Positions 1 to 64,000 are shown, numbered from the stretch's first letter. The stretch is DNA of 64,000 nucleotides from an uncultured Anaerolineales bacterium (GCA_964419495.1 CAYQQX010000008.1:163-64162), one strand, 5' to 3'. Notes: generated by a model not told the origin, from the letters alone. Numbers and translations: made by a program.

Positions 1-893
1 TGAGCCAGTGAGATTTCGCCTGGGGTAGGCCAGTTGCCACCGCCCACCAGCCCGGCATGGGAGATAGTATGGTGCGGGGCCCGAAAGGGTCGCTGTTGGA
101 TCATGGGTACATCCGAAGGCAATTGGTCGGCGATGGAATAGATGCGGGTAACATCCAGCGCTTCATCGATGGTCATATGGGGCAGAACCCCCGGCATGGC
201 TCGCGCTAGTAAGGTTTTGCCTGATCCCGGTGGGCCAATCATCAACAGGTTGTGGGACCCTGATGCGGTGACTTCCAGGGCGCGTTTAACCTGCTCCTGA
301 CCTTTGATCTCTTTGAAGTCAGTGATGGGAATGCCATTGGTCAAACCCTCGGAAGCAGAGTCTATGTCCGGGGATAACACAGTCCCACCTGTCAGGTGGT
401 CATACAGCCTCGCCAGTGAGGGTACAGGAATCACCTCAAGGTCAGGGATCAACGCAGCTTCTGGTGCATCTGCTTCGGGAACAAATATTTGCTGATACCC
501 CTCTGCGCGGGCTAATGCGGCCATAGGTAACACTCCGCGCACGTGACGCACACTTCCATCCAGAGAAAGTTCTCCAATTACCAGGGCATCATTCAAGGCT
601 TGAAAAGGAAGTTGGGCAGTGGCGATCAGGATCCCTATCGCGATAGGTAGATCGTAGACCGGACCAGCTTTGCGCACCGTGGCTGGGGCCAGGTTGACCG
701 TCACCCGTTTGCGGGGAAACATAAACCCCGAGTTTTTGACCGCCGATTCGACGCGTTCGCGGCTTTCCTGTACGGCGGCATCGGGCAGGCCGACGATGGT
801 AGTTTTGGGTAAGCCACTCATGGTATCGACCTCGACTTCGACGACCACTCCGTTCAATCCGATTACAGCGCAGGAAAATACTCGGGCAAGCAT
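1..893 (-). CDS. comM: YifB/ComM-family Mg-chelatase-like AAA+ ATPase (N-terminal part; the gene runs off the left edge)
   Basis: Absent from the ORF track because it is edge-truncated. My reverse-strand translation from the ATG (complement of 891-893) reads MLARVFSCAVIGLNGVVVEVEVD..GLPDAAVQESRERV..NLAPATVRKAGPVYDLPIAIGIL..GELSLDGSVRHVRG..IKGQEQVKRALEVTASGSHNLLMIGPPGSGKTLLARAMPGVLP. This gives the Lon-like N-domain and Walker A typical of ComM/YifB. Confidence 0.85.
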   Translation of the reverse strand, partial: MLARVFSCAVIGLNGVVVEVEVDTMSGLPKTTIVGLPDAAVQESRERVESAVKNSGFMFPRKRVTVNLAPATVRKAGPVYDLPIAIGILIATAQLPFQALNDALVIGELSLDGSVRHVRGVLPMAALARAEGYQQIFVPEADAPEAALIPDLEVIPVPSLARLYDHLTGGTVLSPDIDSASEGLTNGIPITDFKEIKGQEQVKRALEVTASGSHNLLMIGPPGSGKTLLARAMPGVLPHMTIDEALDVTRIYSIADQLPSDVPMIQQRPFRAPHHTISHAGLVGGGNWPTPGEISLA

Positions 894-1084
894 ATATAAA
901 GTGTAGATGGAGGAACGACAAATGTCAATATCAATTATTTATTTTTGATAAACATGCAATAATCTTAAAAATTACAAATGCAGTATATAAAAGTTGCAAA
1001 ATATAATATAATGGATATGATGATATTTCCTTGATTAGGCCGTTCATAAATATTTTTTCAGGTCAATTTGTGAGGAATTTGAAA

Positions 1085-1342
1085 ATGATAAATAAGTTTA
1101 GAAAAAAACCAGTTGTTATTGAAGCAATTCAATTTGATGCCACAAGAAAAAACTTGGCAATTCTAATCGACTTTGTTGCACAACGAAACTTATATTTTGA
1201 TCCAGAAAAAGAACAAGTAATCATCAAAACGCTTGAAGGAGAACACATTGCATCCAAAGGAGATTGGATTATCAAGGGGGTTCAGGGTGAGTGCTATCCT
1301 TGCAAACCAGATATTTTTGAGCAGACTTATGAGCCTGTGTAA
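1085..1342 (+). CDS. small conserved hypothetical protein (phage-associated type, 85 aa)
   Basis: The internal ATG at 1085 is preceded by GAGGAA. Product: MINKFRKKPVVIEAIQF...KGDWIIKGVQGECYPCKPDIFEQTYEPV. I recall the KKPV.IEA.QF ... GDWI..G..GE.YPCKPDIF pattern from small phage or prophage proteins. The region is AT-rich. Confidence 0.6.
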   Translation: MINKFRKKPVVIEAIQFDATRKNLAILIDFVAQRNLYFDPEKEQVIIKTLEGEHIASKGDWIIKGVQGECYPCKPDIFEQTYEPV

Positions 1343-1393
1343 TGTTCTTTTTGTTGGATTCTTGAAACTGTCAAAGACTGGAAGGAGCCTGAG

Positions 1394-4300
1394 ATGATTG
1401 GGAAATCAAAGCAATTTTTAAGTGTAATTCTATTGATTTTTGTTTTCGCGATACCGGGAAAAGTTTGGGCAGAAGAAGAACTGCCCCCGGCCAATCCTGG
1501 AGGCCGTATCACTGGGCCGATTATCACTGGGGTGAATCCTGATCCAGATCCGACAGAAGGGCAGCTTTCTGAAATTGAAATTACTGGGGGTGTACAGCAG
1601 CAATCTCTAGGTGTGTCGGTGTCATCGGAAACACCCCCATTGATGAATGTTGCTGAACAAATGGTTATTGAGGCCCCTTTGATGGAAAGCTCCCTGGCAG
1701 TACCGATGCGCGTTCAAGATCCCTTGGATGTATCCTGTGGTGTGCAGGCGTTGGGTATGGTGATGGATTACCTGGCATTGGATGAAGGTCAAGAAGCTGC
1801 GCCAAGATCAGAAGAGCTTTTAACTGCACTCAAAGATGGGAGTCTGTTGCACGAGTGGGGTACAGGCGTGGAAGAGTTGGCCTATGTAGCTCGACAGAAA
1901 GGTTATGCTGGTTCATATAGTTTCCATGATTGGACGTTGGGGCAAATTCAAAATCAACTAGCGTTAGGCCGTCCGGTAGTTGTATCGCTGGGTGTAAATG
2001 GTGAAGGGAAGCCAGGACACTTTGTGACCGTTACCGGGATCTCAGAAGATGGTCAATGGGTGAGTTACAACGACCCTGCTAGAGGCAGAATCACAGTGCC
2101 AACGGCTGAATTCATGGTGCATTGGAGTTGGCAGGGGTACTCGGGTATGATAACCCAACGAGAAGCACTGGTGAAGAAAGCGGACCCCATGCTGCCAGTG
2201 ATGGGGATGTTCAGTGCTTTATCAGCGATGACGGTGATGTTCTCGAACCTATCGAAGCAGCAGCAAGGCTTATTGCAAGTGCTGCGTCCCAAAGGGGGCG
2301 GAGTTCCGCTGGTGAAGCGCTCGCGGGGTCGAAGCCCGCGAGTGCGCAACCTTGAGAAAGCTCAGCAGCTCCGCAGGCCTGGCAGTCGTGCCTGGCCTAC
2401 GGGAGAGGGTCGACCCGTACCGGGGAAGCTGAGTAGGCATAAACGACCCAATGCGGTGCGCCAGAAGAGGAAGAAACCTGTGCAGCGCGCGAGTGGATTG
2501 GTCACCTGGCGTTCGCAAGCGTTCCCTTCAGCAAAAGAGCAAAAAATGGCCGCTGATCAACTACACCGCAAACGCGCTGAAGTTGTGCAAGCCGAAAAAC
2601 AGTCCCGGGATCTGGTTTCGAGCGCCGAAGCTAGCGGCCACAGGTTGGTTTTCCGGGCACAGAGCGCGTTAGTTCAGTCACAAAGACACTCAGAAATCTA
2701 TCAGCAACAGGCGCGTCAGCGTGGTGACAGGACAGTGGCACAGGCGCGCAGAGAGTATGCCCAGGCGCAGAACAGGGCCAAGGTGATGCTCGCTCAGGCG
2801 CGCAGCCAGGGGGCTGCATGGGTGCGAACTGCAAATCGTAAACTGAATCAGGCGCGCAGTACGGCGGGGTCCTGGCTGAGCAATGCGGTACGTCGCGGGC
2901 GGGGCTTGACTCAATCGGCTAATCATCGACTCAGGCAGGCGTACAGAAGGGGGAAGTATTATTCACGCCGGGTATGGCGTCGCAGCGGCAGATGGGGCAA
3001 GTGGACAAAAATTTTTGGCCGCCGGCGAGGGCGCGGGAACCGGCTGGTAGCGGGCGCACAACGGAATGTTAGCAGAGAGCACCGTCGTTCCAGGAACTCC
3101 TCGGCCCGTTGGCGCAATCGCAAGATGTCCGGTGCGCAGGGTAATTTCAGCAGAGCAGTATACCGTCGAACCAGTAACTATTGGTTTTATAAGCGAGGGC
3201 GAGGTAACCGACTGGTGACCGATGCCCAGCGGGATGTAGTTAAAGCGCAGGGCCGGGCAAATCGCTTGATGGGGTCAACCCAGGCGCGCGCTAACCGTCT
3301 TATCAGCCAAGCCAGGAGTAAACTCAAACGAACTCAAGCCAAGGCTGCCCGATTGCTGGAAAAGTCCCGGCAACGCGGGCGCGAACTGGTTGGCAAGGCT
3401 AGCGGCGATCTGGCAGCCGCCCGTCGGCAGAAGCTGAGTCAGATCAAACAGGCTAAGAAGCGTGGTGCAGCACTGGTCGCCAAGGCGCGCAGTGCTGTGC
3501 AAAGGGCGCAAGCGAGGCTCATTCAACCGTTGGTACGCCAATTGGCTTTACGCAGAATAATTGAGCTGGAAGTGATCAAGAGGCGCATTGCTATGATGAT
3601 AGACTTGATGCGCCGCTTTTTGTCAAACCCTAAGCGTTTGGGCATTGGGGGTGGGATTAGACTGTCAGATCTGAGGGCCAGGGTCAGCCGGGCCGGAAAA
3701 TCGAGGTTTTCAAAACCCAGGTCGGTTGTAAAAACAATATCCAAACCCCCCTCCAAACCGGAGAAACGCGAACAGGAACCGGATCCGAGGCCAAGCTGGA
3801 GAGCCGCAGCGGCGTTAGCGGCCGAGCGCCAGGCCGCTGCCCGAGCTGCCCAGGCGGAGCAGGAGCGGGTAGCGCGTCTCAAGCGAGAAGCAGAGGCAGA
3901 AGCACAACGAAAAGCAACTGAGGAGGCAGCTCGCAATGCTGCAGCAGAAGCAGCAAATCAGAGAGCCGCAGCAGCGTTAGCGGCCGAGCGCCAAGCTGCT
4001 GCCCGAGCCGCCCAGGCGGAGCAGGAGCGGGTGGCTGCGCTGAAACGTAATCAGCGATCTCAATCCGCTGGGACAAGTCTCAATGCTGGGAGTGTGAAAG
4101 GAACGAATGGTGGGAATGCCAATTCAGTTGCTTCGAATCCACCTATCAGCCAACCTAAATCTGCAGCTAACGTGCAAGCAAGCCAGGCAACGCAAGCTGT
4201 CAATACACCTGGCGCTTCTGTTTTCGCTGGCGATTTAGGCGATGCCGAAGTGCGCGCACAAATTGCAGCGGTGGGCGGGGATCCCAACATGGATATTAAA

Positions 4301-6505
4301 CAGGCGCGTGCCATCATCCACAATGCTCGCATTGCCTCGAAATTTCGGGCACAGCAAATGGAACAGGAACGGTATCAGAACGCTAAAGAAAACCTGCCGA
4401 CTTTAATGGCGAAACTCCCTAAAGATGAACTCCAGGCTGGGTTTGGTATAACAGCTAATCAGCAAGTAGAGCAAGCGCGGCGTCAGCATGCTGTCGAGAA
4501 CCTGCCAGGGCTGTTTGTCAAGCTACCTCGAGAAGAATTATTTGCCGGATTGGGTTTGTTAGCTAAGCAGCCAGCCCAACAAAGAGAGCAGGATCGCCGC
4601 CAGAAAGCCGTAGCCAATTTGCCTGATTTGTTTGATATGCTGTCGCAAGATGAACTTTTAAGGGGTACAAATCTATTGGAGAGGCAGCAAAGAATGGCAA
4701 TGGCAAATTCGCTGGCCAGTTGGAAATCGGTGGATATGGCCAATACAGCAGAGGTCATTGCCAGAAGAGAGAGGAGTTGGTGGCAGAATGCGGTGATAGA
4801 CACTGCCAGCCTGTGGCAGAAATTCGATCAGTCTGCTGGTCAATGGGTCAGAGATAAATTCCGCAGACCCACGCAAAACTATGCCAATTGGGTGCAAAAT
4901 CCGAACCAACTGCTGGAGATAGACGCAGCGACGCGTAATGTGCAAACAGTTGCAGTGCCGTCTTTCTGGTTACACCCTGTTGACTGGTTGCAGTCCAAGC
5001 TGATCAATACGGGACGACAAAATAAACAAAACGAGAAAAAGATCATAGCAATTGCGAATCGCAATAATACTCTTACTTCGAGATCACAACAAGCTGTTGC
5101 ATCTCTATTTGCTAGCACAATTCAGTCGATTGGTATAGTTCACCAGCAATCAAGATCAAGAGCTATGGTTGGATTGGAACCTCTACCACAAGGAATTAAA
5201 AATCACTGGCATTTGGTTGGAAACACCTTCTTCAATGCATTAAATTTCGCAAGTATGGGCATATTAGATACGACGCGAAAGGCGTTTAGTTCAAACACGG
5301 CCCGATTGATATATGCATCTACATTAATGGCCATCAATGAGGCTATTGCGCACACTAGCCATCACAGTTTGCGTGTATTAACTGAGAAACGGTTTTCCCA
5401 TCGTTTGGGGGCATCAGCAGAAGCGGCTTTTGGTTTATTCAATCTTATTAGTTTTGGAGCACTGGGAGATATTCGATATGGGATGAAGGAGAAAGACTGG
5501 CTGCGCGTCGCTGGCGGAACTGTTGGGCTTATTCCCTTTTTAGGAATAGCAAGAGGCGGTCATGTATTATATCAAGGTGGAAAATCTGCATTACGAGCAG
5601 TGGGAACATCTCTGTTCACCCGTGGCGCTAGTGGTAGTATATCTCAAGCAGTTCGAGGATCTTGGGATGATGTTTTGCGTTTCTTGCGTCATCAGCGAGT
5701 ACAGGATTTTAGAAGAATTATGCCAATTGTGGGATATGATGTTGCCCGAGCACAGAAGCTATCATCATTGATCACCCAAGCTGATGAAATTAGTGATGGT
5801 ATCATGTTTGCACGTGAGATCAACCAAGGTATCGCGAACGATGATCCATTGCAAATTGCATTAGGATTATTCTTTGGTTTGACAACTGGGGTTGGCATAG
5901 CTACTAATAAGCTTACTCGTCCAGGATTATCAAATACCGAAATTTTTACACTATTACAACAGAGCAGTCGATCAGAAATCCAGATATTGGAAATTTATAA
6001 ATCTCGTTATGGTTATTCGACGACGGCAGAGATTAGAAAAGCATATCTAGATGCAAGTATATTTAGAAAACTTGAGTCGCCTCCAGGAATGTTAAACAAA
6101 TATGTACTTAGAGATCTATTTAGCAACGGATATGGATTGGACGATTTGCCAGAAGCCAAACTGGATGCATTGCTAGAATATTTCAAAACCCCTCAAGGCC
6201 AAGAATTTTGGTTAAATGATACTATGTATTTGGGGCGGCAGTTTGATATATATGAGTTTATGAGTGGGAATACAAGCTTGAATGGGATTTCACTCCATAG
6301 CTATGACAGCTATTCGGGATATTTGAATGAAGGCCTGATTGATTTAGCGAATTCCGTGGGCTATCAAGCACGCGGAATTTCAACAGTTATGGGAGTTGAA
6401 ACCAGCGTAACCATGAACGAGTATTTGTATTTGATGAGCAAGTATCAGAATATATTTGATCTAGATGGAAATAGGCTTACTATAGAAGGTTTTGCCCGCA
6501 AATAA
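1394..6505 (+). CDS. giant mosaic membrane/secreted protein (1703 aa) with an N-terminal C39-like cysteine peptidase and a polymorphic-toxin-like C-terminus
   Basis: RBS GGAAGGAG lies upstream. Signal peptide MIGKSKQFLSVILLIFVFAIPGKVWA. C39-like catalytic motifs QDPLDVSCGVQALGMVMDYL and GHFVTVTGISEDGQWVSYNDPARG. Hydrophobic helix MLPVMGMFSALSAMTVMFSNL. The rest comprises about 500 aa rich in Arg/Lys/Gln/Ala, internal repeats, a GGTVGLIPFLGIARGG motif and an AT-rich tail. Confidence 0.85.
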   Translation: MIGKSKQFLSVILLIFVFAIPGKVWAEEELPPANPGGRITGPIITGVNPDPDPTEGQLSEIEITGGVQQQSLGVSVSSETPPLMNVAEQMVIEAPLMESSLAVPMRVQDPLDVSCGVQALGMVMDYLALDEGQEAAPRSEELLTALKDGSLLHEWGTGVEELAYVARQKGYAGSYSFHDWTLGQIQNQLALGRPVVVSLGVNGEGKPGHFVTVTGISEDGQWVSYNDPARGRITVPTAEFMVHWSWQGYSGMITQREALVKKADPMLPVMGMFSALSAMTVMFSNLSKQQQGLLQVLRPKGGGVPLVKRSRGRSPRVRNLEKAQQLRRPGSRAWPTGEGRPVPGKLSRHKRPNAVRQKRKKPVQRASGLVTWRSQAFPSAKEQKMAADQLHRKRAEVVQAEKQSRDLVSSAEASGHRLVFRAQSALVQSQRHSEIYQQQARQRGDRTVAQARREYAQAQNRAKVMLAQARSQGAAWVRTANRKLNQARSTAGSWLSNAVRRGRGLTQSANHRLRQAYRRGKYYSRRVWRRSGRWGKWTKIFGRRRGRGNRLVAGAQRNVSREHRRSRNSSARWRNRKMSGAQGNFSRAVYRRTSNYWFYKRGRGNRLVTDAQRDVVKAQGRANRLMGSTQARANRLISQARSKLKRTQAKAARLLEKSRQRGRELVGKASGDLAAARRQKLSQIKQAKKRGAALVAKARSAVQRAQARLIQPLVRQLALRRIIELEVIKRRIAMMIDLMRRFLSNPKRLGIGGGIRLSDLRARVSRAGKSRFSKPRSVVKTISKPPSKPEKREQEPDPRPSWRAAAALAAERQAAARAAQAEQERVARLKREAEAEAQRKATEEAARNAAAEAANQRAAAALAAERQAAARAAQAEQERVAALKRNQRSQSAGTSLNAGSVKGTNGGNANSVASNPPISQPKSAANVQASQATQAVNTPGASVFAGDLGDAEVRAQIAAVGGDPNMDIKQARAIIHNARIASKFRAQQMEQERYQNAKENLPTLMAKLPKDELQAGFGITANQQVEQARRQHAVENLPGLFVKLPREELFAGLGLLAKQPAQQREQDRRQKAVANLPDLFDMLSQDELLRGTNLLERQQRMAMANSLASWKSVDMANTAEVIARRERSWWQNAVIDTASLWQKFDQSAGQWVRDKFRRPTQNYANWVQNPNQLLEIDAATRNVQTVAVPSFWLHPVDWLQSKLINTGRQNKQNEKKIIAIANRNNTLTSRSQQAVASLFASTIQSIGIVHQQSRSRAMVGLEPLPQGIKNHWHLVGNTFFNALNFASMGILDTTRKAFSSNTARLIYASTLMAINEAIAHTSHHSLRVLTEKRFSHRLGASAEAAFGLFNLISFGALGDIRYGMKEKDWLRVAGGTVGLIPFLGIARGGHVLYQGGKSALRAVGTSLFTRGASGSISQAVRGSWDDVLRFLRHQRVQDFRRIMPIVGYDVARAQKLSSLITQADEISDGIMFAREINQGIANDDPLQIALGLFFGLTTGVGIATNKLTRPGLSNTEIFTLLQQSSRSEIQILEIYKSRYGYSTTAEIRKAYLDASIFRKLESPPGMLNKYVLRDLFSNGYGLDDLPEAKLDALLEYFKTPQGQEFWLNDTMYLGRQFDIYEFMSGNTSLNGISLHSYDSYSGYLNEGLIDLANSVGYQARGISTVMGVETSVTMNEYLYLMSKYQNIFDLDGNRLTIEGFARK
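3026..3233 (+). repeat. intragenic duplication in the Arg-rich region (RGRGNRLV..AQR motif, copies 56 codons apart)
   Basis: cgagggcgcgggaaccggctggta.. at 3026 matches cgagggcgaggtaaccgactggtg.. at 3194. Peptides: GRRRGRGNRLVAGAQRNV and YKRGRGNRLVTDAQRDV. Confidence 0.7.
3799..4036 (+). repeat. two ~75-nt near-identical copies 162 nt (54 codons) apart inside the giant gene
   Basis: gagagccgcagcggcgttagcggccgagcgccaggccgctgcccgagctgcccaggcggagcaggagcgggt (3799-) matches the copy at 3961-. Both encode RAAAALAAERQAAARAAQAEQERVA. Confidence 0.85.
4385..4700 (+). repeat. three tandem 36-39-codon units (ENLPxLxxKLPxxELxxGxG...Q..R)
   Basis: Units: KENLPTLMAKLPKDELQAGFGITANQQVEQARRQH, AVENLPGLFVKLPREELFAGLGLLAKQPAQQREQDRRQK and AVANLPDLFDMLSQDELLRGTNLLERQQ. 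The E/A-N-L-P anchors are at 4388, 4496 and 4613. Confidence 0.75.
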
Positions 6506-6519
6506 AAGGATGTCAACAT

Positions 6520-7101
6520 ATGAGTTATTTTAAAGATATCGAAGAATCCAAGTTTGTTTCTTGTATTCGTGAAAATTATGATTTCTTAATTGATGAATAT
6601 GGATTTGTATATGAATCGAATGATAGTCGAGAACATCACTATAGATCTGAGAGATGTAGAATATCAATCTTTTACTACCGTTATGAGTTGGATATCTCAA
6701 TATCTCCACGAAAAGAAGGGCTGGAGCAAATTATCACAAAGGAAAGATTCTCAGGAAAAGATGTTGGGTTAGTAGCATTTCAGTTTGGTGCAGATGGGCC
6801 AACGCGCTTGTCGGACGCCCATGTGGAGAGGCTCATTGTTGCAGAACTTGAGTTGCGAGCAAAGCAGGTAATAGAGTATTGTAAACCTTTTCTGCAGGGA
6901 GATTTTTCCAATTGGCCTGCTCATTTTAGGTTATGGACTGTAGATCCGGAAGAAATTCGACATCGCTTTGAGGGGCTAAGTTTCGATGAACAATATGACC
7001 TATATTGGAACACGCCATCGGAGGAGACAAAATATTTGGACACTCTGTTACAGGGAAAGTTTATGAAAGAAAAGCTTAGAAGGAAAAAAGAAGGTAAGTA
7101 G
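6520..7101 (+). CDS. hypothetical protein (193 aa); immunity-protein candidate by position
   Basis: It starts 14 nt after the giant gene stop and shares the AT-rich composition of that gene's C-terminal module. There is no signal peptide. I recognise no family. Confidence 0.6.
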   Translation: MSYFKDIEESKFVSCIRENYDFLIDEYGFVYESNDSREHHYRSERCRISIFYYRYELDISISPRKEGLEQIITKERFSGKDVGLVAFQFGADGPTRLSDAHVERLIVAELELRAKQVIEYCKPFLQGDFSNWPAHFRLWTVDPEEIRHRFEGLSFDEQYDLYWNTPSEETKYLDTLLQGKFMKEKLRRKKEGK

Positions 7102-7315
7102 CATTCTCATACCCAACCGCTCCACCATCGCCGCCGTTAGGCAGTCATTTACAGCCTGCGTAACTGAGGCTGTTGTGTTGCCACTGAAGCCGGGGTTATT
7201 TGCTGGTGACCTGAGCAATGCTGAGTTTCAGCGCTCTTTTACTGCCATGACCAAGATTTGCAGCTATGCCGCAAAAACTATGAAAATACTGTGATAATAA
7301 AAGGATGTACTGACT

Positions 7316-7738
7316 ATGAATAACAAAAAAAGAAAAGAAATGGCTGCCATAGTACGAACAATAGCAACAGAATCTATCCGTAGTTCGGGAGACAGACTTG
7401 TGTTGGGCAGGCCCAATGATTGCATTCAAAATGCTCTGGACTATGGTGGTTTTTTCATTGATGCAGGGCCAGAAGTCATAAACATTCTTGATCAGGCGGG
7501 AATTGATCCAGCAATCGTTTATATTGAAGCGCTGAAAATAAAAATGGAAATGGGAATTCCGCGTGTTGATTTCATAAATATAAACCACGACGCGCAATTG
7601 AGTAAACAGGTGGATGATTGGAATGCCGATCCTTCAATTGCTATTCAGCAAATGCAATGGATGATCAAGAATGCTGGTGAATACGGATATCAAAGAAAGG
7701 GTGACAGTTGGATATTGAATGATGAGCAATCTGACTGA
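7316..7738 (+). CDS. hypothetical protein (140 aa)
   Basis: An AT-rich ORF with AAAAGGA upstream. It ends 9 nt before cpaB. I recognise no family. Confidence 0.5.
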   Translation: MNNKKRKEMAAIVRTIATESIRSSGDRLVLGRPNDCIQNALDYGGFFIDAGPEVINILDQAGIDPAIVYIEALKIKMEMGIPRVDFININHDAQLSKQVDDWNADPSIAIQQMQWMIKNAGEYGYQRKGDSWILNDEQSD

Positions 7739-7747
7739 AATCCAACC

Positions 7748-8410
7748 ATGCCCCCTCGCTCCCCCCTAACCACCCCTGACTGGCAGGCCGCTGTCCGTCG
7801 GCGCACGCAGTTCTACCTGCTGATCGCCTTCTTTCTGGCGGTCTTGTTTGGCGTGCTGGTTTTCCAGTTCTTCATGCAGCAGCGCGCTGCCCAGCCAGAG
7901 GTACTCACCAAGGCCGTCTTCGCTAACCAGGAGATCCCCATGGGGGAGGCCATCACTGCTGAAATGCTGGTGGAGCGCAATGTGCCCGGCGAGGCCGTGC
8001 CGCCGCTGCATTACAGTTTTATCGAACAGGTCGTAGGGCGGGTGACGCTCTACCCCCTGGTGGCCGGCGAGGTGATCCTGCCCGGTAAGCTGCTGGGCGA
8101 TACCGGTGGACCCGTTGCGCAGCGCTGTCCGTCTGGGTATTGGTGTATCAGCATCCCGGAGGCGTGGTTCGTAGCCACCCCGCCTGATCTGGCCGAAGGC
8201 GACAGCCTTGAGATCGCCGCGGTGCAGCCCGGCAACCCGGCCGATGAAGCTGGGTATATCGCCACCGAAGTGCTGGTCGTGGCCCTGCCCCATGGGGGTG
8301 AGGGCAGTGCTTATATACTGGCAGTCGATGACCAGGAGGCCTTGTCGATTTTGTACGCCCATGCCAATGAATTTAAGTTGCTGGTGCTGCTGCGCCCGGC
8401 GGGGAGTTAG
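7748..8410 (+). CDS. cpaB: Flp pilus assembly protein CpaB/RcpC-like (SAF domain)
   Basis: An N-terminal TM helix (FYLLIAFFLAVLFGVLVFQFF) is followed by a SAF-like segment (IPMGEAITAEMLVERNVP...VAGEVILPGKL). The gene is first in the tad gene order. Confidence 0.75.
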   Translation: MPPRSPLTTPDWQAAVRRRTQFYLLIAFFLAVLFGVLVFQFFMQQRAAQPEVLTKAVFANQEIPMGEAITAEMLVERNVPGEAVPPLHYSFIEQVVGRVTLYPLVAGEVILPGKLLGDTGGPVAQRCPSGYWCISIPEAWFVATPPDLAEGDSLEIAAVQPGNPADEAGYIATEVLVVALPHGGEGSAYILAVDDQEALSILYAHANEFKLLVLLRPAGS

Positions 8411-8412
8411 CC

Positions 8413-9177
8413 ATGGGCGTCGTCCTGGGAGTCTTCTCAGCAAAGGGTGGTGTAGGCAAGAGCCTGGTGGCTAGCAATCTGGGGGCGGTCTTCGCCGGAG
8501 GGCATCAGTTCCCCACGGCATTGATCGATCTCAATGCCGGTTTGGGGTCAGCCGATCTGCTCCTGGACTTGGAACCCGAACGCAGTTGGTCAGATTTATT
8601 GCTCGTAGCGGAGGAGCTCACCCCGCAGCATATCAACCTGGCCACCACAAAACATGAGTCTGGGCTGCATCTTCTGGCCTGCCCAGAAGTCCCTGATGAT
8701 CAGGTGAAGATCACCAGAGATTCGCTTGAAGCCTTGTTGAGCGCCTTTCGCCAGGAATACGCCGTGACCCTGTTGGATGTCCCTACCGGGATGGGAGTCA
8801 TCAATGTGTCTGCTTTCCATCTGGTCGATATTGCCCTGGTCTTGATCACACCCGATGCGCCTGCATTGCGGGCTACGCAAAGTTATCTGAACTCACTCTC
8901 CAAGCATGAAAGGCCGCTTGGTCTCGTGCTCAACCAATACGGACGCGGCGCACCGGTCAGCCCCAAGGAAATCGAGGCCCATTTCGAAAGGAGGCTCTAT
9001 GCCATTCTACCGGTAGATCAGAGCGCGGTCTGGGCTAACGTCAGCTACGGTCAGCCCTGCGCGCTCAGGCAAAGAAGGGGCTTGGGACGGGCTTTGCGAA
9101 GTTTATCGAAAACCGTGCTCAAGGTCGCCAAACGTTCGCGAAATTGGGATTACAGCGACCGTTTTAATAGTGCTTAG
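8413..9177 (+). CDS. tadZ: TadZ/CpaE-like ParA/MinD-family ATPase
   Basis: It has the deviant Walker A FSAKGGVGKSLVASNLG. It sits between cpaB and cpaF. Confidence 0.8.
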   Translation: MGVVLGVFSAKGGVGKSLVASNLGAVFAGGHQFPTALIDLNAGLGSADLLLDLEPERSWSDLLLVAEELTPQHINLATTKHESGLHLLACPEVPDDQVKITRDSLEALLSAFRQEYAVTLLDVPTGMGVINVSAFHLVDIALVLITPDAPALRATQSYLNSLSKHERPLGLVLNQYGRGAPVSPKEIEAHFERRLYAILPVDQSAVWANVSYGQPCALRQRRGLGRALRSLSKTVLKVAKRSRNWDYSDRFNSA

Positions 9178-9308
9178 GTAATCTCGTCCCCCCCTTTTTT
9201 TGGTAAATCCGATCTTTGGCTGAGCACTTACAACGGTGAAATAGTAGAGAAAAACTTATAAAAATTGTAATAGTCAGGAATAGATTGAACAAACACCAAA
9301 TGAAGTTT

Positions 9309-9347
9309 ATTCTCCTTCTGCCCCCCCAAAAATTCTGGGGGGAGAAT
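9309..9347. repeat. C-run/G-run hairpin repeat
   Basis: attctccttctg-CCCCCCC-aaaaattct-GGGGGG-agaat. It lies in the tadZ-cpaF spacer. Confidence 0.7.
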
Positions 9348-9359
9348 CATAGTTCAGTT

Positions 9360-9385
9360 CCCCCCAAGGTTGGGGGGTTAGGGGG
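9360..9385. repeat. C-run/G-run hairpin repeat
   Basis: CCCCCC-aaggtt-GGGGGG-tta-GGGGG. Confidence 0.7.
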
Positions 9386-9459
9386 CTGATTTGTTTAACC
9401 TTCCATTGACTAATTCAGAAAAAATAAAAATCATACCAATCTGCGTGAATCAGAGTCCT

Positions 9460-10746
9460 ATGAATAACGGAAACCTCCCTACGCTAGAAGACCGTCTGCA
9501 CCGCCTGGCCAGTGAACGCATTCAGGCCCAAGGCAATGGCGCCAGTGCCTCTATCGTGAAAACCGTGGAGCGTGATGCCTTAGCCCGTATGGTGTGGAAA
9601 CTGCTCCAGGATGAAGGCGAGATCCTGACCCGTAAAACGCAGGATGGATTGGTCACTTCAGTCGTCAACCGCATTCTTGGTTTGGGGCCGATTGAGCCTT
9701 ATCTCCACGATCCCGAAGTCACCGAGATTATGGTCAATGCACCGGACGAGATCTTCATCGAACGGGACGGCCGTCTAGAGCAAGTACAGGCCTCCTTTCG
9801 GGATGCCCGCCACATCTTACATGTCATTGAGCGCATCGTGGCACCCTTGGGCCGCAGGGTAGATGAATCCGTCCCCTATGTGGATGCCCGTCTGCCTGAT
9901 GGCTCGCGCGTCAATGCCATCATCCCCCCGCTGGCGTTACGTGCCCCATCATTGACCATCCGGCGATTTTCAGCTACACCATTCACGTTGCAACGCCTGG
10001 TTTCTTTAGATACATTAGATGATCGCATGGCGCGTTTCATCCAGGCTTGTGTGCGCGCCCGTTTGAACATACTCATCTCTGGGGGCACAGGTTCAGGGAA
10101 AACATCCACGCTAAACGCTATGGCACGCTGCATTCCTCACCATGAACGGCTCATTACCATTGAGGACACTGCTGAGTTGCAATTGATCGCTAAGAATCTT
10201 GTTTCTCTGGAAGCACGCCCGCAAAATATCGAAGGCAAGGGGGAAGTTACCATCCGTACACTGGTGCGAAATGCCTTGCGCATGAGACCCGACCGCATCA
10301 TTGTGGGTGAGGTGCGCGGCGCTGAGGCATTCGACATGCTGCAAGCCATGAATACTGGACACCCAGGTTCTCTCACCACTGTGCATGCAAATTCTCCCGA
10401 AGATGCTATCCGGCGTCTGGAGTCAATGATCCTGATGGCTAGCCTGGAACTTCCCCAACCGGCTATCAGAGAGCAGATCGCCAGTGCTATCGATATCATC
10501 TTGCAGCAGGAGCGCTTGCCAGGTGGGCGGCGCAAAATAATTTCGATTGCAGAAGTCGTTAGTGAAGATGGTTCAAGTTGGGGAGAGCTTCAAGTCAAAG
10601 TTCAAGAGATTTTCCGCTTTGAGCGCCAAGGGATGGATGATGAAGGTCTTGCCCTGGGGATATATCAGGCTACTGGATACCAACCCCAAAGTTTGGAAAC
10701 CATTCGTAAAGCGGGCATATCTATCCAGGCTGAATTAGATGAATAG
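9460..10746 (+). CDS. cpaF: CpaF/TadA type II/IV secretion ATPase
   Basis: Motifs: ITEIMVN, Walker A ISGGTGSGKTSTLNA, IVGEVRGAEAFDMLQAMNTGHPGSLTTVHAN. I chose the ATG at 9460 (MNNGNLPTLEDRL) over the TTG at 9391 given by the track. Confidence 0.9.
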   Translation: MNNGNLPTLEDRLHRLASERIQAQGNGASASIVKTVERDALARMVWKLLQDEGEILTRKTQDGLVTSVVNRILGLGPIEPYLHDPEVTEIMVNAPDEIFIERDGRLEQVQASFRDARHILHVIERIVAPLGRRVDESVPYVDARLPDGSRVNAIIPPLALRAPSLTIRRFSATPFTLQRLVSLDTLDDRMARFIQACVRARLNILISGGTGSGKTSTLNAMARCIPHHERLITIEDTAELQLIAKNLVSLEARPQNIEGKGEVTIRTLVRNALRMRPDRIIVGEVRGAEAFDMLQAMNTGHPGSLTTVHANSPEDAIRRLESMILMASLELPQPAIREQIASAIDIILQQERLPGGRRKIISIAEVVSEDGSSWGELQVKVQEIFRFERQGMDDEGLALGIYQATGYQPQSLETIRKAGISIQAELDE

Positions 10747-10766
10747 TTCAACAGTGGTGATATCTA

Positions 10767-10794
10767 CCCCCCCTGACCCTCCAAGATTGGGGGG
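10767..10794. repeat. C-run/G-run hairpin repeat
   Basis: CCCCCCC-tgaccctccaagatt-GGGGGG. It lies in the cpaF-tadB spacer. Confidence 0.65.
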
Positions 10795-10802
10795 AATTTG
10801 CT

Positions 10803-10849
10803 CCCCCAGACTTGTCCTGATCCTGTCGAAGGGATTGGGGGCCGGGGGG
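10803..10849. repeat. C-run/G-run hairpin repeat
   Basis: CCCCC-agacttgtcctgatcctgtcgaagggatt-GGGGG-cc-GGGGGG. Confidence 0.6.
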
Positions 10850-10866
10850 CATAACCAGGGATATCT

Positions 10867-11916
10867 ATGTTTCGTTGGTTAGGGCTGATTGGTTATTTGT
10901 TGGTGATTGCCTTCGCATGGCTGTTCCGCCAGGCTTTGTTCGATATGGCGCGAGAGCACTATGGATTCATTAGCGCACTCGTAGGAGGGCTGACGTTGTT
11001 TATACTCATCGTTCCCTTTATCGAAATAAGGCAAAGTCGCGGTTATGCTCGCGAATGGCGAGATCGTCTGGCAAGAAGAGATGCATTGCCGAAACCTCAA
11101 CCCTGGTGGCAGCGTTTGCGCCACTCTAATGACACGCTGCTGGACCGTTTGCTTGCCCCTATTTTTCGAAATCCAATTGGGCGGGGGCTGATGAGTTATT
11201 GGGCTGATGCCGGTTTTGGCGCGCATCCGGCCATTTTTCTTGTGGCCATTATATTTACTGCTTTGGGTGGATACCTGGTTGGCTATTTATCCACTCGCAG
11301 TGTGCTGTTAGGGGGTTTTGGGGCATTTCTGTCCTTGATTGCCTTGGCAGTATTGACCTTCACGCGAGCCAGACTCCAGCGCAGACGATTTAGCGATCAA
11401 TTTCCCGATGTCCTCGACCGGATAGCAGACTCCCTCCAGGCTGGTTTCTCGTTACCTCAGGCGATTAATTTCGTCATTCCAAATCTCTTTGAGCCCAGTG
11501 CTTCTGAGATGGCCCAGGTATCGGCTCAAATTGCCCTGGGATTTTCTGTGGATGATGCGCTGAGCGAGTTGTATCAACGCCGCCCCAGCGAAGATGTGCG
11601 CCTCTTGGTTGAAGGCCTGACTTTGCAACGCCAGGTTGGCGGGGATATGCCTGCAATGATGCGGGATATGGCCTCCTTTGTCCGCGGGCGGGTTGAGTTG
11701 GAGAATGAAGTGCGCACACTTACATCCCAGGGTCGTCTTTCGGCCATTGTGATTGCGTTATTGGTGCCGGTGTCGATCGGCGTGCTTTCCATGTTTCCGG
11801 GATATGTTGATGTCCTTTTTCAAACAACAGCAGGAAATCTTGTACTGATCGTTGCTGGAATTCTTGAGCTCATTGGTGCGGCGATTGTGGCACGCCTAGT
11901 TCGGGTTGAATATTAA
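10867..11916 (+). CDS. tadB: TadB-like type II secretion system F-family membrane protein
   Basis: A polytopic membrane protein with a cytoplasmic T2SSF-like segment (FPDVLDRIADSLQAGFSLPQAI...LTLQRQVGGDM). It follows cpaF. Confidence 0.8.
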   Translation: MFRWLGLIGYLLVIAFAWLFRQALFDMAREHYGFISALVGGLTLFILIVPFIEIRQSRGYAREWRDRLARRDALPKPQPWWQRLRHSNDTLLDRLLAPIFRNPIGRGLMSYWADAGFGAHPAIFLVAIIFTALGGYLVGYLSTRSVLLGGFGAFLSLIALAVLTFTRARLQRRRFSDQFPDVLDRIADSLQAGFSLPQAINFVIPNLFEPSASEMAQVSAQIALGFSVDDALSELYQRRPSEDVRLLVEGLTLQRQVGGDMPAMMRDMASFVRGRVELENEVRTLTSQGRLSAIVIALLVPVSIGVLSMFPGYVDVLFQTTAGNLVLIVAGILELIGAAIVARLVRVEY

Positions 11917-12129
11917 TTACTCATGTTACGCACATATGGTTAGGTTGCTTTGCTTCCAAGCCCGATTAATCGGGCGTTGATAGATAGCATGGGGATTTCA
12001 TCCCCGTGCGAGTCCGGAGCGGATTTTCGTAACATTCTTGAAATTTTCAACAATCGTCGAATTCGCTTGCCATGGGCGCCCTTTCGGCGAGCGATCACGA
12101 CAATCATGTTGGATGATTAACAGATAACT

Positions 12130-12999
12130 ATGTTCATCAGCATTGCTTTAGCGCTAACACTAGGCGGTTTTGTATTCGTGTTGCTATTATCACTGGATGT
12201 CCTTTTTGACCATCCGGCGAGAATACGAATGCAGCAGATATTTGACCTAATGCCAGAGAAGCGACGATCTTCATGGCAACAAATTTTTCGTACAGCATTG
12301 GGGGCGGTTCGTCCGCCACAATTTCTTGATGCCTGGGTGGGGCAAAAGGAACTGCACTGGGCTGGATTTTCTCTGGATGTTGTAGAGTATCGAGCGCTTT
12401 GGTGGCTGGTGTGCCTCTTTGGTGGCGTAGCAGGCATTTCGGTTGCGGCCGCAAACCAGTGGCGCGGCGTGAGCATGGCATTTGGGTTCATGTTAATGCT
12501 CGCAATTGCTGGAAGTCCCTATCTTTATTTGCGCTGGCGCATACGCCGGCGCACGCGCGCCATTGCTAAAAGTCTCCCGGATTTCATGGATTTGCTCACT
12601 TTTACCGTGCAAGCGGGTCTAGGGTTTACACCAGCCTTGCAGCGGGTTTGCGCCAGGTATCCAGGTCCGCTGGGTGAAGATCTGCGGCGTATTCTGGTTC
12701 AGCTTGAGCTAGGTTTCTCGCGTGCTGAAGCGTTGGATGAATTTGTGCGTCGATCTCCCTCCCCCGAGATCCAAAACTTTGTTGAAGCTGTCAAACTGAC
12801 CGAACAGCTAGGCACTTCCCTGGCTCGTACATTGGGAATTCAGGCCAAGATGATGCGCCTCACTCGCCGACAGCGTGCCCAGGCTGCGGCGCAGACTGCG
12901 CCAATCCGCATCATCCCCGCGCTGGTTTTTTTCTTCTTACCGAGCCTGCTGCTGATTTATCTCGCCCCACCAATCATCAATTTCTTTATGCGTCAATGA
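12130..12999 (+). CDS. tadC: TadC-like type II secretion system F-family membrane protein
   Basis: T2SSF-like segment LPDFMDLLTFTVQAGLGFTPALQRV...AVKLTEQLGTSLARTL plus terminal TM helices. Confidence 0.8.
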   Translation: MFISIALALTLGGFVFVLLLSLDVLFDHPARIRMQQIFDLMPEKRRSSWQQIFRTALGAVRPPQFLDAWVGQKELHWAGFSLDVVEYRALWWLVCLFGGVAGISVAAANQWRGVSMAFGFMLMLAIAGSPYLYLRWRIRRRTRAIAKSLPDFMDLLTFTVQAGLGFTPALQRVCARYPGPLGEDLRRILVQLELGFSRAEALDEFVRRSPSPEIQNFVEAVKLTEQLGTSLARTLGIQAKMMRLTRRQRAQAAAQTAPIRIIPALVFFFLPSLLLIYLAPPIINFFMRQ

Positions 13000-13451
13000 C
13001 TAAGAAAAAGATGCGCGTAAATCTGCGCCAATCCGCGTCCAAAAGAGTAGTTCCCGCTCAGACACTGGTTGAGTTTGCATTAGTACTACCGATTTTGTTG
13101 CTGCTTATGGTAGCCCTGATTGATTTCGGCGTGATTATGCACGCCCAAATTGTAGTTACCAATGCAGCTTGGGAAGGCGCGCGGGCTGGGGCTACGATTG
13201 TCAACCCTAAACAGGGGGATGAGGAAATCATCGGCGCAATCCACCGGGCTTCTTATGGACTCAACCTGGATAATCTTGAGATCGATATTGATCCAGAACA
13301 AGATGAAGCCCCTCGCAACCAGCCCTTCCCCGCGCCGCGCGGCGAACCCCTGACGGTAACTGTTTTATACGATATTCAACTCGCCTTCCCCAGTATCAAC
13401 TTCCCTGTTTCAGGCAAAGCTGTCACCATGATGGAGTACCAAAACCCATGA
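12996..13451 (+). CDS. tadE: TadE-like pseudopilin/pilus assembly protein
   Basis: TadE-type N-terminus AQTLVEFALVLPILLLLMVALIDFG. It overlaps tadC by 4 nt. The true start may be an internal ATG. Confidence 0.75.
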   Translation: MTKKKMRVNLRQSASKRVVPAQTLVEFALVLPILLLLMVALIDFGVIMHAQIVVTNAAWEGARAGATIVNPKQGDEEIIGAIHRASYGLNLDNLEIDIDPEQDEAPRNQPFPAPRGEPLTVTVLYDIQLAFPSINFPVSGKAVTMMEYQNP

Positions 13452-14047
13452 ACTTAGAACAACGTGGCCAGATCCTGATTGTGGTTGCCATATTATTATT
13501 GGTGGTCTTGTTTTTTTTGGCTGTGATCATCGATGGGGCGCGTTTGATGGTTGAAAAACATGAATTGAATCGCGCAGCCGATGCCGCTGCCAGGGCGGGG
13601 TTAGGGGTTGTTGGCGACCGTATGGTTACGCAAGTGGTGGTTGCCCAAACAGCCGCAGCCCTAAATCTGTGTACGCCAATTCCTGAGCATAATCTGCTAA
13701 CACCTGAGTATGTACCTCCTCCACCATGTACACCGACACCCATGCCCAGCGATTTCTATGCCTGGCTCAAGGATTACCACCGAGCCACCCTGGTTTCACC
13801 AGCCTTGCAGACATCGGTAGCTAGCCAGGTTCAGGCTTATGCCGAGAACAACAACATGGGGTTATCCAACCCTGCTGTGGTTGAGTTGGAAGTAGAATAC
13901 CCAGACGAGTATCACATCAAAGATCGTGACTTAAATATACTCGTTCGCATCCGACGTCAGGTGGTTGTCATATTTGCCGGCTTGTTGGGACTCGATCAGG
14001 GGGAGTTATCAGGCGATACCAAACAGAGTATCCCACAGAGGAAATGA
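13448..14047 (+). CDS. tadG: TadG/TadE-G-like pilus assembly protein
   Basis: N-terminus RGQILIVVAILLLVVLFFLAVIIDGARLMVEKHELNRAADAAARAG, the putative Flp pilus-assembly TadE/G-like pattern. It overlaps the preceding gene by 4 nt. Confidence 0.7.
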   Translation: MNLEQRGQILIVVAILLLVVLFFLAVIIDGARLMVEKHELNRAADAAARAGLGVVGDRMVTQVVVAQTAAALNLCTPIPEHNLLTPEYVPPPPCTPTPMPSDFYAWLKDYHRATLVSPALQTSVASQVQAYAENNNMGLSNPAVVELEVEYPDEYHIKDRDLNILVRIRRQVVVIFAGLLGLDQGELSGDTKQSIPQRK

Positions 14048-14048
14048 A

Positions 14049-14654
14049 ATGACTTTCATCAAGTTCGTAGTTCGCTGTTTGCCCATTCTATTTCTCGCAG
14101 CTTTGCTTGCGATGTTAGGCCATCATCTGGGAAAACATATCCCCTTGGATTTGTGGTATCTGCCCGCAATCATCGCACTGGTCTTGTTTATTAGTTTGCA
14201 GATATTTAAACGGGTTGCACCCTTGAATTTGATTCTCTTGTTGATTCTAGCCTTATCGGCAGGAGCTTTGTTGAACTGGTTTGATCTTGGAAGTAGCGGC
14301 TGGTTCCCATGGGTAGTACTGACATTGGGGTTAGTATCCTCACTGGCTTGGGGATACGGACTGGGAATTCGCCTTGGTTGGCTTGGGAATTTGCTTTATC
14401 TATTTTCGATTGTATACCTTTTGGGTTGGGTGCTCTTGTATTTCATCCCCCAAATCGAGACCTGGACATTGGCCTGGGCGCTAATTGGTTTATTTGTTTT
14501 TATGGGGTTAGTTACTCACATTGTTACAGAAGCGCGTTATTCTAGTGAGAATAAAACGGCAGTTCCTTTGGTTAGTGAATTGTTTGTTTTATTCTTTAAC
14601 TTATTTTGGGTCGGTTTACTCATTGAAGAAATGATTCGAAACTATATTTCATAA
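14049..14654 (+). CDS. polytopic membrane protein (possibly Bax-inhibitor-1/YccA-like)
   Basis: I chose the ATG at 14049 (MTFIKFVV..), just after the tadG stop, over the overlapping upstream start at 13965. It has about 6-7 hydrophobic helices. The family call is tentative. Confidence 0.55.
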   Translation: MTFIKFVVRCLPILFLAALLAMLGHHLGKHIPLDLWYLPAIIALVLFISLQIFKRVAPLNLILLLILALSAGALLNWFDLGSSGWFPWVVLTLGLVSSLAWGYGLGIRLGWLGNLLYLFSIVYLLGWVLLYFIPQIETWTLAWALIGLFVFMGLVTHIVTEARYSSENKTAVPLVSELFVLFFNLFWVGLLIEEMIRNYIS

Positions 14655-14677
14655 GCAATTTCCATGAAGGATGCCAA

Positions 14678-14914
14678 ATGTTTGATGTCATTGTCACCAT
14701 CGTTTTAATCCTTTTTCCACTTTTAATGTCAATAAAAGTCGTTCAAACCTATCGAAAGACAAATTGGATGTGGAGTCTGTTGCCTATTCCTTTTTTCTTA
14801 CTTACTGCTTTTGCCTTTGTTATCGATTGGGTAGATGGGTTTTATTTGCTCGTGTTTGGTTTTATTATCCGTCTAATTGTGGGGTTGATTAATAAGAAGA
14901 GAACTTCACAATAA
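14678..14914 (+). CDS. small membrane protein (78 aa)
   Basis: It has three hydrophobic segments and AAGGA upstream. I recognise no family. Confidence 0.45.
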   Translation: MFDVIVTIVLILFPLLMSIKVVQTYRKTNWMWSLLPIPFFLLTAFAFVIDWVDGFYLLVFGFIIRLIVGLINKKRTSQ

Positions 14915-14967
14915 ATTCAACCTCATATGGGATTTTCCCGAGTAAGTTGTGCTACAATACAATCGCT

Positions 14968-15435
14968 ATGCAGGATCAAAAACCATCTCGGAATCCCGTT
15001 ACCAAGCAAACTTATCGTAAGGAAACTTTCTGGCAGATCACCTTTCCATTGATTTTGGGATTGATCGTTATTGTAGGATTGGCCGTATGGACTGTAATTG
15101 TTGCATCTGGTGGAGGAAATGTCAGCCAGGCTGCTGATGCGTCATTGATCTTCTTGATCATACCTACTTTTGTGATGGCCTTCATCCTTCTGGCAGTGTT
15201 AATCGGCCTGGTTTATGGGATGTACAGCCTCCTGAAGTGGCTGCCGCCGAAATTCTTCACCCTACAGGGCTTTTTCTATCGCATCCAGGATCGTGTCCAG
15301 AAGGCCGCTGATAAGGCCGTCGAGCCGGCTTTGAGGGTGAAGAGTGCCGGCGCTGGCTGGCAAAGGGTAAAAAACGAATTCGTTCCCCGAAAAACAAACA
15401 TTGATATTCCTGGTGAAGGATCTCATGAGTTATGA
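14968..15435 (+). CDS. membrane protein (155 aa)
   Basis: ATG at 14968 (MQDQKPSRNP). It has two long TM helices. Confidence 0.55.
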   Translation: MQDQKPSRNPVTKQTYRKETFWQITFPLILGLIVIVGLAVWTVIVASGGGNVSQAADASLIFLIIPTFVMAFILLAVLIGLVYGMYSLLKWLPPKFFTLQGFFYRIQDRVQKAADKAVEPALRVKSAGAGWQRVKNEFVPRKTNIDIPGEGSHEL

Positions 15436-15647
15436 CAACCTCAAATCAACAAATTCCATCTGATAATAACTGGAAAACCAAAATCTTGATTGTCGGGGCC
15501 ATCATTGGTGCCCTGACCGGTCTAGGAACCGCCTATCTGCTCATTCAACGCGCCGACGAAGAAGAGGGACTCAAGATGTCTGCTGGGGATGGTGCCAAGT
15601 TGGGTGTCTCTGTATTCAGCTTCCTGCGCCAGATTTCCCAGATGTAG
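15432..15647 (+). CDS. small membrane protein (71 aa)
   Basis: It overlaps the previous gene by 4 nt. It has a single TM helix (ILIVGAIIGALTGLGTAYLLI). Confidence 0.5.
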   Translation: MTTSNQQIPSDNNWKTKILIVGAIIGALTGLGTAYLLIQRADEEEGLKMSAGDGAKLGVSVFSFLRQISQM

Positions 15648-15658
15648 AGGCGATTTCA

Positions 15659-16000
15659 ATGCGTTCCCTGGCTGAATTGAATGCCGAAGCGTATCGAAAA
15701 GGGGAACCGCCGTTATCAGATATCGAAATCAAGGAACTGGGTTCACTCATTCCCGATTGGGATGTCAATGAAGTTGATGGTATCAAGCGATTGGAACGCG
15801 TCTTCAAATTCAAGAACTTTGTCCAGGCAATTGCGTTTACCAACAAAGTGGGGGAATTGGCCGAAGAATACGATCACCATCCGGCGCTGCTGACAGAATG
15901 GGGACGTGTCAAAGTCACCTGGTGGACGCATTTCGTCAAAGGCCTGCATCGCAACGATTTCATCATGGCCGCGAAAACAGAGCAGTTGTTCAAAGCGTGA
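15659..16000 (+). CDS. phhB: 4a-hydroxytetrahydrobiopterin (pterin-4a-carbinolamine) dehydratase
   Basis: F.F.NF..A..F.N.V...AE...HHP....W..V.V.W.TH pattern: FKFKNFVQAIAFTNKVGELAEEYDHHPALLTEWGRVKVTWWTH. Confidence 0.85.
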   Translation: MRSLAELNAEAYRKGEPPLSDIEIKELGSLIPDWDVNEVDGIKRLERVFKFKNFVQAIAFTNKVGELAEEYDHHPALLTEWGRVKVTWWTHFVKGLHRNDFIMAAKTEQLFKA

Positions 16001-16059
16001 AATTTCCATAACTTCTGGTGTACTTGACCCCCAATAGAATTTCCTAAAGAGTCTTTACA

Positions 16060-17016
16060 ATGATTTCTTCTTTTAAATCTAAGTTCGGATTAATACTGTT
16101 AAGTACGATTATCTCTGCTATTCTATTTATTGGAGCATTTGAGTTGGTTAATTCACTGCTCTATTATCGTTGGAAATCAGATTTCGATAATCAGGGATGG
16201 TTTGGCAAGATTACTATTCCCTCACCAAATCCAATATTGATGTGGGAATACCGCCCCTATGGGGAGAATGAAGGGATTAAAACCAATCGATATGGATTTA
16301 GAGATTACGATTACGAATCGACTACAAAACCAGAGGATACGTTACGTATCGCTTTTGCGGGTGACTCAGTTACTTTGGGGTTAGGTGTTGATTTTGATGA
16401 CACCTTTGTTCAGCGGTTTAATATGGAAGCAGGTAAATTAGGATTAGCCTACACAGTTCAAGGTCTCAATTTTGGCATTGATGGTTATAACACTCCCCAA
16501 ATTTACGAAATGATAAGGACAAAGGTAGTGGAGTTTTCTCCTGACAATGTGGTCTATGTCATGTGCATGAATGATTTTGATTTCACCCAAGCCTCTGGTG
16601 ACAAAATCCTTTATTTCCAAAAACCTAAGAGCTTCTTCTTAAATATTGCAGAAAAAGCGTATCGCAAAGTAATTGGGGGCGATTTCCATGAATACTTTTT
16701 CAATAAAAATAAAGATGTTGTTTTCGAAAAGATTCTTAATATGCAAGCTGACTTAGCACTTCAAGGGATTGATTTTCAAGTAGTTTTGCTGCCAATTTTT
16801 TCGGGCACCTTTCAGTCCTATCCTCTGGAAGATATGAACAGGGAAATTGCTTTATTTCTTGAGGAGAATGATATTGACTATCTCAATTTACTTGAGGCCT
16901 TTAGGGAAACGGGCAATTTACCAACAGCTTATGCTTCTGGGGTGTGGCATCCAGACCCTCCAGGATATCAGTTTATCGCTGAGCAGCTAATATCATGGAT
17001 TCTGATGGGTGAGTGA
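16060..17016 (+). CDS. SGNH/GDSL-family hydrolase with an N-terminal membrane anchor
   Basis: Block I IAFAGDSVTLGLGV and a late WHPDPPGY block. The gene is AT-rich. Confidence 0.65.
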   Translation: MISSFKSKFGLILLSTIISAILFIGAFELVNSLLYYRWKSDFDNQGWFGKITIPSPNPILMWEYRPYGENEGIKTNRYGFRDYDYESTTKPEDTLRIAFAGDSVTLGLGVDFDDTFVQRFNMEAGKLGLAYTVQGLNFGIDGYNTPQIYEMIRTKVVEFSPDNVVYVMCMNDFDFTQASGDKILYFQKPKSFFLNIAEKAYRKVIGGDFHEYFFNKNKDVVFEKILNMQADLALQGIDFQVVLLPIFSGTFQSYPLEDMNREIALFLEENDIDYLNLLEAFRETGNLPTAYASGVWHPDPPGYQFIAEQLISWILMGE

Positions 17017-17050
17017 TCGGTGCATGTTGTGAAAGGAGTATCTTAGAAAA

Positions 17051-17695
17051 ATGATGTTTCTGCGAATCCTAACTATTCTTCTTGCTATCCCCTTAACACT
17101 CTTACTTTTTCATACCATTATCCGCATTATTCGTCATTTCTACAAATTCCCCATGCCCCAATGGATGGCTAACGCCATCGACAACCCTTTGCGCCGAAAA
17201 ATTCAACCCCCCGATGAAACCGCTTTTCGTCACGGTATCGAACCGGGAATGCGCGTGCTGGAAGTCGGCCCGGGAAACGGCACTTACACGATGGCAGCAG
17301 CCCGCCGTCTTGGCCCTGAGGGAGCGTTGGTCACCATCGATATCGAGCCCAAGATGATCGAGCGTGTCCAGCTCCGGATCGGGGCTGATAGAGTCACCAA
17401 CATCGATGCCCGAGTGGCAGACGCCTATGATCTACCCTTCGATGATGACAGCTTTGACCTGGTGTATATGATCACCGTGATCAACGAAATCCCCGATATC
17501 CCCCGGGCCTTGAGAGAATTCCATCGCGTGTTGAAACCCACGGGGACGCTGGTTTTTAGCGAGTTATTAATAGACCCCGACTATCCTCGGGCAGCGACTC
17601 TCACGCGCAAAGTAGAAGTGCAGAACTTTCGTTTGAAAGAGAAGATTGGAAACATTTTCTACTATACGCTAATTTTTGAGAAAGCACAAAAATAA
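17051..17695 (+). CDS. class I SAM-dependent methyltransferase
   Basis: Motif I VLEVGPGNGTYT. Motif post-I/II DSFDLVYMITVINEIPD..VLKPTGTLVF. Confidence 0.8.
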   Translation: MMFLRILTILLAIPLTLLLFHTIIRIIRHFYKFPMPQWMANAIDNPLRRKIQPPDETAFRHGIEPGMRVLEVGPGNGTYTMAAARRLGPEGALVTIDIEPKMIERVQLRIGADRVTNIDARVADAYDLPFDDDSFDLVYMITVINEIPDIPRALREFHRVLKPTGTLVFSELLIDPDYPRAATLTRKVEVQNFRLKEKIGNIFYYTLIFEKAQK

Positions 17696-17893
17696 TTCGG
17701 AGATGATTGCTACTTAATTTAGGAAATGAGCTGTTTTGGTTGTCCAAAGTTAGCTAACGCGCCTTGTGCGAATACAAGGATAAACTCCCTTCCCTCATCC
17801 ACCCAAATTTGAAAATCAACAAAATCGTGAGTGTCTTTGGTACAATCTTTGGTTATTGGTGACAATTTTTTTATTGGTATCGGGAGTGTAAAA

Positions 17894-18205
17894 ATGGCAA
17901 AAGCGGAAATTTTCGCCGGGAATTGTGGGTTTAGAACACAGGTTGAAGCTAACATGGATGGTGCCATGTGCAGCATTCACATTGCGAGTGAGTGTCAGGC
18001 GATTAATCGTCTGGCAGAAGAATTAACCCAGGTTGAGCCTTATCAAGAAATCTCTTTCCGTCGGAATATGCCAAAAATCTATGAGATGGGCATGAAGCAT
18101 TGTACGCACTCAGCCTGTCCAGTACCTTCTGGGATTATAAAGGCTGTTGAGATAGAAGCTGGTCTTGCTCTCCCTACGGATGTGACCATTAAATTGGAAA
18201 GATAG
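17894..18205 (+). CDS. small Cys-containing hypothetical protein (103 aa)
   Basis: The ATG at 17894 is preceded by GGGAG. Product: MAKAEIFAGNCGFRTQVEA..CTHSACPVPSGIIKAVEIEAGLALP. I cannot name a family. Confidence 0.5.
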   Translation: MAKAEIFAGNCGFRTQVEANMDGAMCSIHIASECQAINRLAEELTQVEPYQEISFRRNMPKIYEMGMKHCTHSACPVPSGIIKAVEIEAGLALPTDVTIKLER

Positions 18206-18300
18206 GTGAGTTTGAACTGCACTTGCGGTGGGGTGAGTTTAATCCCGTAGCTGCCGAAGATGTGTACTCGATGGTTCTGCTCTGATAAATGGAGGACAAA

Positions 18301-19923
18301 ATGGTGGACTATGATGTCATCGTCATCGGTTCTGGCGCGGGTGGGTTAGCAGCTGCTGTGCCCCTGGCTCAGGCGGGGATGAAAGTGCTGGTATGCGAGC
18401 AGCATGAAGTGCCTGGTGGGTGGACGCACTCATTTACGCTAGAAGGATATCGCTTTAGCCCGGGAGTGCACTATGTGGGTGGATTACATCCAGGCGGATC
18501 GCTGCGCAGGAAATACGAAGGTTTGGGTGTTTCCCAGGATTTAGCTTTTTGCGAAATCAACCCCGATGGCTACGATCACATGTTCATTGGCGAAGAGCGC
18601 TTCGATATTCCCAAAGGTCGCGATAACTATGCCAATCGCTTGAAAGAACGCTTTCCCCACGAGGCCACGGGCATCGATGGCTATATGGAAGCCGTAGCCA
18701 ATATGATAGAAAATCTAGAGAGCATTGCCCGGGGAACAAGGGGTGAACAGGCGGCAGCGATCCCCTCGGTGATGCGCTGGGCCATGAAGTCGGGGCGGGA
18801 GTTGATTGAGCACCATGTCTCTGATCCGCTGTTGGTGGCCATTCTGTGCGGCCAGGCCGGGGATCATGGTATGCCGCCTTCCGAAGTGTTATCTTTCTTG
18901 CATGCCGGGATTACCCACCACTATTTTGAAGGTGCATACTTCCCTTTGGGGGGTGGATTCGCCATCCCGCGCGCCTTTGTACGTGCCCTAAAGCGGGCTG
19001 GCGGAGAAATCCGACTTAACACTGAAGTTGATCAAATTTTACTGGAAGGGGATCGGGCCATCGGTGTGCGCCTGGTAGATGGGAGTGAAATCCGCTCGAA
19101 GTATGTCATCAGCAACGCGGATCCTGAAGTCACTTTTGGTAAATTGGTCGGTCGTGAGCATATCAGCGAAAAGCTGCGCCGCAGATTAGATAAGACGAAG
19201 TATTCCACATCGGCATTGAGCCTGTTCTTCGCTGTGGATATGGATCTGCGTGCCGCGGGGTTGGATTCAGGGAATTTCTGGTTCTACGACCACGACGATA
19301 TCGATGAGCTCTACCGCCTAGGGCGCACGGATAACGCCCTCACCGCAGATTACCCCCCGATGATGTTTATGACGGCCACCACACTAAAAGATCCCTCCAA
19401 GATGCACAGCGGACACCACACTTGCGAGGCCTTTACCTTTGTTGGCTATGACGCCTTCAAGAAATGGGCGCATGAAAAATCTGGGGAACGATCTTCAGGG
19501 TATCAGGGTTTGAAGGAAGACCTGTCTTGGAAGATGTTCAAAGCCATCGAGAAACGTGTCCCCGGGATCAGTGACCACATCGTTTTCTGGAACCTGGGCA
19601 CACCTCTGACCAATGAGCACTATATCAATGTCACCCGTGGAAGTTTGTACGGTATTGAGAAAAATCGCCGCCAAGTCGGCCCCAGGGCTTTTCCCGCTCA
19701 AACTGAATTTGAAGGCCTGTTGATGTGCGGAGCCAGCACTTCTAACTTCGGTGTTTCAGGGGTCACATCTACGGGGTTACAGGCGGCAAGTTCTATTCTT
19801 AATTGCTCTACCAGTGACTTGCTAAATCAAAACGGTCCTGAGTTGCAAATCTATCCTTCTGATGATATTTCACAATGGCCGGAGAATCTGCAAAAACGTA
19901 TAAAGTCTAGAGTTGAACGTTAA
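18301..19923 (+). CDS. phytoene desaturase (CrtI)-family FAD-dependent oxidoreductase
   Basis: Dinucleotide fold DYDVIVIGSGAGGLAAAVPLAQAGMKVLVCEQH. Length and C-terminal pattern fit the CrtI-like family. The ATG at 18301 has GGAGG 5 nt upstream. Confidence 0.8.
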   Translation: MVDYDVIVIGSGAGGLAAAVPLAQAGMKVLVCEQHEVPGGWTHSFTLEGYRFSPGVHYVGGLHPGGSLRRKYEGLGVSQDLAFCEINPDGYDHMFIGEERFDIPKGRDNYANRLKERFPHEATGIDGYMEAVANMIENLESIARGTRGEQAAAIPSVMRWAMKSGRELIEHHVSDPLLVAILCGQAGDHGMPPSEVLSFLHAGITHHYFEGAYFPLGGGFAIPRAFVRALKRAGGEIRLNTEVDQILLEGDRAIGVRLVDGSEIRSKYVISNADPEVTFGKLVGREHISEKLRRRLDKTKYSTSALSLFFAVDMDLRAAGLDSGNFWFYDHDDIDELYRLGRTDNALTADYPPMMFMTATTLKDPSKMHSGHHTCEAFTFVGYDAFKKWAHEKSGERSSGYQGLKEDLSWKMFKAIEKRVPGISDHIVFWNLGTPLTNEHYINVTRGSLYGIEKNRRQVGPRAFPAQTEFEGLLMCGASTSNFGVSGVTSTGLQAASSILNCSTSDLLNQNGPELQIYPSDDISQWPENLQKRIKSRVER

Positions 19924-19934
19924 ACGTTTAATCT
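19893..19934. repeat. degenerate heptamer array (NNNAACG/TTNAACG)
   Basis: aaaaacg tataaag tctagag ttgaacg ttaaacg tttaatc. It overlaps the stop of the CrtI-like gene. Confidence 0.6.
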
Positions 19935-19957
19935 TCAGCTCAATGCAGGCAGATATT

Positions 19958-20374
19958 ATGGTTGCGATTACACGTTTTGAAGAAATTCAAGCCTGGCAAA
20001 CTGCTCGACAGTTGACAAATCTAGTTTATGATTTTGCTGATTTGAGCGCTTTTGCCAAGGATTTTGGATTGAAAGATCAGATACGTAGAGCATCAGTCTC
20101 AGTGATGAGCAATATTGCTGAAGGGTTTGAAAGCCATACGCAAGCGCTGTTTATCAATTATTTGGGGAGAGCAAAGGCATCTGCAGGAGAAGTTCGGTCG
20201 CAATTGTATATTGCGCTTGACAAGGGATACATAACCCAGGAACAATTCAACGAAGCTTACGAATTGGCCGACAAGGCTTCTCGTCAAATATACCGTTTTA
20301 TGGTTTACCTTGAATCTCAGCCGAATGCTCGTCGGATCAGAGAGAATAATGTGGAGTACAATCTTGAACGGTAG
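19958..20374 (+). CDS. four-helix-bundle protein (23S rRNA intervening-sequence protein family, TIGR02436 type)
   Basis: FEEIQAWQTARQLTNLVYDF...DQIRRASVSVMSNIAEGFES....F..YLGRAKASAGEVRSQLYIA is the family signature. Start chosen at MVAITRFEE. Confidence 0.85.
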   Translation: MVAITRFEEIQAWQTARQLTNLVYDFADLSAFAKDFGLKDQIRRASVSVMSNIAEGFESHTQALFINYLGRAKASAGEVRSQLYIALDKGYITQEQFNEAYELADKASRQIYRFMVYLESQPNARRIRENNVEYNLER

Positions 20375-20398
20375 ACGTGCAACGTTCAACGCATAACG
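20364..20398. repeat. heptamer array (TNNAACG x5)
   Basis: ttgaacg gtagacg tgcaacg ttcaacg cataacg. It spans the stop of the four-helix-bundle gene up to the next start codon. Confidence 0.75.
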
Positions 20399-20404
20399 TA
20401 TTTT

Positions 20405-21424
20405 ATGACCACTGAGACACCACGATTTGTTTTTGCAGGGGAATTGTACCGAGATTTTTTCATCACGGCTGATGACAAGCCCATGGTTGATGTGCTGGGA
20501 GGCAATGTGCCCTATGCAGCTGTGGGGCTGAAGCTTTGGGATGATGCACCACCCCCAGGCATAATCGCCCGAGTGGGGGAAGATTACCCTCAACGCTGGT
20601 TGGATGATCTCACTCAAAGAGGCTTCGATACCCGAGGGGTGAATGTGCTCCCAGAGGCTGTCGACGTAAGAAATTTCTATGTCTATGCCGATAAGGCCAC
20701 CCGAGTCAAAGGTGACCCAGTCACTCACTTTGCCAGGTTAGGTGAACCGTTCCCCAAGGCTCTTTTAGGATATAAGGATTCCAGCGAAGCGCTTAACAGC
20801 AGGACTGAACTAACTCCCACATCGCTGCGTCAAGGGGACATCCCCGAGGTTTACCAGGATGCATCAGCTGTGCACCTGTGTCCTATGGATTATATGACCC
20901 ATAGCCTGATTCCGGCGATGCTGCGTCAAGGGGGTACTACCACCGTGACACTTGATCCTTCTCCAGGCTACATGAATGCCACATTCTGGAATGATGTACC
21001 CAGCCTGATCACTGGATTGACAGCATTTCTTCCAGCCGAAGATGATCTACGAGCGTTATTTGAAGGTCGCACTGATGATCTGTGGGAAATGGCCGAAGCA
21101 TTATCTACTTATGGATGTGAATTCGTTGTCATCAAACGCGGAGAGCGAGGCCAATTACTCTATAATGCCTCTTCCAAAGCGCGCTGGGAGATCCCTGCTT
21201 ATCCTGCACGGTTGGCAAACCCCACTGGGGTAGGTGATGCTTTTTGTGGCGGATTTTTGGCTGGGTATCGGCGTGCATATGACCCACTCGAAGCTGTGCT
21301 GCATGGTAATGTCTCGGCTTCGATTGTTTCAGAAGGCACGGGTATTTTCTTTGCCCTGGAAGTATTACCAGGTTTGGCTCGGGCTCGGATCGACTCGCTG
21401 CGTCAATCCGCTCGCAAACTCTAA
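20405..21424 (+). CDS. PfkB-family carbohydrate kinase
   Basis: C-terminal ribokinase/PfkB signature NPTGVGDAFCGGFLAGY. Confidence 0.8.
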   Translation: MTTETPRFVFAGELYRDFFITADDKPMVDVLGGNVPYAAVGLKLWDDAPPPGIIARVGEDYPQRWLDDLTQRGFDTRGVNVLPEAVDVRNFYVYADKATRVKGDPVTHFARLGEPFPKALLGYKDSSEALNSRTELTPTSLRQGDIPEVYQDASAVHLCPMDYMTHSLIPAMLRQGGTTTVTLDPSPGYMNATFWNDVPSLITGLTAFLPAEDDLRALFEGRTDDLWEMAEALSTYGCEFVVIKRGERGQLLYNASSKARWEIPAYPARLANPTGVGDAFCGGFLAGYRRAYDPLEAVLHGNVSASIVSEGTGIFFALEVLPGLARARIDSLRQSARKL

Positions 21425-22524
21425 TGAATATTACTCAACGCGTCCTCGAACTCGCCATTCAAATTCAACAAATCCCCGCGCCGACTTTTCAAGAAGAGCA
21501 GCGTGCAATTTTTATGCGCGATCTTTTCCGCGAGGAAAAGTTGCAGGATGTTGAGATCGATTCTTTGGGAAATGTGTATGCGCGACTTCCTGGGAAAGAT
21601 AATGGTGGCCCGGTTGTTCTTTCTGCGCACACGGACACTGTCTTCCCAATGGAGATTGATCTAAGTGTAAAGAGGGAACCCCATCGTATCATTGCTCCAG
21701 GTATTGGCGATAACAGCCTGGGTTTGGCTGGTTTACTTGGAATATTGTGGATGCTGCGAGAGCAGGAAATCGAACTCCCCGGTGATCTATGGCTGGTTGC
21801 CAACGTCTGTGAGGAAGGTCTGGGGGATTTGAAAGGGATGCGAGCAGTCGTGGATCGATTCGGCGACACCCCAATTGCCTATATCATCATCGAAGGAATG
21901 GCCTTGGGTCAGATTTATCATCGCGGATTAGGGGTGCAGCGTTATCGTATTACGGCTGAGACTCATGGAGGGCATTCCTGGGCAGATTATGGAGAACCTT
22001 CAGCCATCCATGAATTGGCCGCTCTGGTTACCAAATTGGGGAAGATTGACTTGCCAAAAGATCCCCGCACGACGCTCAATGTCGGCGTGATCTCTGGGGG
22101 GACTTCGGTCAACACCATTGCGCCGGGTGCCTCTTTGGAGCTTGATCTGCGCTCTGAGGATCCAGAAGCACTCCAAACTTTGATTAACAATGTCCAGGCC
22201 TTAGTTGAACAGGCCAATCAACCTCGGGTTCAAGTGAAGACTGAAATCATTGGTCAACGACCAGCAGGCCAAATCCCAACCGATCACCCCCTGGTAGAAT
22301 TGGCAAAATCCGCGCTGAGCGAACAAGGGCTTCAAGTGCATTTGAGCATTGGTTCCACCGATGCCAATATTCCCCTTAGCCGTGGCCTACCTGCGGTAAC
22401 CATAGGTTTGACGAGCGGCAAAGGTGCACACACTTCTAACGAATTAATTGAAACTGAGCCACTTGCACAAGGGTTAGAGCAAATACTTAGTGTTGTAGTT
22501 GGGGCATTCAACAATTTCAGCTAA
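21424..22524 (+). CDS. M20-family metallopeptidase/deacylase (ArgE/DapE/PepT-like)
   Basis: Motifs LSAHTDTVFP, GIGDNSLGLAG, EEGLGDLKG, GGHSW. Confidence 0.8.
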   Translation: MNITQRVLELAIQIQQIPAPTFQEEQRAIFMRDLFREEKLQDVEIDSLGNVYARLPGKDNGGPVVLSAHTDTVFPMEIDLSVKREPHRIIAPGIGDNSLGLAGLLGILWMLREQEIELPGDLWLVANVCEEGLGDLKGMRAVVDRFGDTPIAYIIIEGMALGQIYHRGLGVQRYRITAETHGGHSWADYGEPSAIHELAALVTKLGKIDLPKDPRTTLNVGVISGGTSVNTIAPGASLELDLRSEDPEALQTLINNVQALVEQANQPRVQVKTEIIGQRPAGQIPTDHPLVELAKSALSEQGLQVHLSIGSTDANIPLSRGLPAVTIGLTSGKGAHTSNELIETEPLAQGLEQILSVVVGAFNNFS

Positions 22525-22567
22525 CAGCAAAAATCGTCAAGTTTTAGCCAATTCGATCCAAAATTAG

Positions 22568-22679
22568 ACCAATTGCGCCTTGTAGAATCATGAATCGCAG
22601 CCGGGGTTTCCAAACCCCGTGAAGCGAGATTATGAAATCTCGACTACAACAATACATGGCACTTCATATCGCAATTGGT
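22568..22679. repeat. 112-bp hairpin-rich element bounded by a 10-bp inverted repeat, between convergent genes
   Basis: accaattgcg (22568-22577) pairs with cgcaattggt (22670-22679). Internal hairpins: CGGGGTTT-cc-AAACCCCG and CGAGAT-tatgaa-ATCTCG. It may act as a bidirectional terminator. Confidence 0.6.
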
Positions 22680-22680
22680 A

Positions 22681-23799
22681 TTATTTTAAATAGGGGTTGA
22701 GATCAGCGATTATTTTGCGAATAGTTGCTTCTTGTGTTTCAATGCTCTCTGTCAATCTAAACTGAGTTATGGCGCGTTCGAGATTATGCTCTGGGTATTT
22801 CACTTTGTAGTAAATATCCCCGGCCAAGTAATCTGCAAAAAATCGTAATCCCAATTCGAAGGTAAGCAAGCGGATGCTGTCATATATATAGGCATAGTCG
22901 TCGGGGGTTAAAAATTTATTGCCAACGGATGTGTATCCATCAAGGATCGCCTGCGCAAGATCAGTTTCAAAGCGTACCTCATCAATATTTGAGGGAGTTT
23001 CACCAAGTAGATTGCAGCTGGATCGCAGGCAATCACCAATATCGTACTGCACCAGCCCAGGTTTGACCGTATCTAAATCAATGATGCTGACAGCTTGCCC
23101 AGTCTCATCGCAGATCATGATGTTATCGACTTTAGGATCTCCGTGCATTATTCGAACTTGCAGCAACCCTTGATTTTTGGCATCTTCCAGTACCGATGCC
23201 CATTCCCAGCGTTCTGCGATCATGCGGTGGCAATAGCGAATCTCAGCTGAAGCCTTGTTTCGAAGGGGCTTGTTCATCACTTCATCATAGGTTTGCAAAT
23301 ATTGTGGCGTGATGTGAAAACCAAGCAGGGTGTCGTGGAGTTCATCTGGGTTGAGATCGCTCAGCAAACTCTGAAAACGCCCCAGGGCATAACCTGCTTC
23401 CCATGCATGAGCTTCGTTTTGAACAGTACCGAATGTGCGAGTATTTTCAACAAAACTGGAAGCTCTCCAGAAATTCCCTTGGGGATCGATAAAGTAATCA
23501 TCTCCTTGATGTGTGGGTATGATGGACGGCACATCCCAACGTCGGTGTGGATCATCACTTTCGAGTTTCAACTTGCCTTTGACATGCTCTGTGAAAACTC
23601 GCATGTTGGCAATGATCAATTTCGGTTGCTTGAATACATGCGTGTTTATACGTTGCAAAATGAAACACTCTTCATGAATTGAACTGACCAGATAGGTATC
23701 ATTGATATTGCCATCCCCAAAATCTCTGACATCTTCAATTTCCCCCATAAGCGCGAATTGCTCAGCGGCTTGCCATGCACTATTCATAAACTTATTCAC
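22681..23799 (-). CDS. aminoglycoside-phosphotransferase-fold kinase (N-acetylhexosamine-1-kinase-like)
   Basis: Catalytic loop IMHGDPKVDNIM and metal-binding IIDLDTVKPG. Confidence 0.7.
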   Translation of the reverse strand: MNKFMNSAWQAAEQFALMGEIEDVRDFGDGNINDTYLVSSIHEECFILQRINTHVFKQPKLIIANMRVFTEHVKGKLKLESDDPHRRWDVPSIIPTHQGDDYFIDPQGNFWRASSFVENTRTFGTVQNEAHAWEAGYALGRFQSLLSDLNPDELHDTLLGFHITPQYLQTYDEVMNKPLRNKASAEIRYCHRMIAERWEWASVLEDAKNQGLLQVRIMHGDPKVDNIMICDETGQAVSIIDLDTVKPGLVQYDIGDCLRSSCNLLGETPSNIDEVRFETDLAQAILDGYTSVGNKFLTPDDYAYIYDSIRLLTFELGLRFFADYLAGDIYYKVKYPEHNLERAITQFRLTESIETQEATIRKIIADLNPYLK

Positions 23800-25862
23800 T
23801 CTGCAATTTGGACGCGCACATCGACTGCCACTGCTCCCTGGCGCTTAGGTAAGACGCGCAGTGGATTGATTTCGATTTCTGCAATTTCAGGGTGTTCGGC
23901 AGCCAATTGCGCCAGTCGGAAGAGCACATCCAGCACGGCATCACGGTCGGCTGGGGGGATATTGCGGAACCCTTTGAGTTTGCGTCCCGCCCAGGTGCTC
24001 TCGAGCATTCGTTCCGCTTCGAGCATCGTCAGCGGCGCTAATCCAAATGCAATGTCTTTCAACCCTTCGACTTCAGTGCCTCCTGAGCCGAACATCATTT
24101 GAGCCCCAAATTGGGGATCTTGGACGGCGCCGACGATGACCTCTTGTCCCGAGGGAATCATACGCTGAACGTGGACACCCTGGATTTCTGCCTTGGGGTG
24201 AGCTGATCGCGCCAGTTCAAGGACTTCTTTGTATCCGATGCGAATAGCTGCTTCATCACCCAGGTTTAGTAGAACGCCGCCCACATCGCTTTTGTGCAAA
24301 ATCTCCGCCGAGGCAACTTTTAGCGCTACCGGCATTCCAACTTGCTTGGCGAATTCAACTGCCTCGTCAGCAGATTGAGCTAATTCCATCTTGGCATTGG
24401 TGATGCCGTAAACTTCCAAGAGCTTCGAGACTTCCGAAGTTTTCAAAACTTCGGAAGTCTGAACGGGTGTAACTGGATCAACCTCGGCAAACTTCAATAA
24501 TTCAGCACGCTCAACCAACGCAGCCAGTGCCGCGGCAGCGCGCTCGGCAAAGCGATATTCAGGCACATGCGCGGCACGCAGATGTTCTACCGCTTCCTGG
24601 ATCAAACGCTCACCCATCACCGCCACTACCACTGGCTTCTCAGCGCTGTGGATTATTGGAATGATTGCCTTTGCCACCGCTCCCGCGGTGAACATCGGTG
24701 GTGTGGGGAAGATGATCATGACATTGTCCACCCCTGGATCATCCAGAACAATGCGCAGACTTTCAGCGAATTGGCTCGGGGTGGCGGAAGCCAGCATATC
24801 CACTGGATTATGCAGACTAGCCGCCGGGGGCAGAATCCCAGCCAGGGCCGCGTTTGTGTCTCCACTAAATTTGGCTAATTCCAGCCCCAAAGATTCGAGC
24901 GCATCTGCGGCTGTGACTCCGGGTCCACCCGCATTTGTCAGAACAGCCACCCGGCGTCCCTTGGTCGGCGGGCACCAGGCCAAGGCGCGCGCCTGGTCGA
25001 ACATCTCCTCGCTGGATTCAGCACGCAGTACGCCTGCCCGGCGAAAAGCGGCATTATAGGCGCTCTCTTGCCCGGCTAGCGCGCCGGTGTGCGAAGCGAC
25101 AGCGCGTTGACCACCCTCGAAGCGCCCCACTTTGAGTGCAATGATGGGTTTTTCGCGTACCACCTGACGCGCCTGATCGATGAATTTGCGCCCGTCTTTG
25201 ACACCCTCCAAATACAAAGCCAACACGCGGGTGTAGGGGTCATCAGCAACTGGTGCCAGCATATCCGTTTCGTCGACATCGGCCTGATTACCCAGGCTGA
25301 CCAGCCGTGAGAGTCCGTAGCCTTGACCACGCGCCCAATCGATCACCGCCGCGCAGATGGCCCCCGAATGAGAAATGAAAGCTACATCACCAGGAGTAGG
25401 GCCAGGGGGTGGTAAGAAGGTTGTATCGATAGGAAGGTGCGTATCTAACAGGCCGATGCAGTTAGGACCAATCAAGCGAATGCGATATTGGTGAGCAATC
25501 TCCAATATCTCTTCTTCAAGTTTGGCGCCCTCAGTGCCTACTTCGCGGAACCCCCCCGAACCGATAATCGCCGCCTGAATGCCACGCTGACCGCACTGGC
25601 GCAGCGCGTCGGCGATGAAAGGCGCCGGGATCAGCACCGCGGCCAGGTCAACCGGATTGGGCACCTCGAGCACGTTGGTATAGATAGTTTGGCCAAGTAA
25701 TTCGCCGCCTTTGATGTTGACAAAATGCACCGCCCCCTGATAGTTGCTGCGCATCAGGTTGTTGGCCAGACCGTAACCCAGTTTGCTGGGGTCATGCGAG
25801 GCGCCGATGATGACGACGCCTTGGGGATTAAAGAATGGGATTAGGGATGGGTCGATAGGCAT
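23796..25862 (-). CDS. ADP-forming acetyl-CoA synthetase (acetate--CoA ligase family, fused alpha/beta, 688 aa)
   Basis: An N-terminal CoA-binding fold (FNPQGVVIIGASHDPSKLGY), a succinyl-CoA-ligase-like middle (GPNCIGL, SHSGA) and a C-terminal ATP-grasp domain. Confidence 0.85.
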   Translation of the reverse strand: MPIDPSLIPFFNPQGVVIIGASHDPSKLGYGLANNLMRSNYQGAVHFVNIKGGELLGQTIYTNVLEVPNPVDLAAVLIPAPFIADALRQCGQRGIQAAIIGSGGFREVGTEGAKLEEEILEIAHQYRIRLIGPNCIGLLDTHLPIDTTFLPPPGPTPGDVAFISHSGAICAAVIDWARGQGYGLSRLVSLGNQADVDETDMLAPVADDPYTRVLALYLEGVKDGRKFIDQARQVVREKPIIALKVGRFEGGQRAVASHTGALAGQESAYNAAFRRAGVLRAESSEEMFDQARALAWCPPTKGRRVAVLTNAGGPGVTAADALESLGLELAKFSGDTNAALAGILPPAASLHNPVDMLASATPSQFAESLRIVLDDPGVDNVMIIFPTPPMFTAGAVAKAIIPIIHSAEKPVVVAVMGERLIQEAVEHLRAAHVPEYRFAERAAAALAALVERAELLKFAEVDPVTPVQTSEVLKTSEVSKLLEVYGITNAKMELAQSADEAVEFAKQVGMPVALKVASAEILHKSDVGGVLLNLGDEAAIRIGYKEVLELARSAHPKAEIQGVHVQRMIPSGQEVIVGAVQDPQFGAQMMFGSGGTEVEGLKDIAFGLAPLTMLEAERMLESTWAGRKLKGFRNIPPADRDAVLDVLFRLAQLAAEHPEIAEIEINPLRVLPKRQGAVAVDVRVQIAE

Positions 25863-25870
25863 AGTTTTTT

Positions 25871-26263
25871 CTATTCTTCATCCTCTCGTTTGATCACAAT
25901 ATCATCTAATGAAAGATTCAACGCTTCAGCAATTGCCTGTAAGACTTCGGTTGTGCCAGTGCGCTTCCCCGTTTCGATTTGGGAAAGGTATGGCGGACTG
26001 ATCTCGGCAATCTGAGCCAGTTGATTCTGAGAAAGGCCGTGATATTCACGCCACGCTTTGATGGGGTTAGCTCCATCGGCAATAGCATAAACTAATTCGG
26101 CTGGTACTAGCTCATCCTCCCCACTTTCCAGCACAGCCTTCGCCGCATCGAAGTCATGGATATCTTGCAACATTTCAGCTTCTTCTACTAGCCGTAGGTA
26201 AGTTTCATAAGGCAGAACCGCCCATTCAGGTTGTCCATCCCGTTCAATAATTTGTACGCTCAT
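25871..26263 (-). CDS. antitoxin with a C-terminal XRE-type HTH domain
   Basis: HTH LSQNQLAQIAEISPPYLSQIETGKR. It overlaps the upstream toxin gene by 4 nt (ATGA). Confidence 0.8.
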   Translation of the reverse strand: MSVQIIERDGQPEWAVLPYETYLRLVEEAEMLQDIHDFDAAKAVLESGEDELVPAELVYAIADGANPIKAWREYHGLSQNQLAQIAEISPPYLSQIETGKRTGTTEVLQAIAEALNLSLDDIVIKREDEE

Positions 26264-26523
26264 CGGTATACATCTCCACGAGAACCAATTTTCAAAATCA
26301 ATATTATCAGCATCTCGTCTTTAATTTCATATATTACACGCCAATTACCAATTCGCAACCGGTATCCGGCCCGTTTTTGAAGTTTCGAAATATTTGGATG
26401 TTGGGCATGTGGGTTGGCAGCGAGTTGTTCTAACTTATCTTTGATCACTCGCTGGGTATTACGAGGTAATTTATAAAATTTCTTTGAAGCCTGTTTGGTG
26501 AATACAACCTTATACATACTCAC
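26260..26523 (-). CDS. RelE/ParE-family type II toxin
   Basis: YKVVFTKQASKKFYKLP....RVIKDKLEQLAANP......KLQ...GYRLRIGNWRVIYEI.D..LIILILKIGSRGDVY. Confidence 0.8.
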   Translation of the reverse strand: MSMYKVVFTKQASKKFYKLPRNTQRVIKDKLEQLAANPHAQHPNISKLQKRAGYRLRIGNWRVIYEIKDEMLIILILKIGSRGDVYR

Positions 26524-26527
26524 CCCC

Positions 26528-26557
26528 TATATTAGCATAGTGCTAATATAATTTCAA
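26528..26557 (-). promoter_or_regulatory. sigma70-like promoter with an overlapping palindromic operator for the TA operon
   Basis: On the minus strand: TTGAAA (26552-26557), a 17-nt spacer, then TAATAT (26529-26534). A perfect 10-bp inverted repeat, tatattagca-tag-tgctaatata (26528-26550), covers the spacer and the -10. Confidence 0.6.
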
Positions 26558-26609
26558 TATTGGATTTGCAAAGTGCGGAGTCGACTTTCTTTGTCGACTT
26601 CGCAATTCC

Positions 26610-27376
26610 TTAAATATAAAACTTCTCTTTATCTACTTCTTCCCTAAGAATTTTCAACTCTTCCTCGCTTGGTGGCGGATTTTCCTCAACTTCGTCAGCG
26701 AGCAGCAACTCAAATCCTGTACACTCCAACACTTCTTCCACAGTGACGCCCGGTTGTGTAGCCAGCAGCATCATACGTTTGGATTCTGGATGGAAACCCA
26801 GCAAGGCCAAATTTGTGACCACGCGATAGGGACCAGTGTTAGGTGGTAAGCCAGCAGCTTCGCGCGCCCCCGGACCACTTAGATACCCAGGTGTGGTAAT
26901 GAAATCCACTTTTGGAATGAAGCGGCGCTTGTCGTGACGCATGATGGCAATCGTTTGCCAGCAGTGCGAGCCGACATCGTTGCCGCCGCCGCTGCCCGGT
27001 AGGCGCACTTTGGGTTTGTAGAAATCGCCGATCACCGTGCTGTTGAGGTTGCCATAGGGGTCGATTTGCGCGCCGCCGATGAAACCATATTCGATATGGC
27101 CCCTCCCGGCAGCCTCGATGACGTCCAGTATTCCCAGTGCTGAAAGTGCCCTGTGGAAAGAGCGTCTTCCACCCACAGCGACAGGTAAATCATCCAATAT
27201 AGCGCCCATGCCGCCAAATTCAAAGATGGTTGTCAAGTTTGGGGCGTGCATCTTTTGGGCTAAGGACGCCGCCAGCATGGGGATGCCGGTGCCGATGAAA
27301 GCTGTTGAATCATCAGTCATGAGGCGAGAGGCGGTACAGATCAACATTTCGTTGGGGTTGTAGTTTTTCTCTGTCA
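26610..27376 (-). CDS. CoA-transferase subunit B (3-oxoacid/glutaconate CoA-transferase family)
   Basis: The family pattern runs through FIGTGIPMLAA ... SGGGND. Start chosen at MTEKNYNP (27376), which avoids overlap with subunit A. Confidence 0.8.
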
Positions 27377-27381
27377 TTGCA

Positions 27382-28356
27382 TTAACCTCGGCTTGGCACA
27401 ATATCCTGGAGATACTGCAGACGTTCTTCACCGATCAGATCCAGGTATTCCTGGTGATCTTTGAGATTGTAGATGTACTTTTCCAGATATTCCTGCGTGG
27501 TTTCTGGCTTTTTTGATACTTCTGCCCATAGTTGGATGTGTTCTTCATCTCGCTCGTAGTGATAACACATCTCTCCGGGATGCGATCCGAAGGGTGCGTG
27601 CACCACCGCATCTACCAAATAATAGGGGATGATCGTACGGTCCGGTTGGCGGCGGATCACGTCTGTAGGAACGATCTCCTCAGCACTGATGATCAAGGTT
27701 TTGCAGGCGCGTGACATCTCGTAAGCAAAACCGGTGATGCCGTCAATTTGACAGTTGCCGTACATATCTGCGCGGTGCACATGGATGATGCCCACATCAA
27801 GGATCAGAGCAGGAACCAGGGCAATGGGGTCACCGGTATATGGGCACTCTACCAGTTTTCCAGCGCTGTACTTAAAGGTGTCCGTGCCCAACATCGAGCG
27901 TACTGGGATGAAAGGCACCCCCATGGCGGCGGCTTTGAAGCGCCAAACCAGGGCGCCATTGCTCCACTCGACGATCTTCTCTACCCGCCCGGCATCGATT
28001 TCGCGGCGGATGACATGCGAGATGCCATACAGCTCCAGGCCGATATAGGTGTAGTCCATCTCTTTGATCAGTCCCGCTGCCAACAGCACATCCGACTCAT
28101 ATACCCCCTGACCGACCAGCCGCAGATTCTTGATATCCTGACGGATGATTTCGCTGACGACGGACATCGGGCAGCGAACCGAGCCGTAGAGTTCGGTGCC
28201 GATGAAGTCCCCCTCGTGAACGAACTTGCTGACCACTTCTGCATCGGTCATGCGTTTATCGATCAGGCTCTTGGATTTGTTGCGATTCCACTCCCTAAAA
28301 CCATTCACATCAGGCGGCTGAAGAAGTTCGCCGATGCCAGATTCGATAATTTCCAT
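27382..28356 (-). CDS. CoA-transferase subunit A (glutaconate CoA-transferase GctA-like)
   Basis: Its length, its adjacency to subunit B, and RADMYGNCQIDG-type motifs. It has a strong AAGGAGG RBS. Confidence 0.8.
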   Translation of the reverse strand: MEIIESGIGELLQPPDVNGFREWNRNKSKSLIDKRMTDAEVVSKFVHEGDFIGTELYGSVRCPMSVVSEIIRQDIKNLRLVGQGVYESDVLLAAGLIKEMDYTYIGLELYGISHVIRREIDAGRVEKIVEWSNGALVWRFKAAAMGVPFIPVRSMLGTDTFKYSAGKLVECPYTGDPIALVPALILDVGIIHVHRADMYGNCQIDGITGFAYEMSRACKTLIISAEEIVPTDVIRRQPDRTIIPYYLVDAVVHAPFGSHPGEMCYHYERDEEHIQLWAEVSKKPETTQEYLEKYIYNLKDHQEYLDLIGEERLQYLQDIVPSRG

Positions 28357-28373
28357 TGGTCCTCCTTTAGAAC

Positions 28374-28408
28374 GATGAATAGTGAATTTTGAATGATCAA
28401 TTTTGAAT
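28374..28408. repeat. heptamer array (NNTGAAT x5)
   Basis: gatgaat agtgaat tttgaat gatcaat tttgaat. It ends at the stop codon of the four-helix-bundle gene. Confidence 0.75.
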
Positions 28409-28755
28409 TATCTTTGTTTGCTTGATGTGGTTTTTATGCTCGCATTGATTATGCGACAAAGCTCATCAACTTCTTTGGAAGCAAACCTTAACACATCATC
28501 GGATAGCAACTTGCTTCTGGAAATTATTTTTAGCCATACTCGTGACTCATTCAATTCTTTTAGGCTATGAATAAAATCACGAGCACTTTCGGCACCGCGT
28601 GCCTCCGCGTAATGAGCAGCTGGTGCTGTGCCACTTCGGAGTAATTGATTGGCAATGTGTTTTCCCGCTGACGTTTTCGGTAAATCATTGCTCACTTTAA
28701 TGATCTCAACGGCTAATCCAATAAGCCTTTCTTCAATATCATCACCTTTCGCCAT
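28408..28755 (-). CDS. four-helix-bundle protein (23S rRNA IVS protein family)
   Basis: LIGLAVEIIKVSNDLP....GKHIANQLLRSGTAPAAHYAEARGAES..DFIHSLKE..ES..WL. Confidence 0.85.
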   Translation of the reverse strand: MAKGDDIEERLIGLAVEIIKVSNDLPKTSAGKHIANQLLRSGTAPAAHYAEARGAESARDFIHSLKELNESRVWLKIISRSKLLSDDVLRFASKEVDELCRIINASIKTTSSKQR

Positions 28756-28782
28756 CTGAAACCGTCTTTTATTATCATTAAA

Positions 28783-28817
28783 AATTTACAATTCCCAATT
28801 CACCATTCACAATTAAT
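28783..28817. repeat. heptamer array (AATTCAC x5), inverted relative to 28374-28408
   Basis: aatttac aattccc aattcac cattcac aattaat. It abuts the stop codon of the lipoprotein gene. Confidence 0.75.
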
Positions 28818-30130
28818 CAGGGGTAAACAAAACCCGCAAATCTTCCTGGGGCAAGATATTCAATCCCGCTGCCATCGAAGCGCACCTTCACTAGAGAAGT
28901 GTTTGCCCAATCGTCGCCGCGCACCTCAATGATCAAGGTTTCATTATCCAGCCAGCCCATAGGCTGCACCGTAGTGGCACTGGGATCACCGACAACGCCC
29001 CCCAGAACATCATCTCTAAGGCTAGTGATGATGTTCCCTTGGATGTCAGCAATGACGACTTTGGAGTGAAAATCTGGCACCTCGGCCATCATCCAGCCCG
29101 CGCCTTCCATCCAGGCTATAAATCGGTTATCCGGGGAGAAGACCGCATAACCCGCGCCCCTGTCGCTGACAGGGTTGATGGGGATGTTTACACTTGCTGT
29201 AGTGTAGAGATTGTATAAAGTCAGGCGGGGGTTTTCGCCATTTACAAAGCCATTGTCTGCGTCAGCATAAGCCACCCAGGTCAGATCAGGGGAGAGACCC
29301 ACAGGGTTGAAATCATCCGTTAGGTATTGGTTCTCAGAACCCCCTCCAGCCAAATCCAAATGATACAAACCCTTGTGAGGCGGGAAGACGATATCGCCGC
29401 CGATGCCAAAGGGCATCAGCGAATACCAAACGCCACCCGGTTCATTATTCTCAGCCTGAACAGCCAGGGGCATGATAGCGTAGATTTCAGGGTCGCTGCG
29501 TTCCCAGAATGGAGCCGCGCCCCCACCTTGATGGTTGCGGACGTAAACTTTGCTCACTAAGGCATCATTGATCCAATCTGTAGTCACATAGGTGAAAGCA
29601 GATTGACCTGGCGCGCCGCGCAAATAGGTCACTTCTACGCCGGTGATCAAATCACTGATCTGCCCATTGTGATTCTGTTTGATCTTCGTCGAGTCTTCAA
29701 AAGCGTGATAGACAACAGGAACATTGATAACCCCATCAGGAGCGCTTCCGGTCACATGGGCGATTCCCCCTGCGAAACCACCAGGGTTTAATCCTGGGGT
29801 TTGAATAAGCCCCACTGGTTGACCCTGTGCATCGTACACAGTCAAGCTGTTGAAGTCTCCAGCCATAGTCAGGAAACCGCTGGGAGCGAATGGATTTACT
29901 TCGGTAGTCGGCGTTGGCGGCGGGACCGTATTGGTGGGTTGGATTGTGGGGGAATCAGTCGGTGCAGGGTTTGCAGGTTGTTCTTCAACGGGATTAGCCG
30001 GTTCAGGTTCCTGGGGTTGGACGGGTAGCGCAGCCGGCTTCGTCGGTTGATTCATCCGTGTAGCCAAATTGCACGCCAGGCTCGCTAGCAAGAGCACAGC
30101 CAAAGTGATTAACAAGTATGAACGTTTCAT
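28817..30130 (-). CDS. lipoprotein, probably a beta-propeller (TolB/WD40-like) with a Pro-rich linker
   Basis: Start MKRSYLLITLAVLLLASLAC (lipobox LASLAC), with GAGGAGG 7 nt upstream. Repeated FSPD/LSPD..W.A motifs. Confidence 0.7.
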   Translation of the reverse strand: MKRSYLLITLAVLLLASLACNLATRMNQPTKPAALPVQPQEPEPANPVEEQPANPAPTDSPTIQPTNTVPPPTPTTEVNPFAPSGFLTMAGDFNSLTVYDAQGQPVGLIQTPGLNPGGFAGGIAHVTGSAPDGVINVPVVYHAFEDSTKIKQNHNGQISDLITGVEVTYLRGAPGQSAFTYVTTDWINDALVSKVYVRNHQGGGAAPFWERSDPEIYAIMPLAVQAENNEPGGVWYSLMPFGIGGDIVFPPHKGLYHLDLAGGGSENQYLTDDFNPVGLSPDLTWVAYADADNGFVNGENPRLTLYNLYTTASVNIPINPVSDRGAGYAVFSPDNRFIAWMEGAGWMMAEVPDFHSKVVIADIQGNIITSLRDDVLGGVVGDPSATTVQPMGWLDNETLIIEVRGDDWANTSLVKVRFDGSGIEYLAPGRFAGFVYP

Positions 30131-30176
30131 GGTGGCCTCCTCAGGTATCGAAGTCAACCGTGCTGAAAATATTTTA

Positions 30177-32615
30177 TCATTCGATGTCTAGTTCTGCGCT
30201 TTGATCAAAGCTGACGGGGAATGTATAGCAATCTTGCCCCGTTGATTTCCAGGAGACTTCTTTTTGGTTGATGGTTGCCCTTTGCGGTGCGTGCGGCAAA
30301 TACAGCTCAATCTCGCCCTGAGTTTTTCCTGGTCTTTCAAGCTGAAAGTGGACTTGCTCGGGGGTGATCGCTGACCATTGAGTTACCTCTAACCCCTGAG
30401 AGATATGCAGATTACTCCCCAAATAGACAGGGCCATCTTTGGGTTTGGGTCTCAGGGATAACAGCCGCACCCCATGGGGCGGGATTGCGTTCAACTCCAG
30501 CGAACCACTAGAGATTAAGCCCGATGTTCCACTCCAAAAAGCGCGCCAGTGATATTCTTGATCTGGGCTAAGATCGAATTTTTCCAGGGGAAAATTCACA
30601 TCCTGCGGCTTGTCTTCCCAGTTGAAGATCGCCAGCAGATGCCAGGGTCCAGCTTCATTCTCCAAATCTAATCGCAATAGATGGGGCATGGGTTCATCGA
30701 ACCAATCCAGCACGCGGGGTGTCTGACCAATGAGTGGTAATAGTTGTTCTGCGATGCGTAGCCGATCAGGGGGCAGCTTGGGAAGGTCATCGGAGAGCAG
30801 CAGAGCCCCGCCGGTCAATGCAATCGCTGTGGCTAATGATTGCACTTCGGGTAGTGTTAGTTCAGAATCTGAACGAATGAGCAGGCAGTCGGGATCGTTG
30901 ACCCACCAGCGGCTGTGCATTGGGGCGCGGGTGAGTGTGTTCAATAAGGCATTGCGAGCAGATGGCAGGGGAGTCTCGTCGCGGACAGGGGCTTCGAAGC
31001 CCATCTCCTTGGGCATCCAGCGGGGAGCCACATCGGCGCCGATGCGCATGGCGTCGAAAATGCCCACCGAGGTACCAATCGGCGCGCCGCAGCCAAGCAT
31101 TTCTGCCTCGGGTCCCACGGCTTTTCGCAGCGCTTCTAACCCCATACGCAGCACTTGGGCGCGAGTTTTGGTGTGATCTTGATAACGACCTTTGAGAGCC
31201 GCGGCGTATAGAAAATCCAGTTTCAAGTAAGGGTAGCCCCATTCGTGGGCAGCGACGCTCACGGTATCGCAGGCATATTGCAGTGCTTCAGGATGGGTCA
31301 GGTCGAGGGCCTTGTTGACATTGTTCCACACAAAACCGGCGTTGACGGGTAACCCCCAACGATTGCGCAGCAGCCAATCGGGGTGGTTTTTTCTCAACCT
31401 GGATTTGGAGTGCACAATGAAAGGGGCCAGCCATAAGCCCGGGGTAAAACCAGCTTCTTTAATTTCGCCTGCCAACGGGGTTACCCCGTTGGGGAATTGG
31501 GGATCGAACTCGAACCAGTCGCCAATTTGGGCTTCAAAGCCATCGTCGATTTGGATGAGGTCGAGGGGCACGCTTTCCTGGGTTTTGGTCGCAGCTTCAA
31601 GGTTTGCGCGGATTTTCCTTTCAGAGATGTCTTGGTAGAAGTGATACCAGGAACACCAACCCACCCCCCCTTGCATCTCCCCCGATTTTTGGGGGGAAAG
31701 AGGGGGGGCGTGCTCTCGTGCCACCGCGTCCAGATAGGGGGCTAAAGGGTCAGGATCGTCAATGTCGACAAACTGTATCACGGCCCAATCTGTGTTCATT
31801 GATGCGCCAGGGTTAAGTTGAGCCATGTCGCCGTTAGCCCACATCCGCAGCGCGGGGTAGAGAGGCTTATCGATGCGGGTGAGTAGGGAGCCAAAATGTT
31901 GTTTTTGCGAAAGAAACCCCGCCAAGATGCCGGTGCGGTGTTGGCGGTCGCCCAGTACGCCGAACATGTCGCTGGCGAAGTAGCCGCGCTTCTTGGGGCG
32001 CGGAGTCCCGGCGTTGTGCCACATGGGCGCTGTCAGAAAGCCCAAACGTGTCCTTTGGTAGTGATCTTTTGCTCCGAACGCTCCCGTGTGCGACCAGGAT
32101 TGCCAGCCGTTAGAGAAGAAAGCTAGCTCTCCAGGGTGTGGGTGGGGTCGGATGACACCGCTGTTGCTGGGTGGTATCGACGGACGCAGCATGATTGGGC
32201 CTGCCTGGGGCAGGATGCGCTTTTTGGGGAAGAAACCCGCCGAAAGCATTTCAATTTGGTCGATGCGCACTGGCTTTTTGCCCTGATTAATGATCTCAAC
32301 CTTCCACAGCAATATCGGATATTGTTCTGAGATTTCGAATGTCAGAGTGCATGCTAAGCCATTATGATCAGGCTTAATCTCGACCGTAAGTTGCTGCATT
32401 TCCCCATGTGGAGATGAAACTTGTTCAACGGATGAAACCTGGGCATTGCGCCACCTGGTTAGGGCAGTGAATTTCTTGAGCCTGCGGCGATAAAGAATTT
32501 GTTGTGTAACGCCATCCAAATAGGGGCCCTCATTTTTTGAACTGTAGAGGCTCCAGGATGCGGTTTTAGGTTCGAGAGTGAATTGTAGGTGCGATGTTTT
32601 TAAGATGTGAGTCAT
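30177..32615 (-). CDS. GH36-family alpha-galactosidase
   Basis: Motifs GWCSWYHFY, IQIDDGFEAQIGDW, GFTPGLWLAPF, HPDW, YLKLDFLY. Start chosen at MTHILKTSHLQF (32615). The longer track ORF would overlap the upstream gene. Confidence 0.8.
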   Translation of the reverse strand: MTHILKTSHLQFTLEPKTASWSLYSSKNEGPYLDGVTQQILYRRRLKKFTALTRWRNAQVSSVEQVSSPHGEMQQLTVEIKPDHNGLACTLTFEISEQYPILLWKVEIINQGKKPVRIDQIEMLSAGFFPKKRILPQAGPIMLRPSIPPSNSGVIRPHPHPGELAFFSNGWQSWSHTGAFGAKDHYQRTRLGFLTAPMWHNAGTPRPKKRGYFASDMFGVLGDRQHRTGILAGFLSQKQHFGSLLTRIDKPLYPALRMWANGDMAQLNPGASMNTDWAVIQFVDIDDPDPLAPYLDAVAREHAPPLSPQKSGEMQGGVGWCSWYHFYQDISERKIRANLEAATKTQESVPLDLIQIDDGFEAQIGDWFEFDPQFPNGVTPLAGEIKEAGFTPGLWLAPFIVHSKSRLRKNHPDWLLRNRWGLPVNAGFVWNNVNKALDLTHPEALQYACDTVSVAAHEWGYPYLKLDFLYAAALKGRYQDHTKTRAQVLRMGLEALRKAVGPEAEMLGCGAPIGTSVGIFDAMRIGADVAPRWMPKEMGFEAPVRDETPLPSARNALLNTLTRAPMHSRWWVNDPDCLLIRSDSELTLPEVQSLATAIALTGGALLLSDDLPKLPPDRLRIAEQLLPLIGQTPRVLDWFDEPMPHLLRLDLENEAGPWHLLAIFNWEDKPQDVNFPLEKFDLSPDQEYHWRAFWSGTSGLISSGSLELNAIPPHGVRLLSLRPKPKDGPVYLGSNLHISQGLEVTQWSAITPEQVHFQLERPGKTQGEIELYLPHAPQRATINQKEVSWKSTGQDCYTFPVSFDQSAELDIE
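31664..31708. repeat. nested C-run/G-run hairpin repeat inside the GH36 coding sequence
   Basis: CCCCCCC-ttgcatct-CCCCC-gattttt-GGGGGG-aaaga-GGGGGGG. Its reverse complement resembles the 9309-9347 copy. It is translated in frame as HAPPLSPQKSGEMQGGVGW. Confidence 0.65.
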
Positions 32616-32628
32616 AGATAAAAAGGGT

Positions 32629-32670
32629 TTGAACGTTGCACGTTTAACGTTAAACGTTGGACGCGTTGCG
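32629..32670. repeat. heptamer array (TTNNACG x6) at a gene junction, with no four-helix-bundle gene
   Basis: ttgaacg ttgcacg tttaacg ttaaacg ttggacg cgttgcg. It covers the spacer and the last codons of the upstream gene. Confidence 0.75.
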
Positions 32671-33540
32671 TAGGATTTGTCCAGTTTCGACGAGCACTGG
32701 TAGTACTTTGTCTGCCACTGCGACAGTTGTTGGTCCCAGACCACAGGCGGGGGTAATCAGGCTGCGAGTATTGAATTCTTCAGGTTGAATGCTCACACCG
32801 CGAGCGCCAGCTTTGTCACATATTAGTTTAATACCAGCACGCAGTTGATCGGCTAAACCTTGTGGAGTGACGGAGTCAATCACTTCGGTGTTGGGGATGA
32901 TGCCCCAGGCGATCACTCCGCTGCGATCCAAAAACTCGTGCAGCTCCTCGGGGTAAAGGGCCAGGTTTTCAATATATCCATAGGCGTCCAAATTTAGGAT
33001 ATCGACCTGGGTTTTGAGCAGCACAGACCAATCAGTATTGGCGCAGCAGTGCACGCCTGCCAGTCCGCCTTTAGAATGAATGGCTTCGAATATTTCGTCA
33101 TAGAGAGCTGCACGCAAATCCTGGTCGGTAACGGTCAATCCTGTGCTTATAGGGCCGGTGACTTGTCCCTTCACCCAACCAACAGATATTTCTGGGGTTT
33201 CTTTGAGTTGTTCCAACATGGCATAAAAACCAGCAGCATAATCGCGCCGCAAGCCGAAGAAGTCAAGATCTTCTTCCAGGTATGGTGTATAGAATATCTC
33301 TAGGGTTGGAGTGATATCTTGCGATGTATCGAAGATAATCTTCTGGTTCTTTTCATCCAGTACCAATGCGGGCAGCACAGCACTGAATTGGGTGTACATA
33401 TTCTCGCGAAAATTGAGCCTGGATAGCTGCGACCAGACAGGTACGTCTAAAGAAGATGCAATTTGTTGGCAAACATTGGCCGCATCGGTGTGCGGCATGC
33501 TGCCGTTGAGAGAAGTCCAAAAGTTTGGAGCAAAGGTCAT
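32650..33540 (-). CDS. UROD/MetE-like TIM-barrel protein (function uncertain)
   Basis: A 296-aa ORF with GVHCCANTDWSVLL and LDAYGY segments. The resemblance to the uroporphyrinogen decarboxylase / cobalamin-independent methyltransferase superfamily comes from memory only. Confidence 0.45.
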   Translation of the reverse strand: MTFAPNFWTSLNGSMPHTDAANVCQQIASSLDVPVWSQLSRLNFRENMYTQFSAVLPALVLDEKNQKIIFDTSQDITPTLEIFYTPYLEEDLDFFGLRRDYAAGFYAMLEQLKETPEISVGWVKGQVTGPISTGLTVTDQDLRAALYDEIFEAIHSKGGLAGVHCCANTDWSVLLKTQVDILNLDAYGYIENLALYPEELHEFLDRSGVIAWGIIPNTEVIDSVTPQGLADQLRAGIKLICDKAGARGVSIQPEEFNTRSLITPACGLGPTTVAVADKVLPVLVETGQILRNASNV

Positions 33541-33543
33541 GTC

Positions 33544-35409
33544 TTATCCCTGCGACTGCAGCAACCGCAGCAACGACTGCCGTGCTAGCAAATCGGTGGT
33601 GACCATGCCTAGAACGGTTTTTCCTTCCACTACGGGCATTGCGGAAATCTCGTAATGTTCCAACTTGCGAACTAATTCTAAGATTGTGTCAGTTGGTTTG
33701 GCAGCGATGACCTTGCGAGTCATGATCTCTGCCAAGGGTTGATCGTCGGGGTGCCCCAACGCGGTGGCACGCGTGATATCCCAGCGGGTCAAAACGCCTT
33801 CTAAGGTTTCATCTTTCCCCACTACGGCCACAATTGAACTGGCTTCTTCGATCATCAGTTCAGCGGCTTGTTGTACAGTGCAATCGACTTCGATGGTTGG
33901 CATTGGGGTCATGATGTCCGCGGAGGTACGGTCGCTCTCGCTGGCGGCAATACGACGCACGCTGATCACTTCGGCAGCTTCGCAGGGCAGCATGTCTGCA
34001 TCTGAAGAGAGCAGGTCGATCAATTCGACCATGTTGTTGCGGATGACATCCTCTCGATATGCCTCAGCTGCAACCAGTCGTTTCTCCGCCAATTCCGATA
34101 ACTCATTAGCATGTTTTTTGAGCCAACCTTCCACAGCATCGTCATCCCCGAGCATGGCATCTGGTATTCTGAGTTGGTTGGGTGTTTTGATGAGATGTTC
34201 CTGTGCTGCGAAGATCACCCCGCCTGAATTGACCAAGTAATCTGTGGCGATCAGTACACCGCGCTCACGGTAGACTGCGCGTTCCATGCGAGATCGCGCT
34301 GCTTTTCGCTCCGCAAGAGGTGAGTAGGTGTTGGCTCCCTCAATGCTGACCGACCACTGCCCCATACGATCAACGGTCATGGAAGGGTTTGTCGTTGGGT
34401 CTGTATCGAGATAATGGGCGATGGGTGCGGCTGGGATCAAGCAAAAGGCAGATTCGCGCAGCAGGTCGTTGGGATCAGTGGAGTATTTGACCGGCAGTCG
34501 ATCCAAAGTTTCGGATGTGATCATATCGTTGTAATACCGGCGAGTGACCAATCCGTGCTCTCCCCACATGTCAAAAAGTTTTTCAGTTTCAAGTCCTTCA
34601 GGGCTGTAGAGATAGCCCATATAGTCGCTGATGCCGATCACACGCGCCGTGGGGATGCGTTCTTTCAATATGCGCGCGGCGTGCGCGCCCACAGCGCCAA
34701 AGCCTTGGATGAGTACAGTCAACTGGTTGGCAGGGGGAAGTTTGAAATTGGCGAATTGGGGGATCGACCGCAAGCGGGGCATCTCTTCCAGCAGGGCTTG
34801 CAAAGCAATGATGCAGCTCCCTGCCGCGGCGCCCAACTCGTCGATGCGGTTGCCGCCCATATCGACTGGTTTAGAAAGGGCGTTATCAAGCCCGTTTTCG
34901 ATGGCGATGGTTTTCATATCGGCATCGTTGGTGCCTACATCGGGGCCGGGGAGATAGATATCGCGGTAGCGATAGATCAGCCGCGCAAAACCGCGCACCA
35001 CAGATGTATGATCCTCAGAACTCAATCGATCAGCTACAATGCCAGATTTTCCACCACCATAAGGCAAGTTAGCAGCCGCGTTTTTGAGGGTCATGCCGCG
35101 GGCCAAATTGTGAATCGCCGCCGGTGTGACATCGGGCAGCATGCGAATGCCGCCCATGGAGGGTTGTCCCATAGCAAGATTGTCTACCACCAGATAGCCA
35201 CCAATTTCCAAGGAGGATTCTTCGTCCCACATGCAGACCACCAGCCTCGGTCCCAGGGCATCCACCTCGATATCCAGGCGCGCTAAACGATCTACATCCA
35301 GAGGGCCGAATTCAATGAAGCGCTTGCTGCCATCTTTGATCAGACGATTCTCGAAAGTCTGCTCGGGGAGATGTTCCTTCAAATATGCTTGCATTTGTTT
35401 TGGGATCAT
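33544..35409 (-). CDS. Glu/Leu/Phe/Val dehydrogenase fused to a C-terminal CBS pair (621 aa)
   Basis: GGIRMLPDVT and PYGGGKSGI catalytic motifs, NAD fold IQGFGAVGAHAA. The last ~130 aa form two CBS-like repeats (IMTPMP...VVGKDETLEGVLTRWDI; IMTRKVI...VVEGKTVLGMVTTDLL). Confidence 0.85.
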   Translation of the reverse strand: MIPKQMQAYLKEHLPEQTFENRLIKDGSKRFIEFGPLDVDRLARLDIEVDALGPRLVVCMWDEESSLEIGGYLVVDNLAMGQPSMGGIRMLPDVTPAAIHNLARGMTLKNAAANLPYGGGKSGIVADRLSSEDHTSVVRGFARLIYRYRDIYLPGPDVGTNDADMKTIAIENGLDNALSKPVDMGGNRIDELGAAAGSCIIALQALLEEMPRLRSIPQFANFKLPPANQLTVLIQGFGAVGAHAARILKERIPTARVIGISDYMGYLYSPEGLETEKLFDMWGEHGLVTRRYYNDMITSETLDRLPVKYSTDPNDLLRESAFCLIPAAPIAHYLDTDPTTNPSMTVDRMGQWSVSIEGANTYSPLAERKAARSRMERAVYRERGVLIATDYLVNSGGVIFAAQEHLIKTPNQLRIPDAMLGDDDAVEGWLKKHANELSELAEKRLVAAEAYREDVIRNNMVELIDLLSSDADMLPCEAAEVISVRRIAASESDRTSADIMTPMPTIEVDCTVQQAAELMIEEASSIVAVVGKDETLEGVLTRWDITRATALGHPDDQPLAEIMTRKVIAAKPTDTILELVRKLEHYEISAMPVVEGKTVLGMVTTDLLARQSLLRLLQSQG

Positions 35410-35566
35410 GGTGAGCCTCCAGTTTGACTTATACCCTTATTATAGCCTGAACATGTTTGAGTCCAAAAAACGAATGTGACACTCGTCCAGGTGATAGGTG
35501 ACCTTTAGTCAATGGAATCTTGCTATAATATGGGTGACTGCCCACCCACTTAAAGGAGTGTCTCCT

Positions 35567-36184
35567 GTGCCCCGTCTTGCAGTAGCGACAAAAGCCGAAA
35601 CCCAAAATCAAACCCGAGCAAAGCTTCTCGAAGCTGCGGCTGATGAGTTTGCGGCCAATGGTTTTGTAGGTGCCAATATCAACCGTATCTCTCTGGCTGC
35701 CGGGTTTGCCAAGGGCACAATTTATAACTACTTCCCCAGCAAGCGAGATTTGATGCTGGCTTTGATCGATGATATTGGTGCCCGACATGCCCAATTCATC
35801 ATCACTGGCGTGGAAATCGAGGACGATGCTGTGGATCGCATCAGGCAATTCTTCTCAGCTGGGTTTAGCTTTGTTGAGCAATACCCCGCCCAAGCCCAGA
35901 TTGCCATCAACGCGGTTTTTGGTTTCGACGCAGAGTTCAAAGAACGCATTTACGCGGCTTACCAAGGTCTATTTGAACTGCTGATCACGGATATTGTCGG
36001 CTATGGTATTGATCGCCAGGATTTTGACCTTCGGGATCCAAATTCGACCGCAGCTTTGCTGATGAGTATTTACCTGGGAGGAAGTTCATTGTTGGGTCCG
36101 GATGGGCGCATATGGTTCGACCCTGAAAAGGTTGTCGATTTTGTTATCCATGGAATTGGCAAAGGATCTTTATCCCCAAAATAA
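35567..36184 (+). CDS. TetR/AcrR-family transcriptional regulator
   Basis: HTH TRAKLLEAAADEFAANGFVGANINRISLAAGFAKGTIYNYFPSKRDL. GTG start at 35567, with AAGGAG upstream. Confidence 0.8.
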   Translation: MPRLAVATKAETQNQTRAKLLEAAADEFAANGFVGANINRISLAAGFAKGTIYNYFPSKRDLMLALIDDIGARHAQFIITGVEIEDDAVDRIRQFFSAGFSFVEQYPAQAQIAINAVFGFDAEFKERIYAAYQGLFELLITDIVGYGIDRQDFDLRDPNSTAALLMSIYLGGSSLLGPDGRIWFDPEKVVDFVIHGIGKGSLSPK

Positions 36185-36193
36185 AAATGACCA

Positions 36194-37360
36194 ATGACTG
36201 AGATTATTACCTATTCCTTACGGAGCAACCAAAAATGCTCTGATCGATACTATCAAGATATCGCTGTTTTAAGCGATGAAGTGCTGGCTGAAATTCGCAA
36301 CCAGGCGACTCCAATTGTGGATGGTTTTCAAGCCTTTTTAGCCCAAAATCAACTTGAGGACCTAAGATCTTTTGACGAATATGCTTATGAATTGCTGATG
36401 CTGGGAGTCTTTTGGCGCGTGCATATGCCTGCTGCTGTGAATTTACCAAAGCTACCACACCATGCGCTGGCAAGTTTCGGTCGTTGGCGCAGGAAGTCGG
36501 CGGTATTCAAGCCAGTGCTTGATTTGTTTCGAGGTGTATTGGGGACGATTTTCCTGTCTCAAAATGAAAATAGCTCTGATAACCAATTTGCTGCAACTCG
36601 CAAAAACCTGACACGACTTCTGGAATGGATCGCTGCGGTGGGAGATTTTCCTGAAGAGTTAGATCGCCTAGAGAACTGGGACGTGTATATTGAGTCACTA
36701 TCCAGCCTGGAGGCAGATGAATCTCTAAGAATGGCAATCAACCTTGGTTCCTGGTTTGAAGCGCGCTCCCAAGATGTTCTTGGGGCATATACCCCCAATG
36801 TGGAAAGCTTCATCAATCAAGAAAAACCATTCTACCGTTGGCGCGAAGATGTCATTTTTTGTTCCCGTCAGCGTATCGAATATCATCTGGCCACGGTTGG
36901 CACCGAGATCCTGAATCGGTCTTTGCAAAAGGATTTCTTGTCAACTGAGAACAAGGTGGTTTTATTGCCCCCGTGTATGAAAGCGAAGTTAGATACTGGT
37001 TGTGGGGCTGTAGAGACCCCGCTGGGGGAACGTTGTATGGCCTGTGAAGCAAGTTGCCGGGTGCACCAGCTGACCAAACTAGGGGAGAAGCAAGGCTTCA
37101 CAGTTCTGATCATGCCCCATGACCTGGATGTTTTCTCGGGCGATACTCAAGAATCTGCCCCGGTGAGGGCCACTGGTGTAGTTGGCGTCTCCTGCCCGCT
37201 AACAAACCCTGCCGGGGGATGGGAGATGAAAAAAGCAGGCACTCCTGCTCAAGGAGTCCTGCTCGATTATTGTGGCTGCCCCTGGCATTGGCATAAAGAG
37301 GGCATCCCCACAGATATTAATTTCAATCAGGTTTTGAGAGTGTTGGGTATCAAGGAGTAG
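36194..37360 (+). CDS. Cys-rich protein with a DUF116-like C-terminal domain
   Basis: LLPPCMKAK...CGAVETPLGERCMACEASCRVHQL...GVVGVSCPLTN...LDYCGCPWHW. The family assignment is from memory. Confidence 0.5.
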   Translation: MTEIITYSLRSNQKCSDRYYQDIAVLSDEVLAEIRNQATPIVDGFQAFLAQNQLEDLRSFDEYAYELLMLGVFWRVHMPAAVNLPKLPHHALASFGRWRRKSAVFKPVLDLFRGVLGTIFLSQNENSSDNQFAATRKNLTRLLEWIAAVGDFPEELDRLENWDVYIESLSSLEADESLRMAINLGSWFEARSQDVLGAYTPNVESFINQEKPFYRWREDVIFCSRQRIEYHLATVGTEILNRSLQKDFLSTENKVVLLPPCMKAKLDTGCGAVETPLGERCMACEASCRVHQLTKLGEKQGFTVLIMPHDLDVFSGDTQESAPVRATGVVGVSCPLTNPAGGWEMKKAGTPAQGVLLDYCGCPWHWHKEGIPTDINFNQVLRVLGIKE

Positions 37361-37548
37361 GTCATTGACCTAATTCTCGATGCCCAAATATTTATCTGCC
37401 TGAGTTGCGGTTAACAAATCCTTTTACCTCACTTAGCGGACACTGAGCTTGTCGAAGTGGTAGTCGAAGGGAAGGACAGGTGTTTCGACTTCGGCTCGCC
37501 TGCGGCGGACCTCCGCTCAACGAGAATTTTCGTTTATCGAATCTCAGG

Positions 37549-38811
37549 CTATTTATGCAAATTCTGCGCGGCGATGATAGACATACCCTTCTCTGTGAGC
37601 ATTTGGGCTGAGGAATTGCAGGCATCGACTTTGTCGAGGAAGTTGCGTTGCATGGCATCCCAATCGCCTGTTTCGATGACTTCGCTCTTGTCGCGAAAAT
37701 AATCCAAGATGTCCGATTGGTGCTCGCGCTGCTGCTCCGTTTCGGGCAGTCCGCCCTCGTGTTTGGCAGAGATATTGGGGACATGATCAGCCAGTTCAAC
37801 CAGTTCTTCGCGGCGGTCATAGGGTTGGATGACGATGGATTTCCATGTCTCAGTGATGTGATGCTCGAAGCGCACCACATCTTCGAAGCCCAATGCTTTG
37901 CGGAATTCGGCCGTGATCTCCATGCTCTCGTTGTTGACCGAATTTGACCAGTTGAAACCGATCAATGGGGAAGTTCCATCATCACGGCTGAACAGCTGGG
38001 CACCAATCAAAGTCCAGAAGGCGGCATAGGGGTTGTCGTTGCCCATGAACACGGAGATTTTGAAGTTGATATCCACGCCCAGGCGGTAGAGTAAGTATCC
38101 AACCAGCACGGTGCCGGGATTGATATTGAGTACTTCGCGCAGTCCATATTCAGTGTAGTAGTAGAGGAACTCATCCAGCCACTTCAGTGCGTGCGAGTTG
38201 GGTTGCCCGACGCCACCAAAATAGCCGGCGATCGTCGCCGGGCCGCCAAGGTGGATGTTGGAGCCATCGGTGCCCTTTGTGTCTAGCGTTTCTACGAAAG
38301 AGCAGCCCATGATGTCTAAAGCAGCAATGATGGCGGGTAGATCGCCATCTTCTTGGGACTCTTTCATCTTGCGAACAGCGATGAAGCGACCAGGGATCAG
38401 GGTGCGATCTTTGATGGCGCGCTCCGCCATTACTCGCACCCAAGGGAAGTATTGCAGCGCCGAAACTTCCAGCGTGACGGCGAAATCATCCTGGAAGGTC
38501 GTACCCGCTGCTTTTTCACCGAGAATTTTCTGACGATATTCATCTACAGTGGCGAATGCGCCCAGATCGCGCTGCTCGATCAACCAGTGTAAATCCTTGA
38601 GATGATCAGGTTGGACAGCCTCGACTTTTTTGAGTAGGTTATCCAGCTTGCGGGCTTCTCGGTGTTTGGCGTTGATCTCTTCGGGAGTTCCATATTTAGC
38701 TACTACATTGAGGAAATCTTTCATCACGCGTGATTCGGGATTTAGTAGAACAGCATTGATATCATCTAGTCGAGAGGCGGGGATTTTCAATCTTTCGAGT
38801 AAATCATTCAT
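37549..38811 (-). CDS. conserved hypothetical protein (420 aa), co-oriented immediately downstream of panB
   Basis: Start MNDLLERLKIP (38811) lies after the heptamer array. The ORF is long with an even composition. I recognise no family. Confidence 0.65.
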   Translation of the reverse strand: MNDLLERLKIPASRLDDINAVLLNPESRVMKDFLNVVAKYGTPEEINAKHREARKLDNLLKKVEAVQPDHLKDLHWLIEQRDLGAFATVDEYRQKILGEKAAGTTFQDDFAVTLEVSALQYFPWVRVMAERAIKDRTLIPGRFIAVRKMKESQEDGDLPAIIAALDIMGCSFVETLDTKGTDGSNIHLGGPATIAGYFGGVGQPNSHALKWLDEFLYYYTEYGLREVLNINPGTVLVGYLLYRLGVDINFKISVFMGNDNPYAAFWTLIGAQLFSRDDGTSPLIGFNWSNSVNNESMEITAEFRKALGFEDVVRFEHHITETWKSIVIQPYDRREELVELADHVPNISAKHEGGLPETEQQREHQSDILDYFRDKSEVIETGDWDAMQRNFLDKVDACNSSAQMLTEKGMSIIAAQNLHK

Positions 38812-38830
38812 TCTTTGTTCCTTTTCTCTT

Positions 38831-38875
38831 TTACTGGTCACTGACAACTGAATACTGATTACTGACAATTGATCA
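38831..38875. repeat. heptamer array (NNACTGA x6-7) at the junction of panB and the downstream gene
   Basis: ttactgg tcactga caactga atactga ttactga caattga tca(panB stop). Confidence 0.75.
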
Positions 38876-39727
38876 CTTCAACAGATCAAGCAGTTCTCCG
38901 TACTCTTCATCCTTGATGGTGAACCAATTCTCCGGTGCTGGGAAGGTTTTGTCTGAGACTTCATTGGCATATTGTGTCAAACCGTTGAGAATCACCTCAC
39001 CGGCATTGCCAAATACCTTGGCCATGCGGGGCTTGAATTTGGGGTACAAACCAAACATATCGTGATAAATGAGCAGTTGTCCGTGTGCATCAGGACCGGA
39101 ACCCAGGCTCAAGATGATGCAGTCTTCGGCGCGCTCGGTGATGATCTTGGTGACCCTATCAGGTACCATCTCCAAGAGGATAGCGAAAGCCCCGGCATTT
39201 TCCAACGCTTTAGCATCATCAATGATTTTCTTGGCCTGCGCTGCCCCTCGCCCCTGGACACGGAATCCGCCCAGGGCAGCCGCGCTCTGTGGGGTCAAGC
39301 CCAGGTGGCCAATGGCTGGGATTCCGGCGCTGACGATACCCTCAATGCGGTCAGCCATTTCCGCACCCCCCTCGAGCTTGATTGAGTCACAGGATGCCTC
39401 AGCCATGAAACGTCCCGCGCTGCGGATGGCAGTCTCCACACTGGGTTGGTAGCTCATATAGGGCATGTCACCCACCAAAAATACCCTGGGCGCACCGCGC
39501 CGAACTGCTTGTGTGTGACGGATCATATCGCCCATTGTGACCGGTAGAGTCGAGTCATATCCCAGCATCGTCATCCCCAAGCTGTCGCCGACCAGGATCA
39601 TATCGATCCCTGCTTGCTCCTGAAAATAGGCTGTGGGGTAATCGTAGCAAGTCAGCCAAGATATGGGATCTTTGTTGACTACTTTATTGAACAACGTGCG
39701 GATGGTAACTTTTTTTCGTTCAGACAT
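38873..39727 (-). CDS. panB: 3-methyl-2-oxobutanoate hydroxymethyltransferase
   Basis: Motifs TCYDY, LVGDSLGMTMLGY, FLVGDMPYMSY, KLEGG, GHLGLTPQS, GGFRVQGR, LEMVP. Confidence 0.9.
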   Translation of the reverse strand: MSERKKVTIRTLFNKVVNKDPISWLTCYDYPTAYFQEQAGIDMILVGDSLGMTMLGYDSTLPVTMGDMIRHTQAVRRGAPRVFLVGDMPYMSYQPSVETAIRSAGRFMAEASCDSIKLEGGAEMADRIEGIVSAGIPAIGHLGLTPQSAAALGGFRVQGRGAAQAKKIIDDAKALENAGAFAILLEMVPDRVTKIITERAEDCIILSLGSGPDAHGQLLIYHDMFGLYPKFKPRMAKVFGNAGEVILNGLTQYANEVSDKTFPAPENWFTIKDEEYGELLDLLK

Positions 39728-40153
39728 TCTTTGCCTCCATGGATTGGATGAACCAAAAACCGCCAGATTTAGCGCCCTGACGGTTAGGTTATGTGATTGA
39801 ATTTGGCATTAACACTCTAAATGAATTGAATAAACATTTCAGTCTTTGTGAAAGGGGGTTCGCAAATTGTTCTTGTAAGATGGAAATGCTCATTGTGAAT
39901 TTATTTTACGTGAAAGTCTAAATGAGTGCAATAGATGGGAAGTCATGCATTTGCCAGAGATAGATCAGATATTGACTTCTACGTTAATCTCGTGACAAAA
40001 ATAACTTGTAATATGTACAGGATTTAGTGATAATGGGGCTTGGTATCGCTCTGCCAAAGCGGTTTTTGGCGCGCTATTTTGTCGAAGTTTTGGGGCGGGA
40101 AAATCTATATTGGGGCCCGCCATTCAATATATACTTTTTAGGCAACAATACTT

Positions 40154-40194
40154 GTGGGGATGTTTCGCATAACTTTAGGATGCGAAGCTCCCAC
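40154..40194 (+). promoter_or_regulatory. stable hairpin in the folD 5' leader
   Basis: GTGGG-ga-tg-TTTCGCAT-aactttagg-ATGCGAAG-ct-CCCAC, 42 nt upstream of the folD ATG. Its function is unknown. Confidence 0.35.
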
Positions 40195-40235
40195 AAAGTA
40201 ATTAGTAGATCAATTTCAATTCATAGGAGTAAATT

Positions 40236-41126
40236 ATGACAGCTAAACTCATTGATGGCAAAGCTATCGCTAAGAAAGTCCGCGAGCAAGCCGCAGTAGA
40301 TGTAGCCGATATGGTTGGGAAGGGCTTCGCCCCTCCAGGGTTGGTTACTGTGCTCGTTGGAGAAGACCCAGCATCCGAGGTTTATGTTGGAATGAAACAG
40401 CGCATGTGCGAGAAATTAGGCATGAAATCCTTCAGCCATACGCTTTCCAAAGATGCCACGCAAGAAGAAGTTGAAGCTTTGGTTCAGCAACTAAATGAAG
40501 ATCCAAAAATTAACGGCATTTTGGTGCAGTTACCTCTCCCCTGGCATTTAGATGATGAAGCCGTTCTCAAATCAATTAGCCCTGAGAAAGATGTCGATGG
40601 CTTCCACCCTCTCAACATGGGACGCCTGGCTCAAAAAGGCCGCGACCCTTTGTTTGTGCCCTGCACCCCCGATGGTTGCATCTTCCTGCTAGATGAAGTA
40701 GGGGTAGAAATGGAAGGCGCCAATGCAGTTGTGTTGGGTCGCTCCAATATTGTCGGTATGCCCGCCGCATTGCTGTTGGTGAAACGCAATGCTACCGTGA
40801 CTATTTGTCACTCCCGCACCAAGAACCTGGCCGATGTGTGTCGTAACGCCGATATCCTGATCGCCGCTGTTGGTCGCGTTGAAATGGTCAAGAAGGATTG
40901 GGTCAAACCCGGTGCCGCAGTCATCGATGTGGGAACCCACCGCATTGAAGATGATACCAAGGAGAAAGGCTACTACCTGACCGGTGATGTGGCTTTTGAA
41001 GAGGTGAGTGAAGTTGCTGGCTGGATTTCTCCCTCTCCTGGAGGGGTAGGACCCATGACCATCGCCATGCTGATGCGCAACACAGTCCGCGCCGCTCAGA
41101 TCGCCCACGGATTAGTTGAAGTGTAA
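40236..41126 (+). CDS. folD: bifunctional methylene-THF dehydrogenase / methenyl-THF cyclohydrolase
   Basis: Motifs LIDGKAIA, VGEDPASEVYV..K, ILVQLPLP, DVDGFHP.N.G, VV.GRSNIVG.P, PGGVGPMT. Confidence 0.92.
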   Translation: MTAKLIDGKAIAKKVREQAAVDVADMVGKGFAPPGLVTVLVGEDPASEVYVGMKQRMCEKLGMKSFSHTLSKDATQEEVEALVQQLNEDPKINGILVQLPLPWHLDDEAVLKSISPEKDVDGFHPLNMGRLAQKGRDPLFVPCTPDGCIFLLDEVGVEMEGANAVVLGRSNIVGMPAALLLVKRNATVTICHSRTKNLADVCRNADILIAAVGRVEMVKKDWVKPGAAVIDVGTHRIEDDTKEKGYYLTGDVAFEEVSEVAGWISPSPGGVGPMTIAMLMRNTVRAAQIAHGLVEV

Positions 41127-41178
41127 TTTAGAGGATCACCAAGATATATTGAAAACTAATATTTGAAAGGGATTTGCC

Positions 41179-43107
41179 ATGTCCAGATATAGAAACGCAA
41201 AAATTGATTTCACCCCCATACCGCTCGAACTGAAGGACCCTGTCCCCACAGACATCGATATTGCTCAGGCGCAGCAGCCCCTCCTGAAAACCGTCACTAC
41301 TATCGCTGATGAGGTTGGTATTCTGCCCGAAGAACTCGAAATGTACGGCAATTTCAAGGCCAAAGTCCGCCTGGAAATCCTTGACCGTCTCAAGGATGTT
41401 CCCGATGGAAAATATATTGACGTAACCGCCATTACACCCACTCCCTTGGGCGAGGGCAAAAGCACCACCATGGTCGGTCTCAGTGAAGCGCTGGGTGCCC
41501 ACCTGGGCAAGAATGTCTTCACCTGTATCCGCCAACCAAGCCAGGGTCCAACCTTTGGCATCAAGGGCGGCGCAGCTGGTGGTGGCTACAGCCAGGTTGT
41601 ACCCATGGAAGATTTCAACCTGCACCTGACCGGTGATATTCATGCCATCACGGCTGCCAACAACCTGCTGGCTGCAGCCATTGATACCCGCATGTATCAC
41701 GAGTCCCGCCAGAGTAACGAAGCCCTCTTCCGCCGCCTGTGCCCACCCGCCAAGGACGGCAGCCGTAAATTTGCCCTCCCAATGCTCAAGCGTCTCAAGA
41801 GACTAGGTATCGACAAGACCGATCCCAATGACCTCACCGAGGAAGAGATCTCCCGCTTTGTGCGCCTCGACATTGACCCCGACACCCTGACCTGGCGCCG
41901 CGTTGTTGACATCAACGACCGTATGCTGCGCGGGATCACCATTGGCCGCGGGCCAAAAGAAATCGATGCCGACCGAGATACCGGCTTCGACATCACTGTT
42001 GCCAGCGAGATCATGGCCATCCTGGCCCTGACCACCGACCTTGCTGATATGCGCAAGAAATTCGGTGACATTGTGGTTGCCACCAGCAAGGCTGGCGAGG
42101 CTGTCACCGCCGAAGATATCGGCTGCGCGGGTGCCATGACCGTCCTGATGAAAGACGCCATCATGCCCACGCTGATGCAGACCCTGGAGGGCACCCCTGC
42201 CTTCGTGCACGCGGGACCTTTCGCCAACATCGCCCACGGCAACAGCTCCATCGTCGCCGACAAGATCGCCCTCAAGCTGGGTGATTACGTGGTCACAGAG
42301 TCCGGCTTTGGCGCCGATATCGGTATGGAGAAGTTCTTCAACATCAAATGCCGCTACTCCGGGCTGATCCCCAACTGTGTGGTTCTGGTCGCTACCGTTC
42401 GTGCCCTCAAGATGCACGGCGGCGGCCCTGCCGTAAAGGCAGGCGCTCCACTGGCTCCCGAATATACTGAAGAAAATCTCGAACTACTCGAAGCCGGTGG
42501 TTCCAACTTGCAAGCCCACATCGAAAATGCTAAGAGCTTTGGCATCCCCGTTGTCGTGGCTGTCAACAGCTTCAAAGACGATACCCCCGCCGAGGTTGAA
42601 CTGGTCCGCAAGATGGCAATCGAGGCTGGTGCAGAAGACGCCGTTGTTTCCCGCCATTGGATGGAGGGCGGCAAAGGTTCGGTTGCGCTGGCTGAAGCCG
42701 TTGTGGCAGCCTGCGAACTGCCCAGCAACTTTGAGTTCCTCTACCCGCTCAAGGGCACGACTATCAAAGAGAAGATCGAGACGATTTGTAAAGAGATCTA
42801 CGGCGCCGATGGTGTCGAATACTCCGAAGAAGCCGAGAAATTGATCGAACTCTATACCAAACTTGGCTTCGACGAATTGCCCATGTGCATGGCCAAGACT
42901 CACCTGAGCATCAGCCACGATCCGCTGCTCAAGGGTCGCCCCACAGGCTTCACCGTTCCGATCCGCGATATCCGTGCCTCTGTTGGTGCTGGCTTCTTGT
43001 ACCCCCTGGTTGGCCAGATGTCCACCATGCCCGGTTTGCCCACCCGCCCGGTTTACTACGACGTAGACCTGGATCTGGAGACCGGCCGCGTGGTTGGCTT
43101 GTTCTAA
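41179..43107 (+). CDS. fhs: formate--tetrahydrofolate ligase, long form (642 aa)
   Basis: Motifs [89 protein letters not shown]. Confidence 0.92.
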
Positions 43108-43124
43108 ATTCAATAGTTTCCATC

Positions 43125-43166
43125 AAACAGGGTGGGGTGCGAAAGTGCTCCATCCTGTTTTCTTTA
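43125..43166 (+). terminator. rho-independent terminator after fhs
   Basis: AAACAGGGTGG..(14 nt)..CCATCCTGTTT followed by TTCTTT. Confidence 0.6.
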
Positions 43167-43327
43167 AGCCTCAGAGAGCTCAGAGTGCACTGAGTTATTC
43201 TTGCTGCACATTTGACCTTTGTTTCCTTTGGCGCATTTGTCCATCGTCTTTCTCCAAATCGATTATAATGAGACACGTTTTGTAGGAATTTATTGAATCC
43301 AATCCTATTGGTAGAGATGGAGCTCGG

Positions 43328-45067
43328 ATGACATCACAGCAGCTAAATTTGGGGGAACTGAAACCTGTTCTTGAAAAGTTTGCACCAGGCGGGCGAAACC
43401 AATTATTACCGGTACTTTGGTCTGCCCAAAACATCTATGGTCACCTTTCTGAACCGGTTGTAGTTGCCATTGGCAAGGCGCTCAAAGTGCCGCTGGCGGA
43501 TATTTACGGCGTCATCGAGTTCTATACCATGTTCTATAAGGAACCAGTTGGGGAGACCATCGTACGCATTTGTGTTAGCCCGGTTTGTACGCAGCGGGGT
43601 AGCCCAGAGATTCTCGATAGCGTATGTGAGCATTTTGATATCAAGCCTGGAGAAACTACCTCGGATAGTAAATATATGATCGAGGCGGTGGAATGCCTGG
43701 GTTTATGCGACTTTGCGCCCTCCGCCCTGGTGGGGGATGTGCCGGTCGCTCTCGATGTGGGTTCTGATCCCCAAAGTTGGATACTGTCTCCAAAGCCGGC
43801 CCCCTTAGGACATTTGGAAGGTGACCCTTATTGGTTACTGGGCAGCTGCGGTCAAGTTGATCCTGCTGAAGTCAAGGATTATGAAGGCTGCGGTGGATTC
43901 ATGGGCTTGAAGAGAACGCTGCAAAATCCCCCTGAATTAGTCATCGAAGAGATAACCAAGTCCGGATTATTAGGACGTGGGGGCGCGGCCTTTCCCACGG
44001 GCTTGAAATGGAAGTTTGCATCGCAGGCATCAGGAGAACCCAAATACATGGTTTGCAATGCCGATGAGTCTGAACCGGGAACCTTCAAAGATCGCGTGCT
44101 GATGGAGGGCTATCCCCTTTCGATCATTGAGGGCATGGTGATCGCTGCCTATGCTGTGGGCAGTCACTATGGCTATCTGTATATCCGCGGCGAATATATG
44201 CGGGCGCAGAGCATCATGGGTAAGGCGCTGGAAAATGCCCGGGCAACAGGATATCTCGGGAAGAATATATTGGAGACAGGCTTTGACTTTGACATCGAGA
44301 TGCGTTCAGGCGCCGGGGCTTACGTTTGCGGCGAAGAGACGGCTTTATTCGAATCCATCGAAGGCAAGCGCGGCTTCCCTCGGTTGAAGCCACCCTACCC
44401 TACAGATCAGGGCCTGTTTGGCAAGCCCACGGATATCAACAACGTTGAAACCTTGTGCGCGGCCACCTGGATCATGGCTAACGGTGCCGAAGCCTTTCGG
44501 TCGAAGGGTACCGAGGGGTCTGCGGGCACAAAGGTTTATTGTCTTTCTGGAGATATCGTCAAACCCGGCGTCTATGAATTGCCCTTGGGTATCACCTTGG
44601 GTGAGATCATCCAAAAAGCTGGCGGGGTTGAAGGAGAATTGCGTGGGGTGCTGATTGGCGGCGCTGCAGGAACTTTCGCTGGACCCGATGACCTTGATTT
44701 GGTGATGAGCTTCGAGGGTTTGGCGGAGAATAAATATTTCTTGGGCTCCGGCGTGGTAAATGTGATCAACACCGAGCGAGATATGAAGCAAATATTGTAC
44801 AGCCTGGCGCATTTCTTTGCCCACGAGTCCTGTGGCAAGTGCTTCCCCTGTCAACTGGGCACCCAGCGACAATTGGAGATCATGGATAAGGCTGTCCAAG
44901 GCCAGCTTACCAATGCTGATCTGGTTGCCCTGGAAGATGTCGGTTTTGCCATGGCTGAGACATCGATTTGCGGCGTTGGCCAAATGGCTTCCACGGCTAT
45001 TCTGTCGTCCTGGGAAAAATGCCCGGATGTATTTGGTTTAGAAGATAGTTTCAATGGACAAGCATAA
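43328..45067 (+). CDS. fused NuoE-like (2Fe-2S) / NuoF-like (FMN, NAD, 4Fe-4S) diaphorase subunit, formate dehydrogenase beta type
   Basis: N-terminus C..PVC....(E)CLGLC. NuoF part: GRGGAAFPTGLKW, CNADESEPGTFKDR, ESCGKCFPCQLG. Confidence 0.85.
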   Translation: MTSQQLNLGELKPVLEKFAPGGRNQLLPVLWSAQNIYGHLSEPVVVAIGKALKVPLADIYGVIEFYTMFYKEPVGETIVRICVSPVCTQRGSPEILDSVCEHFDIKPGETTSDSKYMIEAVECLGLCDFAPSALVGDVPVALDVGSDPQSWILSPKPAPLGHLEGDPYWLLGSCGQVDPAEVKDYEGCGGFMGLKRTLQNPPELVIEEITKSGLLGRGGAAFPTGLKWKFASQASGEPKYMVCNADESEPGTFKDRVLMEGYPLSIIEGMVIAAYAVGSHYGYLYIRGEYMRAQSIMGKALENARATGYLGKNILETGFDFDIEMRSGAGAYVCGEETALFESIEGKRGFPRLKPPYPTDQGLFGKPTDINNVETLCAATWIMANGAEAFRSKGTEGSAGTKVYCLSGDIVKPGVYELPLGITLGEIIQKAGGVEGELRGVLIGGAAGTFAGPDDLDLVMSFEGLAENKYFLGSGVVNVINTERDMKQILYSLAHFFAHESCGKCFPCQLGTQRQLEIMDKAVQGQLTNADLVALEDVGFAMAETSICGVGQMASTAILSSWEKCPDVFGLEDSFNGQA

Positions 45068-45872
45068 CCCTGGGGCTGTGCCCGCTGCCTGGCACGAATA
45101 TAAAAATGGTTGGTATCAAGCCGATGGAGAAGTCATCGAAGAGGCCTTGATCACCATTTATGTCAATGGCGCTGAGTTGGCTACCATTATGGCCTCGCCA
45201 CTCCAGCAAGATGTATTGGCTCTTGGTTTTATGAAGAACGAAGGCTTGATCGAAAGCCTTGCTGAAATAGAGATTCTTTTTGTGAGTAAATTGGGCTGCT
45301 GTGTGGATGTCTGGCTGAACAGGGAATTCGAGAAACCCAAGCGTGTGATCATCACCAGCGGCTGCGGGGGCGGCGTGACCTTCGACGACCCCAGGGTGGG
45401 TATTGAACCTGTTGAAAGTGAAATGCGTTTGGAGCCTGGCAAACTAAGGGAAGCATTTCGCCGACTTCAACCGCCCAACAGTCTGTATGCGCGCTCGCGC
45501 GGCGTACACGCGGCTGGTTTGTTTGATCCGCTAGACGATGAATTGGTAGCTATTGTTGAGGATGTTGGCCGTCACAACACCATTGATAAAATTTCTGGTA
45601 TCTGCTTACAAGAAGCTATTGATCCCAATGGTCGCGTGTTATTGGTCACAGGACGCATCTCCTCAGAGATGCTGCGCAAGGCGGCGGTGATGGGCTGCCC
45701 GATAATTGCATCTCGCACCTCTCCCACTTCAATTTCCATCGAGATTGCGCAAGCCTGGAATATCACTTTGATCGGTTATGTTCGGGCTGGGCGGATGCGG
45801 GTGTACAGTTGCCCGGAGCGTATCAAATCCCTGGAGATGGTTGAAGTTAATGATATTGGTATCACAGAATAG
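45054..45872 (+). CDS. fdhD: formate dehydrogenase accessory sulfurtransferase FdhD
   Basis: Motifs SGCGGGVTFDD, EDVGRHNTIDK, VTGRISSEMLRKAAVMGCPIIASRTSPTS. Confidence 0.85.
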   Translation: MDKHNPGAVPAAWHEYKNGWYQADGEVIEEALITIYVNGAELATIMASPLQQDVLALGFMKNEGLIESLAEIEILFVSKLGCCVDVWLNREFEKPKRVIITSGCGGGVTFDDPRVGIEPVESEMRLEPGKLREAFRRLQPPNSLYARSRGVHAAGLFDPLDDELVAIVEDVGRHNTIDKISGICLQEAIDPNGRVLLVTGRISSEMLRKAAVMGCPIIASRTSPTSISIEIAQAWNITLIGYVRAGRMRVYSCPERIKSLEMVEVNDIGITE

Positions 45873-45882
45873 AGAGAATCAT

Positions 45883-46593
45883 ATGTCTGAAGAGTACGTG
45901 CAGCTTACTATCGATGGCACTCCCATCAGCGTCCCTGCCGGGACAACGCTGTTGGATGCTGCCAAAGATGTTGATGTTGAAATCCCAGTAATTTGTTATT
46001 TTGCTCATACTACGGCAAATGGTTTGTGCCGTTTGTGCGTTGTTGAAGTCGAAGGTGCCCGTATGCTGCAGGCCGCCTGTGTAACGACAGTGCAAGAAGA
46101 TTCTGTTGTGCAAACGCGTTCTCCCAAAGTGGAGCGTGCCCGACGTACCATATTGGAAATGCTAGTTTCCACGGTGGATATCTCCGAAAGCCCCGAATTG
46201 CAGGAATTGGTTGTAGATTATCAATGTCTTCCCGAACGTTTCGATGGGGGTAAGAAGCGCGATCCAGCGATCATCGATGATAACCCGGTTTACCTGCGAG
46301 ATTACTCACAATGTGTGATGTGCTGGCGCTGCGAGCAGGTTTGCGCCGACGATGCCCAATTCACCTACGCCCTAAACTTCAGCGGCCGCGGCTTCGATAC
46401 ACAGATCGCAACTTTTTTCGATAAACCGCTCACTGAGACAACCTGTGTATTTTGCGGAAACTGTATTGGCGTCTGTCCCACGGGGGCGTTGAAAGCCAAA
46501 CGCGAGCATCTGATTGAGCAGGGCGTCGCGCCAGAGAAGGTGATGGAGTTTACGCGCTTGAAGGGGAAGAAGAAAAAGGAAAATTCAAAATAA
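45883..46593 (+). CDS. Fe-S domain protein corresponding to only the N-terminal third of an FdsA/NuoG-type formate dehydrogenase alpha subunit (likely truncated)
   Basis: 2Fe-2S fold ([28 protein letters not shown]) and ferredoxin-type clusters ([27 protein letters not shown]). It ends with a Lys-rich tail (GKKKKENSK) where intact homologues continue into T.C.YCGVGC. Confidence 0.7.
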
Positions 46594-46738
46594 GTAGAGT
46601 TGCACCCGAAACTGTCATGGCCACAGGCCCACCTTCGGTGTGAGCCACCGCCTTTGGAAAGTGGTGAAGAATCTCTGATCATCAGGTATTAGGGATGCTT
46701 CGCTGCACTCAGCATGACAATAAGTAAGTTTCGACCAA

Positions 46739-46780
46739 AAAATCCCCTGCTGATCTTATTCAACGAGGGGATTTTCGCTT
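46739..46780 (+). terminator. hairpin/terminator downstream of the truncated Fe-S gene
   Basis: AAAATCCCCT-(17 nt)-AGGGGATTTT, a 10-bp perfect stem with flanking A/T runs (could work in either direction). Confidence 0.5.
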
Positions 46781-46956
46781 AGTTTAACCGAATATGACCC
46801 TTCCCGAGCTGAAATGTGATTTTTGTTAGATTTGCGGATTTCACTAATGGGATAGAATTTAGTTCGATTACTCGGCCATAGCATCGCAGATTCATCGAAT
46901 TTGGCTGAGTAATTCCCTTTTCTCCACAGAATAAATGTTCAAATTAAGGAGAGATC

Positions 46957-47421
46957 ATGGAAGAAGCTTTGCAAAACATCTTTTCGAACTTCGAAGGGAA
47001 GCGTGAAGAGATCATCCCAATCTTGCAAAAGGTGCAGGAGAATTATACCTACCTGCCCGAAGACTCAATGCGGGAGATCGCCAGATTTACACGCGTTCCA
47101 GAGAGTGACATTTTTGGGGTAGCAACTTTTTACGCCCAATTTCGATTTGAGCCAACTGGACGCAATCACATATGTGTCTGCCGTGGGACGGCCTGCCACG
47201 TGCGGGGGGCACCCGCAATCTTGGAAGAAGTCACTGACAACGTCGGGCTCGAAGGTGAAGGCACAACCGAAGATTTAGAGTATACGGTTGAGACGGTAGC
47301 CTGCATCGGCTGTTGCGCCCTGGCTCCAGCGGTGACCTATAACGAAGAAGTTCACGGTAACCTGACGAAGAATAAGGTCCGCAAACTTTTGAAAGCGGAG
47401 GCTGGTAAAAATGGCAAATAA
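46957..47421 (+). CDS. NuoE/HndA-like 2Fe-2S subunit
   Basis: AAGGAGAG RBS. Thioredoxin-like 2Fe-2S pattern C.C.GTACHVRG...E..ACIGCCALAP. Confidence 0.85.
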   Translation: MEEALQNIFSNFEGKREEIIPILQKVQENYTYLPEDSMREIARFTRVPESDIFGVATFYAQFRFEPTGRNHICVCRGTACHVRGAPAILEEVTDNVGLEGEGTTEDLEYTVETVACIGCCALAPAVTYNEEVHGNLTKNKVRKLLKAEAGKNGK

Positions 47422-49222
47422 CAATTCCGTTCTCATTTGTCGGGGGACCGGGTGTGAATCGGCCAAATCGGGCGATATCCAGACTGAACTAGAAACAGGA
47501 CTGGACGACAGCGGGATCGAGGTCAAATTCACAGGCTGCCATGGCATGTGCCAGCAGGGTCCCATTGTGATCGTGGAACCCGAGGGCACTTTTTACGCCA
47601 ATGTGAAGCCCAAAGATGTTGAGCCCATTGTCGACTCACTGAAAAATGGCGGCGAACCGGTCGAAAAATTATTTTACAAAGACCCCTCCACCAAAGAAAA
47701 ACTCCCCACCTATCACGATATTCCCTTTTACTCTAAACAGAAGCGGCTGGTCTTGCAAAATTGTGGCAAGATCGACCCTGAAAATATCGACAATTACCTG
47801 GAAGTAGGCGGTTATGAAGCCCTAAAAACGGCCATATTTGATCTGACCCCGGAAGCCATCGTCCAATCAGTATTGGACTCAGGGCTGCGTGGGCGCGGTG
47901 GTGGCGGATTTCCAACCGGGCGCAAGTGGCAGTTTACCCAGGACGCCCCCGGCGACACCAAATACGTGCTTTGCAATGCCGATGAGGGTGATCCGGGAGC
48001 CTTCATGGATCGCTCAGTTTTGGAAGGTGATCCCCACGCTGTTTTGGAAGGTATGGCTATTGCGGGTTTTGCCATTGGTGCCAAGCAGGGCTATATCTAC
48101 TGCCGGGCTGAATACCCCCTGGCGATCAAGCGCTTGCAAATTGCCATTGATCAAGCCCGTGAAAAGGGCTTTCTTGGCAAAGGCATTATGGGTGGCGAAT
48201 TTGATTTCGATATTGAAATTTTCCACGGTGCGGGTGCGTTCGTGTGCGGCGAGGAAACTGCCTTGATCACCTCGATCGAGGGGAATCGCGGTATGCCCCG
48301 CAGCCGCCCACCTTATCCCGCAATCAAAGGGCTTTATGGCAAGCCCACACTGCTCAACAACGTCAAGACCTACGCCAACGTCCGCCTGATCATTAATAAT
48401 GGGGCCGACTGGTTTGCCAGCATTGGTACCGAAAAGTCCAAAGGGACGGCCGTATTTGCCCTGACGGGGAAGATCGCCAACAGCGGTCTGGTCGAAGTGC
48501 CGATGGGGATCACGCTGCGTGAGATCATTTACGATATTGGCGGCGGAATGTTGGACCCCAACAAGAAGTTCAAGGCCGTCCAGACCGGTGGCCCTTCGGG
48601 TGGTTGTTTACCCGAATCTTTCCTGGATACGCCCGTCGATTATGACTCGCTGATCGAAGCTGGTTCCATGATGGGCTCTGGCGGGATGGTTGTGATGGAC
48701 GAGGATACCTGCATGGTGGATGTGGCCCGCTACTTCCTGGATTTCACCGAAAAAGAATCCTGCGGTAAGTGTGTGCCTTGTCGTTTGGGTACCAAGCAAA
48801 TGCTCGACATCCTGGAAGACATCGTGGAAGGCCGTGGTAAACCCAGTGATATCGAACTCCTTGAAGATTTGGCTGTGGGCATCAAAGCCGGATCCCTGTG
48901 TGGCTTGGGCCAAACCGCCCCAAATCCGGTACTGACCACCCTGCGTTACTTCAGAGATGAGTATGAGGCCCATATCCATCACCATGCCTGTCCAGCCAAG
49001 CAATGCAAGGAGCTCATCACCTACCACATCTTGGAATCTTGTGTCGGTTGCGGGCTGTGTCGTAGGAGTTGCTCTACCAATGCCATCATCGGTGAACAAA
49101 AAGAGCTGCACTATATTGACCAATCGCTGTGTCACAAATGTGGCGTGTGTTTCGAAGTCTGCCCGCCGAAGGTTTTCTCTATTGAAATACGTACCGGCGA
49201 AGTGGAACTGGTGGAAGGCTAA
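47411..49222 (+). CDS. NuoF/HndC-like FMN/NAD(P)-binding subunit with extra N-terminal 2Fe-2S and C-terminal 2x[4Fe-4S] domains
   Basis: Motifs GRGGGGFPTGRKW, CNADEGDPGAFMDR, ESCGKCVPCRLG. C-terminal CVGCGLCRRSC and CHKCGVCFEVCP. Confidence 0.88.
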   Translation: MANNNSVLICRGTGCESAKSGDIQTELETGLDDSGIEVKFTGCHGMCQQGPIVIVEPEGTFYANVKPKDVEPIVDSLKNGGEPVEKLFYKDPSTKEKLPTYHDIPFYSKQKRLVLQNCGKIDPENIDNYLEVGGYEALKTAIFDLTPEAIVQSVLDSGLRGRGGGGFPTGRKWQFTQDAPGDTKYVLCNADEGDPGAFMDRSVLEGDPHAVLEGMAIAGFAIGAKQGYIYCRAEYPLAIKRLQIAIDQAREKGFLGKGIMGGEFDFDIEIFHGAGAFVCGEETALITSIEGNRGMPRSRPPYPAIKGLYGKPTLLNNVKTYANVRLIINNGADWFASIGTEKSKGTAVFALTGKIANSGLVEVPMGITLREIIYDIGGGMLDPNKKFKAVQTGGPSGGCLPESFLDTPVDYDSLIEAGSMMGSGGMVVMDEDTCMVDVARYFLDFTEKESCGKCVPCRLGTKQMLDILEDIVEGRGKPSDIELLEDLAVGIKAGSLCGLGQTAPNPVLTTLRYFRDEYEAHIHHHACPAKQCKELITYHILESCVGCGLCRRSCSTNAIIGEQKELHYIDQSLCHKCGVCFEVCPPKVFSIEIRTGEVELVEG

Positions 49223-49234
49223 AGGAACCGCCTT

Positions 49235-51916
49235 ATGACAAATCAAATCAAATTTACAATTGACGGACAGGAGATCGTTGCCCAGGATGGACAGAATATT
49301 CTCGACGCTGCGCTGGCCAATGATATTTATATTCCCCATCTATGCCACCACCCAGACTTGAAACCGGTGGGAGCATGCCGATTATGCGGTGTGGAAATCG
49401 ATGGCGGAAGCATGACCATGAGTTGCCTGGAACCAGCGCGAGAAGGGATCGATGTCAAGACCGACAGCCCGGTGATTTATCAATCCCGCAAGATCGCCAT
49501 GGAACTGCTCATCGCCGACCACCACATGGACTGCCTGGCCTGCGCCGCCGCCAATGACTGCGACCTGCTGACAGTTTCGGCCTATCTGGGCATTGATTCA
49601 GAACGGTTGGAACGGCTGCGCAAAACTGTACGTGATCTCCCCATCGACGCATCCAACCCCTTTTTCCAGTTTGATCCCAATAAGTGTGTGATCTGCGGCA
49701 TCTGCGTGCGGACCTGTGACGAAATTGTGGGACTGGGAGCATTAGGATTTATTGATCGCGGTGTTAGTACGACAGTTGGCACGTTTGGAAACAAACCCTT
49801 TGTTGAGTCGATATGTGAATCCTGTGGCGAGTGTGTTGTTCGATGCCCGGTGGGAGCCCTGGCTCCCAAGACACCCAAATTTGCCGCCCGCGAAGTACAG
49901 TCAACCTGCGTCTACTGTGGGGTGGGCTGCGGTATCTATCTGGGTGTGGTGGGTGACAAAGTTGTCAATGTGCGCGCTGACCGTGAGCGCCCGACCAATG
50001 AAGGCAGTCTATGCGTCAAAGGTCGCTACGGCTTCAACTTCGTCAACCATCCTGATCGACTGACCAAACCGCTGATCAAGAAAGACGGTAAGCTTGTAGA
50101 ATCTGAATGGGACGAAGCGCTTGAATTAATTGCCACCAAGTTTGCTGAGAGTAAAGGCGACAAATTTGCCGCTCTGGCAAGTGCCAAGTGCACCTTAGAA
50201 GAAAATTACCTGATCCAAAAATTTACCCGCGCAGTGATGGGGACGAACTCCGTCGACCACTGCGCCCGGCTTTGACACAGCCCTACTGTGGCCGGTCTGG
50301 TCACATCATTTGGCTCGGGCGCAATGACCAACTCCATTAAGGAGATTGATGGCGCAAAAACAATTTTCGTGATTGGGGCTAACACTACCAACGCTCACCC
50401 GGTGATTGGACACCGGATGCGGCGTGCGGCCCAAAACGGAGCCACTCTGCTGGTTGCCAATCCCAAAGAGATCGATCTGGCTCGTTCAGCTCATACCTTC
50501 ATTCAGCCAAAACCTGGCAGCGACACCGTCCTGCTGATGGGCATGTGCCGCTATATTCTCGAAGAAGGGTTGCAGGATCAAGCCTTCATGGACGAACATT
50601 GCGAGAATTTTGATGAGTTCAAGGCATCACTCGATGCCTTTACTCCAGAATTTGTGGAAGAAATTACCGGTGTACCATGGGAACAGGTTGCCAAGGTGGC
50701 GCACACCTACGCTACCAATAAACCGGCTTCTTTGTTCTACGCCATGGGGATTACCCAACACACTCATGGTACCGACAATGTGATGGCAGTTGCCAACCTG
50801 GCAATGATAACCGGCAATATTGGCAAAGAGTCCACCGGAGTGAATCCGCTGCGCGGCCAGAACAACGTGCAGGGCGCCTGCGACATGGGGGGATTGCCCA
50901 ATGTCTATCCTGGCTACCAGAACGTCACACTCCCCGAAAACAAGGCCAAGTTTGAAAAGGCCTGGGGTGTGGAACTCTCCGATGAAATTGGCCTGACCCA
51001 TACCGAAATTTTCGATGCCATTTATGATGGCAAAGTTACGGCTCTGTACATGGTTGGGGAAAACCCGCTTCTGACTGAGGCCAATGCCAAACATGTTCGC
51101 GAAGCCATCGAAAATCCCGACCTGTTTTTCGTGGCCCAGGATATTTTCCTTTCGGAAACGGCTGAACTCGCAGATGTGGTGCTGCCTGCAGCCTCCTTCG
51201 CGGAAAAGGATGGAACCAACACCAACACCGAACGCCGCGTCCAGCGGGTTCGCAAAGCGATCCCACCGCGGGGGGATTCCAAACCCGATTGGTGGATCAC
51301 CAGCCAGATCGCTCAAAAGATGGGCGAGCCTGGCTTTGATTTCTCAGAACCTTCGGAAATCATGGACGAGATCGCTTCAGTGACCCCCATTTATGGCGGA
51401 ATCTCTTACGAACGCATCGAAGAAGTCGGCTTGCAGTGGCCCTGCCGCGATGAGAGCGACCCAGGGACGCAGTACCTGCACAAGGGTAAATTTGCCCGCC
51501 CCAACGGTAAGGGCCAGTTCGTCCCCTTGGAATACAAGAAATCAGCCGAAATCGCAGATGCTGAATACCCATTGATCCTCACAACCGACCGCAGTCTGTA
51601 TCATTATCACTCTGCGACAATGACCCGGCGCGTAGCTGGCTTAGAAGAGTTGGACAGCAATGAGTGGCTGAAACTCAGCCCGGCAGATGCAGAACAGTTC
51701 GGTATCGAAGATGGTGAGTGGGTCGAGGTATATTCGCGACGAGGGAAAATCAAAGTTCGCGCCCAGGTCACGGATGTCTGTCCCTCGGGCGTCTGCTCAA
51801 TGACCTTCCACTTCCACGAAAGCCCCACCAACGAGATCACCAATCCCGCATTGGATCCTGTGGCAAAGATTCCTGAAACTAAGGTCACTGCTGTTCGAGT
51901 GGAAAAAGTGTCATAA
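49235..51916 (+). CDS. fdhA: selenocysteine-containing formate dehydrogenase alpha subunit (893 aa, U at codon 347)
   Basis: Track ORFs 49235..50275 and 50288..51916 share a frame and are separated only by TGA 50273-50275. Reading through gives [34 protein letters not shown], which matches E. coli FdhF VDCCARV-U-HGPSVAGL..GNGAMSN. N-terminal Fe-S domains and TCVYCGVGCG are present. Confidence 0.88.
50288..50304 (+). promoter_or_regulatory. SECIS-like hairpin for fdhA
   Basis: GUGGCC-GGUCU-GGUCAC starts 13 nt after the UGA. The GGUCU apical loop is the same as in the E. coli fdhF SECIS as I recall it. Confidence 0.65.
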
Positions 51917-51950
51917 ATAACTGAGGGGTGTGCATAATCAATCGAATACT

Positions 51951-51982
51951 GATGAGTCCACGCGTTTTTTAGTGGACTCATC
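51951..51982 (+). terminator. 11-bp perfect hairpin after fdhA (possible terminator or attenuator)
   Basis: GATGAGTCCAC-gcgtttttta-GTGGACTCATC. The T-run is in the loop, not after the stem, so terminator function is uncertain. Confidence 0.4.
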
Positions 51983-52142
51983 GATGGTTAAATATGGTAC
52001 CAAAGAGAAAATAGGGGAGTTTATTGAAAAAGGGTGAAATTGCGTTTCAAGCGAGATTGAGTCTACTTGTAGCTTTATCGATGATCATCAGCACTCTCTT
52101 GATGTGAAAATAATCACGAATGGTACAGTTGTCCTTTTAGTT

Positions 52143-52158
52143 TGTGATATTTGTCACA
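52143..52158. promoter_or_regulatory. CRP/FNR-family consensus site TGTGA-N6-TCACA upstream of hdrA
   Basis: tgtga-tatttg-tcaca is perfect in both half-sites. It lies about 155 nt upstream of the hdrA start, in a 396-bp AT-rich leader. Confidence 0.4.
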
Positions 52159-52312
52159 TGTCATATTGGTTGAAATCCGTCAATATTACTGTTATTCACA
52201 TCATTATAGCTCACCGTAGATTCTATGAACCTCACTAAGTAATAATCGGCTTGTTTGCAGGTTGAAAGAACCAATCTAGGGGAGCTCACATCTTCATGGG
52301 AGGTTGGTTTTC

Positions 52313-54340
52313 ATGGAAGCTCAAAATCCCTTCATGGGAGTACATGGCTCGCATCAACAGCAGGAAGTTCGAGTGGGTGTCTATGTATGTCGTTGTGGAA
52401 CCAACATTGGGGGTATTGTAGATGTTGAACAAGTTGTAGATTTTGTTTCCAATTTACCTTGTGTGGCAGTTGCGCGAGAATATTCCTATATGTGTTCCGA
52501 TCCTGGTCAGGGAATGATAAAAGGGGATATCGAAGCACATGACCTTAACCGCGTAGTGGTGGCATCTTGTTCACCAATGATGCATGAAAGCACATTCAAA
52601 ACCGCCTGTTCAGAAGCTGGAATAAATCCATTTTTCTTCCAAATGACCAATATCCGAGAGCATGTCTCCTGGGTGCATTCTTCTGATCCTGTGTTAGCAA
52701 CCAAAAAGGCAAAAGATCTTGTATATGCTGCTGTCAATCGTGTTATTGAACATTTGCCTTTGGAAGAACGCCAATCGGATGTGAAGCAATCTGCATTAGT
52801 AGTTGGGGCTGGAATAGCCGGAATTGAGGCTGCATTACGAATTGCAGATTCAGGGAAGAAAGTTTACCTGGTAGAGAAGCAATCTGGGATAGGTGGGCAT
52901 ATGGCAAGATTATATAAAACCTTCCCAACGTTAGATTGTGCGGCTTGAATACTCACACCCAAAATGGTGTCCGTGGGACGCCACAAAAACATCACACTGC
53001 TTACTTACAGCGAAGTAGAGAGTGTCTCTGGGGTCGTGGGTAATTTCAAAGCAAAAATTCGTAAAAAGGCGAAATATGTAAATAGAGAATTATGCAATGG
53101 CTGCGGTACCTGTGTTGAAAAATGTCCGTGGAAAAATATACCGGACGAATTTGAATATGGTCTTAGCAACAGACCTGCTATTCACTTTCATTACAGCCAG
53201 GCTGTGCCCAAAATACCCGTTATTGATAAAGAGCATTGCGCATATTTCAAGAATGGAAAATGTAAAGCCTGCGAAAAATTTTGTCAGAGGGATGCTATAG
53301 ATTTTGAGCAAACTGATGAAATTATTGAAATTGACGTTGGTACCATAGTTTTAGCTACCGGTTTCAAAGATTTTGATCCCTCTGAATCCCCTCATTATGG
53401 CTATGGTACTTATGGAAATATATTGACTAGCAGAGAATTTGAACGCCTGATCAATACCAGCGGACCAACTTTAGGTGAGGTGCATCTCTCCAATGGAGAT
53501 AAACCAAAGCGGGTTGCGATTATTCATTGTGTTGGTAGTCGCGGGGATAAGAATCAATACTGTTCGCGAGCTTGCTGTATGTATTCGTTAAAACTGGCTC
53601 ACCTGGTCAGGTCTGTGATTGGAGCTGAGGTGGTTGAGTTTTACCGTGATATGCGCGCTTTTGGTAAAGAGTATGAATCTTTTTATGAGAAGGTGAGAGA
53701 AGAACAGGTTGAGTTTGTACGCTACGACAGAGATATTCAGGTTTCCAAGGTTGAAAACCAGCTAACCGTTGAAACTCAAAATTTATTTACAGGTGAAAAC
53801 CAAGCTGAGAAGGTAGACATGGTGATTCTCAGTACAGGCTTTGAACCACAAACCGATCAAAAGACGGTCGCCAGCACATTTGGAGTAAGCCTTAGCCCAG
53901 ATGGTTTTTTCCAGGAAAAACACCCCAAATTAGCCCCAGTTGAAACAGCAACAGATGGTGTATTCCTGGCGGGAGCATGCCAAGGTCCAAAGGACATCCC
54001 GGATTCAGTGGCCCATGGAAGTGCGGCCGCGGCGGCTGCTCTGGCTTTGATGGATGCTGGATCTGTAACCTTAGAACCCTACACCGCTTATATTGATCCT
54101 GAAAAATGCAGTGGCTGCCTGATATGTGCCAATAATTGCCCTTATCATGCAATTGATGTGGTTACCTCCAATGGCCACAAAGTATCTCAAATTAATGAGA
54201 TCTCTTGCAAAGGGTGTGGAACATGCGTGGCCGCTTGCCCAGCTGGCGTTGCCAGACAGCATGGCTTTACAAACGACCAGATCATCGCTGAAATTGAAGG
54301 TTTACTCAAGATGGGACTTGTTGAGGAGACAATGGTATGA
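52313..54340 (+). CDS. hdrA: selenocysteine-containing HdrA-family flavoprotein (675 aa, U at codon 212)
   Basis: Track ORFs 52304..52948 and 52964..54340 are in one frame, separated by TGA 52946-52948. Read-through gives KTFPTLDCAA-U-ILTPKMVSVGRHKN, the conserved HdrA motif where Cys homologues have C. It has the N-terminal VGVYVCRCGTNIGG, FAD fold ALVVGAGIAGIEAAL and ferredoxin domains. Confidence 0.85.
52965..52983 (+). promoter_or_regulatory. SECIS-like hairpin for hdrA
   Basis: UGGUGUCC-GUG-GGACGCCA, an 8-bp stem including one G-U pair, starts 17 nt after the UGA. It lies in a 59-nt block identical to the hdrL copy. Confidence 0.55.
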
Positions 54341-57300
54341 ATCGATCAAAACCTCGCATTGGTGCATATATCTGCCGTTGTGGTACCAATATAGCGGATA
54401 CGGTAGATGTTGAAGAGGTGGTTGCCGACACCAAGAAATTAAAGAATGTTGTACTGGCGCGCGAATATAGCTACATGTGCTCAGATCCAGGTCAGGATTT
54501 GATCAAAGAAGATATAAAAAAACATAAACTGAATCGGGTGGTGGTTGCATCCTGTTCACCCTTGATGCATGAATTTACTTTTAGAAAAGCATTGGAAGCA
54601 GGCGGGCTAAATCCATTTTATTTTCAGATGGCGAACATCCGCGAACAATGCTCCTGGGTGATAAACGACCAGAAAATGGCGACGAAGAAAGCCCAAAAAA
54701 TGGTGGATGCTGCCGTACGGCGCGTGTATTATCATCAACCATTAGATCCCCGTTCAGTTGAAATGGCATCCAGTGTGATGGTGGTAGGAGGTGGGATTGC
54801 TGGGATTGAAGCTTCCCTAAAGATTGCAGATGCAGGAAAGAAGGTTTATCTAGTCGAGCGGGAATCAGCTATTGGCGGACATATGGCCCAGCTTTACAAA
54901 ACCTTCCCGACTCTCGATTGTGCGGCTTGAATACTCACACCCAAAATGGTGTCCGTGGGACGCCACAAAAACATTGAACTGCTAACATTCAGTGAAGTTG
55001 AATCTGTTTCTGGATATGTAGGAAATTACCAAGTTAAGGTTCGCCAAAAACCCCGATATGTTCATGAGGATCTCTGCACAGGCTGCGGCCAATGCGCTGA
55101 AGTTTGTCCGGTGAATGTTCAAAATGCTTTTGAATTAGGTTTAAACCACCGCAAAGCGATCTTCAGGAATTCCGATCAGGCCACACCAAATGCTTTTGTC
55201 GTTGATAAACGCGGTGTTGCTCCTTGCAGAGATGCTTGTCCGGCGGATCAGCGAGCGATGGGCTATATTTCCTTGGTCAGGCAAAAGCGTTACGCAGATG
55301 CCTACTGGGCCATCCGGCGGGAGAACCCATTCCCTTCAGTGTGCGGTCGAGTGTGCAACCGAAAATGTGAAGATGAATGCAGCCGGAGTGATTATGATGA
55401 ACCCGTAAACATTATGGCCATTAAAAGATTTGTTGCCGATTGGGCCTATGACCATAGGGATGAATTGGCCTCAATGGAAGACAAATCGCGTGTAGGTACA
55501 CCTTTTGAAAAGGAACCCCAACCCACTGGGAAACGGATTGCCATTATTGGTGCTGGACCGGCTGGGCTGACTGCCGCATTAGATTTGGTTCGGTTGGGGC
55601 ACAGTGTAAAGGTTTTCGATAGCTTCTCCCAAGCAGGGGGGATGATACGTGTAGGGATTCCACCGCACCGGTTACCTTACGAGAGGTTGGAATGGGAGAT
55701 CGAACAGATCAAGGCAGAAGGGGTTGAGATTCAACTCAATACAAGAATAGATGATATTCCTGCTTTGCTTCAAGAAGGATATGAGTCGGTTTTGATCGCA
55801 ACTGGAGTGCATGATGCTATCAAACTGCCAATCCGTAATTCTAATCACCCAGATAACTGGTTGAGTGTCGATTTCCTCCGCAGAGTATTTTTGGGAGAAG
55901 AAATTAACCTCTCCGGGAGGAAGGTGATTGTCTTAGGTGCCGGGGATGTTGCTTTGGATGTTGCCCGCACCGCAATTCGCCTGGGAAAACCTAAGGTAAA
56001 AATTGTTTGCCGCGGTATGCGAGCTTCGGAACATGAAATCAAAGCTGCCAAGGAAGAAGGCGTTGAAATTGTACCCAGCAGAGTATTCAAAAAAGTGGTG
56101 GCGAACAAGAAAAGGATCAAAGGCATCGAGTGCTTGAAAGCTGAAGTAGGGGGGATTGTCGATGGCCGTCGAATTGTACAAGAAATGCCGGGTACTGAAC
56201 ATGTGATCAAGGGTGACATTGTGATTTGGGCTTTGGGCCAACAGCCAGATTACTCGTTTTTACCTTGGGAAGGCAGCATTAATACGCAGTATCCCAAAGG
56301 AATTCTGGCGGATGAAAATTTGATGACAACACACCCAGGTGTATTTGTAGCTGGAGATGCCAGACAAGGTGCAACCTCATTTGTCGTAGACGCAATTGGT
56401 GAAGGACATCATGTAGCTCGATGTATTGACCGATATTTGCGAGGAGAAGAAGGGATACCTGAACCACAATTGCACGAAGAAGTTGCCCGACTTGAGCCTG
56501 ATGAAATTGAGCAAAAGATATCCCAAGGCATTGTTACAGAAAAACCAAGGCAAACTACAAAATCCATACCACCCATAGAGCGGGAAAATAATTTCAATGA
56601 GGTTGATCTTGCTTTCTCTGAAGTGGAAGCATTGACTGAGGCTTCTAGGTGCCTTGAATGCGGCGTATGCGCAGAATGCCTTGAATGTGTTTCGGCTTGT
56701 GAAAAAGGGGCTGTTGATCAGGAAATGAGAGACAAGGTAGAAGATTATACGGTTGGTGCGATTATCCTGGCAACTGGCTTTAAAGATTTTGACGCTAAGA
56801 AAGCGCCAGAATATGGAGCAGACTTGCCAGATGTGATAACTGCCTTGGAATTTGAACGCTTAATCAACCCAAGTGGTCCAACCAAGGGTCAGGTCTTAAC
56901 CAGTAAAGGGAAACCGCCAAAACGAGTTGCGATCTTACATTGTGTCGGCAGCAGGAACGAAAAATACCATAAGTATTGCTCAAGGGCTTGTTGTATGTAT
57001 TCCTTGAAATTGGCACAACTTGTCCATGAATATGTGGATGCAGAAGTGTTTGAAATTTATCGCGATATGCGGACATTTGGTAAGGGTTATGAAGAGTTTT
57101 ATAATCGAGTGTCCGATGAGGGTGTGAATTTCTATCACGGTTTGGTTAACAATGTTAGTCAGCAGAATGGGAATTTGTTAGTACAGTGGGACGAGAATTT
57201 TTATGACGAACCAGATTCTGTAGAAGCGGATATGGTGATCTTGGCGACTGGTTTTGAGCCACAAGATGATACGGCAAAAGTTGCCAGTATTTTTGGGGTC

Positions 57301-57714
57301 AGTCGCAGCCCTGATGGATTTTTCTTAGAAAAACATCCAAAGCTGGGTCCAGTTGAAACCTCTACCGATGGGATATTTCTGGCCGGAGCCTGCCAAAGCC
57401 CTAAAGATATCCCCGATAGTGTTGCTCAAGCAGGAGCTACTGCGGCAGCAGCCTTATCTTTGATTGACCAGGGCAATGTTTTGCTAGACCCATCTGTTGC
57501 AAGGGTGACAGCCAGCATTTGTGCTGGTTGTGGGCAATGTGTTTCTGCCTGTCCATATGAAGCTGTCGCACTAAATGAAAATGTAGCGAGTGTGAATCCG
57601 TACCAGTGTAAAGGATGTGGCACCTGTGCGGCAACATGCCCAAACAAAGCTATGAGCTTAATTCATTATGAAGATGAACATCTGATTGCTGAGTTAGATG
57701 CTTTATTGAGGTAG
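54337..57714 (+). CDS. hdrL: selenocysteine-containing HdrL-type large HdrA homologue with an inserted GltD/NfnB-like NAD(P)H module (1125 aa, U at codon 198)
   Basis: Track ORFs 54337..54930 and 54946..57714 are in one frame, separated by TGA 54928-54930 (KTFPTLDCAA-U-ILTPKMVSVGRHKN). The insert has NPFPSVCGRVCNRKCEDEC, IAIIGAGPAGLTAALDL, VLGAGDVALDVART and VFVAGDA. The HdrA sequence resumes afterwards (ILHCVGSR, CSRACCMYSLK, C-terminal ferredoxins). Its start overlaps the hdrA stop (ATGA). Confidence 0.82.
54947..54965 (+). promoter_or_regulatory. SECIS-like hairpin for hdrL
   Basis: The sequence is the same as 52965-52983. Confidence 0.55.
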
Positions 57715-57724
57715 GAGCTGAATT

Positions 57725-58186
57725 GTGTTTGAACCAAAAATTATTGCATTTCTATGTACCTGGTGTAGCTATACGGGTGCTGATCTGGCAGGGACATCTC
57801 GCAAGGCTTCTCCCTGGAATATTCGCGCAATCCGGACACCATGTTCAGGACGCGTTCCCCCTGAACTGGTCATTCGGGCATTTGATGAAGGTGCAGATGG
57901 GGTGATTGTATTAGGATGCCATATTGGTGAATGTCATTATGATACTGGCAACCATCGTACTGCAAAAAGGATACCTGTGCTAAAGAATTTATTATCTTTC
58001 GTAGGCTTAGAACCAGAGCGCTTACGTTTGGACTGGGTTTCCGCTTCGGAAGGGGATCGTTTTTCCAGGATAGTTACCGAATTCACTGATACTATCCGTG
58101 AATTGGGGGCTAACAATTGGGGTGATGCCTACCGAGATGAATTTTATGCTGCTTTGGTTGGCGAGGTATTTGAGCAGGAGGTCTAA
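57725..58186 (+). CDS. flxD: MvhD/FlxD-type [2Fe-2S] protein (methyl-viologen-reducing hydrogenase delta subunit family)
   Basis: Motifs IIAFLCTWCSYTGADLAG, IRTPCSGRV, GADGVIVLGCHIGECHY. GTG start with AGGAG upstream. Confidence 0.85.
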   Translation: MFEPKIIAFLCTWCSYTGADLAGTSRKASPWNIRAIRTPCSGRVPPELVIRAFDEGADGVIVLGCHIGECHYDTGNHRTAKRIPVLKNLLSFVGLEPERLRLDWVSASEGDRFSRIVTEFTDTIRELGANNWGDAYRDEFYAALVGEVFEQEV

Positions 58187-58190
58187 TTAT

Positions 58191-59039
58191 ATGAGCATAG
58201 ATTTGCTTCAAGAACACGCAAACAACATCATCTCTTCCGGACAGGTTGACTGCATAATTGGATATGAAGTAGGTCCACGTCAATGGACGAGGCCAGCGTT
58301 CATTTATGAGCCTGATGAAGTGAGGAAATTGGTGTGGAATCAAAATTGTACACATAATCTTACCACCTACTTGCCTTCAAAATTATCTGAAGAAAAAGAG
58401 CGGGTTGCTGTCGTATTAAAGCCGTGTGACGCAAAATCGGTTAATATGCTTTTGGCCGAAAATAAGATCGTTCGCCAACAAGTTCATATCATTGGGATGG
58501 TATGTAATGGGATGTTAGATGATGACGGGGGAAAACAGAGTCGCTGCATAGCGTGCAGTCAGCAAAAACCGAATGTCTATGATTTTCTAATTGGTGATTT
58601 AGATACAGAGGCAATTGATTCTACGAGCTTGAATGGAAACAAGTTTTTGGCGGAGATCGAAGAGTTGCTTCCTCCAGAGCGGGCTGAATTTTGGATAGAA
58701 CAATTCGATCGCTGTATCCGATGTTATGCCTGCCGCCAGGTATGCCCTTTATGTAATTGCCCCACTTGTCTGTATGAACGTGATGATTCTTTGTGGGTTG
58801 GAATGAAAACTGGAATAAAAGAAAAAAGGGCCTTTCATCTTGGACGAGCGATGCACCTGGCTGGTCGTTGTGTGGGGTGCAATGAGTGTGAGAGAGTTTG
58901 TCCAATGGAAATACCCATCAGCTTATTAAACCAAACCCTGGCAAAAGAGCTCCAGGCTCAATTCGATTATATTGCTGGAAATGAAGTGTTGCTCTCTCCA
59001 ATTATTGGGCCCACCCTTGAAAAGGAACAAAAAGCATGA
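58191..59039 (+). CDS. Fe-S protein, FlxC-like (2x CxxCxxCxxxCP-type clusters)
   Basis: Start MSIDLLQEH (58191) with GGAGG upstream. Clusters CIRCYACRQVCPLCNC and CVGCNECERVCP. It sits after the MvhD-like gene, as in flxDCBA. Confidence 0.7.
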   Translation: MSIDLLQEHANNIISSGQVDCIIGYEVGPRQWTRPAFIYEPDEVRKLVWNQNCTHNLTTYLPSKLSEEKERVAVVLKPCDAKSVNMLLAENKIVRQQVHIIGMVCNGMLDDDGGKQSRCIACSQQKPNVYDFLIGDLDTEAIDSTSLNGNKFLAEIEELLPPERAEFWIEQFDRCIRCYACRQVCPLCNCPTCLYERDDSLWVGMKTGIKEKRAFHLGRAMHLAGRCVGCNECERVCPMEIPISLLNQTLAKELQAQFDYIAGNEVLLSPIIGPTLEKEQKA

Positions 59040-60037
59040 AATTCATATCAAGTCATGAGTTAATCGCTTTGTTGCAGAATATATTGAATGAGCAGATTTT
59101 ATATGCCCCTGTGTTGGTTGGGGGAGTGGAGCTATATCAAGAGATAGAGCATGTGGAGGATATTTTCTGGAACTTCACACGTCCGGGTAAATCTGTGAAA
59201 GAGGTGGTTTTTCCACAGACCGAAACATTGATGGTTATAAAAGAGAGCGACAAAAATTTAACGGTTCATGAAAATATTTCAAACGAGAAAACCGTTATTT
59301 TTGGGGTGCGACCTTGTGATGCTCGTGGGATGCAAGCACTAGATTCAATGTTCTTCCATACAGATCCTATTGATAGTTACTACGCTGCGCGAAGGAATAA
59401 TTCAGTATTGATTGGGCTGTCTTGTTCTGAAATGTTGGATACATGTTTTTGCACAAGCATGGGAGGCATGCCTGATGATCCGAGTTGTATGGATATTATG
59501 CTGACAGTGGTTGATGATGGCTATCTGGTCGAGGTTATGAGTGATGCCGGGGCAAATTTGCTAGATGGTATAGAGTTGAGCGATAAGGCTATAGACAAAC
59601 CAAAACCGCCCATTCAAAGCGTGGTTGAAGTTCCAGAAGTTGAAAACATTCAAAACATTTTTGCTTCAAAATTATGGATGCAGGAAGGCGAGCGGTGTTT
59701 AAGTTGTCGAATATGTGCCTATGTTTGTCCTACCTGTCGTTGTTTTGATATTCAGGATGAGAACCTTTCTTCCGCGAATGGCAAAAACCAGAGCATCAGG
59801 TTGCGGTGTTGGGATAGCTGTAGTAGCCATGCATATAGACAGATTGCTGGAGGACATAATCCCAGAGAGATTAAGGCCGACCGACTTCGCAACCGAATTT
59901 TGTGTAAGTTGAAATATTATGCAGAGCAATACGGCCCGCAAGCATGTACCGGGTGTGGGCGATGTATCTCTGCTTGCCCGGTTAATATTGATATCACAGA
60001 GATAATGGGGGCTTTAATGGAAGTGGAGGCAATATGA
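59036..60037 (+). CDS. Fe-S protein, FlxB/AsrA/sulfhydrogenase-beta-like
   Basis: Motifs GVRPCDARG, CFCTSMG, CLSCRICAYVCPTCRCFD, CTGCGRCISACP. Confidence 0.75.
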   Translation: MKFISSHELIALLQNILNEQILYAPVLVGGVELYQEIEHVEDIFWNFTRPGKSVKEVVFPQTETLMVIKESDKNLTVHENISNEKTVIFGVRPCDARGMQALDSMFFHTDPIDSYYAARRNNSVLIGLSCSEMLDTCFCTSMGGMPDDPSCMDIMLTVVDDGYLVEVMSDAGANLLDGIELSDKAIDKPKPPIQSVVEVPEVENIQNIFASKLWMQEGERCLSCRICAYVCPTCRCFDIQDENLSSANGKNQSIRLRCWDSCSSHAYRQIAGGHNPREIKADRLRNRILCKLKYYAEQYGPQACTGCGRCISACPVNIDITEIMGALMEVEAI

Positions 60038-60879
60038 TCCAGAGACCAGGGAATGACTCATTGCAACCATTGATAGGGAAATTAGTTCAAGTTCAAGACC
60101 TTGCACCGGAAATTAAAATGTTTGGTGTTGAATTGGAAAATGGTGCTGGTCAACATTTTAAGAATTACGAGCCCGGACAGTTTGCATTCATCTCTGCCTT
60201 TGGGACCGGTGAGGCTCCTTTTGGAATCGCATCGACTTCTGATCGAGGAAATATCCTTGAATTTGCTGTTCAACGTTTAGGATCAGTTACAACTGCCTTG
60301 CATGAAATGTCTGAAGGTGACCACGTTGGTATCCGAGGGCCCTTAGGAAATGCTTTCCCGATGACAATGTTTGAAGGTAAAGACCTTCTGGTAATTGGTG
60401 GCGGTATTGGGGCTGCTCCATTACGCCCAGTGATCCATTCGGTGCTGGATAATCAAGAAAAATATGGAGAATTGAATATTCTGATGGCTGCCAGAGACCC
60501 TTCTCTGCATGTCTTTCATGATGAATATGAATCATGGCAGGAGAGCAATAACACCAATTTGCATCTCATAGTGGATCAGGCTGATGATAACTGGGAACAT
60601 GATGAAGGCTTGATTACAGAATTGATCCAAAAGGTTGCTCCATCTGCTAAAGACACTGTGGCAATTGTTTGTGGTCCACCAATCATGATTTACTACGTTA
60701 GCAAGTTGCTGAATGAGATTGGATTTATTGGAGGGCAGCAGTATGTTACTCTGGAAGCAAGGATGCATTGTGGGATAGGCAAATGTGGCAGATGTAACAT
60801 AGACAAAACATTGATTTGCGTCGACGGTCCTGTTTTTTCTATGGATCAAGTGGATGCTTTTTCAGAGAGTTATTTATAA
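60034..60879 (+). CDS. FAD/NAD(P)-binding subunit with a C-terminal 2Fe-2S, FlxA/AsrB/PyrK-like
   Basis: Ferredoxin-reductase fold (GQFAFISAFG, LLVIGGGIGAAPLRP) and the terminal cluster MHCGIGKCGRCN. Confidence 0.8.
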   Translation: MIQRPGNDSLQPLIGKLVQVQDLAPEIKMFGVELENGAGQHFKNYEPGQFAFISAFGTGEAPFGIASTSDRGNILEFAVQRLGSVTTALHEMSEGDHVGIRGPLGNAFPMTMFEGKDLLVIGGGIGAAPLRPVIHSVLDNQEKYGELNILMAARDPSLHVFHDEYESWQESNNTNLHLIVDQADDNWEHDEGLITELIQKVAPSAKDTVAIVCGPPIMIYYVSKLLNEIGFIGGQQYVTLEARMHCGIGKCGRCNIDKTLICVDGPVFSMDQVDAFSESYL

Positions 60880-60904
60880 CACGAAAAATATGAGGAAATT
60901 TTCT

Positions 60905-61366
60905 ATGGTCTATAAACCCTGGACTCAATACCAAGCCGCAAAAAGGATTAAAGAGGCTTCTATTTATAATCGCCCCTGGTTGGTTTTAGAAAAGTTGGGG
61001 CTTACTGAAATACCGCAAGAAGTGTTTGAGTTGACTCACTTGGAAGAATTAATTGTCATTGATAATCTTTTGTCTTCAGTGCCTTCCGAAGTAGTTGAGT
61101 TACCTAATCTTTCTCGGCTAATTTTTTTCTATAATGAAATCACCGAGTTGCCCCCTGAAATTGGCAGCTTAACAAATTTGACTCATCTAGACATTAGCTG
61201 CAACCAGCTCGAGAGGTTGCCTTTAGAAATAAAAGATCTAAGAAAATTAAAATACCTTGATCTTCGTTACAATTCACTACCAATTCCTGAGGAAATACTG
61301 GAAAAAGTAGATGAACCACAATTGATCATTAGCGCATATTTTGAACTAATTGAACTCGTTGTATAA
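60905..61366 (+). CDS. leucine-rich repeat protein (153 aa)
   Basis: LxxLxLxxNxL repeats (LTHLEELIVIDNLLSSVPSEV, LPNLSRLIFFYNEITELPPEI, LTNLTHLDISCNQLERLPLEI, LRKLKYLDLRYNSL). The ATG at 60905 has GAGGA 7 nt upstream. Confidence 0.65.
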   Translation: MVYKPWTQYQAAKRIKEASIYNRPWLVLEKLGLTEIPQEVFELTHLEELIVIDNLLSSVPSEVVELPNLSRLIFFYNEITELPPEIGSLTNLTHLDISCNQLERLPLEIKDLRKLKYLDLRYNSLPIPEEILEKVDEPQLIISAYFELIELVV

Positions 61367-61373
61367 GAGAAGA

Positions 61374-61823
61374 TTAAGTTCTTATGCTCATCAATTGAAT
61401 ATTGCGATTGATCAGTCTTCCACCGATGATTTCAGTCAGGTTCTGCAGAAGCACATACCCCTGATCTTTGTTTTCATCCATTAAGGCCAACATCTTTTTC
61501 CCATTAAAACCAATCACCTTTGAGGGTCCTTCTGATATGGCCCCCATGGTATAGATATGGGGTTTTACCAAAGCAGACCAACCGATGATCTCCCCCCGCA
61601 TGTATGGGTTCATCCGATCAATGATATGATCACGATACATGATCGTCAATGCGATTTTTCCTTCAGTGATCAGATAGATATCATTGGCTGATTCTTCTTG
61701 CTTAAATAACCATTCATCAGTTGCTAGTTCCTTAGTTTCTCCAAGCATCTGAATTTTTTTAATAAAGACATCATCAAGGGTGGCAAAAAAGGCATACCGT
61801 TTGAGAGAGTAGTGTGAAGTCAT
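61374..61823 (-). CDS. stand-alone cyclic-nucleotide-binding-like domain protein (149 aa, no DNA-binding domain)
   Basis: cNMP-fold pattern (LFKQEESANDIYLITEGKIAL ... GEIIGWSALV). AGGAGG RBS before MTSHYS. Confidence 0.7.
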   Translation of the reverse strand: MTSHYSLKRYAFFATLDDVFIKKIQMLGETKELATDEWLFKQEESANDIYLITEGKIALTIMYRDHIIDRMNPYMRGEIIGWSALVKPHIYTMGAISEGPSKVIGFNGKKMLALMDENKDQGYVLLQNLTEIIGGRLINRNIQLMSIRT

Positions 61824-61989
61824 TTTACCTCCTATGCGAATGGTGCTACACTGAATTGAAAAGAAAAAGAAAGCGCACATTAACTATACAGGAATTGCGA
61901 TTGAATTTCAAGCGGAATATTTCAAAATCAGCTTAAATCAGCATCCAGTTTGACTGAATTTACAAAAACGATTTCGCAGTTGCAAAAAT

Positions 61990-62275
61990 GGCTGAGTTGA
62001 TAAATAGTCTATAACAGCAACGAATGCCTCAAACTCAGCCCGGAGAATGCGGAGCAGTTTGGCATTGAAGATAGCAAATGGGTTGAAGTCTACTCTCGCC
62101 GCGGTAAGATCAAAGTGGGCGCCCAGGATACATATAGCTGTCCTTCGGGGGTCTGCTCGATGACCTTCCACTACCACGAAAGCCCTACCAACGAGATCAC
62201 CAAACCGGCACTAGATCCCGTAGCCAAGATCCCGAAACTAAAGTCACTGGGGTAAGAGTGGACAAGATGGAATAA
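61990..62275 (+). pseudogene. 3'-terminal remnant of a formate dehydrogenase alpha-subunit gene (about the last 90 codons, frameshifted)
   Basis: It aligns by eye to 51655-51916: LKLSPENAEQFGIEDSKWVEVYSRRGKIKV.AQ....CPSGVCSMTFHYHESPTNEITKPALDPVAKIP against LKLSPADAEQFGIEDGEWVEVYSRRGKIKVRAQVTDVCPSGVCSMTFHFHESPTNEITNPALDPVAKIPE. There is a 1-nt deletion at gatccc-gaaact, no upstream ORF and no start codon. Confidence 0.8.
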
Positions 62276-62428
62276 TACTTATAGAAAATCATTAGATACC
62301 CTGATAAGGAGTATAGTGATTTTTGTTGAAACTTTAGCTCCATATTATGTTTTAATTCGGTATAATCAAATTGTTATTGACAGCAGATACCAATGAGAAT
62401 TTATGATTTTTTAAAAAAGAGGTAGATC

Positions 62429-62881
62429 ATGGATTACAAGAAAATTATTCGCGAAACCCATTTGTTTGAATTCCTTTCTGATGAATTAGTAGGTCGCATG
62501 GCTAAATTTGCCAAAGAGAGGGAATTTTCCAAAGGGGATTTGATTTTCGATGAAGCGCAAGAGGCGGAATATTTGTATATTCTCTTAGATGGGAAAATCA
62601 GCATGGGCGTCAGCCTGACATCCAAGCCCACCACTGTCACAGTTTCGGTTGTGAATGCACCCAGCACTGTCTTTGGTTGGTCTTCGATTGTGACCCCATA
62701 CCGTTTCACGGCCTTTGCTCAATGTGATGTAGATTCCAAAGTGCTGACAATTCCAGGCGAAAAGATTTTAGATATACTGCAGCAAGATCCCCCAACTGCC
62801 TACACTGTGATGAAGAGACTCACTGAATTAATCAGCAGCCGTTTGCGCGACAGTCGCACCGTTATGCTGCGCACTTTGTAA
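62429..62881 (+). CDS. stand-alone cyclic-nucleotide-binding-like domain protein (150 aa)
   Basis: LFEFLSDELVGRMAKFAKEREFSKGDLIFDEAQEAEYLYILLDGKI ... TVFGWSSIV. It is a paralogue of 61374..61823. Confidence 0.75.
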   Translation: MDYKKIIRETHLFEFLSDELVGRMAKFAKEREFSKGDLIFDEAQEAEYLYILLDGKISMGVSLTSKPTTVTVSVVNAPSTVFGWSSIVTPYRFTAFAQCDVDSKVLTIPGEKILDILQQDPPTAYTVMKRLTELISSRLRDSRTVMLRTL

Positions 62882-62939
62882 AGAATTATTTGTACGATTT
62901 GTGCCCTCGACTAGTGAGGGTGGTTGGTATATTGAGATG

Positions 62940-62976
62940 AGAGCCTAATAGTGTTCAACTATTGGGCTCTTTTTTG
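62940..62976 (+). terminator. rho-independent terminator
   Basis: AGAGCCTAATAGT-gttca-ACTATTGGGCTCT, a 13-bp stem with one G-U pair, followed by TTTTTT. Confidence 0.8.
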
Positions 62977-63079
62977 TACATAGATGATCTGAGATCCTTC
63001 GCCCCGCCTGGCTTTGCACGCCTTCGTAGAATGTCTCTACTTAAACATCGTATTTCACCCCGGTCATTTCTTCAGAAAC

Positions 63080-63904
63080 TTACCATAATCGTTTGCCCAA
63101 TTTCTTATTACGTGTCGGATGTCCGGGATTGATCTTGTGCGGATACCCACGCTGACCCAAAAACCCATTCGGCCCAATATACTCATCCCCTTCAATACCC
63201 TCCGCAGTGGCGGCATACAGGGTTGGTAGCGCGCCCATCTCCGCGGATTGCCCAATCAAAGGATTGAGAAAATTGAAGAAGCTGGCGTGACGCTGTAATT
63301 CCGTGGACGTCCAGCCGGGATGCGCACCTAAGCTGATCGTTTTGGCTCCACTTTTTGAGAGCCTGCGCTGCAGTTCGTAAGCGAAGAGCAAGTTGGCCAG
63401 TTTGCTCTGACAGTAGGCCAGCCAACGGTATTAGAAACGCTCGTCGTTCAGATTGTTGAAACGCATCCAGCCGTAGCGGTGGGCGTAACTGCTAATGGTC
63501 ACCACTCGCGACCCTTCATTATCTTTCATGAGATCTAATAACAAACTGTTCAGGGCGAAGTAACCCAAATGGTTGACCCCAAACTGCATCTCGAAGCCAT
63601 CGACGGTCTTCTGGTAGGGGACGGCCATCACCCCGGTGTTGTTGACCAGGATGTCCAGCTTGTCGTAATTCGAGCAGAAATTGCCCACGAATTGGCGTAC
63701 TGAAGACAGATCCGCCAAATTGAGCGCCATCAATTTGAGATTCGCCTGGGGAGTTTCAGTCTGGATCTTCTGCAGGGCAGCTTCTCCCTTTTCCAGGCTG
63801 CGGCGGGCCAGGATCACCGTGGCGTTTTTGACAGCCAGCGCCCGGGCAGCCTCGTAGCCGATGCCGCTGTTTGCGCCGGTGATGATGACGGTTTTGCCCT
63901 GCAT
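63080..63904 (-). pseudogene. short-chain dehydrogenase/reductase with an in-frame TAA just upstream of the catalytic YxxxK
   Basis: Track ORFs 63431..63904 and 63080..63391 are in one frame. Reading across gives ...NNLNDERF-TAA-YRWLAYCQSKLANLLFAYELQRRL. The N-terminus TGANSGIG and the NNTG motif are present. Confidence 0.7.
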
Positions 63905-64000
63905 GTCAGGGATGTTAGCGGTGGTTCATTTGTTGGATGGCATTTGTTGTTCCATTGATAATTATTTTGAAGGGTATTGAGAAGCAGGCTAAAGATATTC

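Follow-up and report, generated by a model that had tools for sequence, protein, structure and literature searches.

Two adjacent genes of the HdrA family, hdrA and an HdrL-type gene, most probably each carry an in-frame UGA that is read as selenocysteine (Sec) with a SECIS hairpin behind it; the identity that they share beyond this hairpin most likely stems from gene conversion, and a heterodimer is the likeliest form of their products. We put the probability of this whole explanation at about 0.9. The central part, in which both UGAs would be decoded as Sec with the help of a small conserved hairpin, a clean but ordinary case of a well-known recoding, appears largely correct. The features lie in the window, i.e., the whole 64-kb stretch of DNA analysed, as follows:

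49235-51916, plus strand: fdhA, formate dehydrogenase catalytic subunit with a NuoG-like N-terminus and a third predicted Sec-UGA (Pfam; same TGA and hairpin in relatives)
52313-54340, plus strand: hdrA, 675-codon gene of an HdrA-family flavoprotein/Fe-S protein, predicted Sec at codon 212 (Pfam FAD/Rossmann and Fer4 domains on either side of the TGA; PDB alignment)
52934-52992, plus strand: 59-nt identical block, copy 1 (12 nt 5' of the UGA, the UGA, a 16-nt spacer, the hairpin and 9 nt 3')
52946-52948, plus strand: predicted Sec-UGA codon of hdrA (U212), motif LDC-A-A-U-ILTPKM (Cys/Sec alternation in homologues; aligned with Cys197 of 5ODC chain A)
52965-52983, plus strand: putative SECIS hairpin of hdrA, 8-bp stem UGGUGUCC/GGACGCCA, loop GUG at 52973-52975 (fold, invariant synonymous sites, bSECIS criteria)
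54337-57714, plus strand: HdrL-type gene, 1125 codons, HdrA with a ~450-residue GltD/NfnB-like NAD(P)H-flavin insert, predicted Sec at codon 198 (Pfam; paralogue comparison)
54916-54974, plus strand: 59-nt identical block, copy 2 (exact match to copy 1)
54928-54930, plus strand: predicted Sec-UGA codon of the HdrL-type gene (frame continuation, homologue comparison)
54947-54965, plus strand: putative SECIS hairpin of the HdrL-type gene, same sequence as in hdrA (fold, synonymous sites, Cys-type comparison, pairing)
57725-58186, plus strand: mvhD/flxD, MvhD-type [2Fe-2S] subunit, complete ORF without an in-frame TGA (PF02662, E 6e-50)
58191-60879, plus strand: three FlxC-, FlxB- and FlxA-like genes, assigned from Pfam domains only (Fer4/FrhB-like; Fer4_22; FAD_binding_6, NAD_binding_1 and DHODB_Fe-S_bind)

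The first-pass annotation had described both genes as broken by TGA with the frame continuing, and the coordinates and the sequence proved to be as it gave them: the ORF continues past each TGA, and the read-through peptide common to both genes is ...KTFPTLDCAA-U-ILTPKMVSVGRHKNI... Residues 15-665 of the hdrA read-through product align end to end with solved HdrA proteins (8RVU, 5ODC and 7BKB, E 1e-180 to 1e-208, phmmer against PDB), and this full-length similarity takes in the N-terminal cluster, the thioredoxin-reductase-like FAD domain and the inserted and C-terminal ferredoxin domains. The HdrL-type protein is 57% identical to the hdrA product outside its insert, in which Pfam places Fer4_20 and Pyr_redox_2 (residues 97-492, counted within the C-terminal part), and its architecture is that by which HdrL is defined, an HdrA backbone with a GltD-like NAD(P)H/FAD insert, followed by mvhD. 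In gene-caller output, each of the two genes is split at its TGA.

The UGA was also said to occupy the position that is Cys or Sec in HdrA proteins, and the homologues bear this out. Among 80 related loci, mostly from Anaerolineae, 134 homologues have TGA at this codon and 15 have TGC or TGT, and U212 of hdrA aligns with Cys197 of HdrA in PDB 5ODC (chain A). The genetic code is not reassigned, because TGA is an ordinary stop in seven of the 30 Pfam-supported genes of the 64-kb window, including hdrA itself, which terminates at a genuine TGA overlapping the ATG of the next gene (ATGA). The Sec-UGA of the neighbouring fdhA (50273-50275, CARL-U-HSPTVAGL) lies 2.7 kb upstream of the hdrA UGA and is followed by a hairpin of its own (50287-50305, loop GGUCU; z = -3.2 in a 90-nt context); both the TGA and the hairpin recur in related loci (L071, L074-L077). 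As a predicted canonical Sec-fdhA, this gene shows that the organism decodes UGA as Sec. No selA, selB, selD or selC/tRNA-Sec gene occurs in the 64-kb window; Sec-FDH and SelB genes have been reported in Anaerolineales single-cell genomes (PMC4959059).

The hairpin begins at the 17th nucleotide past the A of each UGA (52965 and 54947), as the first-pass annotation had placed it, and UGGUGUCC-GUG-GGACGCCA was recovered as both the MFE and the centroid structure (-11.9 kcal/mol). The published bSECIS model requires a loop of 3-9 nt, a stem of 4-16 bp, a UGA-loop distance of 16-37 nt and an MFE of -7.5 kcal/mol or lower, along with a G within the first two loop positions (PMC13188914); with its GUG loop, 8-bp stem, 24-nt spacing and the above energy, the hairpin falls within all four limits. 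Its energy is unexceptional against shuffled sequences (z ~ -1.2), and no Rfam family matches it; the support for the hairpin is comparative data, not fold energy. In 50 genomes with two paralogues each, the four-fold stem sites +23 G, +26 C and +32 A are invariant, +35 C is present in 96 of 100 genes and the two-fold site +38 C in 92 of 100, while four-fold sites outside the stem vary freely. The codons thus kept are not the preferred ones: in these genes, GGA accounts for 14% of Gly codons and TCC for 23% of Ser codons (GTG 44%, CGC 45% and CAC 57%). Cys-type homologues encoding the same peptide use other codons and fold differently, with no formation of the hairpin (mean -6.3 kcal/mol versus -11.5 kcal/mol in Sec-type genes). 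Pairing is retained in 97.6% of cells, with one compensatory pair (G:C to A:U) and changes of U:G to U:A or C:G. There is little covariation, as the stem is almost constant: four of the eight pairs are invariant, and a double change occurs in only three distinct sequences. The L067-L083 clade has a lower-stem mismatch caused by an Arg-to-Gln change, and therefore only the upper 5 bp are universal. The third loop nucleotide varies across genomes, yet is never A in hdrA. The RNA-level constraint suspected earlier is thus well founded, and the comparisons support the view that a 20-nt hairpin would be kept near-invariant across Anaerolineae by selection on the RNA. Taken together, the genes show what is expected of selenoprotein genes: an in-frame UGA past which the frame and the domain architecture continue, Cys homologues, agreement with the bSECIS model and hairpin conservation specific to the UGA-containing genes.

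Another question is why the identity extends so far beyond the hairpin. The perfect match between 52934-52992 and 54916-54974 is, as first noted, 100% over 59 nt, which is also the maximal exact match; elsewhere in the entire hdrA/HdrL paralogue alignment (59% nucleotide identity), all identical runs are shorter than 14 nt. At identical degenerate amino acids, the codons match in 17 of 17 cases within the block versus 137 of 341 (40%) elsewhere (p ~2e-7). The caveat that conversion between paralogues could also produce such a block was apt: RNA constraint accounts for only ~20 of the 59 nt, and the other ~39 nt vary between genomes and, in 49 of the 51 genomes, differ from one paralogue to the other, so that something besides the SECIS must have lengthened the block here. 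The whole block is identical in two of 51 within-genome paralogue pairs versus one of 2550 cross-genome HdrA-HdrL pairs (Fisher p = 0.001), and codon identity shows a normalised within-genome excess of 0.27 for codons -4 to +15 versus 0.087 in the flanks (bootstrap difference 0.18, 0.12-0.24). Two paralogues from one genome resemble each other more closely around the UGA and the SECIS than they do in the flanking sequence, which suggests either short-tract gene conversion or co-adaptation to that genome's own SelB. Moreover, the nearest relatives of the window (L007, L009 and L012) keep paralogue-specific signatures (ATT..ACC in hdrA; ATA..ACA and GAA in hdrL), which are erased in the blocks of the window. 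The ~39 nt of extra identity, unneeded for the SECIS, most likely reflect a recent short-tract conversion between the two tandem genes, with the shared hairpin as its point of nucleation, a reading that we hold with moderate confidence. Two observations speak against it: the inferred ancestral hdrA and hdrL blocks are separated by only ~3 sites, and the erased signatures form a mosaic, hdrL-like in the 5' part and hdrA-like in the codon that follows the hairpin, which therefore requires two conversion events or one more complex event.

Selection is a possible but rather unlikely alternative, in which both SECIS contexts (the UGA neighbours, spacer, third loop nucleotide and codon after the stem) would be tuned to the same lineage-specific SelB and ribosome, so that the paralogues of one genome converge. 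It would account for a within-genome excess that is highest near the recoding signal, including the codons adjoining the UGA, for the higher identity within than between genomes of the third loop nucleotide (0.67 versus 0.38) and of the codon after the stem (0.57 versus 0.22), and for the absence of A from that loop position in hdrA, which is accordingly not fully free. However, the paralogues of most genomes differ at several such sites (median 5 differences) and paralogue-specific states persist, e.g., ATT versus ATA after the UGA, and therefore strict matching is unnecessary; within this genome, the fdhA SECIS also differs in stem, loop length and spacing, and SelB here therefore tolerates diversity. 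Somewhat less likely again is chance convergence at saturated synonymous sites, in which, with the hairpin fixed, about a dozen semi-conserved sites would coincide in a low-GC genome with a shared A/T-leaning codon bias. The hdrA block of the window differs from the hdrL blocks of L012 and L009 at only 3-4 sites, a baseline within-genome excess of 0.02-0.12 exists everywhere, and several shared states are A/T-ending, which fits the lower GC of the region (42-47%). Chance is nevertheless hard to reconcile with the rarity of full-block identity across genomes, with a local excess ~3 times that of the flanks whose bootstrap interval excludes zero, and with the shared CTC, CCC and GCG codons, which are not A/T-ending.

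Far less probable is a reading without any SECIS, in which gene conversion by itself produced the block and both TGAs terminate translation, leaving split genes or pseudogenes. The splitting by gene callers and the missing Rfam match would suit it, but within-genome conversion cannot account for conservation between genomes: the TGA and hairpin are kept in 134 genes of ~70 genomes, in two paralogue clades older than the divergence of these genomes. A break at this point would, moreover, cut through the FAD-binding domain of a protein whose alignment with solved HdrA runs from end to end. The Cys codons replacing TGA in 15 homologues, the conserved TGA and hairpin, and the synonymous-site invariance found only in the stem and missing from Cys-type genes effectively refute this reading. 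The least probable alternative, that an assembler collapsed or copied a repeat in what is a metagenome scaffold, conflicts with an assembly from another sample's metagenome (L002) that is 100% identical over 11,759 nt including both blocks, with the same architecture in related MAGs, and with block flanks that diverge codon by codon and in frame.

Returning to the Sec-decoding reading, UGA 52946 (hdrA) and UGA 54928 (HdrL-type gene) would be decoded during translation, the 8-bp hairpin within the ORF, with its G-U-N triloop 24 nt past the UGA, acting as a bacterial SECIS that would bring SelB, with GTP and Sec-tRNA(Sec), to a ribosome pausing at this codon. The Sec would stand in for the Cys that corresponds to Cys197 in HdrA of methanogens. 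In the enzyme of known structure, this residue is provided in trans, over the dimer interface, to ligate the N-terminal [4Fe-4S] cluster in the partner subunit (PMC9012536). The N-terminal cluster cysteines are retained in both proteins (C26, C28, C61 and C86, invariant in both paralogues), and the ATGA overlap suggests that the two genes are probably translationally coupled; because of these two features, the likeliest arrangement would be, by analogy with the methanogen structure, a heterodimer of HdrA and HdrL, with the Sec of either subunit serving the cluster of the other. Such a heterodimer may work with MvhD and the Flx-like subunits, and perhaps with the adjacent Sec-FDH, in flavin-based electron bifurcation. 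MvhD is the usual electron-entry partner of HdrA, and the FlxC/B/A-like genes would complete an Flx-Hdr-like module. The neighbours at 41-64 kb include no HdrB/C (CCG-domain) gene, and the cluster is therefore described as an HdrA-like bifurcating module and not as a proven heterodisulfide reductase; the genome may carry hdrBC at another locus.

Both Sec-HdrA and Sec-HdrL have long been known. Sec-HdrA occurs in the methanogens Methanococcus, Methanocaldococcus and Methanopyrus and in bacteria that include Syntrophobacter, Syntrophus, Moorella and Carboxydothermus (Zhang et al. 2006, PMC1794560). That paper lists HdrA with the commoner selenoprotein families of bacteria and also describes tandem hdrA-hdrA genes and linkage to FrhD/MvhD. 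The hdrA studied here belongs to the same family, the likeness being at the family level (residues 15-665 align with solved HdrA). It differs in its host, a member of the Anaerolineae (Chloroflexota), for which the literature searched yielded no paper describing Sec-HdrA, in a cluster without hdrBC and, compared with archaeal HdrA and its 3'-UTR SECIS, in its in-frame bacterial hairpin. The closest counterpart of the locus is found in Desulfobacterium autotrophicum HRM2, with HdrL (HdrA/glutamate-synthase fusion) selenoproteins and tandem hdrL/hdrA-mvhD-fdh loci (Strittmatter et al. 2009, PMC2702500). Shared with it are a large Sec-containing HdrA with a GltD-like NAD(P)H insert, mvhD next to it, the tandem arrangement with hdrA and adjoining formate dehydrogenase genes; the phylum is different, the likeness is one of architecture in which the insert could be an independent fusion, and Flx-like genes follow mvhD here.

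The hairpin resembles the bacterial SECIS consensus (bSECISearch model; E. coli fdhF, Moorella SelB-SECIS) in being a stem-loop within the ORF just past the UGA, with G then U opening a small apical loop and with spacing and MFE within the limits, whereas its loop is of the minimum size (3 nt). The SECIS of E. coli fdhF has a bulged U, while the stem here is a perfect 8-bp helix without one; in the fdhA hairpin of the window, the loop also sits ~5 nt closer to its UGA. FlxABCD-HdrABC is the NADH-dependent bifurcating module of Desulfovibrio. The present cluster is similar in having MvhD (FlxD), two Fe-S proteins and an FAD/NAD-binding protein beside hdrA, according to Pfam-only assignments, but instead of HdrB/C it has two HdrA-type subunits, one of them with its own NAD(P)H module, and it is linked to an NAD-type FDH.

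The window is a metagenome scaffold whose closest genomes are Anaerolineae/Anaerolineales MAGs with at most 72% amino-acid identity. The first-pass annotation had described two adjacent HdrA-family genes in it, each broken by a TGA, and both were recovered, with the frame open past either TGA and with the same read-through peptide, ...LYKTFPTLDCAA-U-ILTPKMVSVGRHKNI..., in the two products. When read through, hdrA encodes 675 residues, and residues 15-665 align with the solved HdrA proteins of PDB entries 8RVU, 5ODC and 7BKB (E 1e-180 to 1e-208). The second gene, hdrL, whose start overlaps the hdrA stop (ATGA), encodes an HdrA protein with a ~450-residue GltD/NfnB-like NAD(P)H-flavin insert (Fer4_20 and Pyr_redox_2). 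No hdrB/C (CCG-domain) gene was found in the cluster.

Predicted selenoprotein genes of the window and their neighbours
Further upstream: folD and fhs, Wood-Ljungdahl methyl branch
Upstream of hdrA: NuoE/NuoF-like genes, adjoining the formate dehydrogenase catalytic subunit gene
49235-51916, plus strand: fdhA, formate dehydrogenase alpha (catalytic) subunit, third selenoprotein gene, TGA at 50273-50275
52313-54340, plus strand: hdrA, TGA at 52946-52948
54337-57714, plus strand: hdrL, TGA at 54928-54930
57725-58186, plus strand: mvhD, downstream of hdrL
Directly after mvhD, plus strand: three Flx-like Fe-S/flavin genes, Flx-like module

At 43328-46593, upstream of the NuoE/NuoF/FdhA set, another NuoF-like gene, with a NuoE-like domain fused to it, precedes fdhD and a short NuoG-like Fe-S protein that lacks a molybdopterin domain. 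This arrangement resembles a partial duplicate of the formate dehydrogenase diaphorase module.

The reading of both UGAs as selenocysteine (Sec) is supported by the 80 related loci, where 134 genes have TGA at the homologous codon and 15 have TGC or TGT; such Cys/Sec alternation is the hallmark by which selenoprotein families are defined. In line with the Cys/Sec position that had been proposed, the UGA aligns with Cys197 of the HdrA in 5ODC. In the HdrA dimer, according to PMC9012536, Cys197 of each subunit serves as a ligand of its partner's N-terminal [4Fe-4S] cluster. TGA is the ordinary stop of 7 of the 30 well-supported window genes, hdrA included, which indicates site-specific recoding rather than a reassigned code. 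A Pfam scan of essentially all large ORFs within the 64-kb window revealed no selA, selB or selD, and tRNA-Sec was found neither in the window nor in L007-L066, the 60 related loci (of 80) covered by the tRNA scan, tRNA-Arg alone being detected in some of them. Four Chloroflexota genomes (L045, L047, L051 and L059) have Cys in both hdrA and hdrL and form one clade inside each paralogue group of an NJ tree; thus, both paralogues switched in step, the pattern that loss or gain of the entire Sec trait would produce. Cys-type HdrA proteins that are 56-58% identical to the window protein are also encoded on contigs labelled Candidatus Bathyarchaeia (L079, L082, L084 and L086), and their tree position is with the Cys-type copies of Myxococcales and Armatimonadota.

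The hairpin noticed downstream of each UGA, UGGUGUCC-GUG-GGACGCCA (52965-52983 and 54947-54965), was obtained as both the minimum free energy (MFE) and the centroid fold, at -11.9 kcal/mol. This energy is unexceptional relative to shuffled sequences (z ~ -1.2), so folding alone neither supports nor refutes a SECIS. Both window hairpins lie within all limits of the bacterial SECIS model of PMC13188914.

Window hairpins compared with the bacterial SECIS model
Apical loop: 3-9 nt in the model; GUG, 3 nt, observed
Upper stem: 4-16 bp in the model; 8 bp observed
First two loop positions: a G in the model, mostly G[G/U]N; G then U observed
UGA-to-loop spacing: 16-37 nt in the model; 24 nt observed
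MFE: -7.5 kcal/mol or lower in the model; -11.9 kcal/mol observed

The evidence that we regard as decisive for the predicted SECIS is comparative. RNA-level constraint, anticipated by the first-pass annotation, is visible at the synonymous sites of the stem (numbered in nt from the UGA): +23 G, +26 C and +32 A are present in 100 of 100 sequences (50 other genomes, two paralogues each), +35 C in 96 and +38 C in 92. The third loop nucleotide (+29) is G, T or C across genomes, and the four-fold sites outside the stem (-19, -16, -13, -4, +11 and +14) vary freely. The fixed stem codons are not those that these genes prefer (GGA accounts for 14% of Gly, TCC for 23% of Ser, GTG for 44% of Val, CGC for 45% of Arg and CAC for 57% of His), and their invariance is therefore not a matter of codon preference. 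In the 15 Cys-type homologues, the peptide MV(S/A)VG(R/Q)H is retained but written in other codons, and their regions form different folds with a mean energy of -6.3 kcal/mol, compared with -11.5 kcal/mol in the Sec type (n=134). In the stem alignment, 97.6% of cells are paired; one pair has changed from G:C to A:U (three distinct sequences), and U:G has become U:A (16 sequences) or C:G (6). Since four of the eight pairs never vary, classical covariation is thin, positive but weak, and we relied instead on synonymous-site invariance and the Sec/Cys contrast. An Arg-to-Gln change produces a lower-stem mismatch in the subclade L067-L083; the universal part of the hairpin is thus limited to the loop and the upper 5 bp. 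Rfam gave no match to a SECIS or any other family at gathering thresholds or at permissive E-values, where eukaryotic lncRNA/snoRNA matches (E 4-10) were rejected as chance. On these comparative grounds, both UGAs of the window lie in frame at a Cys/Sec position, and RNA-level selection acts on the hairpin that follows each of them.

A hairpin of the same geometry was also observed in the Cys-type hdrA region of L045 (position 6574; Chloroflexota MAG), with 7 of 8 pairs, the loop GUC, -11.8 kcal/mol and U:A replaced by G:C. It may be the relic of a SECIS in a gene that changed from Sec to Cys, or may simply result from GC-rich codon usage.

In fdhA, the TGA lies in the classic motif CARL-U-HSPTVAGL and is accompanied by a 7-bp hairpin (50287-50305; loop GGUCU, 18 nt after the UGA; z = -3.2 in context), and both are present in several related loci. 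The gene adjoins hdr in only seven related loci and in none of the Cys-type hdr loci, which shows no more than a co-occurrence of Sec-fdhA with Sec-hdr. Two other in-frame TGAs were rejected. The one at 7736 joins ORFs 7316-7738 and 7748-8410 in the same frame, has no hairpin and is followed by an ORF with its own ATG, so it is probably a real stop; the one at 23680 is spurious, as real genes occupy the minus strand there. ORF 7748-8410 belongs to a Tad pilus cluster and encodes a CpaB-like protein with a SAF domain. Elsewhere in the window, two members of PF05635, the '23S rRNA-intervening sequence protein' family (19913-20374, plus strand, and 28408-28755, minus strand) lie among metabolic genes, and the sole recognisable part of a 1703-residue ORF (1394-6505) is a Peptidase_C39-like domain near its N-terminus. 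The unusual composition of 2001-4000 within this ORF (GC 58.5%, AT skew 0.21) suggests a repetitive or low-complexity protein region.

As had been reported, 52934-52992 and 54916-54974 match exactly, and 59 nt is the maximal match; outside this block, the genes are 59% identical at the nucleotide level, with no other identical run of 14 nt or more. Where both genes encode the same degenerate amino acid, the codons agree in 17 of 17 cases inside the block versus 137 of 341 outside (p ~ 2e-7). The block is not an assembly artefact, since the window and the assembly of a different sample agree in every nucleotide over 11.8 kb. The hdrA and hdrL types form separate clades older than the radiation of these genomes. 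Full identity is not needed for function, since the blocks of the two copies differ in most genomes (median 5 differences, 51 genomes). The first-pass annotation had ascribed the block to SECIS constraint or gene conversion. RNA constraint, judged from variation among genomes, covers ~20 of the 59 nt; the other sites vary and need another cause, conversion being the most economical.

Only the window and L031 have hdrA and hdrL blocks that are completely identical within the genome (2 of 51), versus 1 of 2550 cross-genome hdrA-hdrL pairs (Fisher p = 0.001). Across the 51 Anaerolineae genomes, within-genome similarity peaks exactly at the UGA/SECIS region, with a normalised excess of codon identity of 0.27 (codons -4 to +15) versus 0.087 in the flanks (bootstrap difference 0.18, 0.12-0.24). 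The nearest relatives, L007, L009 and L012, keep paralogue-specific states (ATT...ACC after the UGA in hdrA; ATA...ACA and GAA after the stem in hdrL), which the window has lost. Together, the excess, the erased signatures and the rare identity point to concerted evolution that is locally enhanced. Some related genomes, namely L037 (7345, 10780), L073 (4458, 7765), L024, L041 and L054, have three copies of Sec-type HdrA-family genes in a 14-kb stretch; two of the three are identical over the 85 nt examined, which indicates recent duplications.

The likeliest and most economical cause of this pattern appears to be short-tract gene conversion with the invariant hairpin as its seed, the window case resting on few sites. 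Paralogue-specific site frequencies give a mosaic signal of direction that is too weak to be decisive (~ -1.6 bits for the hdrA copy, in the hdrL-like direction). One remaining alternative is that both elements are co-adapted to the genome's own SelB. In related loci L007-L078, same-genome copies agree more often than cross-genome copies at the codon after the stem (52985-52987 / 54967-54969; Lys, Glu or Pro; 0.57 vs 0.22) and at the third loop nucleotide (52975 / 54957; 0.67 vs 0.38), which suggests concerted evolution or such tuning. Chance with shared codon bias also remains, as only ~3 substitutions separate the inferred ancestral blocks. We tentatively propose, with a probability of roughly 40%, that a SECIS in tandem paralogues acts as a permanent island of perfect homology seeding repeated short-tract conversion, or co-evolves with SelB, so that, within a genome, concerted evolution affects the ~60 nt that surround the Sec codon while the rest of the two genes diverges independently. 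The literature searched contained nothing relevant on SECIS-centred gene conversion.

By analogy with known bacterial Sec decoding, SelB with GTP and Sec-tRNA(Sec) would bind the hairpin loop and deliver Sec to the UGA, and, following the methanogen structure, the Sec would ligate the N-terminal [4Fe-4S] cluster of the partner subunit. The cluster cysteines C26, C28, C61 and C86 are kept in both proteins, which, together with probable co-translation, makes plausible an HdrA/HdrL heterodimer in which each Sec is given to the other subunit's cluster. Such a heterodimer would act with MvhD and the Flx-like subunits in flavin-based electron bifurcation, possibly with the neighbouring Sec-FDH too.

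The window case leaves the understanding of Sec decoding and HdrA unchanged. It offers a clear example of a SECIS inside a highly conserved peptide that allows constraint on the RNA to be told apart from constraint on the protein at individual sites, and a modest hint of concerted evolution around a recoding signal. Its real value is for annotation, since all three selenoprotein genes of the operon are split by gene callers (fdhA into 346-aa and 530-aa products), as they are in at least 70 Anaerolineae MAGs. HdrA, HdrL and FdhA are thus annotated as fragments, and bifurcating enzymes and selenium dependence are under-counted in metabolic reconstructions of bacteria abundant in the subsurface and wetlands. 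The nearly invariant 21-nt sequence AUGGUGUCCGUNGGACGCCAC provides a simple marker for Sec-type HdrA in Anaerolineae.

No description of Sec-HdrA in Anaerolineae was found in the literature searched; Sec-FDH and SelB genes have been reported in Anaerolineales single-cell genomes (PMC4959059). HdrA is an established selenoprotein family of methanogens and many anaerobic bacteria, with 16 bacterial genes counted in 2006 (PMC1794560). Sec-HdrL, tandem hdrL/hdrA and the linkage to mvhD and fdh were described in 2009, and the architecture of the second gene matches that of HdrL as first defined in Desulfobacterium autotrophicum (PMC2702500).
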